A DNA stretch of 60,583 bases from an uncultured virus (IMG/VR IMGVR_UViG_3300034684_000282) (Duplodnaviria; Heunggongvirae; Uroviricota; Caudoviricetes), in IMG/VR virus record IMGVR_UViG_3300034684_000282. One strand, 5' to 3'. The notes below the pieces were generated by a model, which saw only the letters and a program-made list of their open reading frames with translations, was not told the DNA's origin and ran no database searches. Positions 1 through 60,583 of this stretch are shown here, in pieces. Both the position numbers and the translations under genes were made by a program. Within the stretch, counting starts at the first letter, position 1. The number at the start of each line of letters is the position of its first letter.

Positions 1-195
1 GACGAGGACTTCGGAACGATGCTTAACATGGTCTGGCCGAAGCTTCCAGCTATCGACATTCTAGCCCTGAGGGAGGAGATGGCTAAGTACGACCACGGGT
101 ACGTAAAGAGTAGTGCCGTTAAGTGCCCCGTGTGCGAGGATTACTTCGAGCAGGCGGCGGTACTCTCATTTGACTTTTTTCGCCCGAGCAGTTGA
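1..195 (+). CDS. 3' end of tail assembly chaperone / T4 gp26-like baseplate hub protein (partial)
   Basis: Frame 1 is open from base 1 to TGA 193-195 and reads ...KCPVCEDYFEQAAVLSFDFFRPSS*. The CPxC...FF ending and the position before the tape measure gene fit this class. Confidence 0.65.
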   Translation, partial: DEDFGTMLNMVWPKLPAIDILALREEMAKYDHGYVKSSAVKCPVCEDYFEQAAVLSFDFFRPSS

Positions 196-421
196 AGACC
201 CGCAGTTGGTTGTTGACTTTCTATCCGTATACCGGGACCCAGAGCTTGACATTGAGAGGGAGTTAGTCCAGCTAGTTCACTACGGGGATCTAACCTACTA
301 CGACGTTAACATGATGACCTTCAAAGTAAGAAGGTTCTGGTTAGAGGAGATTCAGAGAATAATTCAAGAAAAGCTAAAGGCTAGCTCTGAGGCGAGCATG
401 CGTGGAATGGGAATGTTTTGA
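176..421 (+). CDS. gp51/GT-like tail chaperone extension, probably reached by frameshift
   Basis: Reads ERELVQLVHYGDLTYYDVNMMTFKVRRFWLEEI. It has no convincing start of its own and overlaps the upstream gene at TTT TTT CGC. Confidence 0.55.
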   Translation, partial: FFARAVEDPQLVVDFLSVYRDPELDIERELVQLVHYGDLTYYDVNMMTFKVRRFWLEEIQRIIQEKLKASSEASMRGMGMF

Positions 422-549
422 CCTTTTCCCATTCCACTTTTCACGTCTAGCAAACTAAAATTAATTCCAAGTTGTTAACTTGACTACTAGCAGTGGGTAA
501 CACTCCTAACAGTAGTGTTAGTTTAAACTCGAGCGTAGGGTGATTAGTT

Positions 550-3162
550 ATGCCTGAAAGTAACGAAGTACTCTTAGACTTAATATCCCAAAGCATTAGG
601 ATAGAGAGACCAAGCTTAACCGAGGAACGCTCTAGAGCTCTAGCCTCCGAAGTAAAGAGCGTCTTTGAGTCTCTAAACGGAGGCATCATGCAGCTAGAGG
701 ACGCTACTCAAAGCATAGTGTCTCTGTGCTTAAGCTTACTCAGTAAGACTAAAGACTTGACCGAGAGTAGCGGCGTGTTAGTATCCTCCTATGATTTAAT
801 CATAGAAAAGATAGACAGCATAGTGGCTAGAATTAACACCGCGGTGAGAGAAAGCGACGCTTTACTTAGGCAAAGCCTTAAGTTTCAAAGCATAGTTGAG
901 CAAAACCTAAGCTACACTGTAGCGCTACCGACTAAATTAGTCAAGAGCATGGAGAGTGCGCTTGAGAAGACAAACACGCTTACAGTTAGCTCTGTTACTC
1001 AGAGCGTAGTAAAAGTTGTGGGTAGGATTGTAAACTCATTTAGATCTATTAAAGATTTTATAAATGACCCGTTTAGGGTTATAGGAGACGCATTTAGTAA
1101 AAAGATTGAGGAGCAGAGTATTTTAACTCTTAACAGAAGCGGTGCGTTTAGCGAAAGAGATAAAAAGCAGGGTGTCTTAATTCCTAGAGATAGTAAAGAT
1201 AGTAGAGAGTTAAACTTTTTAAACGTTAGAAAAAACGACACTACCGATAAAAAGTCTATAGCTAGCGTTGTGAGTGGTCAAGCTAACAGTAATCTTCTTA
1301 ACGAGAGAGCGTTGGCAGGTATTACAAACATTCCGCTCAGCGAGCAAGTAGTACTTAATAAAACTACCCCGGGTGTTGCCGTTAGGTGGCTGGCGAGACG
1401 GTTGGAGAGAAGCGGTTTAATGACTAGCGGTGTTGAAGAAGCTAAGGGTGGCATTGTGTCTAATATAAAGGATAAGCTATTAGAAGGATTGGGATTAGCT
1501 AGCGGAATGCACTTAGGTAGAACATTACTTCCTAAACTGGTATCGATGTTATTTAACCCTTGGGTATTGGGAGCAGCGGCTGCAACTTTAGGTGGAGTTT
1601 TACTTTGGAAGTTTCGAAAGCCCATCGGTGACTTTCTAGGCGGTGTTAAAGACACCGCTGGTAAGTTATTTGAAAACATAAAGACTGACGTTAGCGCTAA
1701 GTTTGATAAGATAAAGGACTCTTTTGTCAGAGGCTGGGAGAGTAGTATAGAGAGCCTTAAGGTTGGGTGGGGGTGGGTTACCGATAAGTGGGAGAGTGTG
1801 CGGGGTGTGTGGTCGGACGCCGTAGACTCCGTTAGAAGCTTTTGGGACAGCGTTGCTGAGAAAGCGTCTAGCGTATACGATAGAACCATCTCGCCACTCC
1901 TGAAGAATATTGACGATTTGTTTGGCGGAGTGTTTTCCGGAGTAATAGGGGAGGTTAAAAAGTTAAAACCCTTCTTAGACAACTTTAGCAGCTGGCTGGG
2001 TAGCTTTAGAGACAGTGTGCTAGACTTTGTTACAACACCCGGTAAGAAGTTTATAGACTGGCTTAAGAGCGTTAAGGACGCCGCAGTTCCTCCGAAAGAA
2101 GTTGGGCGTAGCGGGGTGCTGGGTTACCCAGTAGGGAGAGACGCGAGGGAAAGAATAGACAGAAACAACGTTAAGCCTGAAGAAAAGAATATCAAGGTGG
2201 ACGTCGATCTAAACTCTATGCTTAAGCGTCAAGAGTTTGACGTTACCAAGTCAAACTTGAGTCGAGTTGTGGACGAGGGAGCGGTTTTAAAGACTACCTA
2301 CGACGTGATAAAGAGGGTTGAAGCCGGTGATCGGTACGACGCCGTTAATCTAAACGACGCCGGCGCCGTTTCGCTGGGAGTGCTGCAGTGGCGCGCTGAC
2401 CGAGCCCGGGATTACCTAAAGAGACTGGCTGAGGTAGACCCTAAGCTGTTTAGGGCTACGATGGGGGACAGAGTTTTTGCTGACTTGAAGCGTAAAGATT
2501 GGAGTGCTAGAGCGTTTTCTACGGAAGAGAGCCAGGGTTTTGCTAAATTATTAGAAGACCCAAGGATGAGGACTGAAACAGACAAGCTAGCCGTGCAAGA
2601 CATTTCGAAGTACTTTAGACAAGCTAGAGAATTGGGTATACAAAATTACAAAAGCTTATCCCTTGCCGCTAGTATGATTAACCAGTATGGTTTTACTGGT
2701 TTTAAGAATTTACTAGAGAGTAGACTACAGACAACTGACTTTGAGGAAATAGCTAAGACAATAAGGGAAGACGCGAGGTTTCCGTACAGAACTAGAAGGT
2801 TAGAAGAGATAGAGCTGCTTGACAGCATGTACAGAGACTTTAAAATTCTAAAGGAAGACGTGTCACGCACTATAAACATCCCTCAAACTCTAGAGTCCTA
2901 CCAGCAGTCGGTTAACTCCCTAGTAACCAGTGAGATTAAGACAGGGTTGAAAGCCGTTTCAGACAGTTTTGCAAAGTCTATCAGCGAGCTTAAGGCCGAG
3001 GTGAAGGAAGCCAAGGGTAGGGGTGACGACCGGGGTATGGTAGACTCTCCCCCAGCACAGGTTGACCGAAGCTACGTAAACAACATACCAAGGTACATCA
3101 TGGAGATGATATTCGGTCTCAACATCGGTGGGGAAGACAAGAAGCTTGGGGGTATATTCTGA
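550..3162 (+). CDS. tape measure protein with C-terminal lysozyme-like peptidoglycan hydrolase domain
   Basis: Helical, with a hydrophobic segment and W/F-periodic repeats (WESSIESLKVGWGWVTDKW). C-terminal E..(AGDRYDAVN)..SLGVLQW motif. Lies before the baseplate genes. Confidence 0.75.
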   Translation: MPESNEVLLDLISQSIRIERPSLTEERSRALASEVKSVFESLNGGIMQLEDATQSIVSLCLSLLSKTKDLTESSGVLVSSYDLIIEKIDSIVARINTAVRESDALLRQSLKFQSIVEQNLSYTVALPTKLVKSMESALEKTNTLTVSSVTQSVVKVVGRIVNSFRSIKDFINDPFRVIGDAFSKKIEEQSILTLNRSGAFSERDKKQGVLIPRDSKDSRELNFLNVRKNDTTDKKSIASVVSGQANSNLLNERALAGITNIPLSEQVVLNKTTPGVAVRWLARRLERSGLMTSGVEEAKGGIVSNIKDKLLEGLGLASGMHLGRTLLPKLVSMLFNPWVLGAAAATLGGVLLWKFRKPIGDFLGGVKDTAGKLFENIKTDVSAKFDKIKDSFVRGWESSIESLKVGWGWVTDKWESVRGVWSDAVDSVRSFWDSVAEKASSVYDRTISPLLKNIDDLFGGVFSGVIGEVKKLKPFLDNFSSWLGSFRDSVLDFVTTPGKKFIDWLKSVKDAAVPPKEVGRSGVLGYPVGRDARERIDRNNVKPEEKNIKVDVDLNSMLKRQEFDVTKSNLSRVVDEGAVLKTTYDVIKRVEAGDRYDAVNLNDAGAVSLGVLQWRADRARDYLKRLAEVDPKLFRATMGDRVFADLKRKDWSARAFSTEESQGFAKLLEDPRMRTETDKLAVQDISKYFRQARELGIQNYKSLSLAASMINQYGFTGFKNLLESRLQTTDFEEIAKTIREDARFPYRTRRLEEIELLDSMYRDFKILKEDVSRTINIPQTLESYQQSVNSLVTSEIKTGLKAVSDSFAKSISELKAEVKEAKGRGDDRGMVDSPPAQVDRSYVNNIPRYIMEMIFGLNIGGEDKKLGGIF

Positions 3163-5078
3163 TGGAAATTTTTGATAATTTTAAAGAATATTTTCGTAGT
3201 GATACAAAGAGTATGGGGTCTGTCTTACTCCAAAAAATGGACTTCTTTAATCTATACGGCTTACCTGAGTACAAGCCGTCGCAGGACAACAGTGAGGACA
3301 ACTACTTGGGATTTATACCCATTGTTATAAGAAGCGCCTCTTTCTACGGTGAGGAAGTAGGGGAAAAAACGTCCATTGACTCCGACGAGGAAGAAAATAA
3401 GAGTATCAACATAAAGCTACCGTGGCTACCCTCCGAGATAGCCGACAGCGTTTCAGTTTCCTACTCGAGAAGGGGGAATACCGGGGTTCAGTGGCCTGAA
3501 GTTTTGTCAAAAACGGCGGCGATGCTGAGTGTAGACTTAGCCAACATCGCTCTCGCTGAGTATAACTCGCAAAACTTGAGTAAAACCCTTGACTTAGAGT
3601 TTATCCTACCGATAAACAGAACACTCCTAACCGCCGGCGGTACTCACTACATGCCGAAAAGGTCGGAGGCCGAGCTTACAGGTGATACACTCCCCTACAG
3701 GGAGGAAAACATTGAAGTTAAGGATTTTATGAAAAACGTTAGAATTTACCTTGGCGCGCTTCAGGGACTAGTGTACCCCAGATCCTTTGGTTTCCGGTAC
3801 CCACCGCTGCTGGCGGTGAAGTTAGGTGGTTTGTACAGGGGTTTTAAGGGGTTTCTGAGAGAGGTAAGCATCCGCACGAGCGAGGAAATGCTGGACTTAG
3901 GAAACGAGATGTTTCCGATGATCATCCGCGGTAGCTTACGGTTTATAAACGTTTTCATGTACTCCTGGAGTGACACACCCTATAAAAAACTGCAGGCGTT
4001 TGTACTGTCTAACAACCCGCAGATTCTGTTCGGTATGGACTACAAGGACGAGGAACTGGTAACAAGCGTGTATGCCGGAGAAAACCGACCGGTGAGTTTT
4101 CCAGAAATTATTAGTAGTGCAGGCACTCGACCGGTAGACGCCGGTGACCAAACTCTAACACTTATTCAAAGGACAAGCGACAGGTACGAGAACTTTAACT
4201 ACACTAGCGCTGACTACACTAACCTAGACAGAGCGTACCAAAACATGAAAAACTTTGACTACAGCCGAGACTTTAACACGCTAAACTTTAACCCAGAGGC
4301 CGTGCAGCAGATCAACACTGACTTTAGTAGCGTAATGAGTAGCGTAAGCAACGATCAGTTTAACTTTCTAGACATAGGCAGTGATAACGAGTCCTTGCTA
4401 CTGTCGGAAAAAATTCAAAACGCTATAGGTTCAGTGCAGGATGTGTCAGACTACGCTAGTTTACTAACTAACATTAGGGAGAGGGACCTGTTTAGTTCGC
4501 TGTCAGCCTTGTCTAGGATAGTTAGGTCTTCAAACTCCGCTTTAGCAGAGCCGGTGCAGAGTGTCATTGACTTGTACTGGCCAGCGGTTAACATACTGTC
4601 TACGATAGACTCCGGCATAAGTTTAAGTAACGTTACTGACTTTTACAGTAACATCTTAGCGCTAGTCAGTGTTTTAGAGAACTCTACGCTAGTAACTAAG
4701 AAAGATTTAGACGAGGCAACATATACTAACAGCCTGTATGTAGAAAAGAGTTCAAACACGCTGAGTGATATAAACAAAAGTTTAAACAGTAGTGTTACCT
4801 ACTACGGGGATCTAGCACCCGTAACAACACTGTACTTTTCCAACCTACTGTTGTTAGAAACGGAGATATTAAAAAGCATGAATAACCTAAAGAATGTCAA
4901 CCAACTAATGTATGAGAGGTCGCACGACCTTAAGAGTAGGGGTACCCTGTCTGAGGGGGAAGTTGCTAAGTACAAGCGAGTCTACGACCAAGCGAAAAAG
5001 ATAGACACCGCGGTGGCGAGTAACATTAACGAGTTGCTGCGTGTAAACTTAAGCTTGTTTGAAGAGGTACTAAGCTAA
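3162..5078 (+). CDS. baseplate / tail-tube initiator-like structural protein
   Basis: Coupled to the tape measure gene. The YPPLLAVKLGGLY..KGFLREVSI segment resembles gp48/gp54/CIS-tube-like proteins; long helical C-terminus. Confidence 0.45.
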   Translation: MEIFDNFKEYFRSDTKSMGSVLLQKMDFFNLYGLPEYKPSQDNSEDNYLGFIPIVIRSASFYGEEVGEKTSIDSDEEENKSINIKLPWLPSEIADSVSVSYSRRGNTGVQWPEVLSKTAAMLSVDLANIALAEYNSQNLSKTLDLEFILPINRTLLTAGGTHYMPKRSEAELTGDTLPYREENIEVKDFMKNVRIYLGALQGLVYPRSFGFRYPPLLAVKLGGLYRGFKGFLREVSIRTSEEMLDLGNEMFPMIIRGSLRFINVFMYSWSDTPYKKLQAFVLSNNPQILFGMDYKDEELVTSVYAGENRPVSFPEIISSAGTRPVDAGDQTLTLIQRTSDRYENFNYTSADYTNLDRAYQNMKNFDYSRDFNTLNFNPEAVQQINTDFSSVMSSVSNDQFNFLDIGSDNESLLLSEKIQNAIGSVQDVSDYASLLTNIRERDLFSSLSALSRIVRSSNSALAEPVQSVIDLYWPAVNILSTIDSGISLSNVTDFYSNILALVSVLENSTLVTKKDLDEATYTNSLYVEKSSNTLSDINKSLNSSVTYYGDLAPVTTLYFSNLLLLETEILKSMNNLKNVNQLMYERSHDLKSRGTLSEGEVAKYKRVYDQAKKIDTAVASNINELLRVNLSLFEEVLS

Positions 5079-5464
5079 TGGCGGACTACAGCCAGAGGTT
5101 GGAGATTTTAAACCTAAACTACGGGAGAAAGATTTACCCATCCGCCACCGACAGCAGGCACCACATGGCCGTGAATTCAGAGTTGTACAAGTTTGAGGGT
5201 ATCGGTGTGCTGCCTTTGTTTTTAAGAAACTTTGCCGGCAGTGTTCCCGAGTACGTGAGCGGAGAGTACGCGCATAGGGTAAGGGAGGGTGAGGTTAACC
5301 GCTTAGACTTGATTTCTTGGAAGTACTACAGGACTCCTGAGCTTTTCTGGGTAATAATGGCGGTTAACGATATCGTAAATCCATTTGACGTTGCGGAAGG
5401 TACTATCTTAAGAATTATACCTAAGTCTTACGTTGAATACTACTTAATCCGGTACTACAAGTAG
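5078..5464 (+). CDS. LysM-type baseplate wedge protein (T4 gp53 / P2 gpX-like)
   Basis: HRVREGE..RLDLISWKYYRTPELFWVIMAVN.I.NPF...GTILRI. Confidence 0.8.
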   Translation: MADYSQRLEILNLNYGRKIYPSATDSRHHMAVNSELYKFEGIGVLPLFLRNFAGSVPEYVSGEYAHRVREGEVNRLDLISWKYYRTPELFWVIMAVNDIVNPFDVAEGTILRIIPKSYVEYYLIRYYK

Positions 5465-5480
5465 GAAGTGGTGTCTAGCG

Positions 5481-6935
5481 GTGTTTAACACAGTAGAGTA
5501 TTTTGACTACTTTATAACTAAGGCCAACCTGTCGTGGTACAGTCACAACCCGACTGTGGTTAAGAGCTTCTCCTACCACTTGTCTCAGTATACCCCGTCT
5601 GTATACGCTGAAATCCTACTGATGATTAACGAAGACTATTTTGAAGACTTTAAAAACATTGAGAATTTTCCGATTAAGGACAGGACCGTTGAGGTTTGGT
5701 TTGAGGACGAGCTGTACAGCCTAAGGCACAACGGTAAGTTTTTCTCCGGACCGTTTAAGTTCTGCGTAGTTAACTACGAGGTTACAAAGTTTAGCGTAAC
5801 GGAGATGGACATTGAGTACAGCGATATTAACGCCGGCAAGCTGATCAGTCTAAAGTGTGTCGACCCTATCTTTTACACAATGCAGCTGAGTGAGAAGTTT
5901 GAGTCGTACGGTAAGACCACCGTGTCTAACATTGTGAGTAAGATAGTAGTAAGAAACGGTGGGAGAGTAAGCAAGATAGTACCGACCGACTACAGCTACA
6001 ACTGGCTACAGGCACAGCTAACTGATTACGAGATGATTAGGTCGATGCTACCCTACGCTAGGTCGACTAGCGGGGAGCTACTCTACAACTTCTTTATGTT
6101 CAACGGTGAGGCGTACTTTGCCCCGATTACGCAGAGCTTAAAAACCCCGTACGTTGTAAACTTAGACATGATTAAAAACTCTAAGGAATTGGTCAACATC
6201 ACTAACTTTAAGAGTTTGATAGAGAAGTACGGTAGTAGGGACAGCTTGGTGCACCTTGACCGGGGCTACAGTAGCTTTAAGGGCTTCAAGCCGGACTCAA
6301 TGTCTAAACAGAGTTACATTGGGTTGAGAAAACCCGAAGACGAAAAGTTCGGTGGTCTCGGTGGACTCGGTGGTTTGGGTAGTTTAGTAGGAGGCTTTAG
6401 CGGTGCGAGTCTAATCAGTGAGAGTCTGATCAGCAACAACCCACTGCTTAACCCCGTTCCGAGCTACACTGACATTGTACAAGACTACAGCAACGTTAAG
6501 GACTTTAAGTTGGAAGTGCCGAGTTTAACCCCTGAGCAGGAGGGGATTCTAAATCCGGCGCTAAGAGTTTCCGACAAAAGACAGCACAGGGGGTTAGCCT
6601 CCCAGTACATCACCGGTAGTATTGACGAAGAGGAGTTACAGGAGATTTACATCTCTAACCTAAGGCACAGGGTGCATACCTTTGGAAAACTAGTAGACAC
6701 CTTTATAGAGGTTATACCTGAGTTGACTCCGCTAAGCTGCATCGAGATCGTAAGCTTGGAGGGTGATAAGCTTAAGGATCTAAACGGCTTGTACTACATA
6801 GCTTCCGTAACCTACAACTACGGGATGACTAACACGCACCCATACCAACCGTACATGCGTGTAGTACTGTGCTCCGAGCTTGACTCAAAGGGTATGGAGA
6901 ACCCAGAGGGAGAGGCAATGTTCTATGTCTTCTAG
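5481..6935 (+). CDS. baseplate hub protein (gp27 / gpD-like)
   Basis: Lies between the gp53-like and spike genes. Motifs Q..LTDYEMIR and LNGLYYIASVTYNY. Contains a Gly-rich insertion. Confidence 0.6.
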   Translation: MFNTVEYFDYFITKANLSWYSHNPTVVKSFSYHLSQYTPSVYAEILLMINEDYFEDFKNIENFPIKDRTVEVWFEDELYSLRHNGKFFSGPFKFCVVNYEVTKFSVTEMDIEYSDINAGKLISLKCVDPIFYTMQLSEKFESYGKTTVSNIVSKIVVRNGGRVSKIVPTDYSYNWLQAQLTDYEMIRSMLPYARSTSGELLYNFFMFNGEAYFAPITQSLKTPYVVNLDMIKNSKELVNITNFKSLIEKYGSRDSLVHLDRGYSSFKGFKPDSMSKQSYIGLRKPEDEKFGGLGGLGGLGSLVGGFSGASLISESLISNNPLLNPVPSYTDIVQDYSNVKDFKLEVPSLTPEQEGILNPALRVSDKRQHRGLASQYITGSIDEEELQEIYISNLRHRVHTFGKLVDTFIEVIPELTPLSCIEIVSLEGDKLKDLNGLYYIASVTYNYGMTNTHPYQPYMRVVLCSELDSKGMENPEGEAMFYVF

Positions 6936-8088
6936 ACTTACAGGTGTGTATATAGGCTTAGTGGTAGACAACGATGATCCGAAAAAACTCGGTAGGTTAA
7001 AAGTGTCCGTACCGAGTGTGTACGGAAACATTAAGACGGAAGACCTACCGTGGTCAGAACCGTGCTTTCCGTACGGTCACACCGACAAGGGGATATTTTT
7101 TATCCCCGAGTTGAACTCCCTCGTGTCAGTCATGTTCGTAAACGGAAGTCCCTACAAACCGCTGTGGCTAGGCTCAATCTTTAGGGAGAATGAAAACGTT
7201 GTACCCTCGGAGGCTAAGGACGTTTACCCGAGTAGAAAGATAATAAAGACAAACACCGGGTACCTGATGTTTGACGACGACTCGCAGTACATTGAGCTTA
7301 AGCACCGGTGTGGGTCCAGGATAAGCCTCTCGAGCGACGGTGACGTTACAATTCACGCGGCGCACGACGTTGTTATCTTGGCAGACCACCAGATCATGAT
7401 GGACTTGACAAGCAAGGAGCGGGTAGTACCCTTAAAGTACATCAAGCTGCAGGCGGAGCTAGACTTTATGTCGGCGAGTGAAAGGGCTAGCTACGCGGCG
7501 GAGTTGGAAGAGTACAACGTAAGGGTCAACACTAACTGCGGCGACCAGTCCAACGTCGTGTACCAGCGGAGTTCAACGGGTGGGCCGAGTTTAGGAAACA
7601 AGTGCAAGTCTCAGAGCGTTTCCCCGATCAGGCAGTGGGGTGCGACCCAGCGTCAAGCTAGTAGTAGCATGAAGCAGTACTACAAGCAGAGTATTACGAC
7701 TCTAAAGAAACATAGAAAGGGTAGTATAGACTACAGGTTTAGCGCTGAGTTCGCTTCTAGAATAGAGGCGGCTTTGGACGAAATGCAGCAGATTGAGCCG
7801 GCTTTGTACGATAAGTTTCAGTTTACCGACGGTTTTCGGGAGGAAAACAGGTACGGGGCGTCCGACTCTATGCACAAGTACGGCGCGGCCTTTGACTTTA
7901 ACTACAGCTCTTACGACTGCAACGAGAGGGAGAAAGTGTACTACATATTCGCTAAACACGGTATAGCTTGCCCCTTAGACACGTGGAACGGTCAGGATGA
8001 GGGAATGCACATGGAGCCGGCGGCGTCGCGCTACAACGGAGTCTACAGAGCGATAGTAGTAGAGGAAAGTGAAACACTACCCGGCTAG
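6925..8088 (+). CDS. baseplate central spike (gp5/gpV OB-fold) with C-terminal M15-like peptidase
   Basis: YIGLVVDNDDPKKLGRLKVSVP...PELNSLVSVMFVNG.PYKPLWLG. C-terminal R..SMHKYGAAFD...EGMHME. Likely ATG at 6925. Confidence 0.85.
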   Translation: MSSRLTGVYIGLVVDNDDPKKLGRLKVSVPSVYGNIKTEDLPWSEPCFPYGHTDKGIFFIPELNSLVSVMFVNGSPYKPLWLGSIFRENENVVPSEAKDVYPSRKIIKTNTGYLMFDDDSQYIELKHRCGSRISLSSDGDVTIHAAHDVVILADHQIMMDLTSKERVVPLKYIKLQAELDFMSASERASYAAELEEYNVRVNTNCGDQSNVVYQRSSTGGPSLGNKCKSQSVSPIRQWGATQRQASSSMKQYYKQSITTLKKHRKGSIDYRFSAEFASRIEAALDEMQQIEPALYDKFQFTDGFREENRYGASDSMHKYGAAFDFNYSSYDCNEREKVYYIFAKHGIACPLDTWNGQDEGMHMEPAASRYNGVYRAIVVEESETLPG

Positions 8089-8153
8089 CGGTGACTTACT
8101 CGCTGCGACGGTGCTTTTTAGTAAATAAAATTAATCCCAAGGTGATGAGCTAA

Positions 8154-8576
8154 GTGTCATACACGTACGAGTACACGTACCCTAAGAACAGGGAGGCGGC
8201 CGGCTACAGCGGGCCGGTGCCTTTACTTATTGAGACTGAAACTTACGCTCCAGGTATAATGGAGGTAAACGACCACCGTAACTTAATCCGCGCCTCCCTG
8301 CAGAGAATACTGGGGACCTCTAGAGGCGAGAGGGTCATGCAGCCGGAGTTTGGCCACAGCCTCAAGCGGATACTGTTTGAGCCTTTAGACGAGATTATAA
8401 TTGAAGATCTAAAGAGGGAAATATACAGCATTGTTAGCACTCAGGAACCTAGAATTGAGGTAAGAGACGTGTACTTTGACTTAGACTACGACAACCACAC
8501 TATCGCGATCGCGGTGTCTTTCTACTACAGGAGAAGTGGGGTTGAAGACTACTTTAACTTTTACATTAGGGGCTAA
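8154..8576 (+). CDS. baseplate wedge protein gp25/gpW family
   Basis: IRASLQRILGTSRGERVMQPEFG..L..ILFEP...EPRI. Confidence 0.92.
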   Translation: MSYTYEYTYPKNREAAGYSGPVPLLIETETYAPGIMEVNDHRNLIRASLQRILGTSRGERVMQPEFGHSLKRILFEPLDEIIIEDLKREIYSIVSTQEPRIEVRDVYFDLDYDNHTIAIAVSFYYRRSGVEDYFNFYIRG

Positions 8577-8591
8577 GGGGTATGTATAGTA

Positions 8592-10940
8592 ATGAATAAT
8601 TTGAACTTGATAGACATTGAAAGACTACCGGTTGACTTTGAGGAAATTGTAGAGCTACTTAAGAACAGGGTGCAGTCTAGACTACCCAACAGGTGGACAG
8701 ACTTTTTAGCTAGTAACTTTGGTGTTGAGTTGTTGGAAGCTTTCGCTTACGAAGCAACGCTTATGAACTACTACTTAAACATGAGTGTCAACGAGTGTTT
8801 CTTACCAACGGCTAAGACTAAGACGGGAGTCTACTCTCTAGCAAAAACGATAGGGTACAACCCTAGTCCCCCGAGTCAGTCGGTCGTAATGTTAAGGTTT
8901 TACCTGGACAGCCCTTACCCTAAGAATATAATCATTCCTAAGTACACTACCGCCGTGTCAAAGAGCGGAGTACCGTTCTACACTACTGAGAACAAGGTGC
9001 TGTACAGCGGGGAGACTAGTGTCAACGTTAGGGCAAAGTCCGGAACTCTAGTAGAGGAGTCTCTAATCTCTACGGGCGAGCCGCGGAGGAGGTACAGGCT
9101 AAGGCAGTTTCCTGTCAACTCCGTAGAAACGCTGACCGTTAACGATGAGTTATACACCCAAGTAGACTTTATCGACACTCTAGGGCAAAACAGTTACTTC
9201 ACGGTTGACTACGACGACGAGTTTAACGCGTACGTATCATTCGGTGACGGAAACTACGGTATAAACCCAGCTAAAAACTTGATTATTAACGTACTGTACA
9301 CTGTGGGGGCGAACTTAGACCACAACGTTATGCCCTTTCAGATTACTACGATAAACAACTTTATCTTTGACGCTGATAACAACATTGTACCGAACATCAA
9401 AGTAGTAAACGACCAGGGTGCCGTCGGGGCTTCAGACAGCGAGTCTATAAGTGAGGTAAAGAGAAACGCGCCGAGTATATACAGGACTCAGGGTAGGTGT
9501 GTAACGCGACAGGACTTTGAAGACGTAACTCTCATGATCCCGGGAGTAGAGAAAGTTTCAGTCATCGACAACTCTATGATGGAAGAGATAGGGATATTCG
9601 GCGTTAAGGTGTGTGTAATTCCAAAGAATCAGAAGTACCCAACCGAGGCGTTTAAGAGTTACGTTAGAGACTACTTGGAGGATAAAAAAATTGTATCTAC
9701 CCAAGTAGACGTTATAGATCCTACGTTTATACCCTACGACGTTAGCATAAGTGTGGGTATCAACCCAAGCGTGTCCTCGTCGGTTGTTTCAAACAAAATA
9801 CGTGAGGTTGTCGGTGGTTACCTAAGCTACCGAAACCGTGATTTTGGGGAAGAGGTTTCAAGGCAGGAGCTGTACAGGTTGATTTCAGGCATTTCGGAAA
9901 TTAACACTATTCACAACTTAGCGGTCAGTGAGAACCGCTCGATATACGTAACGGAGGTACCCTCTCCAGATAGAGTAAGGTTTGTTGACGATATAAACAT
10001 GCTAAAACCCGGCGCCGTGGTTAACATACTGAGCTTAGACAAAGAGCTGGTCCTAACTACAAAAATTACGAGTATCAACGAAGAGTTGAGCGAGGCTACT
10101 ATCGAGGACGCAGTTACGGCAGACATGAACGTAGGGTACGGTAGCTTGATATACCCAGAGTTGGAAACGAGCGTAGCTCACGCGTACGGGGAGAAGGAGA
10201 TCTCCTTCAAGGTAAGTTACCTAACGGGTGGGCAGCAGATTGACTACACGCTGATGAACTTTTCTAACACTACCGTCTACTTCAGCGACCTACCGAACAG
10301 GTACTATAAGGTGTTGTTTAAGATTAGCAATAAGTTATACTTGAGCGAGCCCGTTGACCGGGATATCCCCGCTGGTACAAAGATAGTCATCGTTAGTAAG
10401 AAGTACGTTCCAACGCTTAAGGCGAGCGTTTCAAGGGGTTCAAACACGCTCCTCTTCACCGACTATCCGAGGTTTTCTAAGGGTACTGAGTTAGTTAAAA
10501 ATGCTATGATCTCCTTTGTCTCCGACACCGTAGCGATGGTAAAGAGTGGATCGACTGTAGACTACATGGGGACAGCCGTAGACTTAAACTATTTGGTTAG
10601 GGTAACTCAAGTTTACGTTGACAAGAGTAGAGTTTTTGAGGAGAATTTAGACTACAGGCTAGTAAACGACGGGAAGGTTATAGAGTGGACGTCAGTGGGA
10701 AGGTCAAAGATAACACCCAACACAAAGTTTTACGTTGACATTGTTAGGAAAGTCGTTAACGTTTCCGACACCGATCTTGTCTACTACGTTAAACACGTAG
10801 ACAAGAAAAAAGCTATAATTACACCGACAACGGCTGTTAGCATGGATGAGCTAACAACGTTTGACTACACGACTGAGACTTACATTCTACTACCCAACGA
10901 GATTGCTGACGTGGGTAACGTTAGCATTACCGTCGTGTAA
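8592..10940 (+). CDS. baseplate wedge protein gp6 / baseplate J-like
   Basis: DFEEI...WTDFLASNFGVELLE..., FGDG.YG..P, RCVTRQDFE. Confidence 0.9.
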   Translation: MNNLNLIDIERLPVDFEEIVELLKNRVQSRLPNRWTDFLASNFGVELLEAFAYEATLMNYYLNMSVNECFLPTAKTKTGVYSLAKTIGYNPSPPSQSVVMLRFYLDSPYPKNIIIPKYTTAVSKSGVPFYTTENKVLYSGETSVNVRAKSGTLVEESLISTGEPRRRYRLRQFPVNSVETLTVNDELYTQVDFIDTLGQNSYFTVDYDDEFNAYVSFGDGNYGINPAKNLIINVLYTVGANLDHNVMPFQITTINNFIFDADNNIVPNIKVVNDQGAVGASDSESISEVKRNAPSIYRTQGRCVTRQDFEDVTLMIPGVEKVSVIDNSMMEEIGIFGVKVCVIPKNQKYPTEAFKSYVRDYLEDKKIVSTQVDVIDPTFIPYDVSISVGINPSVSSSVVSNKIREVVGGYLSYRNRDFGEEVSRQELYRLISGISEINTIHNLAVSENRSIYVTEVPSPDRVRFVDDINMLKPGAVVNILSLDKELVLTTKITSINEELSEATIEDAVTADMNVGYGSLIYPELETSVAHAYGEKEISFKVSYLTGGQQIDYTLMNFSNTTVYFSDLPNRYYKVLFKISNKLYLSEPVDRDIPAGTKIVIVSKKYVPTLKASVSRGSNTLLFTDYPRFSKGTELVKNAMISFVSDTVAMVKSGSTVDYMGTAVDLNYLVRVTQVYVDKSRVFEENLDYRLVNDGKVIEWTSVGRSKITPNTKFYVDIVRKVVNVSDTDLVYYVKHVDKKKAIITPTTAVSMDELTTFDYTTETYILLPNEIADVGNVSITVV

Positions 10941-10949
10941 TAGGGAGCT

Positions 10950-12191
10950 GTGCCGATGGCGTTTCTATACTCCGTACTACCGGAGTACACTAAAAACAGT
11001 GACGTTTTAACAGACAGTAACGCTCGGGGTAGGGTAAAGTCTCTAGAAGAGTTTCTAAACACGGTCGACGAGGAAATATTCGACGTTGTAGCGGACTCGG
11101 TGAGAGAGATACTGTCGTTTGGGTCCGTCTACGAGATAAGTGACGAGTACCTACCGTACTTAGCCTACTTGCTAGGCTACAAGTGGAACTACAGCTTAGA
11201 CTTAAGCATACAGAGAAACCTGCTGGCTAACATACTAAGGTTGTACAAGAGAAAGGGAACTAAGTTTTCGTTTAACTTTAGCTTGTACAACCTGGACCCG
11301 TCAATATCTTTGTACGAGCCGTATAAAGACATTTTTATACTGAATAAGTCTGGTTTTGACGAGTTTGACTACGAGAGCTACCCTAGCTTTACTCTGAAAG
11401 CGCCGGTGCGTGCAGCTACCGTAGGGAGTATAGAACTAAGTGGGATACAGGTAGTAGACGGCGTAAGGGTTAAGAGCGGAGACAGAGTGTTAGTTAAAAA
11501 CCAGAGTGACCCTACGGAAAACGGCGTGTACACCGCCGGGGAGAGTAGCTGGGTTAGGTCGGAAGACGCTGACGCGGAGTCGGAGTTGCTGTACTCCCTG
11601 TACTACGTAGAAGAGGGGTTAGTCAACAAGAACAAGGGGTGGGTCTGCACAGGTGCGGATTTAACTAGCGGTGTAGTCTTTGAGAGGCTTAAGTTTAAGG
11701 GAGTGAAAAAATACCACCTGTCTAGTAGGAATTACTACTCTTGGGGGATCCTAGTATTAAGCCTGAGTAGCTTATACCCCGAAACCTACGACCTACTAGC
11801 AATGGTTAAGCCGGCGGGTTGGAAGGCAATAGTTGAGCTACAGCACAAGCTGTACTACAGCTGGCACTATAAAGTGGAGGGTACCGCGAGAAGCAGCTAC
11901 ATTAGTACTGTAAACTTGGCAGGTATAAGTCCCGAAATAGACAAAGATTACTACAGCAGCTTTGTAAATTCTATTCACTACTACGATCTAAGAACGCTGT
12001 ACAGTATAACGTTTGCGGGTAGCACGTTTAGTCTGGGTGGTAGCTACCACAGCAGCTTGCTTAACGGTACAACGCTAAACGACATAGGGTTTTACAACCT
12101 GTACTACGAAACCGAGAGCAGCAGCTACACTTTGCTAAGGTACCCAGCGCAGTATTTGTACCACTCTAACACCCAGCCTAGCTGGTGGTAG
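10950..12191 (+). CDS. baseplate wedge protein (P2 gpI / gp7-like) with inserted fibre-associated domain
   Basis: YLPYLAYLLG...LYKRKGT. Insert reads VRAAT...LSGIQVVDGV...GDRVLVKNQ...ENGVY. Confidence 0.7.
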   Translation: MPMAFLYSVLPEYTKNSDVLTDSNARGRVKSLEEFLNTVDEEIFDVVADSVREILSFGSVYEISDEYLPYLAYLLGYKWNYSLDLSIQRNLLANILRLYKRKGTKFSFNFSLYNLDPSISLYEPYKDIFILNKSGFDEFDYESYPSFTLKAPVRAATVGSIELSGIQVVDGVRVKSGDRVLVKNQSDPTENGVYTAGESSWVRSEDADAESELLYSLYYVEEGLVNKNKGWVCTGADLTSGVVFERLKFKGVKKYHLSSRNYYSWGILVLSLSSLYPETYDLLAMVKPAGWKAIVELQHKLYYSWHYKVEGTARSSYISTVNLAGISPEIDKDYYSSFVNSIHYYDLRTLYSITFAGSTFSLGGSYHSSLLNGTTLNDIGFYNLYYETESSSYTLLRYPAQYLYHSNTQPSWW

Positions 12192-12261
12192 AGTTATAAA
12201 AGTATTTTTTTGTATTTTTTAATTTGAAATTAATCATATAACAATCTTGGGGGAGTACTTA

Positions 12262-12879
12262 ATGGTTGCAAACATATCCCCCGCAGTATCTCCGTATATT
12301 GCGAGGACGAAAAAGGCTATCGAATTTTTCGAGGCGAACGAAGACAAGACTCAACAGACTGGGCTAATGGTGTGTATCGCCGGCGGACCGGGAGACGAGA
12401 CAGACTGGCCTAGCGGACCCCCGCTACCGACGCTGGACACGACTCAGCTGACTTACGTGAAGGGTTTTAAGAGATACAACGAGATGTACTTTGTTGTACC
12501 GAGTACGTACGGAACCTTAAACATAGGCAACATTAGCTGGCTGAAGGTAGACTTGATAGACCCGCCGGACCCAAGCGTGTGGATGTCTAGGTACCTAAAC
12601 GTGATAAACCAGCAGTCTCGGTGGCTGTTTGTCAGCGCGCTGCTGGGTGCGGGTGAGGCGGACACCGCGGCCTACAAGCAGGTAGGGTTGTACAGCAGCC
12701 TTAAAGTACTCGGTGACTACAACAAGGACTTCTTTACGCCGGCTGAGATTTCAAAAACGGGAACTGACGTTTCAAACTATAAGTACGACGGGATACTGGA
12801 GCTGTACCAGAATAAGGAAAACTTAGTGTCTAGGTCAAGCGACTTGATAGACTACTTCGCTTGGGTCTTAGAATTCTAA
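12262..12879 (+). CDS. baseplate structural protein (gp8-like position)
   Basis: Position in the operon; YKQVGLYS motif; C-terminal VLEF. ATG follows a GGGGAG RBS. Confidence 0.5.
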   Translation: MVANISPAVSPYIARTKKAIEFFEANEDKTQQTGLMVCIAGGPGDETDWPSGPPLPTLDTTQLTYVKGFKRYNEMYFVVPSTYGTLNIGNISWLKVDLIDPPDPSVWMSRYLNVINQQSRWLFVSALLGAGEADTAAYKQVGLYSSLKVLGDYNKDFFTPAEISKTGTDVSNYKYDGILELYQNKENLVSRSSDLIDYFAWVLEF

Positions 12880-12894
12880 AGGGTGGTTGTGTGA

Positions 12895-15800
12895 ATGCCT
12901 ATACCGGTTAAAAACTTGAACACGGCTCCGTATTACGACACCACGGAGCAGGAGTTAGCGAAGGGTTACTCTAAGTACCTAGCCGTTGAGGGTCAAGTCT
13001 TACAGAACAGGGAGCTCAACGTTGCCCAGGGGTTGATTCTAGGCAACGTTAAAAGAATAACGGACCTAATGATAGACGACGGGTCAGTCGTTTCCGGGTG
13101 CAACTTTGTAAACAACAAGGAGAAGAAGATCTGCATTCTAGAGTCCGGAGAGGTGTACTTCAACGGTTTGCTAGTTAAGGTACCGTACACCGAGTGGTCG
13201 TACGCGTCGGTACCCTTAGGGATGGTCTACGTGTGCTTGGAAGTTTTACCGTACGTGTACACTGAGAGTGACGACCCGTCGCTGTACGACCCGGCCGAAA
13301 ACATAGAGAACTCCGGAGTTAGGGGCGGGCACAGGCTAAAGTACGAGGCAACCCCGCTGATTAAGACCGTAGCGGAGTTTGAGGCTGACGCTGAGTCGAA
13401 CAGAAACATAATCGCTATAATTAAGCTAAGGGATAGGGACACGTTTGGTCCGATCAAGCCTACACCCATCTTCGGTAAGATTTACAAGCAGATGGCCGAG
13501 CGTACGTACGACGCGTCGGGGGACTTTATAGCGCGGGGTCTCAAAGTTAGTGCTCAAGTAAGCGACTACCCGGAGTACAAGTACAAGTTGGAGGTGTCGG
13601 AGGGGCGAGCGTACGTAAAGGGATTTAACTACACTTACAACAAGCCACAGTATTTTTTAGAGGACTTAGCTTTAGTCGTACGCTCCAACGAAGACTTACC
13701 GGAGACTAAGAGTTTTATCACCGGCGTAAGGTCTTACACGCTGAATAGAAAGTATATTAAGGCTGTCACAGACGTTAACTCGTTTATTAAGATTTCCAAC
13801 ATTGACATGACCGGGTTCTCGCACAACGTTCTGACCGCACTCGCTGCCGAGCCGTACAAGATGGCGATTAGTAGAGTAGCGATAGCAAGCGTTGTAGTCA
13901 ATGGTTACAGTACCGCTGACTACACGTTTAACCCTGCGACAAACATCATAGTATGGAACATTTCGTCACCACCCTCTTCATACACCGTAAACGCGGACGT
14001 AAACGCGGACTTAGTGGAGAACGAAGACTACTACATAACAAAGAGTGAAGACACTAGTATTATAAACTTTAAGACTACAAACATGGTAAGGGACGACACG
14101 CAAACGTTCTCAGTAACGTACAGCTGGTTCTTGTCCCGCTACGACTTAGTTTACATTAAGGAAGACGGTTATATCGCCGTAAAAACTGGGATCCCAAATG
14201 AGTTAGAGTTAATCAAGCAGCCTAACGTTCCAGTCGGTACCCTACCCTTAGCGTACGTAAGAGTTGAGCCTGGTATATCACCCGAAAAGTTTGTCGTTGA
14301 AAGCTTTAACATATACAGCGTTCCGACAATCCAACTGCAGACGATGAAGAGAAAGATAAGCGACTTTGAGTACAACTTTGCGATGACTGAGTTAGAGCAG
14401 ATCGCACAGAGTAAGCACACGGAGTCGGACGATCTGTACAAGTTAAAGAACATATTCGCAGACGGGGTAACGGGGTACGGTAGGCTAGACTTAGACAACA
14501 GGCAGTTCGACGCGACCGTTGATGTTTTTAGGTCTGAAGTTAGGCTACCCATGATCATTGACCAAGTAAACGCTAGCGACGTTAGCTTTAGGAACGCGGA
14601 TGGGACGGTTACCGCGGAGGAAATTCTACACCTTGACATAAGCTCGCATAAAGTAGCCGACTTTCAGCCGTACATTACTCACAACATTGACATAGCCCCG
14701 TTCTACTACAAGGGACTGGTGCCTAAAATTACATGCGACCCTAAGAAGCTAAAGCACATAGAGGACTCTGTGACTGACAAAGTTATATGGCTACCGAATA
14801 GAGTTATATACTCTAGTAGAACGGTTAACCGTTGGTCTACTACGACTGGTTCTCAGGCTGGAACTCGAACAGTTACAACATCGGTTAAGGAGTCAACGAT
14901 TGTCGGTGAAGAGATCGTTGAGACTAAAAAGCAAGAGATAGACTTAGTCCCGCAGCCGTATATAAAGGCGGGTTCTATTTTAAAAGTAACCGGGGATGAT
15001 TTTCCACCCGATACTGAAATAAGACTGTACTTAGATGAAAAAGTTATAACTCCGGAGTTTAGTGACCCAGAGCACAGTGACGCTACGGACGTGAGTTTAG
15101 ACACGCTGGAGTATACTACTGAAACGAGTTTTTGGAAAACTTCTACGTGGAAGTGGGGAAAGCAGTGGTGGAACGGTAAGTGGTACTGGAGATTCTGGCC
15201 ACCCAGCTACGGTGACAAGGGAGTGTCACTATACTACGACGAGTCTGACGGCAACTGGTACTGGGAGAAGAGTGGTTTCGGTACTCTGATAGACGGAAGC
15301 GGTAAACTGACTGACGTTCCAGACTGGGTAAAGTGGTTAAGGAGATCTCCGTGGTGGACTTATTACTACAACCAGCTAGCTGAGGGTGCATACAAAGAAA
15401 TATTTAACTATATAAATACTAGGGAAGCGTTAACGCAGTTTGAATACGCTACCGGTTTTGAGGAGTCTAACGTTACTGTAGTTACTGACTGGAACGGACA
15501 TTTTGCCGTAGAGATTAAGATTCCTGAAAACACACCGGTTGGAAAACATACCGTCGTTGCAGAGAGTGTGTTTCCTGAAAAGCTTAACCCTGATAGGTAT
15601 TTTAACGCTTTTGACGAGTTTACTGGAGAGTCATACATACGACACTGGGTAAACGAGATATACATGAGGAAGGTAGAGAGAATAGAGGAGACTATTTATG
15701 TAGAGAGAATTACTACGGTACCACCACCGCGACCAGCCCGCCCAGTATGGTTCGAAACGGGTGGTAACGGTGGGTCTGACCCGGTTGCGCAGTCATTTTC

Positions 15801-16608
15801 CTTCAGCGATGATTTATTCTTAACTGGGATTGACGTTTACTTCTCCCACGTGTCGGTTGACCCAACCGCTAGAGCTTGGTTTAACATTAGAGAGACACTT
15901 AACGGGTACCCATCTGACCAAGTTATCTACCGCAAGGATATTAGTATCAGTGATATTAACACCCCTACTACTACAAACCCATTTCCCGCTACGCACATAG
16001 CCTTTGACTACCCGGTGTACTGCGCGGCTGGAAAAGAATACGCGTTTACTATAGGGTGCAACGTAGACGGTTTTCGAATATTCTACGCGAAAATGGGTAA
16101 CCGCGACTTGGTTACGAACGAACCTGTAGTCTACCAACCGCACTCGAGCGGGGTTATGTTTGTGTCTTCAAACAACCGTACTTGGACCCCGGTACAAGAT
16201 TCCGACATCGCTTACACGCTGTACAGGGCGGACTTTGACACTAGCGGTAAAACCTACTACGTGTACTTTGTCAACGAGAGCTGTGACAACACGGCAAACA
16301 ACTTTAAGATATTAAACGTATCGATAGGCGACGTTGTCTTGGAAAACACCGACGTACTGTACGAGTACACTATAACCGCTACAGCACCCGCAGCCTTTGA
16401 CCCCGAGAGTGAGAAGTGGCAGGAGTTAAACATTGAGGAGATGTACGAGGTACCTACGTCTGACACGATGAAGCTGTACCTTAAGGTAACGCTGTCTAGC
16501 AGTGACTCAAAGGTTACCCCGGTTGTCAACACTAGCACGCTCGACGCTTTCTTTGCTAAGTACAAGACAGCGGGCTCGTACATTCTAGTTCCACTAAACA
16601 TAGAATAG
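12895..16608 (+). CDS. DUF4815-like large baseplate/tail protein
   Basis: NLNTAPYYD, LQNRELN, MAERTYDASGDF, GRAYVKG, DPVAQSF...LTGIDVYF, SSN.RTWT..QDSD. Confidence 0.85.
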   Translation: MPIPVKNLNTAPYYDTTEQELAKGYSKYLAVEGQVLQNRELNVAQGLILGNVKRITDLMIDDGSVVSGCNFVNNKEKKICILESGEVYFNGLLVKVPYTEWSYASVPLGMVYVCLEVLPYVYTESDDPSLYDPAENIENSGVRGGHRLKYEATPLIKTVAEFEADAESNRNIIAIIKLRDRDTFGPIKPTPIFGKIYKQMAERTYDASGDFIARGLKVSAQVSDYPEYKYKLEVSEGRAYVKGFNYTYNKPQYFLEDLALVVRSNEDLPETKSFITGVRSYTLNRKYIKAVTDVNSFIKISNIDMTGFSHNVLTALAAEPYKMAISRVAIASVVVNGYSTADYTFNPATNIIVWNISSPPSSYTVNADVNADLVENEDYYITKSEDTSIINFKTTNMVRDDTQTFSVTYSWFLSRYDLVYIKEDGYIAVKTGIPNELELIKQPNVPVGTLPLAYVRVEPGISPEKFVVESFNIYSVPTIQLQTMKRKISDFEYNFAMTELEQIAQSKHTESDDLYKLKNIFADGVTGYGRLDLDNRQFDATVDVFRSEVRLPMIIDQVNASDVSFRNADGTVTAEEILHLDISSHKVADFQPYITHNIDIAPFYYKGLVPKITCDPKKLKHIEDSVTDKVIWLPNRVIYSSRTVNRWSTTTGSQAGTRTVTTSVKESTIVGEEIVETKKQEIDLVPQPYIKAGSILKVTGDDFPPDTEIRLYLDEKVITPEFSDPEHSDATDVSLDTLEYTTETSFWKTSTWKWGKQWWNGKWYWRFWPPSYGDKGVSLYYDESDGNWYWEKSGFGTLIDGSGKLTDVPDWVKWLRRSPWWTYYYNQLAEGAYKEIFNYINTREALTQFEYATGFEESNVTVVTDWNGHFAVEIKIPENTPVGKHTVVAESVFPEKLNPDRYFNAFDEFTGESYIRHWVNEIYMRKVERIEETIYVERITTVPPPRPARPVWFETGGNGGSDPVAQSFSFSDDLFLTGIDVYFSHVSVDPTARAWFNIRETLNGYPSDQVIYRKDISISDINTPTTTNPFPATHIAFDYPVYCAAGKEYAFTIGCNVDGFRIFYAKMGNRDLVTNEPVVYQPHSSGVMFVSSNNRTWTPVQDSDIAYTLYRADFDTSGKTYYVYFVNESCDNTANNFKILNVSIGDVVLENTDVLYEYTITATAPAAFDPESEKWQELNIEEMYEVPTSDTMKLYLKVTLSSSDSKVTPVVNTSTLDAFFAKYKTAGSYILVPLNIE

Positions 16609-16617
16609 GGTGATAGT

Positions 16618-18480
16618 ATGGCCTTTAACATTTTCTTTAAGAAGGGACGCTTGATTTGGGACGAGTACGTTCCGTCGATTCTAAGGAGCGACTCACTGAC
16701 ACCGAGTGTTAGCTTCGACAAGGGTTACTCTTGGATGAGTTTAGCTACTCAGGCTGCGAGCCTAAGGGAGGGTAGCGTTGTACACGGGGGGAATATAAAG
16801 GATCTAGGCAACGGTTTTAAGCAGGTAGACCTTAGCTTCACCTTCACACCGACGGCGGTACCCATGATAGCCGGCTACAGCCTAGAGCCGGACTCTACGT
16901 ATGGATTAAACCCTGGAACGTACTACTTTGCCGCTGGGTGCATAAACTACGACACTCCGTGCATGAACATTTCAAATGGCGACAACTACTACGCAACCGG
17001 GCAGTTTTCAGTACCTGTATCAAAGTTAGTTAGGGTAGATATAGGAGCAAAGTCGAGAGTTAACCTATTTATAAACTACCCGAAGTATACTCGAGGGTTG
17101 TGTGTATACTACGGTCAGCTAAGCGGTAGCACGGTAAGCCTCAAGTTATATCACGTTACTAACTTAGTCCAACTGTTAGATAGTAGTATTACTGCTGAGT
17201 CTACCGAAACTATAGTTTTAAAGAATACCTACCCGTTTCCCGACAACGGGGTTGTAAAGATTGAGAGTGAGTATATTAAGTACACTACGTGCAGCTGGAA
17301 CGGAACAAGATGGCAGCTTACGGGGTTAACCCGCGGTTTATATAGTACTACTCCAGCAAACCACACCAACCCGTCGGGTGAAAATATACCGGTATATCTA
17401 GCAATGTATGAAAACGGTGGGTTATACGGAGAGATACCTGACAGAGTTTACGCTAGACCCCCTTTAGACTCACGTTTAGTACAGTACTTAAACTTTGATA
17501 CTACAGCACCTATAGACTTAGTAAATAGTGCGCGAGTAATTATTAAAGTAGGTGAAGTAAACTACTCTTCCTCGTGGACTATGCTGAGCAACAGCTTAAG
17601 ACTGTCGGGTAAGGGGTACTTAAACTCGAACTGCAACTTAACTACTAGCGTAGTCGACGAGGGGTCCGTTCACTTCTACATCTCCTTCGAGTCTTTCGTA
17701 GAGGGTGAGACTAGCGACCCGTACATCTTCGGGACAGCCGACGGTTCCGGACTGTGGATGAGGATCAGTAGGATTACCAACAAGCCGTACTTCGGTGTCG
17801 GTAGCGTAACCGTAGTCGGTTCGGAGGACTTTAGAGTCCCCAGTCTGTCTAAGAACAGCTACGACAGGATAGGTTTAGCATGGAGAGTAAACAGTAAGGG
17901 CAACATGGTGTTTGACTTTACGGTAAACGGTTACTCGTTTATAACGGAATCAACACTGATTCCAAAGTTTAGCTCTAACAAAACAAACCGGTTTAACCCT
18001 GGAACACTCTTGATCGGTGGTATCTCACTTAGCCCTAATACGTCGTTCAACGGTTACATCGATGACTGGCGGATATACAACTCAGCACTGACTCTAGATG
18101 AGTTTAACGCCATACACACCTACTTAATGTCAAAGCCTAACGTGTACTGTGGGAAGGTAACGGTAGACACTAACTATAAAGACTTGTCCGGTTACAACGT
18201 TAATTTAGGGGACTACGAGCCATTGATTGACACGACTATTATTATAACCGTAGACGGGGGTAACAACTTCGGCGTGTACTACGACGACTGGCTCATGGAG
18301 AAACTACTGACGGACCCTACAATCTACTCTGGGGAAAGGATATCCTACCCGATTGAGTCAGACTCGATTCAAGTTAGGTTTGACATGCACGGGTACGACG
18401 TGTCCAACGAGTCTAGCGGGTACTACTCGCCGGTGCTAAAGAACATTTCCCTAATAATATCAGAGGAAAGCTTAGGTTAA
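16618..18480 (+). CDS. virion protein with LamG/ConA-like lectin domain
   Basis: GVVKIESEYIKY...LTRG module; LLIGG...FNGYIDDWRIYNSALT. Confidence 0.7.
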   Translation: MAFNIFFKKGRLIWDEYVPSILRSDSLTPSVSFDKGYSWMSLATQAASLREGSVVHGGNIKDLGNGFKQVDLSFTFTPTAVPMIAGYSLEPDSTYGLNPGTYYFAAGCINYDTPCMNISNGDNYYATGQFSVPVSKLVRVDIGAKSRVNLFINYPKYTRGLCVYYGQLSGSTVSLKLYHVTNLVQLLDSSITAESTETIVLKNTYPFPDNGVVKIESEYIKYTTCSWNGTRWQLTGLTRGLYSTTPANHTNPSGENIPVYLAMYENGGLYGEIPDRVYARPPLDSRLVQYLNFDTTAPIDLVNSARVIIKVGEVNYSSSWTMLSNSLRLSGKGYLNSNCNLTTSVVDEGSVHFYISFESFVEGETSDPYIFGTADGSGLWMRISRITNKPYFGVGSVTVVGSEDFRVPSLSKNSYDRIGLAWRVNSKGNMVFDFTVNGYSFITESTLIPKFSSNKTNRFNPGTLLIGGISLSPNTSFNGYIDDWRIYNSALTLDEFNAIHTYLMSKPNVYCGKVTVDTNYKDLSGYNVNLGDYEPLIDTTIIITVDGGNNFGVYYDDWLMEKLLTDPTIYSGERISYPIESDSIQVRFDMHGYDVSNESSGYYSPVLKNISLIISEESLG

Positions 18481-18485
18481 CGACT

Positions 18486-18644
18486 ATGAAGAAGGTTAAG
18501 GATCTCAACACGGGAGTCATTAAGTACATTCCAGACGAGAGTGACATGACACTGCTCAAGCTGAGCAGCGAGCTTAAAAAAGTTAGTAAGAAGGTTAGAG
18601 AGTTAGAGGATAGAATTAACAGGCTAGAAGGTAGTGATACTTAG
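18486..18644 (+). CDS. small coiled-coil protein (52 aa)
   Basis: MKKVKDLNTG...VRELEDRINRLEGSDT*. Fills the gap and its stop overlaps the next start. Confidence 0.65.
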   Translation: MKKVKDLNTGVIKYIPDESDMTLLKLSSELKKVSKKVRELEDRINRLEGSDT

Positions 18645-21289
18645 TGTCCCAGCAGATTAAGATTCTTAGGAACCTCTCGGTACCAAACGTAGTAACGGAC
18701 TTGGAGAACGTCCTAACGGATATATGCAACATCATCGAGCTTAAGCTGAACGACGCGGACCTTCTCGCGATGACCGTCTCTGGGTCTCCCGATAGGAAGT
18801 GGCGCAGCATCAACGACATGGACGACGTTGACGCGGGTGACGCGGTAGACGGGGATGTTCTGCAGTGGAACGAGTCTACGAAGCAGTGGGAAGACGGTAG
18901 CTTAACTCTTGATGATTTAGATGATGTTGATACAAGCGGTGTAGAAGACGGGGATGTTCTGCAGTGGAACGAGTCTACGAAGCAGTGGGAAGACGGTAGC
19001 TTAACTCTTGATGATTTAGATGATGTTGATACAAGCGGTGTAGAAGACGGGGATGTTCTGCAGTGGAACGAGTCAACAGCACAGTGGGAAGCTAACAAGT
19101 CAACTGGTGGTAGACAACCACTTACGGAGAATGTTGAGATTACTGTTGGTAGCGGTGGGGATTTTAACACGATAAACGAAGCTCTAGAATACGCGGTGGC
19201 TACTTACTACCCAATTTTTACGGATATAAATGATATTTCCCCATCACCCGATTATCCCGACTATTCACCCTATATATATATAAGTAGTAATACTCCAAGA
19301 GTTACTATCAGACTATTAGCGGGTTTTGAAATGAATGAGCAAGTGTTTGTTGAGTCGCTTGATTTATCGTGGATTACCATTGTTGGCGATGACGATATAA
19401 CTAATGTTAATATAGATATAATAGAAGCGTCTGTTATTGGAGTTGTTGGACTTATACAACCACGGAATTATTTTCCTAGTGATTATAGCTACCCTGTTTT
19501 TATGGCAACAAATGGAGGATTTTTACCAGTTATTGGGCAGTTGTTTTGGGTAAAAGATATTGATCTTTATTGGCCACCCTGTGTTCACGGTATAGTAGCA
19601 AATGCAAACTCTAAAGCTATTGTAATGCCTGGGTGTGGTATAAAAAATAATACTGGAATTGCTATTTACGCTAACGGAAGTTCTACAATTAGCGCGTATG
19701 GAGCCATAGCTTCAGACACAGGATACTGCGGTGTGTACGCTGATCAAGCATCTACGATTAACGCTCCCTATATAGATGCCTCAAACTCTGACTATGGTAT
19801 ATATGCAGACCACGCTTCTACAATAAACGCGGACTACGCGCGTGTATCGCTTGCCGGTGAAGTTGGTATATGCGCTGGAAATTGTTCTACTATCAACGCT
19901 AACAACGCAGACGTGCCAGATTCCCACGGAGACGCTATATGTGCTTATGGCGGTTCTACAGTCAACGCAGATAATGTTAACGCACCATCCCCTAGCGGGT
20001 GTGGTCTTTACGCCGATGAAGGTTCCATAATCCATGCTTATCGTTTAAATGCCGTAGATTCTGGAGGTAGCGCTATATGTGCTTATGACGGTTCTTTCAT
20101 TTCTGCTCCCGTTGCAACCGTAACGGATTCTCGCAGAGCTATAGATGTTTACGGAGGTTCTGTAGTTTATGCCGATGGGTTAAGCGCGTCGTACTGTATA
20201 TACGGTATGGACGTTAATAACGGTTCCATACTTAGTGCGTACGCTGTGTTGATGGAAAACGTAATGCGCTACGGGGTAGTTGCTGACTTCGGGTCTTTAG
20301 TGGAAGTTGCTGGGTTGTTTATGGCAAACGCCGGTTGGGCCGGTTGGAACGGTGTAAGTGCTTACACAGGTTCGACAGTTTGTATTGAATCTCCGGATGT
20401 ATCATACGCTGGTAGAGACGGTATCTACGCTGAGGGTGGTTCTACGATTAACGTTGAGTCGGGGTGGGTCGCGTACGCTGGTAGAGACGGTATCCACGCA
20501 TACGGTGATTCTAGAATTTACGCTGACTGGACGGACTCTCCCGGAGCTGGGCGCTACGGTCTATACGCTGATTACAATTCAGTTATCAGCGCCGAATTTT
20601 CAGACGTATCAAACGCCGGTGACTCCGGTATATATGCTAGCAGGAATTCTCGTATTGTTGCTAACAAAGCCGACGCTTCCGGGGCGGTAAGATCTTGCGT
20701 TAAGGCGGAGGGAATCTCTTTTGTGGACGTTTCTGACTCAACAATTTCAGGAGCCGGTGATTACGGTATATACGCAATTAATGGTTCTACGGTAGATGCT
20801 ACTTGGGCGGACGTTTCGTACGCCAACAAATACGGGGTGTGGTCACAGTTAGGTTCTAAAGTAATAGCTCACTTTGCAGACGTTTCATACGCTGGTATTC
20901 ATGGTATTTGGGCAGATTTAAATTCAGAAATTGTTGCTTGCTGTGTAGATGCTTCATACGCGGGTGAATACGGTGTATATGCGTCTAACGGTTCTATTAT
21001 TAATGTTAATGAAGCGGATATTTTTAGTGCTGGTATTTACGGTATTTATGCGGATACAAACTCTACGGTTACTGCTTGTTTTTCAGATATTTCATCATTA
21101 AGTTCACATGGAGTATATGCTAATCATTTTTCGAAAATCGATGCTCGAGCTGCGGTTACTTCGTCAATTCCGTCTGGTTATTACGCATACATAGTAAATA
21201 ATAATTCTCTTATAAACGTTCAAGACGCATTAGGAACACTGAGTCAAACTTCGGGTATTCGTACAAGTAACGGTCTTATACTACAGTAG
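18644..21289 (+). CDS. tail fibre/tailspike with right-handed beta-helix receptor-binding domain
   Basis: LDDLDDV...GDVLQWN shaft repeats, then about 22-aa GIYAxxGSxIxA repeats. Followed by a fibre chaperone gene. Confidence 0.75.
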   Translation: MSQQIKILRNLSVPNVVTDLENVLTDICNIIELKLNDADLLAMTVSGSPDRKWRSINDMDDVDAGDAVDGDVLQWNESTKQWEDGSLTLDDLDDVDTSGVEDGDVLQWNESTKQWEDGSLTLDDLDDVDTSGVEDGDVLQWNESTAQWEANKSTGGRQPLTENVEITVGSGGDFNTINEALEYAVATYYPIFTDINDISPSPDYPDYSPYIYISSNTPRVTIRLLAGFEMNEQVFVESLDLSWITIVGDDDITNVNIDIIEASVIGVVGLIQPRNYFPSDYSYPVFMATNGGFLPVIGQLFWVKDIDLYWPPCVHGIVANANSKAIVMPGCGIKNNTGIAIYANGSSTISAYGAIASDTGYCGVYADQASTINAPYIDASNSDYGIYADHASTINADYARVSLAGEVGICAGNCSTINANNADVPDSHGDAICAYGGSTVNADNVNAPSPSGCGLYADEGSIIHAYRLNAVDSGGSAICAYDGSFISAPVATVTDSRRAIDVYGGSVVYADGLSASYCIYGMDVNNGSILSAYAVLMENVMRYGVVADFGSLVEVAGLFMANAGWAGWNGVSAYTGSTVCIESPDVSYAGRDGIYAEGGSTINVESGWVAYAGRDGIHAYGDSRIYADWTDSPGAGRYGLYADYNSVISAEFSDVSNAGDSGIYASRNSRIVANKADASGAVRSCVKAEGISFVDVSDSTISGAGDYGIYAINGSTVDATWADVSYANKYGVWSQLGSKVIAHFADVSYAGIHGIWADLNSEIVACCVDASYAGEYGVYASNGSIINVNEADIFSAGIYGIYADTNSTVTACFSDISSLSSHGVYANHFSKIDARAAVTSSIPSGYYAYIVNNNSLINVQDALGTLSQTSGIRTSNGLILQ
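18848..19075 (+). repeat. exact 99-bp (33-aa) tandem repeat, about 2.3 copies
   Basis: GACGGGGATGTTCTGCAGTGGAACGAGTC begins at 18848, 18947 and 19046. Confidence 0.95.
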
Positions 21290-21305
21290 AATAGAAGGTT
21301 GGTAA

Positions 21306-21839
21306 ATGAAGTATACGGTAGTTAAAAATAATAAGTTTACAGGTGTAACTTACGATGAGTTGAGCGAGCGGATACTCGCTCACCACGCGTCGCAGAGTGA
21401 GTTAGTTGTTCCGGTTGAAAACCAACCCACCCAGATAGCGGAGAACAACGGCATGCCGGTCTTCGGAGAGGTAACCCTAGAGGACCTAAAGCGCGGTAAG
21501 ATCCTAGAGTTAGACTCAGCGTTTCGAAGCAAGCTGGGGGAGGGGTTTAAAACATCGAGTGGGGTCACGCTGTCAACCGCCGCGGAGGACTACCGATTCT
21601 ACGCCGTCAGCAGGGAGCGCGCCAAGGCTAAGCTTGAGAAGGGTAAGCCTGGTACTGCGGTGGTTACGGTAAGGGATAGGGACGGTAGTGTACTGCGTGA
21701 CGTGCCGGCGCGTGACTACATAAGCATGGTTGAGGAACTTGAGGAGTACCTAGAGTCGCTGTGGTACCGCAAGGCTGAGCTTGAGGAGCAGGTTAAAAAG
21801 GCTACCTCAGCGGATGAGCTAGCGGCAATTGAGTGGTAG
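21306..21839 (+). CDS. DUF4376-like tail fibre assembly protein (copy 1)
   Basis: C-terminal K..LEEQVKKATSADELAAIEW. Paralog of 24555-25067. Confidence 0.75.
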   Translation: MKYTVVKNNKFTGVTYDELSERILAHHASQSELVVPVENQPTQIAENNGMPVFGEVTLEDLKRGKILELDSAFRSKLGEGFKTSSGVTLSTAAEDYRFYAVSRERAKAKLEKGKPGTAVVTVRDRDGSVLRDVPARDYISMVEELEEYLESLWYRKAELEEQVKKATSADELAAIEW

Positions 21840-21890
21840 TGTAGTGTGTTTGTATAATTTAATAAATATATTAGAAAATGGTGGTGTGTA

Positions 21891-23126
21891 ATGCCACAGA
21901 CTATAGAGATTGTTAAGGACGTTCCTCTAACGGGCGTTGTAGCCGACTTAGAGAACCTACTGTCGAAGATATGCAACACCGCTAGTATAGCGTTAAACGC
22001 CGCTGACTTCCCGGCGCTGACTGTTTCCGGAACCCCGCCGAGCTCTACGCTTGACGCGACTAGCTTGGGTGGAAAGCCCGCCGCGTACTACGATGTAGCG
22101 TACCACAGTATCAACGACTTAAACGACGTTGACACTAGCAGCGTCGCGAACGGTCACATCCTAAAGTGGAACTCACTCGCTGCGCAGTGGAAGACTGAGG
22201 CGGCGGTCAACAACTTGGATGATCTTCTAGACGTTGTGATAACCGCGCCGGCTAACAGGGAGTTACTAGTGTACGACTCTAGCTTGAGCAGGTGGGTTAA
22301 CAACACGCCCGGGGAGGCTGGAGTAGCGGTTGCAGACCACAACCACGACTCTACCTACTTAGGGATAAGTGCCACGGCTGTGAATTCAGACAAGCTTGAC
22401 GGCATGCACGCCGCGGACTTTGCTGTGGTAGCGCACAACCACGACTCTACCTACTTAGGGATAAGTGCCACGGCTGTGAATTCAGACAAGCTTGATAACC
22501 AAGACGGAACCTACTACCTCAACTGGAATAACCTTACCAACAAGCCGACAACTTACACCCCCAGCAACCATGGCAACAGCGCCCACACGTCGGTGTTTAT
22601 CACGGCTTCGGACGTAACGTACGAAAACTTAAGCGCCAACGGGGACGTGGGTACCGGCAGCACTCAGGTAGCGAAGGGCAACCACACCCACAGCGTTTGG
22701 GACGTAGTTATAGAGGACCAGAAAACGGAGGGTACCAACGGTGGGACTTTTACCTCGGGTGCCTGGCAGACTAGGGACCTCAACACGCTAGCGTACAACA
22801 GCGGGACCCTCGCTTCCCTGAGCTCCAGCCGGTTTACCCTACCCGCGGGGACCTACTGCATTGACTGGGACGCACCCGCGGGTGAGGGCGTGGGTAAGAA
22901 CAAGACGCGGCTCTACAACTACACCGCTAGCAGCGTGGTAGCCTACGGAAGGAACGCGGTTAACGCTTCCTCGTCGTGCGGGACGGCTGTAGTCACGGTC
23001 TCTAGCTCTACTAGCTTTCAGGTAGAGCACCGGTGTGAGACTACCGTAAGCGACACCGGGTTGGGTGCGGCCACGGGTTGGGGTACCGAAGTTTACACGC
23101 GCGTGCGGGTTAGAAAAATAGCTTAA
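21891..23126 (+). CDS. tail fibre protein
   Basis: N-terminus homologous to the 18644 fibre. HNH/HTH metal-binding motifs, DKLDG motifs, and a C-terminal tip domain. A 96-bp-period repeat starts at 22338 and 22434. Confidence 0.8.
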   Translation: MPQTIEIVKDVPLTGVVADLENLLSKICNTASIALNAADFPALTVSGTPPSSTLDATSLGGKPAAYYDVAYHSINDLNDVDTSSVANGHILKWNSLAAQWKTEAAVNNLDDLLDVVITAPANRELLVYDSSLSRWVNNTPGEAGVAVADHNHDSTYLGISATAVNSDKLDGMHAADFAVVAHNHDSTYLGISATAVNSDKLDNQDGTYYLNWNNLTNKPTTYTPSNHGNSAHTSVFITASDVTYENLSANGDVGTGSTQVAKGNHTHSVWDVVIEDQKTEGTNGGTFTSGAWQTRDLNTLAYNSGTLASLSSSRFTLPAGTYCIDWDAPAGEGVGKNKTRLYNYTASSVVAYGRNAVNASSSCGTAVVTVSSSTSFQVEHRCETTVSDTGLGAATGWGTEVYTRVRVRKIA

Positions 23127-23168
23127 GGCTTTTAATTCTATACGTTTAAACGTACAGTGAGTTTCTAG

Positions 23169-23202
23169 CAAGGTGAGGGTAACTACTTCACCTTGTTGTT
23201 TT
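23169..23202 (+). terminator. intrinsic terminator
   Basis: CAAGGTGAGG-loop-CTTCACCTTG followed by a T-rich tail. Confidence 0.6.
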
Positions 23203-23266
23203 GTGTAGTGGTTGAATTATAAAATTAATTCTGTGACAGTAGTGTATACACTAGGGGGAAGCAACC

Positions 23267-23743
23267 GTGGCTGTAGCTGATAAAGTACGAAAAATAACTA
23301 GTTTTTTTAATAAAATGTTCCGCGGTAAAAAAAGTGACTACTACTCGCCACCTAAGAAAAGCGCTGCTACTATAGCTAAAAACATTCTTATAGACTTTGT
23401 AGAAAAGTACAAGGGAGTTAGGCGAACGATACTGGCGGTCGTTCTCTGGGTCAACATTCATATCTTTTTTGTTACTATTGAGATGTATAGGAAAGTTAAC
23501 TTCGTCGACGTGCAGTGGGTTATCTACGCCGGCTACTGGACCACAATTCTAGGTACGTTCATCGGATTCTACACTACTGCTAGAACTAGGGAGTTTAACT
23601 CAGATACTCCGTATTCTAAGCGGGGTGAGTGGCTAAGCTCAAAACCGCAGGGTAACCTAGCTGCAGGCGCTACTGAGTTTACTCCCGATGACTTGTCTTC
23701 CTACAGCAACCAAAAATTTAACGATGAGAATTTGAAAACTTAA
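23267..23743 (+). CDS. putative holin, 2 transmembrane segments (copy 1)
   Basis: Two hydrophobic helices. Its paralog at 25302 directly precedes the endolysin. Confidence 0.6.
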   Translation: MAVADKVRKITSFFNKMFRGKKSDYYSPPKKSAATIAKNILIDFVEKYKGVRRTILAVVLWVNIHIFFVTIEMYRKVNFVDVQWVIYAGYWTTILGTFIGFYTTARTREFNSDTPYSKRGEWLSSKPQGNLAAGATEFTPDDLSSYSNQKFNDENLKT

Positions 23744-23762
23744 AAGTGTGGTGATTTAACAG

Positions 23763-23810
23763 TTGCTAAAAGTATGTAATAAATATAAACAGATTTGTAT
23801 GTTCTGGTAA
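23763..23810 (+). pseudogene. 5' remnant of an endolysin gene
   Basis: Reads MLKVCNKYKQ..* versus MLKVCHKYED at 25802, with a similar GGTGAT leader. Confidence 0.65.
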
Positions 23811-23972
23811 AGAAGGTAAAGCTAGAATTATACCTGTAGGTGAGGCTTATAAGTACGAAGGTTCTATTGTGGGTAAGATAATTGATATTAATAAAGAAAA
23901 AAATCAGTATAAAATTATAATTAGTTTAAGATAGAAATATTGTAATATAAATAATTTAGGAGATGAGATATA

Positions 23973-24542
23973 ATGACGTGGACAGATCCAAGTTTAACTA
24001 ATGTGCCAATAAAGGCAACACACATCACTGAGTTGCGTGATAGGTATGATAATTTAGAAAACGATGTAAGTTTATTAAACAACAGAACATGGGATGTAAT
24101 CATAGAAGACCAAAAACCATCAGGTACTATTAGTGGGAGATTTGATTCTGGTGCTTGGAGAACGAGAGACTTAAATACATTAGTATACAATCATAACTCA
24201 CTTGCGTCTTTAAGTTCTAATGGATTTACCTTGCCAGCAGGAACTTATTGCATTGATTGGGATGCGCCAGCTCATCGTGTTAATAGACATAAAACGCGGC
24301 TCTATAATTATACAAGTTCAAGCGTTGTAGCATACGGAACAAATGAATATGCTACCGCTGCTGTAGATGAACATGGAACAGCTTCTCGATCATGGGGAAC
24401 AGCAATAGTTACCATTACTGCTTCTACTACATTTACAATACAGCATCGTTCTGAATCTTCATATTCAGCGGGTTTCGGTGAAGCATCAAATTTTAGCGCT
24501 ACCGAAGTTTACACTCGTGTCCGCATCAAAAAGATAAATTAA
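23973..24542 (+). CDS. short tail fibre tip protein
   Basis: WDVIIEDQK..GT...GAWRTRDLNTL...TLPAGTYCIDWDAPA...EVYTRVRI, homologous to the C-terminus of 21891. Confidence 0.8.
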   Translation: MTWTDPSLTNVPIKATHITELRDRYDNLENDVSLLNNRTWDVIIEDQKPSGTISGRFDSGAWRTRDLNTLVYNHNSLASLSSNGFTLPAGTYCIDWDAPAHRVNRHKTRLYNYTSSSVVAYGTNEYATAAVDEHGTASRSWGTAIVTITASTTFTIQHRSESSYSAGFGEASNFSATEVYTRVRIKKIN

Positions 24543-24554
24543 GGAGGATTTTTA

Positions 24555-25067
24555 ATGAAATATACGGTTGTAAAAGATGGTAAATTCATAGGCGTAAATT
24601 ATAGCGAAATAGATGACCAAATGTTCACATATCACGCTTCACAGGGCGAATATGTTATGCCCGTCGAAGAATTTCCTAAACCCATAGAATTTGATTATGA
24701 TGCTGGAGAACCTATCTATGGAGATGCAGACATAAATATTCTCAAGCAAGGGAAACTTGCTGAGCTTGCTGAAAACAGATGGAAAGAAGAAACTGGAGGA
24801 TATTTGTACAACGGGCATGAATTTCACTCAGACAGAGAGTCTCAAGACAGGTTTTTTCATGCATACATGGCAAGTTTAAATGATCCCAATTTTACACGAA
24901 CATGGAAAACAAAAGATGGTTGGCTTAATATGAATGCTGAAGATTTCGTCGAATTATACAATAACTTTTGGGAATTCTTACAGGGGCTATATCAGAAAGA
25001 AAAGTCTCTTCAAGAACAAGTAAAAGCTGCAACTACAATTGAAGAAATAGAAGCAATAAAATGGTAA
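24555..25067 (+). CDS. DUF4376-like tail fibre assembly protein (copy 2)
   Basis: RWKEETGG...SDRESQ...WKTKDGW...ATTIEEIEAIKW. Confidence 0.8.
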   Translation: MKYTVVKDGKFIGVNYSEIDDQMFTYHASQGEYVMPVEEFPKPIEFDYDAGEPIYGDADINILKQGKLAELAENRWKEETGGYLYNGHEFHSDRESQDRFFHAYMASLNDPNFTRTWKTKDGWLNMNAEDFVELYNNFWEFLQGLYQKEKSLQEQVKAATTIEEIEAIKW

Positions 25068-25155
25068 ACTACATATTTAATCTAAATAATAATAAAAATT
25101 ATTAGTTTTTATTAATATTTATTTAATAATAATATAAAATTTTATATTTATAGAT

Positions 25156-25189
25156 GGGGTGAAAATTACTTTCACCCTTTTTATTTTTT
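25156..25189 (+). terminator. intrinsic terminator
   Basis: GGGTGAAA-loop-TTTCACCC plus a T run. Related to the 23169 terminator. Confidence 0.7.
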
Positions 25190-25301
25190 CAGAATTGGTA
25201 AAATCCAAACTTAATCTAAAAAGCAATAGAAGTTACCATTACTAAAGGTAAGAGTAGTTCATTTTTAAAAGAATAATCATATAATATTGGAGGAACTTTT
25301 T

Positions 25302-25766
25302 ATGGCAATTAATGATAAGATACAATTAATAACTAATTTTTTTAATAAAGTATTTACATCTAAAAAAGAAAATTATTATTCACCACCTAAGAAAAAAATT
25401 ACTGTTACAGCTAAAAATATATTAATAGATTTTGTAGAGAAATATAAAGGTATAAGACGAACACTATTAGCTATTATTCTTGGTGTTAATATTTATATTC
25501 TTTTTGTTACAGTTGAAATGTACAGGAAAGTTAATTCTGTTGATGTGCAATGGGTTATTTATGCTGGTTATTGGACAGCTATTCTAGGTACGTTTATCGG
25601 ATTTTATACTTCGTCTAGAATAAAGGAGTTTAACTCTGATACTCCATATTCTAAAAAGGGCGAATGGTTGAGTCCACAGAAATTGAATGAACCAAAAATA
25701 GGTGCTACAGAATTTACGCCTGATGAGTTATCTTCTTACAGTGATCAAAATGTTGATATATCATGA
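25302..25766 (+). CDS. putative holin (copy 2)
   Basis: Close paralog of 23267 (shared VDVQWVIYAGYWT, EFNSDTPYSK). GGAGG RBS. Confidence 0.6.
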   Translation: MAINDKIQLITNFFNKVFTSKKENYYSPPKKKITVTAKNILIDFVEKYKGIRRTLLAIILGVNIYILFVTVEMYRKVNSVDVQWVIYAGYWTAILGTFIGFYTSSRIKEFNSDTPYSKKGEWLSPQKLNEPKIGATEFTPDELSSYSDQNVDIS

Positions 25767-25801
25767 TTTAAAACTTTAATAAAGGTAAGGTGATCTAATA
25801 A

Positions 25802-26380
25802 TTGTTGAAAGTATGTCATAAATATGAAGATTTACCAGAAGAGTACTTAACACTAATACTAAAATATGAAGGCGGATATGTTAATGATCCACTTGATAAA
25901 GGTGGAGAAACTAACAGGGGAATAACAATAGGAGCATTAAATGAAGCTAAAAAACAAGGTATCGTACCACCTGATATTACAATAAAAGATTTAACACATG
26001 ATTTAGAATCAGTTAGAAGAATATATGATATTAATTATTATAAAAAAAGCAAAGCAAATATTATGTCTCATCCCTTGGCATTTGCACATTTTGATGCTAG
26101 TGTTAATCACGGAATTGGTTGGAGTAGTAAGTTTTTACAAAGGACATTAAATAAGTTTGGGGCTAATTTAGTTGATGATGGAATTATTGGTCCTAAGACA
26201 TTAGCAGCACTTGATGATATAGTGTCTAATGTATATATATATAAGATAATAGATGAATATTGTAATATAAGAAAAAGTTTTTATGATTCAATAGTAGCTA
26301 ATAATCCATCTCAAAAGAAGTTTTATAATGGATGGATGAATAGATTGGCTAGTGTTAGAGAGTACTGCGGGGTGGCGTAG
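25802..26380 (+). CDS. endolysin, glycoside hydrolase family 108 with peptidoglycan-binding domain
   Basis: EGGYVNDPLDKGGETNRGIT, FDASVNHG, DGIIGPKTL, KFYNGWMNR. Confidence 0.95.
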   Translation: MLKVCHKYEDLPEEYLTLILKYEGGYVNDPLDKGGETNRGITIGALNEAKKQGIVPPDITIKDLTHDLESVRRIYDINYYKKSKANIMSHPLAFAHFDASVNHGIGWSSKFLQRTLNKFGANLVDDGIIGPKTLAALDDIVSNVYIYKIIDEYCNIRKSFYDSIVANNPSQKKFYNGWMNRLASVREYCGVA

Positions 26381-26381
26381 G

Positions 26382-26765
26382 GTGAGCTTTGTTAAAAAAG
26401 TTGTTAGCGTGTTAAAGGAGATTTGGGAGTGGCTCGTTACTATCGCTCTTATAGTTTCTGGGTACTTACTCTTTAGATACGTAAAGGACCGGTTCTTTGG
26501 TCCTACTACTGTGGAGAAGAGCTTACTAGCTGAGATTGAAAAGAATGAGGAAAAACTAGCGGAGTTGGAGAGAGAAGTGCAGGGTAAGGTTGAGAAAGAC
26601 GCGGAGTTACAGGAAGAACAGGAGAAAATTCAGGAAAAGATAGACAAACTTAAGAAAGAGTACTATGCAAAACAGGAAGAGTTTGCGCAGAGAGAGCGGG
26701 AAGCTACTGACTCAACGCACGAAGAGAATCTTGACTACATAAATAAAAAATATTGTAAGGGTTAG
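26382..26765 (+). CDS. membrane-anchored coiled-coil protein (i-spanin-like)
   Basis: N-terminal transmembrane segment then a long coiled coil, directly after the endolysin. Confidence 0.5.
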   Translation: MSFVKKVVSVLKEIWEWLVTIALIVSGYLLFRYVKDRFFGPTTVEKSLLAEIEKNEEKLAELEREVQGKVEKDAELQEEQEKIQEKIDKLKKEYYAKQEEFAQREREATDSTHEENLDYINKKYCKG

Positions 26766-26773
26766 AGTGGCGC

Positions 26774-27841
26774 ATGGCTGATAATATATTAAGTCACATC
26801 AATACAATACTCGAAGCTACCGGCGCCGTACCGTATAGGATAGATAGACTAACCCTCAGCGACATGTTGAGTATGAGAGACTACTCCGTCGGTGTAGAAA
26901 ACTTAGTGAATGGTCTAACAGTGTCTAAGGACTACGGTAACAATATAGCTTACCTTGACGTTAGCAGCGACATACAGCCGACTAACCTTCTGTACAGGGC
27001 GTCTTCGGAAAGAGAGTTTAATCCCTTTTTATTCACCCCAGGCGAGAGGGTAGCCCAGGGAGTGTCTAACGTGTCGACAAGGCTGATCTCGGACATACTA
27101 CCCAGCTGGACGAATATCCCGAAGCGTAGTAACAGTGTTATCTGCTCAAACGACTACTACGCGTCGGCGGAGTACACGTCGTACGGTTCGAGGAGAGGCG
27201 GTGTGGTGTACGTTGTCATACCGCCCAACAACGCGCACATTATGGTCTCACCGACGACAGACTTTTGGTACGCGTTTAGCTACTTGAGAGACGAAGTGGG
27301 TTTAAAGAGCTTAGACCTTATCAGCAGCAGCCTGCTGACATTTTTCGGGTTCTTCTACTACATCGTTGACAGAGACTTAATCACCGGTGTTACACCGGCG
27401 TGGCCTGACGAACTCTTAAAGATTAAGAAAAACACTCAGTACGGTGAGTCTAAGTATATTGAAGCGGTTGAGAACTTATTTTTAAACGGAAATAGATCTA
27501 CCATACTACACACGCTTAGCGCTATCGACCGAGCGCTGTCTAGCAGAAAGTTTATGGACGCGGCAAGGCGGGTCTACAACGCTCAAGCCAGCGCTGAACC
27601 GGCGTTTGCAATGGGTTACTATATTCTCGAAAAAAAGTCTACTAACCCTAGCGTCTCTATCGTTAAAATTTTAGACGATCTGTTTGACCCTGACAAGAAC
27701 GGTTTTGACTCAGCTTTGTATATAAACTTTGTGGATAGAATTTATCCTAGTTGTGAGATATGGACGGACAAACCGTGTATCTTTGTTAATGTCAACGATG
27801 TAGAATTTCTAACTAAATTATATCATAAGCTTCGGGGATGA
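26774..27841 (+). CDS. hypothetical protein, possible ADP-ribosyltransferase fold
   Basis: LLYR ... RSNSVICS ... YG..VVYVVIP ... CEIW ordering recalls R-S-E ARTs. Confidence 0.35.
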   Translation: MADNILSHINTILEATGAVPYRIDRLTLSDMLSMRDYSVGVENLVNGLTVSKDYGNNIAYLDVSSDIQPTNLLYRASSEREFNPFLFTPGERVAQGVSNVSTRLISDILPSWTNIPKRSNSVICSNDYYASAEYTSYGSRRGGVVYVVIPPNNAHIMVSPTTDFWYAFSYLRDEVGLKSLDLISSSLLTFFGFFYYIVDRDLITGVTPAWPDELLKIKKNTQYGESKYIEAVENLFLNGNRSTILHTLSAIDRALSSRKFMDAARRVYNAQASAEPAFAMGYYILEKKSTNPSVSIVKILDDLFDPDKNGFDSALYINFVDRIYPSCEIWTDKPCIFVNVNDVEFLTKLYHKLRG

Positions 27842-27847
27842 GTAGCA

Positions 27848-28339
27848 GTGAAAAAACTTAGTGTTAGCTTACTCGTAGCGTTAGTAATTTTTATTCTTAC
27901 GGGATGTAGCTACGCTCAGCCGGCCGCTTACGATCTAGGCAACGGCTACACCGCCGTGCGAAACGACGTGTTCGACAAGCTAGTCGAGAACGACAAGCTC
28001 TTAGAGTTAGCCAGGGAGGAAGCCGAGTACTACAGGGAAACTCTAGAACAGTACGTTAAGCTAGCCGAGCAGAAGAGTGAGATACAGGAAAGCCGCATCG
28101 CGGTGCTTAAGGAAACGCTAGTACTCAAGGACCAGATAATCAGCTACAAGGACGACAACCTACAGAACTGGGAGTCACTGTACAACGTGAAGAAAGACGA
28201 GGTTCGCTCCCTAAAGACTAAGAGCGTTTGGGAGAAGATACTAGTTATAGGGCTGGGAGCGTATGCCTTCAGCCAGCTCGACGACTCCACCGACAAGGCT
28301 GTAGTCGGCGGGCTAACCGTTTACCTTGCAACTAACTGA
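27848..28339 (+). CDS. secreted/lipoprotein coiled-coil protein (spanin-like)
   Basis: Signal peptide with an LTGC lipobox-like sequence, a coiled coil and a hydrophobic C-terminus. Confidence 0.5.
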   Translation: MKKLSVSLLVALVIFILTGCSYAQPAAYDLGNGYTAVRNDVFDKLVENDKLLELAREEAEYYRETLEQYVKLAEQKSEIQESRIAVLKETLVLKDQIISYKDDNLQNWESLYNVKKDEVRSLKTKSVWEKILVIGLGAYAFSQLDDSTDKAVVGGLTVYLATN

Positions 28340-28351
28340 GGGTGTGGTGTA

Positions 28352-30331
28352 ATGGCAAGAGAGGGAGTTCTAGTAGTAGGGAGGTTCTCCGGCTTTCACA
28401 GGGGGCACGTAGAGCTTGTAAGGAGAGCGCACTCGGACCACCCAGGCATGCTGATAGTCATTGCCGTTGTTGTGGGGAAAAAGTCTAGCCAGGATTTAGA
28501 GAAGAACCCCTTTACCTTTGAAGAGAGGAAAGAGATGATAGAGCGGGTTCTCGACAGGTTAGGTATCCAGGCCGGTATAGTGCAGGTCCCATCCGCCTAC
28601 ATACCGGACTTAGTTAGGGTGCTAAGGGAAGAGCACGACATTGACATTAAGTACGTGTACTGCGGCACCGACCGGCTTAGCTCTTACCTGAAGCAAGACT
28701 TAGAGTCAATGGGTGTTACGGTAGTGTATCTAGAGAGAGACACTTCGGCCGCCGACCCGACGCAGAGAGCCTCGGCGACCCGAGTAAGAAACGCGGTTAG
28801 GAACAATGATTACGATGAGTTCAGAGCGCTGATGCCCGAAGAGATCGACGACGGTACTCTAAGGGAAGTGTTTAACACTCTAAGGGAAGCTATGCGCCGG
28901 AAGGGTATCGCGCTAAGCGCTTCCGTGATAGAGGGCGGTATCCCACACATTGAGGACTTAAGCGTTGAGGAGTTTGTAGACTGGGTAGAGAACTTTTACG
29001 ACGAAAAGATACTGGCCGTTCAGAAGCTAGACGGAACGTTTAACATGTCGGTGTTAAAGACCGAGGGCGGGATTCAGTTCGCTAGGCTGGCGAAGGGGCA
29101 GGCGGAAACCTTTACGTCGGAGGACTTACCGAAAACTGCTGTATACAACGCGCTGAGGGGAGCGTGCGCCGCTCTAGAGACTCCAGCAGTTAGAGAAATT
29201 TTTGACAAGTATCTAGACGCGGGTGAGGCTATAGACGTTGAGGTGCTGTACGGTGACCAACCGAACACGATCCGATACAACTTAGAGAGTAACTACCTAG
29301 CCCTACTTAGGTTTATATCGGCGAGAGTCGGTAGGGATACTGAGGAAACGCTCAGTGACCTGACTGAAGAGTTGAAGCCGCTGGAAGTTAGGGTAGACAG
29401 CACCGTTTACTTCTACAATTGGGAGGCGGAAAGGTTAGACAGTACGGTTCAGGAAGAAGTGTGGAAGTTTACAAAGCCCGGGATACTGGACAAGCTGAGC
29501 CGCAGGGTTGACTTTACTAAAGACTTAAGTACTTTGAAAGACTGGTTAGAGTTAAAGAACCAGCTGATACCTGAACTCACTAACCTTGAGGTTATGGGTG
29601 TTAACTTAAGCAAGGTCAAGGCGAGTGACAGACCGCTGTACACCGAGGCTAGGGAGAGAGCTCTAGAGGAAGCCGGCAATTTAAAACTAAACATTAAAAA
29701 TAAGATGGTGGAGAGAATTCTTAAGAACGCTAACTTTGAGATCGGTAGTACTAACCAAGAGGGTTTAGTACTGCGTAACTTAGAGACCGGTAAGATGACG
29801 AAGTTGGTTGACAAGGAAGCGTTTACTAAGGAAAACAAGGCTAGCTGGTACTACACAGAGCTAGCTACTAAGGGTGTTAGGGTAGGCGACAAGTACGTCC
29901 CCGGCATTACGGCTAGTTACTTTGACTTTTGCGCTTCAACGCTCGACATACCCATGCTAAGGCTGAGGGAAAAGTTTTGGAAGAAGTTGAAGAGTGGTAA
30001 GTCCGACGTTAAGGCTAACATTAGAGACTACTTGGTAGCTAACGACGTTCGGGTAAGCAACCTCGGTGAAAAGCTAGTACTAATGAAGAGAGAGGCCGGC
30101 GAGGCAATCCGTAGTCTGCACGACTTAAAGGATAGAGTTTTAAGTGATGGAAACCTAACGGACACCGTTAGAAAAAGAACACTGAACTCGCTAGGGCTAA
30201 TCAACGACAGCTTTAAAAACTTAATCAGTGACTTAAACTCTATGCTAAGTTCGAGTGAGTTTAGGGAGATGGGCAGCTACGACCAGCTCACCGAGTGTGT
30301 GTTTGTCTTACTAAAGAACTTTACAAATTAG
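28352..30331 (+). CDS. HIGH-family nucleotidyltransferase fused to ligase-like (KxDG) domain
   Basis: GRFSGFHRGH, KNPFTFEER, GTDR, SATRVR; then HIEDL...QKLDG...EGLVLR...KLVDK. Confidence 0.75.
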   Translation: MAREGVLVVGRFSGFHRGHVELVRRAHSDHPGMLIVIAVVVGKKSSQDLEKNPFTFEERKEMIERVLDRLGIQAGIVQVPSAYIPDLVRVLREEHDIDIKYVYCGTDRLSSYLKQDLESMGVTVVYLERDTSAADPTQRASATRVRNAVRNNDYDEFRALMPEEIDDGTLREVFNTLREAMRRKGIALSASVIEGGIPHIEDLSVEEFVDWVENFYDEKILAVQKLDGTFNMSVLKTEGGIQFARLAKGQAETFTSEDLPKTAVYNALRGACAALETPAVREIFDKYLDAGEAIDVEVLYGDQPNTIRYNLESNYLALLRFISARVGRDTEETLSDLTEELKPLEVRVDSTVYFYNWEAERLDSTVQEEVWKFTKPGILDKLSRRVDFTKDLSTLKDWLELKNQLIPELTNLEVMGVNLSKVKASDRPLYTEARERALEEAGNLKLNIKNKMVERILKNANFEIGSTNQEGLVLRNLETGKMTKLVDKEAFTKENKASWYYTELATKGVRVGDKYVPGITASYFDFCASTLDIPMLRLREKFWKKLKSGKSDVKANIRDYLVANDVRVSNLGEKLVLMKREAGEAIRSLHDLKDRVLSDGNLTDTVRKRTLNSLGLINDSFKNLISDLNSMLSSSEFREMGSYDQLTECVFVLLKNFTN

Positions 30332-30385
30332 AAAAAAAAAAAAAAAAATACAGAGGGCGTGTCTTACACATGCTCTCTTTTTTTT
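30332..30385. terminator. bidirectional terminator between convergent genes
   Basis: A17 run, AGAGGGCGTGT/ACATGCTCTCT stem, then a T run. Confidence 0.7.
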
Positions 30386-30412
30386 GTTTAACAGTTGTAT
30401 TTTTTAAGACTA

Positions 30413-31327
30413 CTATAAGTTTTCTAAGTTAGTTTGGTGTAGTACAATGAAGATGTCCGTACCGTCTAACTTATTGATGTAGCTGACTAGATTACTACTG
30501 CTGTTTAGAGTATTCTTTAACGCCTGCTTTATGTCATAGTCAGTCACCGGTATAATGCTCATGTGTAGCCAGTACTCTCTGCCGCTCTTTGCCGTGTACT
30601 TGTACTTAAGTTCGGAGTATTCTGCCGCCGCGACTTTTTCCTTAATAGTGTCTAAAACGTAGTCGTCGACGTTTAGTTCAAATATAGCGTTAATCGGTTT
30701 GTTTAGTATCTCCTCCCTCTTGTAGCCGGTTATCTCCGTTAGTTTAGCGTTTGAGTAGATTATCTTCGGTAGCTTACAGCTTTCATTTTTTCTAGATATC
30801 AGGATTCCGTCGCGAGTATTCTCAATTATTGACGCAAACACACCCAAGTACTTGAATGACTTTGCTTCTTCGGTTACGTCGTTGAAAAACAGCACGATAT
30901 TCTTTTTAAAGCCGGCTTTAAAATACGACGGTTGAACACTAATGTACCTTACTCCCTTTAGAGTGTTTATCTTAACGATCTTATCACACGCGGTGTTACC
31001 CCTTTTACTCGAGCGTTTAATTTCTAGGTAATCCTCGAAATTTTCAAACACGCTGAGTAAGCTTATACTCGCTTCCTCAGAGTTTTCCCCGTCATCATTG
31101 CTCACCCTACCCTTTATGAGCTTGTAGAAGTGCTTGTTGTAGTCAACAATCTCGTTACTGTGAGAGTTGACTATACAGACGGGCACCGATATGTTTTTTA
31201 AGCCGTTTGTTAGAGACTGTATGTAACACCTACTTGACTTAATAAACATTAGCAGTGACAGTATTAGTATTGTTAGTATTGACGAGAAAACAGCAGCTAC
31301 TAACAGCGTATTCATTAAAAATTCCAT
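30413..31327 (-). CDS. membrane-anchored tandem PAS-domain protein
   Basis: N-terminal transmembrane helix; PVCIVN...IVDYNKHF; IIENTRDGILIS...IIYSNAKLTEITGYKREEILNK...KSGREYW. Confidence 0.8.
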   Translation of the reverse strand: MEFLMNTLLVAAVFSSILTILILSLLMFIKSSRCYIQSLTNGLKNISVPVCIVNSHSNEIVDYNKHFYKLIKGRVSNDDGENSEEASISLLSVFENFEDYLEIKRSSKRGNTACDKIVKINTLKGVRYISVQPSYFKAGFKKNIVLFFNDVTEEAKSFKYLGVFASIIENTRDGILISRKNESCKLPKIIYSNAKLTEITGYKREEILNKPINAIFELNVDDYVLDTIKEKVAAAEYSELKYKYTAKSGREYWLHMSIIPVTDYDIKQALKNTLNSSSNLVSYINKLDGTDIFIVLHQTNLENL

Positions 31328-31333
31328 CCCTCG

Positions 31334-32119
31334 CTACACTACTATACTAGACTGAGTGTCTCTTAAGTATAGTAGTACCGTTGAGTTAATATCATCTTCT
31401 AGAGCTTGTAGTACTATAGAGATTTCATACAACTTTTCCGTTGGTTTCTTATCCCTATTAATCTCAGTAATTAAACTGTCTATAGTATTATTAATTTTAT
31501 TTTTTAACTCAGCCGACAGTTTCTCATCTACGTTGTGAGACCTGATGTTTTGGTGGACGAAGTCTACGTAGCGTTTTGTTATGTCGCTTAGGGAGTTTTT
31601 AAAGTTAGTGTTGATAATCTGCGACGACTCTTGACTGTAGGTTAGCAGGTACTTTAAGCACTCTTTGAATACTTCGTTCCACAACCCCTCCGTTCTAAGG
31701 TCAAGTATGAGCTTTAGGGCTCTTATGTTGGGCGTTCCCTTTATACTCTCGTTTAACTCTGTCGAACACGCTAGTATTCTCTCCGTGGTTGACTCTATGT
31801 GGCGTATTATCGACTTTATTAGATCATAGTCTTCCTTAAAGTTCTCAGCCATGTCGCCCAGTTCCTTTAAGTGATCGATAGACTCGTTGATGGTGTTTAG
31901 CTTAATCACAGTGATCGGATACAGGAAGATAGTTATTAAGATGTTTGTAATTATTAGGATAACTAGTAGGTACTCCTGGTTAGACAAGTACTCAATGTCT
32001 ATACCTAGTATGTTTAGCCCAACTAGTATTAGTAGGATTATAGTGATTAGAAAGTTTTTTCCGGACACATTATTACCGTCGGAGAATATTTTGTCAAGAA
32101 TTTTGTCGATAAAATTCAT
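31334..32119 (-). CDS. two-TM membrane protein with helical cytoplasmic domain
   Basis: Two hydrophobic helices near the N-terminus. Co-oriented with the PAS gene, 6 bp apart. Confidence 0.65.
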   Translation of the reverse strand: MNFIDKILDKIFSDGNNVSGKNFLITIILLILVGLNILGIDIEYLSNQEYLLVILIITNILITIFLYPITVIKLNTINESIDHLKELGDMAENFKEDYDLIKSIIRHIESTTERILACSTELNESIKGTPNIRALKLILDLRTEGLWNEVFKECLKYLLTYSQESSQIINTNFKNSLSDITKRYVDFVHQNIRSHNVDEKLSAELKNKINNTIDSLITEINRDKKPTEKLYEISIVLQALEDDINSTVLLYLRDTQSSIVV

Positions 32120-32196
32120 TGTTAGACCTCGCGCTTAATAGGATTGAGCACAAAATTAAGTTTACTTTTAGAACTGTCGAGCGACTAAAGTTGGCT

Positions 32197-32226
32197 GTTT
32201 ACAAGAGGGCGCTGGTGTGTTATAAT
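32197..32226 (+). promoter_or_regulatory. early promoter GTTTAC-N18-TATAAT with extended -10
   Basis: The same motif and spacing recur at 34447, 47966, 48844, 49879, 52152, 56209, 57555 and 59707. Confidence 0.85.
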
Positions 32227-32271
32227 TCAACTACAAAGACAACAGTTTGTATACTGTAAAGGAGAGGTTAC

Positions 32272-33399
32272 ATGGCTAAGAGTCTGAAGGCTTTTTTGCA
32301 AAAAACGTATCCAGACGCGATGGATACTGACATAATATCGGAAGTAAGGTACCTTAACACCGAGATACCGACCGTTAACTACGTGATATCGGGTAAACCG
32401 CTGACCGGCGGTCTACCGCTGACGGGAAAAATCACTATAATGTACGGTCCGGAGGGTTGCGGTAAAACAAGTTTTGTCGTTCATATGATCGCGAGAGCAC
32501 AGCGCGCTAGTATCGACGTTGTATACATTGACACGGAGAGGTCGATAACGAGACCCAGGCTGGAGCAGTTCGGGGTTAACGTCGAGGAGCTAAACTACCT
32601 GACTCCGGAAACTATGGAGGAGTGCTTCGACATTATCGAGGCTGTCTGTAGGGAGAAGATGGCAAGCGGCGACAGGGAGCCTGTACTAATAGTTTGGGAC
32701 TCCATAGCGATGACTCCGACTTCCGACGAGATTAACAGAACGTCCGAGGACGTTGAGATCGCGTCTCAAGCTAGGGTGCTGACCCGCAACCTGCGGCGAA
32801 TCAGGGGAAAGATAAAGCGAATTGAAGCCTCGCTACTGTTAGTCAACCAGGCTAGAGCTAACCAAGCAAGGTTTGGAGACTTGTTTACGATGCCCGGTGG
32901 GTACGCGCTGCACCACGCGGCCGACGTTATCCTGCGCGTTAACCGAGTCAAGCCGGACGAGTCGGGGCAGGGGATTAAGATCTCAACGCCAATAAAAAAC
33001 AGGCTCTTTAGACCGTTTCAAAGCACTACCCTGAGGTTTGAGTACACCGACGGCTTTACTAAGGAAAACATAGTCGACGCTTTCTGTGACTTCCTTAAGG
33101 ACATCGAGATACTGGGCACGGCTGGGCCGTACTGCTACTTAGAGACCGACGTGCAGAGGATAGCAAAGAGCGAGGGTATAGACAGTAGGGAAGCTGTTAA
33201 GAAAGCTGACAAGTTTTTTAAGAAGGACTTTGTCAAGCGCTTGATTGAGGATCAAGACTACTACAGTGAGATGCTGAGGGTAGCCGAGGAGTACGTTAAC
33301 ACTAACATTGCTAAAGTTTCCCAGATACTTCTAGACAAAGAGCTGACCGAGGAAGAGTTAAAGTCTATCGACGGAGAGAGTGGAGGGGTGATCCAGTGA
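32272..33399 (+). CDS. recA: RecA/UvsX recombinase
   Basis: GGLP..GKITIMYGPEGCGKT, YIDTE, IVWDSIA, LVNQ, PGGYAL.H. Confidence 0.92.
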   Translation: MAKSLKAFLQKTYPDAMDTDIISEVRYLNTEIPTVNYVISGKPLTGGLPLTGKITIMYGPEGCGKTSFVVHMIARAQRASIDVVYIDTERSITRPRLEQFGVNVEELNYLTPETMEECFDIIEAVCREKMASGDREPVLIVWDSIAMTPTSDEINRTSEDVEIASQARVLTRNLRRIRGKIKRIEASLLLVNQARANQARFGDLFTMPGGYALHHAADVILRVNRVKPDESGQGIKISTPIKNRLFRPFQSTTLRFEYTDGFTKENIVDAFCDFLKDIEILGTAGPYCYLETDVQRIAKSEGIDSREAVKKADKFFKKDFVKRLIEDQDYYSEMLRVAEEYVNTNIAKVSQILLDKELTEEELKSIDGESGGVIQ

Positions 33400-34403
33400 G
33401 TAAAGTAACGCTGCTAGACTACAAGTTAACTATTGGTGAAAAGATTAAGTATATTCATGATAGGTTGAGCTTAGAAAGCATACCGCTGGAGGAGCTCAGT
33501 GGGGTTGTTTTTTCCGAAACCCTCGAAGCTCAGTACCGCATGATGAGGGACCACTTAAACAAGAATACTATTCGAAAAAGGTTTTTTGACCAGAGTTTAA
33601 AAAACAAGGAGCTACTTAACACATACTACAGCCACGCTTATACACACAACCACGTAGCCTTCGAGGACGAAGTTTTTGAGGTGTTAGACGCGGTAAACGG
33701 TTTAAGCGACGTTAGTGAGACTCCTGAAAGAGTTAAATTAAAAAAACTTTTAGTATTGGAAGAGTTAATCGATGTGTATCACTTTTTGTTAGAGTACTCT
33801 TGCCTCTTGAAGGAGCACACTCTGATGCAGATAGAGTGTGCTAAGTACGGCGAGCGAAAGAAGGACTTTACGGTAGCGGACTTAGAGAGGTTTTTAACTC
33901 TCGACGATAACTTCGGTGTAGAGTACTACGAGGGTAGAAAGTACAACGTGTTTGACTTCCTGAGGCTTGAGGGAAAACACGTGTCGTACGACATATTCTC
34001 TAAGGAGTTTCCTTTAAACCTACACAGTATACCGTCTAACTGTAGCGGTAAGCAGGCTCTGTTCTACTTATTTCAGCTAAACCGAGAGTTTGTAAGGAAC
34101 TGTAACTTTAAGGATTGGAAGACGTACTCGGAGGACTTTTACGACGCTGTTAAGTTTGCCGGACTCAACAACGTTGTAAGAAAGATGTATTACGTGTTTA
34201 TGCGAGTGTTTTCTTCCTACGTACACTTTGTCAACGTTTTGTACACCAACGGGGTAAGGTTTGCCAAGTCAAACTACGCTGACTCTCTGCAAGTCATATA
34301 CGGAATCTACATGGCTAAGAGAGAGGAAAACATCAGGCGCCAGCGGAGTGACCCCAGGTATACGGGTGAGAGTAGCGGGGAGGTTGTCGGAGTAGACGTC
34401 TGA
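33396..34403 (+). CDS. dimeric dUTPase / MazG-like NTP pyrophosphatase
   Basis: EVFE...EELIDVYHFL, FKDWK, IYMAKREENIRRQ. Confidence 0.65.
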   Translation: MSKVTLLDYKLTIGEKIKYIHDRLSLESIPLEELSGVVFSETLEAQYRMMRDHLNKNTIRKRFFDQSLKNKELLNTYYSHAYTHNHVAFEDEVFEVLDAVNGLSDVSETPERVKLKKLLVLEELIDVYHFLLEYSCLLKEHTLMQIECAKYGERKKDFTVADLERFLTLDDNFGVEYYEGRKYNVFDFLRLEGKHVSYDIFSKEFPLNLHSIPSNCSGKQALFYLFQLNREFVRNCNFKDWKTYSEDFYDAVKFAGLNNVVRKMYYVFMRVFSSYVHFVNVLYTNGVRFAKSNYADSLQVIYGIYMAKREENIRRQRSDPRYTGESSGEVVGVDV

Positions 34404-34446
34404 GTATGATTGGACTACTAAAAACAGTGTTTTCACCGTTTCTACT

Positions 34447-34476
34447 GTTTACTTTTGGGCATAGTGGTGGTATAAT
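34447..34476 (+). promoter_or_regulatory. early promoter
   Basis: GTTTACT...GTGGTATAAT. Confidence 0.85.
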
Positions 34477-34518
34477 AGAAATGCAGTAGAGATAGGGTTG
34501 AAGGGAGGTTTTAGTTAG

Positions 34519-34737
34519 GTGGGTAGAGAGAGAAAGAATGCTAAGAGTAAAAAAGTAAAGAGTGCCAAGAGTAAAAAAGTAGCGGTAGGTAGAGAAGTAG
34601 CTGAGGGTGAAGCGGAGGTAAAACAACCCCCACTGTACACCTTTGAACTGTGCGAAACGTGTACAAGGGACTGTAAGATAGCTGGAATTAGAGGGTCCGA
34701 ACTAGTACGCTGCCCTGACTACAAAAAGATAAGTTAA
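34519..34737 (+). CDS. small basic Cys-containing protein
   Basis: GGAGG RBS; CxxCxxxC...C. Confidence 0.55.
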   Translation: MGRERKNAKSKKVKSAKSKKVAVGREVAEGEAEVKQPPLYTFELCETCTRDCKIAGIRGSELVRCPDYKKIS

Positions 34738-34769
34738 ACTTAGTGGACTGTTAGAGGAGGTGGACAGGT

Positions 34770-34976
34770 GTGAAGTGTGTTTTATGCGGGCAAAAGAACG
34801 TAGACGGGGCTGTAGACCAGTTCGGTGACTTCGTCTGTGTAGACTGCTTCGCAACCGGCGATGCCGCCGTTGCTGGGCGTGTAGCTAAGGTGTTAGCACC
34901 GGTACCGGGGTACGACTACAGTGGTTTAAATCACCAGAAAATTTTAGACGCTTACAACAAATACAGTAGGGAGTGA
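34770..34976 (+). CDS. small zinc-finger protein
   Basis: CxxC...CxxC; GGAGG RBS. Confidence 0.6.
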   Translation: MKCVLCGQKNVDGAVDQFGDFVCVDCFATGDAAVAGRVAKVLAPVPGYDYSGLNHQKILDAYNKYSRE

Positions 34977-35263
34977 TAGAAGTGGCGGAAGAAGTGTGGA
35001 TATCCAAGGCAGCTGCGAGTTATTTGAAAACCGCGGATATTGAGGACATAATGTGCGGTAACTGCCCGGCGGTTGAGTCTTACCCCGGAAGCTTTGACTA
35101 CGTGTCTGGCTTCGGGGAGCCGCCGACTGAGGAGTGCCCCTGCGACTTTAACTTAGGGTGTAAGGAGTGTTACATGAAGCAGGAGTACGAAGATGTTATA
35201 TACACCCTTGTAGAGCTTGATAAAATGCTAGGGCTTAAGCAGCCGGTTAAGATTACACTATAG
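34973..35263 (+). CDS. hypothetical Cys-rich protein
   Basis: Coupled to the previous gene; six cysteines. Confidence 0.6.
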   Translation: MIEVAEEVWISKAAASYLKTADIEDIMCGNCPAVESYPGSFDYVSGFGEPPTEECPCDFNLGCKECYMKQEYEDVIYTLVELDKMLGLKQPVKITL

Positions 35264-35265
35264 CT

Positions 35266-35565
35266 ATGAAGTTTAACAAATACCTTGCCGAGCTCTTAAG
35301 TACTGAGGTTAGAATTTCCGACTCGGAGATTAAGGCTCTGGCCGACCTTAGCCGTAGTACGGACGCTCACATTAGGGAAACTTACAGCGGCGGTAGGTAT
35401 CTTATGATGATTAAATTCGACGGTAGAGACGACGGGGAAGAGACGGTACTCTTAGCTTCGGTTAGTAAAGACGAGTATAAGAAACTGAGTAGAGAATTCT
35501 TTAGCAAGTTTGTTGAGTTCGGCGGTAGTATTGGTTTGGAGGGTGCGTTTGCGGAGGAAGTGTAA
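35266..35565 (+). CDS. hypothetical protein
   Basis: Operon packing with the preceding genes. Confidence 0.6.
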   Translation: MKFNKYLAELLSTEVRISDSEIKALADLSRSTDAHIRETYSGGRYLMMIKFDGRDDGEETVLLASVSKDEYKKLSREFFSKFVEFGGSIGLEGAFAEEV

Positions 35566-35580
35566 GTTAGTTTTAGCGGC

Positions 35581-35655
35581 GGCCCCGTAGTGTAGCGTGC
35601 AGCACAGCGGACTTTCTATCCGCCGGCGCGGGTTCGAATCCCGCCGGGGCTACCA
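35581..35655 (+). tRNA. tRNA-Glu(TTC), atypical
   Basis: Cloverleaf: GGCCCCG/CGGGGCT acceptor plus ACCA; GCGGA-CTTTCTA-TCCGC anticodon arm; GCGGG-TTCGAAT-CCCGC T arm. Confidence 0.85.
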
Positions 35656-35684
35656 TAGAAATACAGTTAGGGAGATGGTTGTAG

Positions 35685-36017
35685 GTGTCGAGAGTCAGTC
35701 AGTACGCCGGTTTGAGTCCAAGAGCGTTGGAGTTTCTTGACAAAAACAGCAAGCGAGACATCTTTCACATTGTTAAGAGTGACAGAGTTATAGAAACGCG
35801 TGGTGAGTACCGGAAGGAAGTGTACAACACGATCAGTGACGCGTTTCCGCTGTACCGTTACTCTCTCGCTGACGGGTCCAGCGTGTACGAGTACGTTCAA
35901 GCGTCGACGCCAGTATACTTTATCGCCCTTAGGGATGAGGCTGGTAACCCTATCGAGGAGACTCTCTGGTCAGCTAAGGAAATGGAATCACACGCGTGTG
36001 AGAGAACGCAATCTTAA
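35685..36017 (+). CDS. hypothetical protein
   Basis: ORF with the phage's codon style. Confidence 0.6.
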   Translation: MSRVSQYAGLSPRALEFLDKNSKRDIFHIVKSDRVIETRGEYRKEVYNTISDAFPLYRYSLADGSSVYEYVQASTPVYFIALRDEAGNPIEETLWSAKEMESHACERTQS

Positions 36018-36064
36018 ACTTAATAGAGAACGCATGCAATAACTATTAGCTTGGAGGGATCAGC

Positions 36065-36421
36065 GTGAGCGCACCAGTTAACATCTGCGTTACGGCACCT
36101 AGTAAAGACTCCACCGTGTACTTGTACTCTCACTGGGACGGTGAGGAGATAATCTCCGTCCTTAAGGACGCTCTAGACAGGGGTAGGCCGCGGTGGAGGG
36201 ATGACTCGTACTTAGCGAGAATCATCTTCTGTGAGATGGTTAAGGATGACATCTACGGTCTAACGGGCTACGGTATCTCGGGGTACCCAACCGCCGACCC
36301 TCGGATGACCCTGTGGGTTGACGTTGACGACCAAACGGTAAGAGTTGGTGAGGCTGTCTTTACCTTCAGCGAATACGTTAACCAAGACGATGATTCTTTA
36401 AAGCGTCTTCTAACGGAGTAG
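36065..36421 (+). CDS. conserved phage hypothetical protein
   Basis: VYLYSHWDG...RWRDDSYLARIIFCEM...TGYGIS; GGAGG RBS. Confidence 0.7.
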   Translation: MSAPVNICVTAPSKDSTVYLYSHWDGEEIISVLKDALDRGRPRWRDDSYLARIIFCEMVKDDIYGLTGYGISGYPTADPRMTLWVDVDDQTVRVGEAVFTFSEYVNQDDDSLKRLLTE

Positions 36422-36501
36422 CAGTGGCGTGTGTAGCGGAGCGAGTATACTCACTTCTAGAAAAAGGAGTGCTGTTTGTAACTAACGGGCGGTGAGGTTA
36501 C

Positions 36502-36633
36502 ATGGATTCAAAAAAATTAGAAGAGTTTTTAAGTGAAAAGAATTGCGAGAGTGACGGTAAAAGTAAGAGTGACTGCGTGAGCTGCTGGGATAAGGATGAC
36601 GAGGGAAACTGGTTTCTGAGAAAGTTAAGCTGA
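36502..36633 (+). CDS. small hypothetical protein (43 aa)
   Basis: GAGGT RBS; MDSKKLEEFL...FLRKLS*. Confidence 0.5.
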   Translation: MDSKKLEEFLSEKNCESDGKSKSDCVSCWDKDDEGNWFLRKLS

Positions 36634-36670
36634 GTTAAACTTAAAAAACTACGTGTGTAGCGTGTTGAAG

Positions 36671-36737
36671 AGCTAGTCTAACCCAACTGGCGGTCAGCGT
36701 TGGTCAAAAGCTTGGGTTTGAACTAGCTGTTTTTTTT
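36671..36737 (+). terminator. long-stem terminator before the repeat-protein array
   Basis: AGCTAGTCTAACCCAA...TTGGGTTTGAACTAGCT followed by T8. Confidence 0.6.
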
Positions 36738-36824
36738 GTCCGTCAGCGTATATATTTTTTAAAGCAGGTGTGTTATAATATACACGGAGGATAGTTGAAG
36801 TGGTAGTCTTGAGGAGGGGTAGAA

Positions 36825-37604
36825 GTGAGTTTAAAAAACCTAATTGACATACTACCGGAAGAACACTTACTCAGAGTGGCGGACAACCGACCCGCGTTAG
36901 TAGACTGGAGTAAGATCTGCACGCAGATTAGGTTACCCGAAGATTTTATTGAGAGTCATGAGAATTTTATTGATTGGAACTTAGTTTTTACGTATCAGAA
37001 GCTGTCGGGTGAGTTTATTGAAAGACATAAAGATAAAGTAGACTGGAAAGTTATTTCTAAATGCCAGACTTTGTCTGAGGAATTCGTTAAAAAATTCAAG
37101 CATTTAATTGACTGGCACTGTGTTTCTAAACACCAAGCGCTGTCAGAGTCATTCATTGAGAGATTTGCGGACTTAGTTGACTGGGAAACTATCTCTAAGT
37201 TTCAGAGACTATCGGAATCGTTTATTGAGAAACACGATGATAAGATATCCTACGTGACCGTTTCCCGGTATCAGAGACTATCCGAAGCGTTTATTGAACG
37301 GCATAAGGATCAAGTTGACTGGTTTTTTATCTGCGAGTGCCAGACACTGTCCGAACCGTTTATTGAGAGACACGCGGATAGGGTTGACTGGCCGGCTGTT
37401 TCCGAAGCGCAGAGACTATCTGAGTGGTTTATCGACAAGCACGCTGACAAGGTTGAGTGGCACCGCATTTCCCAACACCAAGTACTGTCAGAAGCGTTTG
37501 TTGAAAGGCATAAAAACCGTGTTTTTTGGGTTAACATTTTTGAATATCAGGAAAATCTATCTAGAGAGTTTAAAGAAAGGTATAAAAAATTATTAGAGTT
37601 TTAA
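36825..37604 (+). CDS. 23-aa tryptophan-repeat protein 1 (10 units)
   Basis: VDWxxISxxQxLSExFIExHxDx repeats. GAGGAGG RBS; TGTTATAAT upstream. Confidence 0.9.
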   Translation: MSLKNLIDILPEEHLLRVADNRPALVDWSKICTQIRLPEDFIESHENFIDWNLVFTYQKLSGEFIERHKDKVDWKVISKCQTLSEEFVKKFKHLIDWHCVSKHQALSESFIERFADLVDWETISKFQRLSESFIEKHDDKISYVTVSRYQRLSEAFIERHKDQVDWFFICECQTLSEPFIERHADRVDWPAVSEAQRLSEWFIDKHADKVEWHRISQHQVLSEAFVERHKNRVFWVNIFEYQENLSREFKERYKKLLEF

Positions 37605-37803
37605 ACTATGGTTTGTAGTTTTATAAAACTATGATTTTTTATCTTACTTATTACAGATGTAACAAAAGTTTAAACTTTTAGTAGGGGGAGTTCAACTAGC
37701 TAGGACTCTCCTTCATTTTTTTCTATAAACGGCTAATATTGTTAAATTAATATAGTTCACAGCTAAATATTAAAGATAAGAGTTTCGTTTGGGAGTGATA
37801 GAA

Positions 37804-38613
37804 GTGGGTCTGAGAGACTTAGCCAGTGTGCTACCGGTAGAGCACGCGCTTAGAGTGGCTGACAGTAAGCCCGAGTTAGTTGATTGGACTAAAATTTGCT
37901 ACACCGCGAAGTTGCCTGAGTCATTTATTGAGAAGCACAAGAACAGAGTCGACTGGCACTACGTCTCCAACTCTCAGAAGCTGTCTGAGGAGTTTATTGA
38001 GAAACACAAGGATGAAGTTGACTGGGTGGCTGTCTGCGAGTACCAGAAGCTTTCGGAGGAGTTTATCGACAGGCACAGAGACAGGGTTGTCTGGTCTCGA
38101 GTGTCTAAATATCAAAAGCTGTCTCCGTCATTTATCGACAAGCACGCTGACAGGGTTGACTGGATGCTTGTCTCGAAGTACCAGGAGTTACCTGAGTCGC
38201 TTATTGAAAAGTATAAAGACAGAGTCAATTGGTACTACGTTTCTATGTATCAGAAATTGTCCGAGGAATTTATCGAGAGGCATAGAAACTTTGTTGACTG
38301 GCCGGCAGTTTCCGCACACCAGAAACTGTCTGAGGAGTTTATAGAGAGGCATAGGGACGAGGTAGATTGGAACGCTGTTTCCGAACACCAGGAGCTTTCT
38401 GAGAAGTTTATCGAAAAGTTTAAAGATAGAGTAAATTGGGAAGCTATCTCCATATACCAGAGGTTGTCCGAGGAGTTTATCGAGAGGCACGCTGACAGGG
38501 TTGACTGGTTCCACATCCTAAACTCTCAGAAGCACTTGTCTAGTGAGTTTAGAAAGAAGCATGCGTGGAGAATCGCACCGTCACTTAAGAAACACCCAGT
38601 AAAGAAACGGTAG
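37804..38613 (+). CDS. tryptophan-repeat protein 2 (10 units)
   Basis: Same N-cap and repeat; the GTG start aligns with the paralogs. Confidence 0.9.
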   Translation: MGLRDLASVLPVEHALRVADSKPELVDWTKICYTAKLPESFIEKHKNRVDWHYVSNSQKLSEEFIEKHKDEVDWVAVCEYQKLSEEFIDRHRDRVVWSRVSKYQKLSPSFIDKHADRVDWMLVSKYQELPESLIEKYKDRVNWYYVSMYQKLSEEFIERHRNFVDWPAVSAHQKLSEEFIERHRDEVDWNAVSEHQELSEKFIEKFKDRVNWEAISIYQRLSEEFIERHADRVDWFHILNSQKHLSSEFRKKHAWRIAPSLKKHPVKKR

Positions 38614-38629
38614 CTTTGGAGGGATATGC

Positions 38630-39127
38630 ATGAGTTTAGAAGACCTAGCGAGTGTCCTACCTGTAGAACTCGCGCTCAAAGTAGCTGAGTCTAAGCCTGA
38701 GTTGATAAACTGGCACTGGCTATCTAGAAACGTTAGACTACCGGAGGAGTTAATCGCGAAGTATAAGGACTACGTTAACTGGCAGCTTATCTCAAGATAT
38801 CAAACACTGTCCGAGGAGTTTATCGATCGATACAGTGACTTAGTCGACTGGCCAGCCGTCTCTCAGCACCAGAAACTCTCGGACTCGTTTATTGAAAAGC
38901 ACCGAGACAAGGTTTACTGGTACGCCATTGCCAAGTACCAGGAGTTGTCTGAACCGCTCATTGAGAAGTATGGGGAATTACTAGGTTGGGACCTTGTTTC
39001 TATGTATCAGAAGCTGTCTGAGGAGTTTATTAAGAAGCATAGGAACAAGCTCGACGGGTACTACATTGCTAAAAATCAAAAATTACCTGGAAAACTCAGG
39101 GAAAGAGTAAGAAAGTATTTTAATTAA
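38630..39127 (+). CDS. tryptophan-repeat protein 3 (6 units)
   Basis: Same N-cap and repeat. Confidence 0.9.
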   Translation: MSLEDLASVLPVELALKVAESKPELINWHWLSRNVRLPEELIAKYKDYVNWQLISRYQTLSEEFIDRYSDLVDWPAVSQHQKLSDSFIEKHRDKVYWYAIAKYQELSEPLIEKYGELLGWDLVSMYQKLSEEFIKKHRNKLDGYYIAKNQKLPGKLRERVRKYFN

Positions 39128-39136
39128 ATAAACGAC

Positions 39137-39338
39137 AGAAGTCGCCCACTTCTATAAGTGGGTGATGAATGTTGCAAAAATATATAAAAAATGCTACAAT
39201 TATTATAGCGAAAACCAAGCTAATTAGCCATGTAGATGGTATATGCGGGGACGGAACAGCCCTTTGAGCGTGGGTAACCTGGTAACAGAAGTTACCTTGA
39301 CCACGAAGCCACCACTTCTATAAGTGGGGGTAGTTCAC
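39137..39338 (+). mobile_element. non-autonomous IS200/IS605-family remnant (both end hairpins, no tnpA/tnpB)
   Basis: CCACTTCTATAAGTGG hairpin at both ends; terminates in GTAGTTCAC; internal TTGCAA-N17-TACAAT. The left boundary is approximate. Confidence 0.8.
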
Positions 39339-39367
39339 AATATATTTAATTATTGTGGAGTAAAGAG

Positions 39368-40003
39368 ATGAGTCTAAAAGACTTAGTAAATATATTACCA
39401 GAAAAATATATGTTTAAGATAGCAGAGGTTAAGCCTGAGTCAGTAGACTGGGAGTATCTTTCTGCTAACGTCAAGCTGTCGGAGAAGTTTATTAAAAGGT
39501 ACGGCGACAGGGTCAACTGGAAGAGCGTCTCCCAGTACCAGCAGCTGTCTGAAGCGTTTATTGAAAGGCATGCCAATAGAGTTGACTGGGAGTATATATC
39601 TAGGTTTCAAAAACTGTCTGAATCGTTTATTGAAAGGCACGCAGACAGAGTTGACTGGGACAACGTTTCTATATACCAAAAGCTGTCTGAATCGTTTATT
39701 GAGAGACATACTAACAGAGTTGACTGGTACTATGTCTCTCAGTACCAAGAGCTGTCTGAATCGTTTATCGAGAAGCATAAAAACGACGTTTACTGGTACT
39801 GTATATCGCGGTACCAGGACCTGTCTGAGGAATTTATCGACAAGTATAGAGATATGGTTGACTGGGAAGTAGTCTCTAAGTATCAGCAGTTGTCCGAAGA
39901 GTTTATCGAAAAGCATGAGGATTTAGTTGACTGGGAAAACGTATTTCGCTACCAAGATATATCTAGAGAGTTTAGAGAAAGGTACCAACATAAATTACAG
40001 TAA
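39368..40003 (+). CDS. tryptophan-repeat protein 4 (8 units)
   Basis: Same N-cap and repeat. Confidence 0.9.
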   Translation: MSLKDLVNILPEKYMFKIAEVKPESVDWEYLSANVKLSEKFIKRYGDRVNWKSVSQYQQLSEAFIERHANRVDWEYISRFQKLSESFIERHADRVDWDNVSIYQKLSESFIERHTNRVDWYYVSQYQELSESFIEKHKNDVYWYCISRYQDLSEEFIDKYRDMVDWEVVSKYQQLSEEFIEKHEDLVDWENVFRYQDISREFRERYQHKLQ

Positions 40004-40071
40004 GTTTAAGTTTTAAACAGTAGTAGGAGTTTGGTTGCTAGAGAAAAGACTCTAGTTTGGAGGGTTAAACA

Positions 40072-40851
40072 GTGAGTGTTAGGGACTTAATGGATGTGCT
40101 ACCAGACGAGTACAAGTTTAAGCTGATGGATGCTAGGCCGGAGCTGTTTGACTGGCGTAGTATTTCAAACGAGTTTAAACTCTCGGAGTCGTTTATTGAG
40201 AAACACAAGGACAGGGTTGATTGGTCGAATGTCTCTAGGTACCAGCAACTGTCCGAACCGTTTATCGAGAAGTACGCAGACAGGGTTGACTGGGAGCAGA
40301 TTTCGGAGAGCCAGCGGTTGACCGAACCCTTTATTGAAAAGTTTAAGGATAGAGTTGACTGGGAAAATATCTCCCGCTACCAAAAACTGTCCGAGAAATT
40401 TATCAACAAGTATGCTGATAGAGTCGATTGGTACTACATCTCGCGGTATCAAAAACTGTCGGAACCATTTATCGAGAAGCACGCTGACAAGCTTAACTGG
40501 AACAACATCTCCCGCTACCAAAAGTTGTCCGAAGCGTTTATCGAAAAGCACGCTGACAAGGTTGACTGGGAGTCTATCTCCGCGTACCAAAGACTGTCGG
40601 AACCCTTTATTGAAAAGTTTAAGGACCGGGTTGACTGGGGGCTCGTTTCTGAATTTCAGAAACTGTCCGAGCCGTTTATTGAAAAGCACAAGGATCTAGT
40701 CAGCTGGTACTTTATCTCCGCACACCAGAAGCTGTCCGAGGAGTTCATCGAAAAGCACGCCGGCAAAGTTGACTGGGAGAACATATTCAACCACCAAAAG
40801 TTGTCTAAAAAGTTTAGAGATAAGTATTACTATAAAGTGCGTGTAATCTAA
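40072..40851 (+). CDS. tryptophan-repeat protein 5 (10 units)
   Basis: Same N-cap and repeat. Confidence 0.9.
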   Translation: MSVRDLMDVLPDEYKFKLMDARPELFDWRSISNEFKLSESFIEKHKDRVDWSNVSRYQQLSEPFIEKYADRVDWEQISESQRLTEPFIEKFKDRVDWENISRYQKLSEKFINKYADRVDWYYISRYQKLSEPFIEKHADKLNWNNISRYQKLSEAFIEKHADKVDWESISAYQRLSEPFIEKFKDRVDWGLVSEFQKLSEPFIEKHKDLVSWYFISAHQKLSEEFIEKHAGKVDWENIFNHQKLSKKFRDKYYYKVRVI

Positions 40852-40928
40852 AGTTTAAGCAATAGTAGAAATAGAAAAAAGTTTATGGAAAGATCAAGAC
40901 GGCTTTTTAGAAAGGGTTGGAGATAAAA

Positions 40929-41498
40929 ATGAGTTTAAGAGACTTGATAAATGTGTTACCGGAAGAACATGTACTTAAGATAATAGAGACTAAACCTGAG
41001 TTAGTAGATTGGTCAGAAATTTCTGCTAATGTCAGGTTGTCGGAGGAGTTCATTGAGAGATACGCAGACAGAGTTGATTGGTTCAACATTTCTAAATATC
41101 AAAAGTTATCAGAACCATTTATAGAAAAGTACAAAGACATGCTTAACTGGTACAATATTTCAAAATATCAGAAACTATCTGAAGAGTTTATCGATAAATA
41201 CAGAAACAAAGTTGACTGGGATAGCATCTCCAGTTATCAGAAACTGTCCGAACCTTTTATTGAAAAATACAAGAACTATGTTAACTGGTTGTATATTTCT
41301 ATGCATCAGAAGTTATCCGAAGAGTTTATCGAAAAGCATGAGTACGATGTTAATTGGTCAGTTATTTCTAGGTATCAAAGGCTATCTGAGTTGTTTATCG
41401 AAAAACATAGTAGAGACGTAGATTGGTATAATATTTTGTCCTATCAGAAGCATTTGTCTAACAAGTTTAGGGCAAAACACAGTAAACGTATCCAATAG
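40929..41498 (+). CDS. tryptophan-repeat protein 6 (7 units)
   Basis: Same N-cap and repeat. Confidence 0.9.
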   Translation: MSLRDLINVLPEEHVLKIIETKPELVDWSEISANVRLSEEFIERYADRVDWFNISKYQKLSEPFIEKYKDMLNWYNISKYQKLSEEFIDKYRNKVDWDSISSYQKLSEPFIEKYKNYVNWLYISMHQKLSEEFIEKHEYDVNWSVISRYQRLSELFIEKHSRDVDWYNILSYQKHLSNKFRAKHSKRIQ

Positions 41499-41527
41499 AA
41501 AAATAATAATTTTATAGGAGTAAAAAA

Positions 41528-41959
41528 ATGAGTTTAAAAGACTTGGTACGTACACTACCGGAAAATTACTTACTTAAATTAGATGATAGTAAGCCTGAGT
41601 TAATTGATTGGACTAAAATTTGCGATACCGTAAAACTGTCTAAATCATTTATTGAGAAATACAAGAACAGAATTGATTGGCACTACATTTCTAGATCTAA
41701 AAAACTATCTGAAAAGTTTATTGACAAGTACAAGGACTGGGTTGATTGGGAGGAAATTTCTAAGTACCAGAAACTATCTGAACCATTTATTGAAAAACAC
41801 AAGGATCTAGTTAACTGGAAGCAAATTGCGGAGCGCCAAGAACTGTCTGAATCGTTTATTGAGAAGCACAGTGACAAAGTAGATTGGTTCACGATTTTTG
41901 TCTATCAGAAACACTTATCCGATGAGTTTAGGGCAAAACACAGTAAACGTATTCAGTAA
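41528..41959 (+). CDS. tryptophan-repeat protein 7 (5 units)
   Basis: Same N-cap and repeat. Confidence 0.9.
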   Translation: MSLKDLVRTLPENYLLKLDDSKPELIDWTKICDTVKLSKSFIEKYKNRIDWHYISRSKKLSEKFIDKYKDWVDWEEISKYQKLSEPFIEKHKDLVNWKQIAERQELSESFIEKHSDKVDWFTIFVYQKHLSDEFRAKHSKRIQ

Positions 41960-41988
41960 AGGGATGTTAATTTTTGGGAGGAGTAAAG

Positions 41989-42694
41989 GTGAGTCTAAGA
42001 GATTTAGTCAGCATGCTACCGATGGAGTACCTGCTTAAAGTGATAGATAGAAAACCTGAGTTAGTAAACTGGAGAGAACTTTCTGCTAATGCTGAGCTGT
42101 CGGAGGAGTTTATCGAAAAATACAGTGACAGGGTTAACTGGAAAGATATCTCCCAGTACCAACAGTTGTCTGAACCATTCATCGAAAGGCACGCTGGTAA
42201 AGTTGACTGGAAGTACATTTCTAGGTTTCAGAAACTGTCCGAATCCTTTATCGAAAAGCACGCCGACGAAGTTGACTGAGACAGCGTTTCTATGTACCAA
42301 AAACTTTCTGAGTCGTTTATCGAGAAACACACTGACAGAGTCAACTGGATTAATGTCTCTATCTACCAAACTTTATCGGAGGAGTTTATTGAAAGGTACA
42401 AAGATAAGGTTAACTGGTTTGCTATTTCCGCTTATCAGAAACTCTCAGAACCTTTTATCGAAAAGTTTAGGAACAGGGTTGATTGGAAAGCTATATCTAT
42501 GCATCAGAAGTTGTCCGAGTCATTCATCGAAAAGTATAAGGACAGGGAGGGTTAACTGGTACTTTATTTCTGAGTACCAGAAGCTGTCCGAAGAATTTAT
42601 TGAAAGGCATAGAGATAAAGTTTATTGGGAAATTATTTTTAAGTATCAAGACTTGTCTGACGAGTTTAGAAAAAAATGGAAAAATAGGAGATAA
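41989..42694 (+). pseudogene. tryptophan-repeat pseudogene (9 units)
   Basis: TGG>TGA at 42277-42279 and a 4-bp duplication (GACAGGGAGGGTT) near 42547. Confidence 0.85.
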
Positions 42695-42697
42695 AAA

Positions 42698-43420
42698 ATG
42701 AGTTTAAGAGATTTAACTGCTGTGCTGCCCAAAGAGTACCTAGACAAAGTCGTTAAAAGTAAGCCTGAACTAGTTGACTTTGACTACATTTCTACATACC
42801 GCGAGTTGCCCGAAGAGTTTATTGAAAAGTATAGAGACTACGTTGACTGGCTAGCTATTTCTAACCATCAGAAGTTGTCCGAACCGTTTATCGAGAAGTA
42901 CAGGGACAGGGTAGACTGGGAGAGTATCTCAAAAAATCAACGCCTCTCAGAAGAGTTTATTGAAAAGTACAGTGACAAAGTTGACTGGTACTACATCTCC
43001 GAGTACCAGAAGCTGTCTGAGTCGTTCATTGAGAGGCACGCGGATAAGGTTAACTGGTACTCTATCTCAAGGGATCAGCAGCTGTCTGAGGCGTTTATCG
43101 AAAAGTACAGTGATAGAGTCGACTGGGACTCTATCTTTAGGTTTCAGAGGTTGTCTGAACCGTTCATTAGAAAGTTTGTTAAGAAATTTAAAAACAACGT
43201 TGACTGGCGCAATATTTCTATGTACCAGGAGCTGTCGGAAGACTTCATTGAGAGGTACCGAAACTATGTTGACTGGGACGCTATTTCGCTGCGACAAAAT
43301 TTATCGGAGGAGTTTGTTAAGAAGTACAGTGACAAGCTTGACTGGTTTTACATTTCTAGAAACAAGAAGTTGTCTGAGAAGTTTAAAGAGAGAGTAAAGA
43401 CTTACTTTAATAAGAAATAG
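42698..43420 (+). CDS. tryptophan-repeat protein 9 (9 units)
   Basis: Same N-cap and repeat; one 4-aa insertion. Confidence 0.9.
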   Translation: MSLRDLTAVLPKEYLDKVVKSKPELVDFDYISTYRELPEEFIEKYRDYVDWLAISNHQKLSEPFIEKYRDRVDWESISKNQRLSEEFIEKYSDKVDWYYISEYQKLSESFIERHADKVNWYSISRDQQLSEAFIEKYSDRVDWDSIFRFQRLSEPFIRKFVKKFKNNVDWRNISMYQELSEDFIERYRNYVDWDAISLRQNLSEEFVKKYSDKLDWFYISRNKKLSEKFKERVKTYFNKK

Positions 43421-43475
43421 TAGATCTAAAATAGAAAGTTTTTATAAAAAAAATAATAGTATAATTGTATATAAA

Positions 43476-43608
43476 GTTTCTGGATACCAAAAGTTATCCA
43501 AGAAGTTCATCGACAAGCAATAGAGATAAACTTAGCTGGTCGTTTATCTCTTTGAATGAAAAAATACCCGAGAAAGTTAAGGAAAGAGTGAAAGTTTATT
43601 TTGACTAA
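43476..43608 (+). pseudogene. 3' remnant of a tryptophan-repeat gene
   Basis: VSGYQKLSKKFIDK, a frameshift, then RDKLSWSFISLNEKIPEKVKERVKVYFD*. Confidence 0.75.
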
Positions 43609-43632
43609 GTTATTTTTTAAGGGGAGATAAGA

Positions 43633-44268
43633 GTGAGTTTATATGATTTAATTAATATATTACCCACAGAGTATATGCTTAAACTGTTGGATACTAGACC
43701 TGACTTAGTAGATTGGAAAAAAATTTCTAGTGAATGTAAGCTGTCGGAGGAGTTTATTGAAGAGCACAAGGACAAGATAGACTGGAAACTTATCTCCGGG
43801 TATCAAGACCTGTCCGAAGACTTCATTGAAAAGTATAAAGACAGGCTGGACTGGCTGTACATCGCTATGCACCAGAAGCTGTCTGAACCGTTTATTGAAA
43901 AGTACAAAGACAGGTTGAACTGGTACACCGTTTCTATGTGCCAAAAGCTGTCGGAGGAGTTTATTGAAGAGCACAAGGACAAGATAGACTGGAAACTTAT
44001 CTCCGGGTATCAAGACCTGTCCGAAGACTTCATTGAAAAACATAAGGATAGGGTAGTTTGGATGCTTATCTCTAAGTACCAGCAGTTGTCTGAACCGTTT
44101 ATTGAAAAGTACAAAGATAGGGTTGACTGGTATCAGATATCTGGTAGTCAGAAGCTGTCTGAATCGTTTATCGAAAAGCACGCAGATAGAGTTCACTGGG
44201 ACCAGATTTTTAAATACCAAAATTTATCTAAAGAGTTTAGAAAAAAGTATGAGAAAGTATATCTTTAA
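43633..44268 (+). CDS. tryptophan-repeat protein 11 (8 units)
   Basis: Same N-cap and repeat. An exact internal duplication of about 95 bp starts at 43738 and 43945, offset 207 = 3 units. Confidence 0.9.
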   Translation: MSLYDLINILPTEYMLKLLDTRPDLVDWKKISSECKLSEEFIEEHKDKIDWKLISGYQDLSEDFIEKYKDRLDWLYIAMHQKLSEPFIEKYKDRLNWYTVSMCQKLSEEFIEEHKDKIDWKLISGYQDLSEDFIEKHKDRVVWMLISKYQQLSEPFIEKYKDRVDWYQISGSQKLSESFIEKHADRVHWDQIFKYQNLSKEFRKKYEKVYL

Positions 44269-44367
44269 CCACTATGTGAAGAATAAACAACGCATGCGTA
44301 GTTAATAACTACTAGTCAATAATAAACTTAAATATTGGAAAGAGTCTTAACTTTGGAGGACTAAGTT

Positions 44368-44660
44368 TTGAGTGTTAAGGACCTGATAGACATACTGCCG
44401 GAAGAGTATAAGTTTAAAGTCATAGATGCTAGGCCAGGGTTGTTTGACTGGGGTAGGATCTCTACTGAATTCAAACTCTCAGAATCGTTTATTGAGAAAC
44501 ACAAAAACAGAGTCGACTGGTGGCATATTTCAAAATACCAGAAACTGTCTGAATCCTTTATCGAGAAGTTTAGTGATAGGGTTGACTGGAGTAACATCTC
44601 AGCCTATTAAAGGCTGTCTGACTCGTTTATCGAGAAACATAAGGATAAAATACACCAATA
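44368..44660 (+). pseudogene. truncated tryptophan-repeat gene
   Basis: N-cap nearly identical to 40072. CAA>TAA at 44608; repeat sequence continues briefly and there is no C-cap. Confidence 0.8.
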
Positions 44661-44706
44661 AGTATATAAAAACATTTATAAAAAAAAGTAAGGAGACGTG
44701 ATTTAG

Positions 44707-45726
44707 GTGTATTCAGTCTTAGACAAGATTAACATGATCTTAGCTAGCATTAAGCTGAGTGATTACAAGAAGTATTACGGTAAGGCACACAAGAAGCGGG
44801 GGGAGAACAAGGTTGTCATCAAGTACCTAGACTTCTTCTTCGGCGGTCCGGCTGACAAGAAGGGTCGGGACCGCATCTACCTGCCGTACGACGTGACTCA
44901 GAGCGAGGAGTTTATTAAGCTACGAGACAAGATAGCGTCGTTTATAGCGAAGGAAGGGTTTACCATCAGCGACTTCCAGCAGGGTCTCGCTAAGAAGACT
45001 GGGAGCAACAACCAGTACAAGATAGGTAAGATACTAAACTCTATGAGGAAGAAGTACCCGGTGGAGGCGGACGAACTCCTAAAACTCTACGCTGAGTCAA
45101 AAAGCGGTGAGTCAGACTACCTGATAGTTGTTTCAAGACACCCTTACGACGTTGCGGGAGCCAGCACCGGTCGAAGCTGGGCGCACAATTCTTGCATGTC
45201 TCTAGAGTACCGTGAACGCAACACGGGTGCCGTTCAGTGGAAGACTGTCCCTCACGCCATCGAGCTGGGGGCGATGGTAGCGTTCCTAATCCGCAAGGAC
45301 GACAAGAACATCAACGACCCGCTGGCTAGAATATTCATCAAGCCCTACTTTAACGAGTCAGAGACGGCGATAGTCTACAAGCCGGACCAGACCATCTACG
45401 GTAAGTACGACAAGCTGTTTTTGTCAATCGTTAACGAGTGGGTTGAGGAGAAGAATAAGGAGGCTGCTAACGAGTTCAGGCACGCGCTGGTTGACGTGTA
45501 CACTCTGGGTAAGGGAATCTACGACCAAGAGGGTAAGAGGTCAATACTTAAGGTCAAGGACTTGAGTGGAGACGTAACCGACGAGGAGTTGATGAATGTA
45601 GTTAAGTCCTTAGCTAAGATGGACAGGGATGTTATCGTTGAAACGGTGTCTGAGATTAAAAAGAGCAGGCCTGACATAGTGGACAGGCTATACAACGCCA
45701 TCGTTGAGTTTCTAATTAAGAGTTAA
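44707..45726 (+). CDS. conserved large-phage hypothetical protein
   Basis: SRHPYDVAGASTGRSW..SCM...PLARIFIKPY. Confidence 0.7.
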   Translation: MYSVLDKINMILASIKLSDYKKYYGKAHKKRGENKVVIKYLDFFFGGPADKKGRDRIYLPYDVTQSEEFIKLRDKIASFIAKEGFTISDFQQGLAKKTGSNNQYKIGKILNSMRKKYPVEADELLKLYAESKSGESDYLIVVSRHPYDVAGASTGRSWAHNSCMSLEYRERNTGAVQWKTVPHAIELGAMVAFLIRKDDKNINDPLARIFIKPYFNESETAIVYKPDQTIYGKYDKLFLSIVNEWVEEKNKEAANEFRHALVDVYTLGKGIYDQEGKRSILKVKDLSGDVTDEELMNVVKSLAKMDRDVIVETVSEIKKSRPDIVDRLYNAIVEFLIKS

Positions 45727-45993
45727 TCCTGCGGGTAATTTTAGTAAATTCAAACTTAACCGCGCGTACAGCGGGGGGTCCCCGGTACTTGTTGTGTATA
45801 CACACGGTGACCGCAAGAGTATGTACAACCCGCTACCTTTGTAGTATAATTTAACGGTGGGAGGTAGATGAACGCGCGGGTTACCTGATGAATAGTAAAA
45901 CTTAGAGGCTGTTGGATTGGAAAACTTGTAGGCTGGAAGATGCGGTTGATTTAAATTATAACTAATCTAATTGTAAAGGAGTTTGACATACAA

Positions 45994-46305
45994 ATGCCTA
46001 AGAAGCGCGAGTTTTCAGCGAAGGATCTAGATAAGATAATTCTCAGCGGTAAGTCAATACGCGCGGCTGCGTTTGAAGACGAAGCCGAGGAAACCAACGC
46101 TGAGGAAATTCTTGAAGAGCTCTTAGAGCAGATTCTCTTAGAAACGGACATTATAAGCGTTGACAGAGTATCTACGTTTGAGGAAGCTGGAGTCATGACT
46201 AAGAACAGGGGCTTAGTGTTTGAAGTGTCTGAGTTGGAAGACACCAACACCGGAAAGATAATAGAGGGACCCTTTGAGTTTTATATAACTATCAGTAGCC
46301 GGTAG
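45994..46305 (+). CDS. acidic hypothetical protein (paralog A)
   Basis: TFEEAGVMTKNRGLV...GPFEF. Confidence 0.7.
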   Translation: MPKKREFSAKDLDKIILSGKSIRAAAFEDEAEETNAEEILEELLEQILLETDIISVDRVSTFEEAGVMTKNRGLVFEVSELEDTNTGKIIEGPFEFYITISSR

Positions 46306-46314
46306 AATAGGAGA

Positions 46315-46668
46315 GTGGTAAAAGTGAAAGAATATAAAGATATATCTCCAGATAATTTAGATAGAATAATGGCGAAGTTAGTAGGGTCAAGGGAAGTTGA
46401 TGATAATTTCAATGACGACAGCGAAGACGAGGTAGACCCCGAGTGGTTAGAGGAGCAGAGTGACCCAGAGAAAGTGTTTGAGTATAACTTAGCCCAAGCC
46501 TTACTTGAGTACGACCCAGGCGTTATGTCCATCGCTACGTTTAACGAAGTTGGGGTTTTGACCGGCAACGCGGGGTTAGTAGTCGAGGTAAAAAAGATGG
46601 AGAGTGAGTCAGGCGAAGTACTGAGGGGGCCCTTTGAGTTTAGGGTGACTATAGTTCGGAGTAAGTAG
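46315..46668 (+). CDS. acidic hypothetical protein (paralog B)
   Basis: TFNEVGVLTGNAGLV...GPFEF. Confidence 0.7.
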   Translation: MVKVKEYKDISPDNLDRIMAKLVGSREVDDNFNDDSEDEVDPEWLEEQSDPEKVFEYNLAQALLEYDPGVMSIATFNEVGVLTGNAGLVVEVKKMESESGEVLRGPFEFRVTIVRSK

Positions 46669-46748
46669 AAGCAAATAAAGTGTAAGGGGGTTGTCACTTT
46701 GAACTCAGCAACGGTTAGTGACATGGATAAAATTTTACTAGAAAAGGA

Positions 46749-47057
46749 GTGATAGATAAAATGATAAAGAAAAAACGTGTTGATAAAACGTCGACAAGCA
46801 CACGCAAAATTGTAGCAGCTAAAAATAATATTAACCTAGTAAGGAGTAGGAAAAATACAAGTTTCGATATAAGTGACATCGACGAAGCGTCTATCATCTT
46901 AGACGACATCAATACGAGAGACTATCCTGACTTTTCGGACGCCTACATTTCTTACGCGGAGTTTAAGGACGGTACTCCTTTAACTGACGAGCAGTTGGAT
47001 GAACTTAACAGAGATTCTAGCTTTATTCACGAAATGGTGATGAAGCTGTTTAGTTAG
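46749..47057 (+). CDS. conserved phage hypothetical protein
   Basis: DYPDFSDAYISYA...LTDEQLDELN. Confidence 0.7.
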   Translation: MIDKMIKKKRVDKTSTSTRKIVAAKNNINLVRSRKNTSFDISDIDEASIILDDINTRDYPDFSDAYISYAEFKDGTPLTDEQLDELNRDSSFIHEMVMKLFS

Positions 47058-47156
47058 TGAAAAGCAAATATAGTAATAAAATTTAATTTAATAACACATA
47101 GTAAGTTAATAAGATTATAACTTAAATTATGGTTAACTATAATTTAAAAGAGTGGA

Positions 47157-47567
47157 GTGTTTAGTATGTTTAAAAATGGAGAAGTAAAGCCAAGTAATAT
47201 AGGTCGTATTCTGGCTAACGCTGATAAATCTAGCTCAAAAATGTATAAGTTTATCTTCGTCGACGAGAGTGTAGAAAACGGAGATATTATTAGCGTGTAC
47301 TACGCTAGAAAAAGTGATGTAGAAAAATGGGCTGACGAGAATCTAGACGAGTATGCTGTGATAGATTTAATTAACGCATTAGAAGGTTCACGCGAGTATG
47401 ATAACGAAACTATAGACCGGTTTGTAGATGCTATACAAGACCACGAAATTGATGCAGTTACAGTTAAAAGAGCGAGGGTTAGGTTTGACTCTTACGGTGA
47501 TCTCATACGTCCTAGTAACTGCGTAGCTCTGTACCCAACCGGTGGTTATCTGATGCTGGAACCATAA
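47157..47567 (+). CDS. hypothetical protein
   Basis: Acidic ORF with an RBS-like leader. Confidence 0.6.
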   Translation: MFSMFKNGEVKPSNIGRILANADKSSSKMYKFIFVDESVENGDIISVYYARKSDVEKWADENLDEYAVIDLINALEGSREYDNETIDRFVDAIQDHEIDAVTVKRARVRFDSYGDLIRPSNCVALYPTGGYLMLEP

Positions 47568-47676
47568 TTGTAGTTATAACCGTGTTAGTTACTGAATAGT
47601 TGGGTAAGTTTAATAGTGTGTTAGTTAAATTAGCTGCACTGGGTATCCAGTGCAGTTGTTATTAGAGGTGGTAGAA

Positions 47677-47826
47677 GTGAAAAATATTAAAAATTATAAA
47701 AATAATGTTATTCAAAAGAATATAGAGTTACAACATATATTAAACCAGTTTAGAGAAAGAGCGGAGAGAGCTGGTTTAACCGAAGAAGATGTGCAAAGAG
47801 AGGTAAAGAAAGTAAGAAGTATTTAA
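47677..47826 (+). CDS. small protein (49 aa)
   Basis: GAGGTG RBS; ...FRERAERAGLTEEDVQREVKKVRSI*. Confidence 0.55.
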   Translation: MKNIKNYKNNVIQKNIELQHILNQFRERAERAGLTEEDVQREVKKVRSI

Positions 47827-47894
47827 TATTATAAAGTTTAAGCTAAGATATAAATTATATACTTAAATTAAAAATTTTATAAATTAACTACAGT

Positions 47895-47921
47895 AAATGC
47901 TCCCTTTTGGGAGCATTTTTT
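47895..47921 (+). terminator. intrinsic terminator
   Basis: AAATGCTCCC-TTTT-GGGAGCATTT plus a T run. Confidence 0.85.
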
Positions 47922-47965
47922 ATTAAAAACCGCGGCAAAAGCTCGCGGTATTTTAAACTTATGTG

Positions 47966-47995
47966 GTTTACTTTTTCCAACAAGTGTGGTATAAT
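47966..47995 (+). promoter_or_regulatory. early promoter
   Basis: GTTTACT...GTGTGGTATAAT. Confidence 0.85.
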
Positions 47996-48038
47996 ACTAT
48001 TAATAGATAGTATAGTAGGGAAGGTGAAAAGTTAAATC

Positions 48039-48503
48039 ATGACTAAAGTAGTGCACGGAGTAGTCGAAGATTTAATTAAAGTGTTTAACACGCAGTTTTC
48101 CGGTTACGCGTACGCGTCAAGCTACAGGCCACTGGACTACAGGAGCGTAGGTTTTACGTACTGGATTAGGGGTGACGGAAAGAAGTTTAAGTCACTGGGT
48201 GAGATTTACCCCTACTCCTACGAAGTGAGGAACAGGTACGAGTTTGACTGGGCGCTGTTTGCATACGTGCCTAAATTTTGGAAATGGTTGCAGTCTCTAT
48301 CCGGCGCTGAGCTTGTTGGGAAAGTTTCTGATTGGACTGAGTTCGGTAAGCTTAAAGACGGCGTTTTATACAAGGGAATTGTCTTTATCTGCAGCGATGA
48401 GGAAAATTCTATTATAGAGTTTGGTAGTAAGAGCGAGTTTAATGACAGTAGTTTGTGGAGGATTGAAAGATTAAATAAGACACCCAACGCAAGTTCACTG
48501 TAG
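48039..48503 (+). CDS. hypothetical early protein
   Basis: First gene after an early promoter. Confidence 0.65.
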   Translation: MTKVVHGVVEDLIKVFNTQFSGYAYASSYRPLDYRSVGFTYWIRGDGKKFKSLGEIYPYSYEVRNRYEFDWALFAYVPKFWKWLQSLSGAELVGKVSDWTEFGKLKDGVLYKGIVFICSDEENSIIEFGSKSEFNDSSLWRIERLNKTPNASSL

Positions 48504-48549
48504 TTTAAAAACTACGGTTAATTTATAGAGTATATTTGGAGGGGTTAGA

Positions 48550-48762
48550 GTGGAAAGAATGGAGTTTTCAGACAGCAGTGTCTTGGCAAGCGCGGCGTTT
48601 GACGAAGCTACCAACCGACTAACCGTTGTCTTTAAGAGCGGGAGGTCCTACGACTTCTTCGACATACCTACAGACGTTTGGGTTGGACTTAAGAAAGCCG
48701 ACTCGAAGGGACGCTACTTTACCCAGAATATAAAGGGTAAGTTTAAGCCAAAAGCTTTGTAA
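48550..48762 (+). CDS. KTSC domain protein
   Basis: SS.L...FD...LTVVFKSGRSYDF..IP......L..ADSKGRYF..NIK. Confidence 0.9.
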   Translation: MERMEFSDSSVLASAAFDEATNRLTVVFKSGRSYDFFDIPTDVWVGLKKADSKGRYFTQNIKGKFKPKAL

Positions 48763-48774
48763 TGTACAACAGCT

Positions 48775-48799
48775 GCTCCCGAAAGGGAGCGTTTTTTTT
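48775..48799 (+). terminator. intrinsic terminator
   Basis: GCTCCC-GAAA-GGGAGC plus T8. Confidence 0.9.
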
Positions 48800-48843
48800 A
48801 TGCGAAAAGTATGTTAAGGGTTTTCAAATTTAAAACTCATGTA

Positions 48844-48873
48844 GTTTACTTTTTAAGACGAGTGTGTTATAAT
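48844..48873 (+). promoter_or_regulatory. early promoter
   Basis: GTTTACT...GTGTGTTATAAT. Confidence 0.85.
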
Positions 48874-48917
48874 ATAAGTGTGCGGTGATTAACTGCAGTG
48901 AGTGAGTAACGGGGGGA

Positions 48918-49877
48918 GTGGTACGGGTGGTCCTAAGTAGAATCAAACTCGAGCGCTTCACCGCCTTTGAGAGCGTAGACATCGAGCTGTTTCCCGGAGT
49001 AAACGCTTTTACGGGAGCCAACGCTACCGGAAAGACTCACGTTATGAAGGTAGCCTACGCGGCGTGTGACGTTACCAAAACGCGGCTTAACTTTGCTGAG
49101 AAGCTAACGCGCGTGTTCTTACCGTCCGGCGGAGTCCTCGGTCGCTTGGTCAAGCGATCGCCGGGTAGTGTTAAGTGCGTTGTTGAGGTGTTTCGCGACC
49201 AAGCGTACCTTACTGTATCCTTCTCTAACCGCGCTCAGAAAGTAGGGTCAGCGTCTACGGTTAACTTTGACGAGTGGGTGAAAGATCCTGTCGAAACTGT
49301 CTACATACCGGCGAAGGAAGTGCTGTCTAACGCCCCCGGCTTCCGCTCTCTGTACGCTCAGCGTGAGATACACTTTGAGGAGATATACTCCGATCTTCTT
49401 GACCGCGCGTACCGACCGGCTTTGCGCGGACCCGCCGACAGCAGCTGTAGTAGGGTTTTAGCTGAGTTAGAAAAGATTATTGGTGGCCGAGTCGTAGCTA
49501 GCGGGGAGGAGTTTTTCCTGCGAAGTAAGCGCGAGAGCTTAGAGTTTTCTCTACTCGCGGAGGGGTTGCAGAAGCTTGGGTTACTCTGGCTTCTCATTCA
49601 AAACGGTACCCTGCGTAGGGGTTCAGTGATGTTTTGGGATGAGCCTGAAACTAACCTAAACCCTGGTCTCTTTAAAATACTAACTCACACTCTCCTTGAA
49701 CTACACCGCGCGGGGGTTCAGGTTTTTATAGCAACACACAACTACGCGGTGCTTAGGGAGCTAGACTCTCAGCGAGGAAGCGGAGACAGCGTCGTGTTTC
49801 ACTCTCTGTACAGAGACGCGGTTACGAGCGAAGTACTACACCGCGCTTCGGAACGCTTGGAGGTTGGAAAAGAGTAA
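48918..49877 (+). CDS. ABC-type ATPase (AAA_15/AAA_21 family)
   Basis: GANATGKT Walker A, LAEG signature, FWDEPETNLNP Walker B/D-loop, IATH switch. Confidence 0.9.
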   Translation: MVRVVLSRIKLERFTAFESVDIELFPGVNAFTGANATGKTHVMKVAYAACDVTKTRLNFAEKLTRVFLPSGGVLGRLVKRSPGSVKCVVEVFRDQAYLTVSFSNRAQKVGSASTVNFDEWVKDPVETVYIPAKEVLSNAPGFRSLYAQREIHFEEIYSDLLDRAYRPALRGPADSSCSRVLAELEKIIGGRVVASGEEFFLRSKRESLEFSLLAEGLQKLGLLWLLIQNGTLRRGSVMFWDEPETNLNPGLFKILTHTLLELHRAGVQVFIATHNYAVLRELDSQRGSGDSVVFHSLYRDAVTSEVLHRASERLEVGKE

Positions 49878-49878
49878 A

Positions 49879-49908
49879 GTTTACTTTTTCACCGGTGTGT
49901 GTTATAAT
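49879..49908 (+). promoter_or_regulatory. early promoter
   Basis: GTTTACT...GTGTGTTATAAT. Confidence 0.85.
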
Positions 49909-49944
49909 TGTTGTAGGAAATACAGTGAGTGGAGGTATTGACCG

Positions 49945-51021
49945 GTGGATTTTAGGTACATCCCTACGTACGAAGAGTGCTTGAGTATAGTTGACAGCAA
50001 CGCTAGCTTTGTAGCAAAGAGGGAGGAGCTTGACGGTGTTCCTATCGTCTCCTTCGCGTACAGGCTGATACTATTGGAAGATTTTGCAAAGTTTAAGGGT
50101 GCGAGAAACCTAAGGGGTATTACCTTTAGGGAAGACACCGGTGAGCTTGTTGCCCTGCCGTTCCACAAGTTCTGGGGTCTAAACGAAAACGAGTACACCC
50201 AGCTAGATAGGGTTAAGTGTAAGGGAATCTTGCGTGTTACGGAGAAGTACGACGGGTCGCTGGTGTACTTTTTTATGCTTAGCGGTAAGCTCTACTGTAA
50301 GACGAAGCTCAACTCGTTTTCCGAGCAGGCCGCTCGGGCTATGAGTATCGTAGAAGAGAATAGAGCTTTGAGAGATAGTATCGTAGAGCTTATACACGGC
50401 AGCTACACCCCGCTGTTTGAGTACATTGCGCCGACTAACCAAGTCGTGATACCGTACGCCGAGGAGCGGCTGAAGTACATCTGTTCTAGAAGCATGACAG
50501 ACGGCACCTACAACTTTGACTACTTCGAGGGCTGCGACCCCGTCGACACGCTCCCTCTCGAGAGTCTAGACTCCGTTGTTAGCATGGTTAAAGACTACCG
50601 CGGCCACGAGGGTCTCGTCGTAGTGTTTAAAGACCACGACATGATTAAGGTAAAGACCGAGGAGTACACCCAGCTGCACAAGATTGCGTCTAACATCTTA
50701 AACGAGAGTACCCTAGCCTACTTAATACTAACTGAGAGCTTAGACGACGCTAAAAATACCCTCCTCTCAGCTAACTCTAACCTACTGGAGTACGTTAGCA
50801 GTTTTGAAAGGAAAGTAGTTAACTCTTACAACAAGTTCATTAAAGCCGCGGAAAACTTTTACAAGCTGAATAGAGAGCTAACTAGAAAAGACTATGCCGT
50901 TAAGGCTCAAGCAGAGTTAGACCAGACTTCCTTCGGTCTAACCATGGAGTTGTACTCTAAGGGTAAGATTGACGAGAGTAAGTTTAGGGAAAAATTTGTT
51001 AATAAGAAACTTTGGAATTAG
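49945..51021 (+). CDS. T4 Rnl1-like RNA ligase
   Basis: RGITF, PFHKFW.LNE, EKYDGSL, FEY, EGLVV, IKVKT..Y. Confidence 0.92.
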   Translation: MDFRYIPTYEECLSIVDSNASFVAKREELDGVPIVSFAYRLILLEDFAKFKGARNLRGITFREDTGELVALPFHKFWGLNENEYTQLDRVKCKGILRVTEKYDGSLVYFFMLSGKLYCKTKLNSFSEQAARAMSIVEENRALRDSIVELIHGSYTPLFEYIAPTNQVVIPYAEERLKYICSRSMTDGTYNFDYFEGCDPVDTLPLESLDSVVSMVKDYRGHEGLVVVFKDHDMIKVKTEEYTQLHKIASNILNESTLAYLILTESLDDAKNTLLSANSNLLEYVSSFERKVVNSYNKFIKAAENFYKLNRELTRKDYAVKAQAELDQTSFGLTMELYSKGKIDESKFREKFVNKKLWN

Positions 51022-51053
51022 TTAATAAAATTTATAAGCGTGAAAGGGAGAGT

Positions 51054-52124
51054 ATGATGAAAAGACGCCGACTCGAGGAGTACTTTATCGATAACTACAC
51101 GGAAATTTTCCGTAGAATGAAAGACTGCGACCACGGAAACGACGGCTCCTTAAACCCGTACCACCTCGAAGGTTCCGTCTGGAACCACACCCAGATGGTT
51201 TTAGACGCACTCGGTGCTGAGACTAACAGCACGCTGCTGCTGGCCGCTCTCTTACACGACGTTGGAAAGCCGTTTGTGAGAGTTGTAGAGGGTGACAGGG
51301 TGTGGTTTAGCGGGCACACCGGCCGCGGCGCGATGGAAGCAATTGACATAGTTAAGGACGTTAAAGCAAACTTAGACGACTTTAGCGACGCTAACACTGT
51401 GTACGTGCTGAACTTAATTAGCCTACACCATTTGTTCTTTAACTACCTGCTGTCTGAGATAACCGAGGGTACGGCGCGAAAACTCTACGAAAAGTTAAAG
51501 TACTTTGACTACGAGTTTGTCTACCTACTGTACAAGCTTTGCCTCGCTGACCGTAGGGGAAGGCTAACGACTACCGGTAGTGACTGCGGTCGGATCGTAC
51601 GCTTGTTCAGCTTAGTTAACTCACTGTTGTACAGCGCTTACCAAAACCCACTTAAAGACAGAGAGTATACCAACGAGGTGATCTTTAACGTGGGCATACC
51701 GTACTCTGGGAAAAGCTACGGGTCCGCTGGCTACGGGAAAAACTACACCGTAATTTCTAGAGATGACTTAATCACCGATAAGTTTAAGCAGTGCACTTAT
51801 AACGAAGCTTGGGAGTTAGTTGACCACAACTTGGTAAACGCGGAGCTGCTAGACAACCTAAGGAAGGCTGTGCGTAACAGAGAGAACGTTGTGGTAGACA
51901 TGACTAACTTAAGTAGAAAATCAAGAAATACCAAGCGGTGTGTGTTTCCACCCAGTTACAAGAAAACAGCCAACGTGTACTATACGGGGTTAAGCACCGT
52001 TAGGAGTCGGGTGGGTAAGAGAACTGACAAGTACGTTCCGTGGAGTGTGGTGGAAGAAAAGATGAACTCCTACAGTACACCGCTGTACGACGAGTTTGAC
52101 GAAATCAACTTTATCGTACAGTGA
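51054..52124 (+). CDS. HD phosphoesterase - polynucleotide kinase fusion (HD-Pnk-like)
   Basis: H.EGSVWNHT, LLHDVGK, ADRRGR; then GIPYSGKS, ISRDD, VVDMTNLSRKSR. Confidence 0.85.
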   Translation: MMKRRRLEEYFIDNYTEIFRRMKDCDHGNDGSLNPYHLEGSVWNHTQMVLDALGAETNSTLLLAALLHDVGKPFVRVVEGDRVWFSGHTGRGAMEAIDIVKDVKANLDDFSDANTVYVLNLISLHHLFFNYLLSEITEGTARKLYEKLKYFDYEFVYLLYKLCLADRRGRLTTTGSDCGRIVRLFSLVNSLLYSAYQNPLKDREYTNEVIFNVGIPYSGKSYGSAGYGKNYTVISRDDLITDKFKQCTYNEAWELVDHNLVNAELLDNLRKAVRNRENVVVDMTNLSRKSRNTKRCVFPPSYKKTANVYYTGLSTVRSRVGKRTDKYVPWSVVEEKMNSYSTPLYDEFDEINFIVQ

Positions 52125-52151
52125 GTTTGACCGAATACCTAAACTGTAGCT

Positions 52152-52181
52152 GTGTACAAACCCAACGGTTTGTGGTATAAT
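52152..52181 (+). promoter_or_regulatory. early promoter
   Basis: GTGTACA...TGTGGTATAAT. Confidence 0.75.
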
Positions 52182-52214
52182 ATTACTAGAAAATATAAGA
52201 AAAAAGGGAGTCAA

Positions 52215-52436
52215 ATGACTGCGAGGGAATTTTGCTGGAATTACGCTGTAACGTACGATATACCTATGGAAGCGGTACTTCACCTTTTGGACATCTACCT
52301 TGCTGAGGTAGCGCCGGTGCAGTATGTTGACTATCCAAACAGCGAGCTACCTGAAGAGTTTGTCACAGCTCTTGACGAGCCGGCCAACTTTGACGAATTT
52401 TTTAAAGCGTTTTTAGAGGAGGTGTGTGACGAGTAG
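52215..52436 (+). CDS. hypothetical protein
   Basis: ATG after a GGGAG RBS, downstream of the promoter. Confidence 0.6.
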   Translation: MTAREFCWNYAVTYDIPMEAVLHLLDIYLAEVAPVQYVDYPNSELPEEFVTALDEPANFDEFFKAFLEEVCDE

Positions 52437-52438
52437 TT

Positions 52439-52681
52439 ATGACGGATGTTTTAAAACTCAACCTGAAGCCGAATGCGATGTCGTGGAGCGACGTGATGGA
52501 CCTCTGCGACAAGATTCCGCAGGATATCAAGGACCGGCTAGTGCTAGCCGTTGACAAGGACGATCCTTGGGTTGAGGACGCTCTAGAGCACCTCGGTAGG
52601 CAGGACGAGCCTGAACCGATAACACACCTCTTCGGTTTCAAGGTTCGCCTTGTGGAAACTACAACGTGGCGTCGCGAGTAA
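52439..52681 (+). CDS. hypothetical protein
   Basis: Operon packing with the preceding gene. Confidence 0.6.
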   Translation: MTDVLKLNLKPNAMSWSDVMDLCDKIPQDIKDRLVLAVDKDDPWVEDALEHLGRQDEPEPITHLFGFKVRLVETTTWRRE

Positions 52682-52705
52682 AAAGTATAAGGAGGGAAGT
52701 TTTAA

Positions 52706-52912
52706 GTGAGGCTTGACCTAAGCTACCCGCTACCCGAGTACGATCTAAACGGTAACGAGATTACTCCCGATAACCCACCGAAGTGTGAGTACTGTCATGA
52801 CCAAGGGTATGTTATTACCGGGGCTCCAAGTTACGAGGTTAAGCAGTGTCCGTTCTGCGACGCTTTAGAACAGCGGCGAAAGAAACGTAATACTAAAACT
52901 ACTTCACTTTAG
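52706..52912 (+). CDS. small zinc-ribbon protein
   Basis: CEYCHDQGY...CPFC; GGAGG RBS. Confidence 0.65.
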   Translation: MRLDLSYPLPEYDLNGNEITPDNPPKCEYCHDQGYVITGAPSYEVKQCPFCDALEQRRKKRNTKTTSL

Positions 52913-53023
52913 TGGACTAACCGCAGCTTTAAAACCGCAGTCTTCCTGCTTCAGCGACCACAAAACTTCGCGATCTCCACAGGCGTAGATTCCCTGCGTC
53001 CCGCAGGTACGTGGTACACTCGG
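52912..53023 (-). mobile_element. IS605/TnpB right-end (omega-RNA-like) remnant without tnpB
   Basis: Minus strand reads ACCTGCGGGACGCAGGGAATCTACGCCTGTGGAGA...GTCGCTGAAGCAGGAAG...TAGTCCAC. Confidence 0.75.
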
Positions 53024-53077
53024 TGTTTCTATAACATTAATTTATATTTTGCAACTATAAGAAAGGAGAGGACGACA

Positions 53078-53497
53078 GTGAGTTCTAAAAGTAAGTGCGT
53101 AAGCGTGCAGAGGGAGATGAACCTAGCCCCATTAGGTAAGATTAAGGTAGTCAGCGAGAGGATCCTCATCAACGGTGAGCCGTTTTACAGAGTACAGCAT
53201 GTTGAAGCTGCTCCCATGAATAAACTTCCTAGCTCATATATGAGCGGTTACCCGCACTGCTGCTACGTGTGTACGTATAACTCGGAATATTTAGACGTTT
53301 CGTGGACTGACAACGGTAGGGTGGTTAACCGCTCTCTTATGGTAGGAAAAGTGTACACGGTGCGTGACTTTGAAATGATTATGATGTATGTTAAAGACGC
53401 CGGTGAGCGTCTCTCTAGCATGCTCAGAGACTGGAAAAAAATGTGTATCGTTGACGGTGTTAACACGTGGAAAGGGACTAGGGTTGACACAGTGTAG
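53078..53497 (+). CDS. hypothetical protein
   Basis: AGGAGAGG RBS. Confidence 0.65.
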   Translation: MSSKSKCVSVQREMNLAPLGKIKVVSERILINGEPFYRVQHVEAAPMNKLPSSYMSGYPHCCYVCTYNSEYLDVSWTDNGRVVNRSLMVGKVYTVRDFEMIMMYVKDAGERLSSMLRDWKKMCIVDGVNTWKGTRVDTV

Positions 53498-53551
53498 GTT
53501 AAAGAAGTAAGAAAACAGTAGCAACGTCTAAGCTAAAAGGGAAATGGTAGA

Positions 53552-54121
53552 ATGTTAGAAACAGACAGTGTAGTTGCTAAAGCTATCGGTGAACATGAGG
53601 AGTGGCTACGTAGTTGGGGAGAGCGTGGAAAGCGAGCTAAGATACAGGATGTCTCGCTGTGGGGTAGCAGTGTGTTTCGCGACAGGGACCTACGCTACGC
53701 TAGTTTTAAAAATGTTGCCTTCACTGAGTGTGACTTTAGTAGGGCTAACTTGGTCGGCGCGGAGTTGCAGGGGAACTTCAGCCGGAGTGTCTTTAAGCAC
53801 GCTGACTTAAGTCACGTTAACGCGTACGGAGCTAACTTTGAGAACGCGTGTTTGTTCAACGCTAGCTTACACAAAGCGGTGCTGAGCAAAGCTAGCATGC
53901 GCGGCACTGACTTGAGGGGCAGCACCGTGTGTTGGGCGCTGCTCTCCGAGACTGACCTAAGAAACGCTGAGCTTGACGAGTACGTGGTGTTTGAGATAAT
54001 GAGACTCTACTGGGGTGTTGTTAACTCAGAATTCAGCGGTGACAGGGGAGCTCGCCGTAACATGCCCCTGTTAGACGACTACGTATATGAATTTATGCGT
54101 GGGTTTGCCTTTGGTGGTTAA
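53552..54121 (+). CDS. pentapeptide repeat protein
   Basis: HEEWL...G.RA N-terminus; A(D/N)Lxx repeats. Confidence 0.9.
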   Translation: MLETDSVVAKAIGEHEEWLRSWGERGKRAKIQDVSLWGSSVFRDRDLRYASFKNVAFTECDFSRANLVGAELQGNFSRSVFKHADLSHVNAYGANFENACLFNASLHKAVLSKASMRGTDLRGSTVCWALLSETDLRNAELDEYVVFEIMRLYWGVVNSEFSGDRGARRNMPLLDDYVYEFMRGFAFGG

Positions 54122-54167
54122 GAAAAAATAAGATAAATAGTATTAAGATTTTAAGGGGAAGGTTGCC

Positions 54168-55127
54168 GTGAACGTACTGTTTAAGACAATCTTTGGGTCA
54201 CACTTATACGGAACGGAAACTGATAACAGCGATTTAGACTACAAGGCTGTCTACGCTCCGGCGTTAGAAGACTTAGTCCTTGGCAAGGTTGACGTTGACT
54301 CAAGCATTCGAGAGTCTAACAAAGTAGACGCTAACGCTAAGTCAGACGCTAGCGTGTACGAAGTTGAATACTATTCGTTGCACAAGTTTCTAAAACACGT
54401 TGTGGAGGGCCAGACTGTAGCTATCGACATGCTGTATGCTCCAGCGCGGTTCTGGGTAGGGAGAGTGCACAACTTTTGGGTTGCCAGTGTTGTAACTAAG
54501 AGGGAGAAGTTTTTAAGTAAGAACTTGGGTAGGTTCGTGCAGTACGCGGTGAGGCAGGCTGCTAAGTACGGCATCAAGGGCAGCCGGCTGAACACCGTTA
54601 GCAAGTACTTGCGCTATCTTGAGAGTGTCGATAAGAATACTAGACTCGTAGACATAGCTAGCGAGTTAGAGTTACTAACCGACGAACACTCCGAGGTGCA
54701 ACGTGTGGACGACAACCCCAGCAAGTCAATGCTGGTCGTCTGCGGTAAGAAGTTTCCACTCACGGTAAGAGTATGCCGAGTGCTGGAACCGCTAGGGAGG
54801 TTTGTTGACAAGTACGGCAAGAGAGCCGAGCTAGCGGCTGAAGACGAGGGAGTAGACAAGAAAGCTTGTAGCCATGCTTTCAGGGCGGCGCTCGAAGTAC
54901 GGGAACTCGTGATGACTAGAAACTTGGTCTTTCCACTTAGAGACAGGCAGTTCTTGGTAGACGTTAAGACTGGTAAGCTAGCGTACAAAGAGTTTGCCCC
55001 GATGCTTGAAGACTTGATAGACGAAGTCAGCAACTTAGTAAGGGAGTCAGACTTGCCGGAGACCCCGCAGGTTAGCGTAGACGACATTGTCAGAGAGTAC
55101 TACTCGCTGCACGACAATAGAGTTTGA
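54168..55127 (+). CDS. Pol-beta superfamily nucleotidyltransferase (RlaP / T4 NrdC.11-like)
   Basis: FGSHLYGT....SDLDYK; KA.SHAFR; L.FPL....FL..VK.G. Confidence 0.85.
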   Translation: MNVLFKTIFGSHLYGTETDNSDLDYKAVYAPALEDLVLGKVDVDSSIRESNKVDANAKSDASVYEVEYYSLHKFLKHVVEGQTVAIDMLYAPARFWVGRVHNFWVASVVTKREKFLSKNLGRFVQYAVRQAAKYGIKGSRLNTVSKYLRYLESVDKNTRLVDIASELELLTDEHSEVQRVDDNPSKSMLVVCGKKFPLTVRVCRVLEPLGRFVDKYGKRAELAAEDEGVDKKACSHAFRAALEVRELVMTRNLVFPLRDRQFLVDVKTGKLAYKEFAPMLEDLIDEVSNLVRESDLPETPQVSVDDIVREYYSLHDNRV

Positions 55128-55417
55128 CCGTTGCTACTCTTATCACCGCTGTCGTCTTGAGTATTCACGAATAGTTCTTCAAACAGTGCCGTTAGTATAC
55201 TGTCTTTGTCAACTCTGAAGCTGTCGGTTAGTAGTAGAATAGTGTCTATTAAATCGTCACACTGTGTATACGTGCGTTCAAGTTTAAAATCATTGCTAAT
55301 AGAGAACGCTAGAGCTGTCGAGTATATTTCTCTACTATAGTTTGTCAAACTTACATAGTAGTTTAATAACCAATACTCAGTGTTAAAGTTTGGCTTTAGA
55401 ATACTAATGTAGTCCAT
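55100..55417 (-). CDS. hypothetical protein
   Basis: GGAGG RBS on the minus strand; AAATTAAT motif upstream. Confidence 0.6.
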   Translation of the reverse strand: MDYISILKPNFNTEYWLLNYYVSLTNYSREIYSTALAFSISNDFKLERTYTQCDDLIDTILLLTDSFRVDKDSILTALFEELFVNTQDDSGDKSSNGQTLLSCSE

Positions 55418-55482
55418 TTCTTAAACCTCCGTATAGTTCATGCTCTTATACTTTATGCTACATTATTAATTTTTAAGGGAGA

Positions 55483-55671
55483 GTGCTGTTTATGCTAGAG
55501 GTTAAGGGAAGGTACGTTGGAACGGTAAGAGGCTACGGCGCTCCAGTCATTTTAACCGGTGAGAGTAATAAACTTGTTAATAATTTTTCTAGCTGGTCAC
55601 AGTTTAGGGAATGGGTTGGTGAAAACGACTATACTTTTAAGGGTAACCTAGTTTATAAAAAGATCGATTAA
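55483..55671 (+). CDS. small hypothetical protein
   Basis: GGGAG RBS. Confidence 0.45.
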   Translation: MLFMLEVKGRYVGTVRGYGAPVILTGESNKLVNNFSSWSQFREWVGENDYTFKGNLVYKKID

Positions 55672-55763
55672 AGTTGACTGTTGTTTTTTCGACAGCTGAT
55701 AAATTAATATACAGGTGTAGCTGCGCAGCTACGTAAAACTAAGCTTAGGGGTGATGCTGTAGT

Positions 55764-56159
55764 ATGTTTGACATTGTTCCAAAGAGCACCTTCTCAGACA
55801 CCTGGTCTCCGCTAAGTGTGTTTAGGGATCTAGACAGTGTTTTCAAAACTAGTTCTAGCATCCACTTTTCGGAGGAAGACGACTACACCGTAGTGGAGTG
55901 TGACTTACCCGGGATTGAGAAGGACCAAGTTAAGATCGTCTTCAACAGTGAGAAAGGTTACGTTACCGTAGAGGCAGAGAGTAAGAGTGAAAAGAACAAG
56001 AGAAAGTACCGCTATAGGTTTAACGTAGACCCCGACGACATTGACAGCTCCGTCGACCCGCAGCTTGAGCTAAAGAACGGAGTTTTGACTATTAAGTTCA
56101 GAAAGTCGGAGCGGCGGAAGAAGGAAGACGAGAAGGAGAGGGTGCTTCGGGTAGAGTAG
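55764..56159 (+). CDS. Hsp20/alpha-crystallin small heat shock protein
   Basis: DLPGIEKDQVKI...LKNGVLTI. Confidence 0.9.
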   Translation: MFDIVPKSTFSDTWSPLSVFRDLDSVFKTSSSIHFSEEDDYTVVECDLPGIEKDQVKIVFNSEKGYVTVEAESKSEKNKRKYRYRFNVDPDDIDSSVDPQLELKNGVLTIKFRKSERRKKEDEKERVLRVE

Positions 56160-56180
56160 AGAATCGAGCTGATTTACGTA

Positions 56181-56208
56181 GAGAGGGCGAAATTCGCCCT
56201 CTTTTTTT
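56181..56208 (+). terminator. intrinsic terminator
   Basis: GAGGGCGAA/TTCGCCCTC plus T7. Confidence 0.9.
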
Positions 56209-56238
56209 GTTTACAGACGGTGACTACTGTGGTATAAT
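56209..56238 (+). promoter_or_regulatory. early promoter
   Basis: GTTTACA...TGTGGTATAAT. Confidence 0.85.
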
Positions 56239-56282
56239 AGACACAGTAGGTACGAACTTTGTTAGAAAGGAGGTTTCATAGT

Positions 56283-56519
56283 GTGAAGCCAACTGTAAAG
56301 AGTGAGCAGATAAGCAAGGTGTTAAACGATCTTTACGACAGGGAAGAAAAGGTAACTAGCAACTTGTGCGTGTTTTGTGGGAAAAGAGTAACATCCGACT
56401 CTTTTAGAAATCTTGAGTCGCAGTTAGAGTACGCAACATCCGGACTTTGCCAGGTGTGTCAGGATGAATTTTTTGAACTGTTCGGTGAGTCTATCGGAAG
56501 CGTGCGGCAAAAGTTTTAA
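56283..56519 (+). CDS. small zinc-finger protein
   Basis: CVFCGK...FR...S..EY..SGLCQVCQDEFF; GTG after AGGAGG. Confidence 0.7.
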   Translation: MKPTVKSEQISKVLNDLYDREEKVTSNLCVFCGKRVTSDSFRNLESQLEYATSGLCQVCQDEFFELFGESIGSVRQKF

Positions 56520-56614
56520 ACACCGAGCGCTGAAAACTTATTAAACAAAAGTCAGCTATTGTTTAATAAGCTTAGTCTTATTAAACTTAATGAAATACGC
56601 GAGGGAGAGAAAGC

Positions 56615-56797
56615 ATGCTGAAGGTTCTATACTTGTCGGTTGGTTTCCTAATGCTGCTAGTACCGTACAGCAGGTTAATAGAGACTATTTTAAAATACAA
56701 GGGTAAGAGCACGGCTGTTAGTAAGATGTTTCTAATAAACTTGTGTCTAATGTTTTGGATCTTAGCAGCACTGCTACTTATTGAGAGGGGGAGCTGA
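56615..56797 (+). CDS. small two-TM membrane protein
   Basis: Two hydrophobic segments; RBS present. Confidence 0.6.
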   Translation: MLKVLYLSVGFLMLLVPYSRLIETILKYKGKSTAVSKMFLINLCLMFWILAALLLIERGS

Positions 56798-56804
56798 TTC
56801 TAAG

Positions 56805-57299
56805 GTGGCGAAAGTATACACGCTTGAAGAGAATTTAGAACTGCTAGACCGCGTGATAAGGGAGAGCGAGAGCGAGGAGTTTCTTAGACTAAAGGAGTTC
56901 AACGTTAGGTTTGCGATAATATACGTTTCAAACGTTTCAGATGACGGAGAGGTACTGCCGGCGTTTAAGACACTGCCGTACGTAGTTAAGATTAACTCAC
57001 CCAAAGACAAGTGTGTTAAGCACGTAGACGTTGAGATCTATATTGACGAGGCTTACTTCGCGGAAGCCAGCGATAGGGAGAAAGAGGCAGTTATCTTTGG
57101 AGCGCTAAACCAAATAGAGATTAAGTATAAGAATGACATGCCGGTGTTTCAAAACGACGGAACCGTTAAGCTGAGCCTTAAGCAGCCGGACATGGTGTTT
57201 GCTGGGTTTTCGGAGTGTGCTAAGAAGTACGGTGACGAGTCTCCAGAGCGTAAGACCTTTAGGCAACTCACCGCTGAGTTCGGTGACATTTTGTTTTAG
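56805..57299 (+). CDS. phage metallopeptidase-like protein, motif degenerate
   Basis: DVEIYID....ASDREKEAVIFGALNQI...KLSLKQPD..FAGF...KKYG. Confidence 0.5.
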   Translation: MAKVYTLEENLELLDRVIRESESEEFLRLKEFNVRFAIIYVSNVSDDGEVLPAFKTLPYVVKINSPKDKCVKHVDVEIYIDEAYFAEASDREKEAVIFGALNQIEIKYKNDMPVFQNDGTVKLSLKQPDMVFAGFSECAKKYGDESPERKTFRQLTAEFGDILF

Positions 57300-57313
57300 G
57301 GAGGAAAAATACA

Positions 57314-57535
57314 ATGGGTAAGAGGGGAAAGAGTTTAGAACCGGAAGAAGTTCACCGCATAACTATAGAGTTCTCCGCGGAGTGTAGTAGGAAGACTCTA
57401 GATAAGCTTTTGACGAGAGTTGGAAGGCTGCTGTGCTCTACGGGGGTCAGCAACGTCTACGTTAAGGACGACTACACGGTTGACTATGTTCTATTAGATG
57501 AAATTAACGGTGACAACAGTGTGGGAGAGGAGTGA
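57314..57535 (+). CDS. hypothetical protein
   Basis: GGAGG RBS. Confidence 0.6.
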   Translation: MGKRGKSLEPEEVHRITIEFSAECSRKTLDKLLTRVGRLLCSTGVSNVYVKDDYTVDYVLLDEINGDNSVGEE

Positions 57536-57554
57536 GAGTTCCGCCGTTTCGGCT

Positions 57555-57584
57555 GTGTACAGATTCGAAAATGTATGTTATAAT
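57555..57584 (+). promoter_or_regulatory. early promoter
   Basis: GTGTACA...TGTTATAAT. Confidence 0.75.
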
Positions 57585-57610
57585 ATCCCTAGAAAGGAAG
57601 GTGTAGTGAA

Positions 57611-57784
57611 GTGAGTCAAGTGAGTTCAAAGGTTAAAACCGTGGAGAGTGAGTTGGACGATTTTTACAGGGAGTATACTGCTTTAAAGGGTCAACTAGAG
57701 CAGCTGTACAGGGAGTTGGAGGAGCAGAAGGCTGGGGCGTCAAGCGAGGGTGAGCCGGCTAGCGGAGTGGTGTGCCTGAGGTAG
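57611..57784 (+). CDS. truncated paralog of the next gene
   Basis: SELDDFYREYTALKGQLEQL versus SELFNFYRKYTVLKSTLEQF. Confidence 0.55.
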   Translation: MSQVSSKVKTVESELDDFYREYTALKGQLEQLYRELEEQKAGASSEGEPASGVVCLR

Positions 57785-57824
57785 AGTACCTCTTATCTTA
57801 AAATATAAGTTAATACTATACTCT

Positions 57825-58121
57825 TTGAAAGGACGGTGTTGCGGAGTGGGCCACAGTTACTACAGGACAAAGGTTACTGACAGTGAGCTATTCAACTTTT
57901 ATAGAAAGTATACGGTGTTGAAGAGTACCTTAGAACAGTTTGAAGAGGAGTTGGAAGCGTACAAAGCTGAAGTGTTGGACGTGAAGGATCCGGTAAACGA
58001 CAGGTTGAGCTTAAAGCAAAACATTCTTAAGATAGCGTACATGCACCTTGCTGGTGCGTACGAGGAGTTGATCAACGCTAGAACTTACGACCCGGACTAC
58101 GTTGAGGGTGTTAGAGTGTAG
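57825..58121 (+). CDS. coiled-coil hypothetical protein
   Basis: ORF present; the true start is probably GTG at 57846. Confidence 0.6.
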   Translation: MKGRCCGVGHSYYRTKVTDSELFNFYRKYTVLKSTLEQFEEELEAYKAEVLDVKDPVNDRLSLKQNILKIAYMHLAGAYEELINARTYDPDYVEGVRV

Positions 58122-58276
58122 CAGTAATTAAAACAAAAGTAAAATTAAACTAGAGTAAAATTGTTTAGTCTGTTGTAGAGAATCATAGTTTCATGCACGA
58201 AGGGGTCGTGGCTGCATAGCGGACGCGACCCCTGTTTCAGCTCAAGAAATGATTTGAGTGAGGGAGGGGTGTTACG

Positions 58277-58774
58277 TTGTATACATGCATACCGTGTGTG
58301 TACGGAGCACCGGAGTATACGATTACAGTAGCTAAGTATGGACTTCAGGAGGGTATTACTGAAGAACACTACGTTTTAGTCTACCCAGTGTACTACGAAG
58401 ACTACACAGTCTATGCTACCAGTAGGTTTAAACTTATAGCTAAGGGTATCCGCTGGGTTAAGAGGTTTTTTAAGTACTTGCGTAAGATTTTAAAGAATGA
58501 TATATACTTAGTTTACGATGGTGGTCTAACTAAGGAAAACTTAGACACGCTGAGAGAAATTGACGGGGAGATCACCGGTACCATTGCTGAGGATATACAC
58601 CGCGATTTCTTCTACATAACTAACAAGCTTAAGGTTAACTCCTACGAAATTCCACTCTTTGTACTACTCAACTTTCTGTTTAACGGTTACATAGCTGGTA
58701 GCTACGTTAAGTACCTTAGCACTGCGGGGCGGTGTATACCTGAGTACAGCTACGTAACATATAAAATATTTTAG
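58277..58774 (+). CDS. hypothetical protein
   Basis: GGAGG RBS with a TTG start. Confidence 0.6.
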   Translation: MYTCIPCVYGAPEYTITVAKYGLQEGITEEHYVLVYPVYYEDYTVYATSRFKLIAKGIRWVKRFFKYLRKILKNDIYLVYDGGLTKENLDTLREIDGEITGTIAEDIHRDFFYITNKLKVNSYEIPLFVLLNFLFNGYIAGSYVKYLSTAGRCIPEYSYVTYKIF

Positions 58775-58819
58775 GGAAAAGTTAACTACTAATATACGAC
58801 ACACCGTCGGGGTGAAGAG

Positions 58820-59077
58820 ATGAAGATTTTTGGTTACAGCGTGTTTCTATACAGTAACAATGAGTGGGAGCAGCTAGAAGTACTTTGGAACAAGGAAGCT
58901 TACTATAACTGGCTTGAATTCACCATATTCCACCTTAGCTGGCGCTCTAAGAGGATTAAAAAGTTAGAAAATACTTCGGATTTAAATGCGAAGAATTATA
59001 AGTTTCCGAAAACACATGTTGAGGTTAACTTTGGTTTGCTAGGCTTAAACTTTATTCTCATAGTCGCTAAGTTGTAG
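58820..59077 (+). CDS. hypothetical protein
   Basis: Operon packing with the following genes. Confidence 0.55.
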   Translation: MKIFGYSVFLYSNNEWEQLEVLWNKEAYYNWLEFTIFHLSWRSKRIKKLENTSDLNAKNYKFPKTHVEVNFGLLGLNFILIVAKL

Positions 59078-59079
59078 CC

Positions 59080-59403
59080 GTGAAGGTAGTTACTAGCAGA
59101 TTACCCTACAGATTCGTTACTCTAACGTCGAACGACGGGAGTAGGTTTGTCTCACTCAGCTTATTTAACCCATTTTCACCGAACTGCTGTGTGCTAGACT
59201 TTTACTTCATGGTAGACAAGCTTATACCAGGGTTCGAGCTTAACCTTACGCTCCTTTTCTTTACAGTATTTTACAGGAGTAACAAGCCGGAAGCCCTAAG
59301 GATACTTGAAGAGTTAGACCGAGAGGTTGAGAGTGAGGAGTTTAATGCGTGTAAGATAGAGGAAGTATTAGACAAGTTAGAAAAGAGTAACAATAGCTAC
59401 TAA
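59080..59403 (+). CDS. hypothetical protein
   Basis: Operon packing with the preceding gene. Confidence 0.55.
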   Translation: MKVVTSRLPYRFVTLTSNDGSRFVSLSLFNPFSPNCCVLDFYFMVDKLIPGFELNLTLLFFTVFYRSNKPEALRILEELDREVESEEFNACKIEEVLDKLEKSNNSY

Positions 59404-59436
59404 CTGTGTCTAACAACAATTTTGGGGAGACAGCGT

Positions 59437-59730
59437 ATGGAAAACAGCCTAAACCAAGTTAGTAAAGTTCTTGAACTGATAGCTAGCAACGTAGACAGTA
59501 TACTGCACGAGGGTAACTTTAAGCGGGAGAATATCGAAAGGATAGAGCTAGGGCTTCTCCGGTACCGAAAGTACATGAACGAGCCTGAAAACTACGAGGG
59601 CAAAGTCCAAGCGGAGAGGGAGACGGCGGAGTGGCTCGGGGAAGCCTCGTACACTATCGAGCCGCTGTCCCTAGAAGAAGAGGAGCGCTTAGAGTACCTA
59701 TCGTCTGTTTACAGCTGCGGTGAACAGTGA
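59437..59730 (+). CDS. hypothetical protein
   Basis: ATG after a GGGGAG RBS. Confidence 0.6.
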   Translation: MENSLNQVSKVLELIASNVDSILHEGNFKRENIERIELGLLRYRKYMNEPENYEGKVQAERETAEWLGEASYTIEPLSLEEEERLEYLSSVYSCGEQ

Positions 59731-59736
59731 TATAAT
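59707..59736 (+). promoter_or_regulatory. early promoter upstream of DAHP synthase
   Basis: GTTTACA...GTGATATAAT with the same spacing as the other copies. Confidence 0.8.
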
Positions 59737-59775
59737 ATATTAACGTTGGACCAAAACAAGTAGGAAGTGTTAATC

Positions 59776-60583
59776 ATGAAGAGAGTGGTAGTGAGAGTAA
59801 GAAAAGATACTACAAAGCTTGAAACAGCCCAGCTGCTCCAGCTACTAGAAAGTGTAGGGTTAGAGGCCGGTGCTGTTAACTACCCGGGTGTGTGTTTAGT
59901 AATAGCGGAGGGAAAGGTAGACACGCCTGTCAGTTGGCTAAAAGGTCTAGCCGGGGTGGAAGAAGTTGTTGAGACTGAGTCACCCTTTCCGCTGGCTAGC
60001 CTTGAGATAAAGGCAGCGCCTACCGTAGTCTCAATCGCCCCTGGTGTGCGAGTCGGCGGTGGAGAGGTAGTCGTAATCGCGGGACCCTGCGCTGTAGAGA
60101 GTAGGGACCAGATTCTAACGACGGCTGAGTCGGTTAAGGCTTCGGGTGCTCACGCTTTGCGTGGTGGTATACACAAGCCAAGGACTAGCCCCTACTCGTT
60201 TCAGGGTCTCGGGAGCGAGGGTATATCGCTCCTGGAGGAAGTACGCTCCCTTACCGGACTCCCAATAGTCACGGAAGTTTTAACCGCTGAGGACATCGAT
60301 CGGCTGCTGCCCTACGTGGACGTTTTTCAGGTGGGGTCGAGGAACATGCAGAACTTTCCTCTCCTAAAGGCGCTGGGTCGAGTAGACAAGCCGGTCATAC
60401 TCAAGCGCGGCATGGTGGCCACCGTAGACGAGTGGCTCCAGGCAGCTGAGTACGTGTTGGCCGGTGGCAATTCTAACGTCATCTTATGCGAGCGCGGCAT
60501 ACGCTGTTTTGAAAAGCGCACCCGCAATGTTTTGGATCTCAGCGCGGTTCCTCTTATAAAGTCGCTGAGCCACCTCCCCATCG
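59776..60583 (+). CDS. aroF: DAHP synthase type I-beta with N-terminal regulatory domain (3' partial; absent from the ORF track)
   Basis: Manual translation gives IAGPCAVES, LRGGIHKPRTSPYSFQGLG, QVGSRNMQNF, PVILKRG, ILCERGIR, RNVLDLSAVP. Confidence 0.95.
   Translation, partial: MKRVVVRVRKDTTKLETAQLLQLLESVGLEAGAVNYPGVCLVIAEGKVDTPVSWLKGLAGVEEVVETESPFPLASLEIKAAPTVVSIAPGVRVGGGEVVVIAGPCAVESRDQILTTAESVKASGAHALRGGIHKPRTSPYSFQGLGSEGISLLEEVRSLTGLPIVTEVLTAEDIDRLLPYVDVFQVGSRNMQNFPLLKALGRVDKPVILKRGMVATVDEWLQAAEYVLAGGNSNVILCERGIRCFEKRTRNVLDLSAVPLIKSLSHLPI

What the first reader, a model, noticed from the sequence alone, without database searches (positions are those of the whole stretch)
36825..44660. 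Tandem array of 12 paralogous 23-aa tryptophan-repeat loci: a diversifying repertoire of modular binders
Seen: about 8 kb holds 9 intact genes, 2 pseudogenes and 1 remnant. Each intact gene is a conserved 25-aa N-cap, then 5-10 units of VDWxxISxxQxLSExFIExHxDx, the last modified as a C-cap. Unit counts for the intact genes are 10, 10, 6, 8, 10, 7, 5, 9 and 8. Known: the repeat resembles the 'tryptophan repeat' family of entomopoxviruses, whose function is unknown. Inference: this is a birth-and-death gene accordion of solenoid binders, probably aimed at variable host targets such as defence proteins or nucleic acids. I know of no characterised phage system with this layout.
Basis: partly seen in the sequence, partly recalled or inferred. 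Interest (0 to 1): 0.88.

Follow-up and report, generated by a model that had tools for sequence, protein, structure and literature searches.

The report
Phage tryptophan-repeat gene accordion
An uncultured bacterial virus carries a row of twelve related genes, three of them broken, for coil-shaped repeat proteins with a fixed backbone and three changeable residues per repeat; the row differs between close relatives and belongs to a large, named but unstudied viral family that probably serves as a set of interchangeable protein binders.

Summary
The array is real as described: 9 intact genes, 2 pseudogenes, 1 remnant, and the unit counts are right. It lies in an uncultured myophage of at least 131 kb. 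The proteins belong to the named but uncharacterised viral 'tryptophan repeat' family (MSV027: E 6e-31, TM 0.83; PHROG 3532). The layout is not unique: LPJP1, BpSp and phage G carry similar rows, and this scan met the family before in giant viruses and another phage.

Added here: (1) Three relatives 96-97% identical in the flanking gene carry different terminal paralogs, and alleles of one paralog swap middle units, so the accordion is supported. (2) 100 of the 120 best homologs carry a C-terminal domain with an ADP-ribosyltransferase-like fold; others carry RING or IBR. The repeat therefore looks like a target-recognition module. (3) The window's copies lack that domain and have a lineage-specific N-cap. 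(4) One homolog fuses the repeat to a relative of the flanking gene 44707, and a complex model gives weak support for binding (0.49 against 0.01).

Best reading: a variable protein-binder repertoire (0.6). Targets, expression and positive selection are not shown.

The parts
36825..37604 (+). g1, intact, N-cap + 10 units
   Evidence: PHROG 3532 E 4e-71; contigs of other runs at 97-99% (X5, X8)
37804..38613 (+). g2, intact, N-cap + 10 units (GTG start at 37804 inferred from the N-cap register)
38630..39127 (+). g3, intact, N-cap + 6 units
39127..39340 (+). Miniature non-coding derivative of an IS200/IS605 element (left-end hairpins; right end like the 3' end of tnpB elements), inserted between g3 and g4; limits approximate
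   Evidence: depth about 100-fold above the flanks in runs X2, X5, X15 and about 20-fold in X8, with loose ends at both limits; the same left end precedes a tnpA-like frame in L016 and L018 (frame recognised by eye); hairpin z -4.3; an 80% identical copy sits at another site in L025 and L027
39368..40003 (+). g4, intact, N-cap + 8 units; units 3-4 closest to those of g8 (84%, 86% DNA)
40072..40851 (+). g5, intact, N-cap + 10 units; the protein folded and searched
40929..41498 (+). g6, intact, N-cap + 7 units; used in the complex model
41528..41959 (+). g7, intact, N-cap + 5 units
41989..42694 (+). g8, pseudogene, 9 units, in-frame stop at 42277 and frameshift near 42548
   Evidence: same letters in X2 contigs
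42698..43420 (+). g9, intact, N-cap + 9 units (one of 27 aa)
43478..43609 (+). g10, decayed remnant (1.5 units + C-cap, two frames)
   Evidence: (E 5e-5)
43633..44268 (+). g11, intact, N-cap + 8 units; 95-bp exact internal duplicate at 43738 and 43945, three units apart
44368..44660 (+). g12, pseudogene, N-cap + 3 units, stop at 44608; N-cap sister to g5; 3' tail shared with the last gene of L019
   Evidence: support 97/99
44707..45726 (+). Flanking gene, 339 aa, no named family, conserved SRHPYD..ST.R.W..SCM motif; fixed landmark of the array in relatives; candidate shared partner
46749..47057 (+). Small acidic gene whose homolog P0252 carries about 7 tryptophan-repeat units before the same C-terminal domain
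   Evidence: (70% over 70 aa)

Best explanation
A repertoire of intracellular protein binders kept as a recombining gene array. SHOWN: each gene is N-cap + 5-10 helix-loop-helix units + C-cap and models as a solenoid. The scaffold is under strong purifying selection, while positions 4, 5 and 8 of each 23-aa unit vary freely. Gene content at the array's 3' end and the middle units of alleles differ among relatives, and copies die. INFERRED: positions 4, 5 and 8 (i, i+1, i+4 of the first helix) stack into one variable, often aromatic strip that is the binding surface. Turnover is by ordinary unequal recombination between 69-bp units. Because homologs join the same repeat to ART-like, RING, IBR or F-box domains, the repeat is the part that picks a target. 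The window's copies have no attached enzyme, so they either block targets by binding alone or recruit a partner in trans through the constant N-cap. Likely targets are variable host proteins, such as defence components; that last step is a guess from context.
For: Fold: pLDDT 96.4, pTM 0.83. Entropy over 64 internal units is 3.7, 3.4 and 3.1 bits at positions 4, 5, 8 and under 0.5 at W3, Q10, L12, S13, E14, F16, I17; the same three positions vary most in 476 homolog units (there the scaffold positions were fixed by my pattern). pN/pS is 0.02-0.08 at those seven scaffold positions and 0.74-0.96 at positions 4, 5, 8 (55 units). Aromatic residues: 20 of 64 at position 4 and 14 of 64 at position 5. 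Fusions: C-terminal domain in 100 of 120 best homologs and 26 of 132 further cluster representatives; that domain aligns to ART-fold chains (tRNA 2'-phosphotransferase, Arr, PARP, anti-CRISPR 6KYF; best Z 5.9, rmsd 3.4, 80 aligned); RING in 1 and IBR in 1 of 132; F-box in 32% of one giant-virus cluster and in AMV254 (PMC7728225, passage). Dynamics: 3 of 3 relatives at 96-97% in the flank gene with upstream DNA have other terminal paralogs (best protein identity to any window gene 47-65%); alleles L021 and L024 share units 1-3 and two later units but differ in the middle, 9 against 10 units.
Against: No target, binding or phenotype is shown. No pN/pS above 1: synonymous sites are saturated (pS 0.76), and positions 15, 21 and 23 are nearly as free (0.74-0.78), so relaxed constraint explains the pattern as well as diversifying selection. 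Among alleles, positions 4, 5, 8 had only 3 replacement and 2 silent changes; the excess at positions 4-9 (10:7 against 4:23, Fisher p 0.006) was defined after looking and rests on non-independent changes. The paralogs are old, and g1-g2 persist at 97-99% in other runs, so turnover is not uniform. I had no model coordinates, so the surface strip is inferred from helix periodicity. ART-fold Z-scores are under 6, and no conserved acidic residue stands out in the last strands, so activity is unproven. Relatives are 2-4 kb metagenome contigs, where repeats can be misassembled; L028 and L025 turn into unrelated DNA upstream.
Confidence: 0.6

Rival explanations
1. Adaptor library for a co-encoded partner (a specific form of the best explanation): each paralog docks by its constant N-cap on the product of gene 44707, which supplies an activity, as F-box proteins do for a ubiquitin ligase.
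For: The gene adjoins a repeat gene in 7 of 7 relatives at 70% or more identity that have 300 or more bases upstream, and has repeat genes downstream in 6 of 6 of the 70-88% group. P0172 fuses a 44707-like domain to the repeats (29% over 175 aa, E 7e-16). Other 44707 homologs carry DUF4116 or HEAT-like repeats (3 and 1 of 26). The N-cap profile hits only the 11 window genes and 11 frames of relatives that share the 44707 gene. Complex model of 44707 with g6: score 0.49, best of 3 controls 0.01, runs agree in at least 88% of contacts, partner pLDDT at least 90; the mark was reached by 116 of 157 solved complexes and 2 of 215 mismatches.
Against: The tool calls the pass weak: at 0.60 or under fell only 18 of the 157 solved complexes and both passing mismatches. 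No interface was returned, so a role of the N-cap is untested. My alignment of 44707 included the fusion P0172, 33 of whose repeat-region residues fell in query columns, a possible bias. The fusion is 1 of 252 repeat homologs, and 0 of 25 homologs of 44707 carry the repeat. L030 and L031 (31-32% identity) show no repeat gene upstream. No activity is known for 44707. A second neighbour, 46749, is also fused to repeats in one homolog, so fusions may only reflect local recombination. Neighbourhood among close relatives is largely shared descent.
Confidence: 0.2
2. Nearly neutral expansion: one or two copies matter, and the rest are by-products of recombination among 69-bp units that drift and decay.
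For: 3 of 12 loci are dead, a mobile element sits in the row, and no positive selection is shown. Units of one gene are barely more alike than units of different genes (64.1% against 63.1% DNA, permutation p 0.011).
Against: Nine frames stay open with scaffold pN/pS of 0.02-0.08 while synonymous sites are saturated, which needs long selection on many copies. Rows recur in unrelated phages.
Confidence: 0.12
3. Sequence-reading nucleic-acid binders (PPR, TALE or PUF logic), one base per unit.
For: Solenoid with a few variable residues per unit; a weak match to a designed PPR protein (Z 4.7, rmsd 8.0, 204 aligned); K or R at position 8 in 26 of 64 units; some ART-fold matches of the fused domain act on RNA.
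Against: 61 different triplets at positions 4, 5, 8 and 50 different pairs at 4-5 among 64 units, far from a small code alphabet; net charge at pH 7 is zero or negative in 7 of 9 proteins.
Confidence: 0.08

Closest known systems
Tryptophan repeat gene family (annotation label; entomopoxvirus MSV027, MSV029, MSV205, AMV029; PHROG 3532)
   Same: Same unit and predicted fold: MSV027 E 5.7e-31, TM 0.83, rmsd 1.6, 56% identity over 228 columns; 9 of 9 intact genes hit PHROG 3532 at E 1e-35 or better; multi-copy; function unknown (PMC12484599, passage).
   Different: No RING, F-box or ART-like domain; a 25-aa N-cap found only in this phage lineage; all copies in one row within the 131 kb seen.
Repeat rows of cultured jumbo phages: Listeria phage LPJP1, Bacillus phages BpSp and G
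   Same: LPJP1: 9 adjacent repeat frames in 6.7 kb. BpSp: gp123-127 (5) and gp053-059 (7 frames, 6 annotated as tryptophan repeat). Phage G: 6 frames in 4.6 kb (only these stretches were read, not whole genomes).
   Different: They lack this N-cap. Here variation among close relatives is documented. The LPJP1 paper has no occurrence of 'tryptophan', 'paralog' or 'duplicat' in its main text.
Repeat + ART-like (DUF7666-related) phage proteins, the commonest form among the best homologs
   Same: Same repeat, about 55-65% local identity; also in tandem rows (3 genes in L008).
   Different: They end in a ~110-aa ART-fold domain (Pfam DUF7666 E 0.009 for P0091, below its cutoff; an Atlas cluster with 100% DUF7666). 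The profile of that domain finds nothing in the window or the 71 kb upstream.
AcrIF11 (PDB 6KYF) and T4 Alt/ModA/ModB, phage ADP-ribosyltransferases
   Same: The fused domain of homologs shares the fold weakly (Z 3.9, rmsd 3.2, 72 aligned); 6KYF is AcrIF11, which modifies a CRISPR complex (10.1101/2024.08.26.609590, passages). This is a model for how a repeat-guided ART could work.
   Different: Applies to homologs, not to the window's proteins; no activity shown.
LRV, HEAT, alphaRep and PPR solenoids; poxvirus ankyrin/F-box families and gene accordions (the last two largely recalled)
   Same: Stacked helix pairs with a variable face; expansion by tandem duplication.
   Different: Only weak structural likeness (1LRV Z 5.7, rmsd 5.7, 187 aligned; best Z 7.0); no Foldseek match at E 0.001 or better.

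Membership tests
Tryptophan repeat gene family (viral annotation label) | Tandem 23-aa unit with fixed W, I and L (definition recalled from the MsEPV genome paper, not read here) | tested here: met
   85 units in 11 genes; W3 in 62 of 64, L12 in 64 of 64 internal units
Tryptophan repeat gene family (viral annotation label) | Sequence and structure match to named members | tested here: met
   MSV027 E 5.7e-31, TM 0.83, 56% identity; BpSp annotated members by tblastn, E 9e-48
Tryptophan repeat gene family (viral annotation label) | Several paralogs per genome with differing unit numbers | tested here: met
   5-10 units in 9 intact genes
PHROG 3532 | Profile match | tested here: met
   9 of 9 intact genes, E 1e-35 to 3e-107
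Repeat + ART-like fusion subgroup (not filed here) | C-terminal ~110-aa ART-fold domain | tested here: not met
   Each window gene ends in a C-cap; profile finds 0 hits in the window and L012-L015, 4 in L006 and L008
RING- or F-box-fused subgroup of eukaryotic viruses (not filed here) | RING or F-box domain | tested here: not met
   No such Pfam family at E 0.1 for 9 of 9 genes; the N-cap's L..LP.E motif recalls an F-box start by eye only
PPR / TALE / PUF base-reading repeats (not filed here) | Small set of recurring code residues per unit | tested here: not met
   61 triplets and 50 pairs among 64 units
PPR / TALE / PUF base-reading repeats (not filed here) | Sequence-specific nucleic-acid binding | not testable with these tools
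   needs SELEX or gel shifts
LRV / HEAT-like solenoids | Structural match to solved members | tested here: inconclusive
   Z 5.7 (1LRV) to 7.0, within the range of common arrangements
Diversity-generating retroelement | Reverse transcriptase plus template/variable repeat pair | tested here: inconclusive
   No reverse transcriptase among the 49 + 34 frames scanned and no long near-identical pair other than the 95-bp duplicate in g11; no dedicated search, and the genome is incomplete
Gene accordion / birth-and-death family | Gene content and unit number vary among close relatives; dead copies present | tested here: met
   3 of 3 relatives at 96-97% differ at the 3' end; alleles of 9 and 10 units; short contigs only
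Gene accordion / birth-and-death family | Variation is adaptive (positive selection or fitness effect) | tested here: inconclusive
   pN/pS 0.74-0.96 at variable sites, saturated; few allelic changes

The most novel reading that the evidence does not exclude
A bacterial virus has split a 'variable receptor plus modifying domain' protein into a library of swappable receptors and one shared partner: the repeat-only paralogs dock through their constant N-cap on the product of gene 44707 and aim it at different host proteins, a phage counterpart of the F-box/SCF design, re-dealt by gene and unit exchange between strains.
Probability: 0.2. Interest if true: 0.85.

Novelty: new variant of a known kind. 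Interest (0 to 1): 0.55.

Why it matters
The family is very large (7,076 clusters at 50% identity reach E 0.001) and spans phages and large eukaryotic viruses, yet I found no functional study, no Pfam model and no solved structure. This locus gives a bounded test: nine natural variants of one scaffold, three variable positions per unit, and a named candidate partner. If they bind host defence proteins, they are a recombining counter-defence repertoire and a natural binder scaffold comparable to alphaRep or DARPin. The link to an ART-like domain gives the commonest phage form a testable activity. If they do nothing, the result is an ordinary decaying gene family.

Tried and rejected
Nearest held record G001 lacks the repeat, but it overlaps window 1-19072 at 100% and ends there: it is the same genome, not a relative without the array.

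Expression: contigs of RNA run X15 lie on g1 and g2 (6 and 10 differences, depth 2.6-3.8) and on flanking genes. Contigs cannot show transcription, so I draw nothing from them. Low cover of genes 4-11 in X8 is not evidence of absence. Joints in that table come mostly from high-depth contigs of other organisms and were not used. I laid 4 of the 20 runs listed.

Solved structures: Foldseek gave no match at E 0.001 for g5 or P0031. The sequence search hit engineered OspA and Agd3 only, which I did not follow up and do not use. Nothing was found for 44707. The absence of a strong match does not show a new fold.

ART-like partner in trans: L014:3380-4171 looks ART-like by eye but does not match the fused domain (probability 0.2%; no hit).

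Viral-contig scans with 44707, g1 and g6 found no relatives. The promoter and terminator scan was at chance level (14 against 17.5, 9 against 6.5). Rfam gave only the tRNA and a sub-threshold tmRNA hit on the miniature element. The N-cap tree is mostly unresolved (2 of 16 branches well supported). The ungapped window comparison was spoiled by indels and is not used. My first motif count of the C-terminal domain (86 of 120) undercounted; the profile count (100 of 120) replaces it, and that profile was built from 82 of these homologs.

Host not identified: the IS left end matches three genome contigs (Spirochaetota, uncultured, Tissierellaceae), a lead only. Particle proteomics for phage G's copies was not found in the supplements I could search (annotation rows only).

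Literature searches that found no functional study. Subscription journals and bioRxiv supplements are outside the library, and the BpSp genome paper did not come up.
Full report
SETTING. The window is part of an uncultured contractile-tailed phage: baseplate, tail-fibre and lysis genes at 550-26765, then recombinase, RNA ligase, nucleotidyltransferase and DAHP synthase genes. Record G001 overlaps window 1-19072 at 100% and adds 70 kb upstream, with T4-like capsid, portal, terminase and polymerase genes, so the genome is at least 131 kb. The best capsid matches are only 26-35% identical. The host is unknown.

OBSERVATION. Confirmed in full: nine intact genes with 10, 10, 6, 8, 10, 7, 5, 9 and 8 units, two pseudogenes and one remnant, all on the + strand. 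A two-unit profile hit 14 frames of the window, all within the array, none in the upstream 71 kb and none in 20 shuffles. Run X2, possibly the source, reads the same letters across the lesions. A ~213-bp derivative of an IS200/IS605 element sits between g3 and g4.

ANATOMY. g5 models as a solenoid of two short helices per unit (pLDDT 96.4). In 64 internal units, seven positions are almost fixed and positions 4, 5 and 8 are the most variable (3.7, 3.4, 3.1 bits). They are i, i+1 and i+4 of the first helix, so I infer one exposed strip; I could not inspect coordinates. The second helix is fixed in charge pattern (acidic at 18 in 59 of 64, basic at 19 in 63 of 64). The scaffold has pN/pS 0.02-0.08, the three variable positions 0.74-0.96, and positions 15, 21 and 23 0.74-0.78, against saturated synonymous sites. 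That shows constraint on the scaffold but does not separate relaxed from diversifying evolution. The paralogs are old: units are about 63-64% identical in DNA within and between genes, and the only long exact repeat is 95 bp inside g11.

FAMILY. The model's best match among viral structures is MSV027 'tryptophan repeat gene family protein' (E 5.7e-31, TM 0.83, rmsd 1.6, 56% identity). All nine genes hit PHROG 3532; none reaches a Pfam cutoff. The family is large: 2,537 of 8,000 candidates scored and 7,076 clusters at 50%. In GenBank phages 26 of 50,697 records match. Rows exist in LPJP1 (9 frames), BpSp (5 and 7) and phage G (6 in 4.6 kb), and in IMG/VR loci L007 and L008. The phage G paper calls the family 'of unknown function' (PMC12484599; passages and supplement rows seen). 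No strong match to a solved structure was found.

DYNAMICS. A scan of metagenomes with the flanking gene 44707 gave 14 loci, 11 at 70% identity or more. L019, L026 and L028 (96-97%) have upstream DNA, and all three end the array with paralogs absent from the window: best protein identity 47-65%, best DNA identity 72-76% over 100 bases or more. L019 shares only the last stretch of g12 with the window. The last gene of L026 is second to last in L019 (96.5% over 227 bases), so a gene was gained or lost. In the six loci at 70-88%, repeat genes continue downstream of the flank gene, unlike the window, L025 and L027. Five of these six hold alleles of one paralog: L021 and L024 share units 1-3 (93-99%) and two later units, but the middle units differ and the counts are 9 and 10. 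At the 5' end g1 and g2 are conserved at about 97-99% in runs X5 and X8. These are short contigs and misassembly cannot be excluded, but the pattern recurs across separate contigs.

WHAT THE REPEAT IS JOINED TO. 100 of the 120 best homologs end in a ~110-aa domain, as do 26 of 132 further representatives. A model of P0031 (pLDDT 95.6) aligns this domain with ART-fold chains: tRNA 2'-phosphotransferase, Arr, PARP domains, bacterial ART toxins and AcrIF11, best Z 5.9, rmsd 3.4, 80 aligned. Single scores are modest; the agreement of the rows covering this domain is the evidence. Conserved residues include K178, S216 and R252, with no evident catalytic glutamate (canonical pattern recalled). Other homologs carry RING (P0140) or IBR (P0177). 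A giant-virus cluster carries F-box in 32% of members, and AMV254 is reported with an F-box (PMC7728225, passage). In both virus groups the repeat is thus paired with protein-modifying modules, which is how substrate-recognition solenoids are used (established knowledge; inference for this family). The jumbo-phage survey PMC7824862 (passages only) discusses phage ARTs but showed no passage on this repeat under my search terms.

WHAT IS PARTICULAR HERE. The window's genes have no such domain, and none is found in the 131 kb. They have a 25-aa N-cap that is confined to this lineage among the sequences I hold. The simplest reading is a capping element. A bolder one is a docking handle. Gene 44707 is a fixed neighbour, is fused to the repeats in 1 of 252 homologs (P0172, E 7e-16), and its other homologs carry other helical repeats. 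A complex model of 44707 with g6 scored 0.49 against a best control of 0.01; runs agreed in at least 88% of contacts and partner pLDDT was at least 90. The mark was reached by 116 of 157 solved complexes and 2 of 215 mismatches, but at 0.60 or under by only 18 of the 157 and by both mismatches. This is weak support, with no interface given and a possible bias from P0172 in the alignment. I put the adaptor model at 0.2.

MECHANISM. Most likely (0.6, including the adaptor form) the proteins are made during infection, and each presents a different strip that binds a host protein, blocking it or bringing a partner to it. Recombination among units and genes renews the set, and unused copies decay. 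Shown: architecture, constraint, turnover and fusion partners. Inferred: surface geometry, binding, targets, expression and benefit. Rivals are near-neutral expansion (0.12) and base-reading repeats (0.08; disfavoured by 61 different triplets in 64 units).

EARLIER NOTES OF THIS SCAN. None by sequence or place. By words, 21 findings in at least 18 genomes name the family; the eight shown are giant viruses, and one further note concerns a wetland phage with at least 14 genes. They agree with my reading but are unchecked and not counted as support. I saw them after noting the adaptor idea and submitting the complex job.

VERDICT. Real, and a member of a named but unstudied family in a layout already present in cultured jumbo phages. 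It is a new variant by its enzyme-less, N-capped form, with documented turnover and a testable partner. Interest 0.55.

Noticed in passing
window 39127-39340; L025:1060-1284; L027:756-980: A miniature IS200/IS605 derivative sits in the array; an 80% identical copy sits in two relatives at a site that is empty in the window (about 45954), just 3' of TTTAA and without a target duplication. Its right part resembles the 3' end of tnpB elements, so it may make a guide-type RNA (untested).
   Followed up: partly
window 46749-47057: Homolog P0252 has about 7 tryptophan-repeat units before the same C-terminal domain (70% over 70 aa) and a weakly similar N-terminus, so the repeat block enters or leaves neighbouring genes.
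   Followed up: partly
window 26774-27841 and L013:10345-11412: Two paralogs (PHROG 12810) with motifs that look like ADP-ribosyltransferase motifs by eye; no Pfam or NCBIfam hit.
   Followed up: no
window 28352-30331: 659-aa protein with an N-terminal NMN adenylyltransferase-like domain, suggesting NAD salvage.
   Followed up: no
window 44707-45726 and L013:11419-12930: A second copy of the 44707-type domain (33% identity) lies elsewhere in the genome with a different C-terminal part.
   Followed up: partly
L015:534-1604, L013:17954-18559, window 33396-34403: A ThyX, a divergent thymidylate-synthase-like protein and a nucleotide pyrophosphohydrolase-like protein together hint at a modified DNA base.
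   Followed up: no
window 49945-55127: RNA ligase, HD/kinase protein and RlaP nucleotidyltransferase form an RNA-repair cluster; a pentapeptide-repeat gene lies within it.
   Followed up: no
window 30413-32119: Two minus-strand genes in a plus-strand region: a PAS-domain protein and one with a weak HEPN-type hit (E 0.001, far below cutoff).
   Followed up: no
window 59767-60583: DAHP synthase with an N-terminal extension, cut by the window end; unusual cargo and a possible host clue.
   Followed up: partly
window 45994-46668: Two adjacent small acidic genes share a C-terminal stretch by eye, a second small paralog pair.
   Followed up: no
window 43738-44088: In run X2 the contig over one copy of the 95-bp duplicate has depth 55 against about 38-40 on the flanks; two full copies would give about double, so the population may be mixed. 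Weak.
   Followed up: no
window 35581-35655: tRNA-Glu(TTC).
   Followed up: no
L014:3380-4171: 264-aa protein whose N-terminal part looks ART-like by eye but does not match the fused domain's profile.
   Followed up: partly
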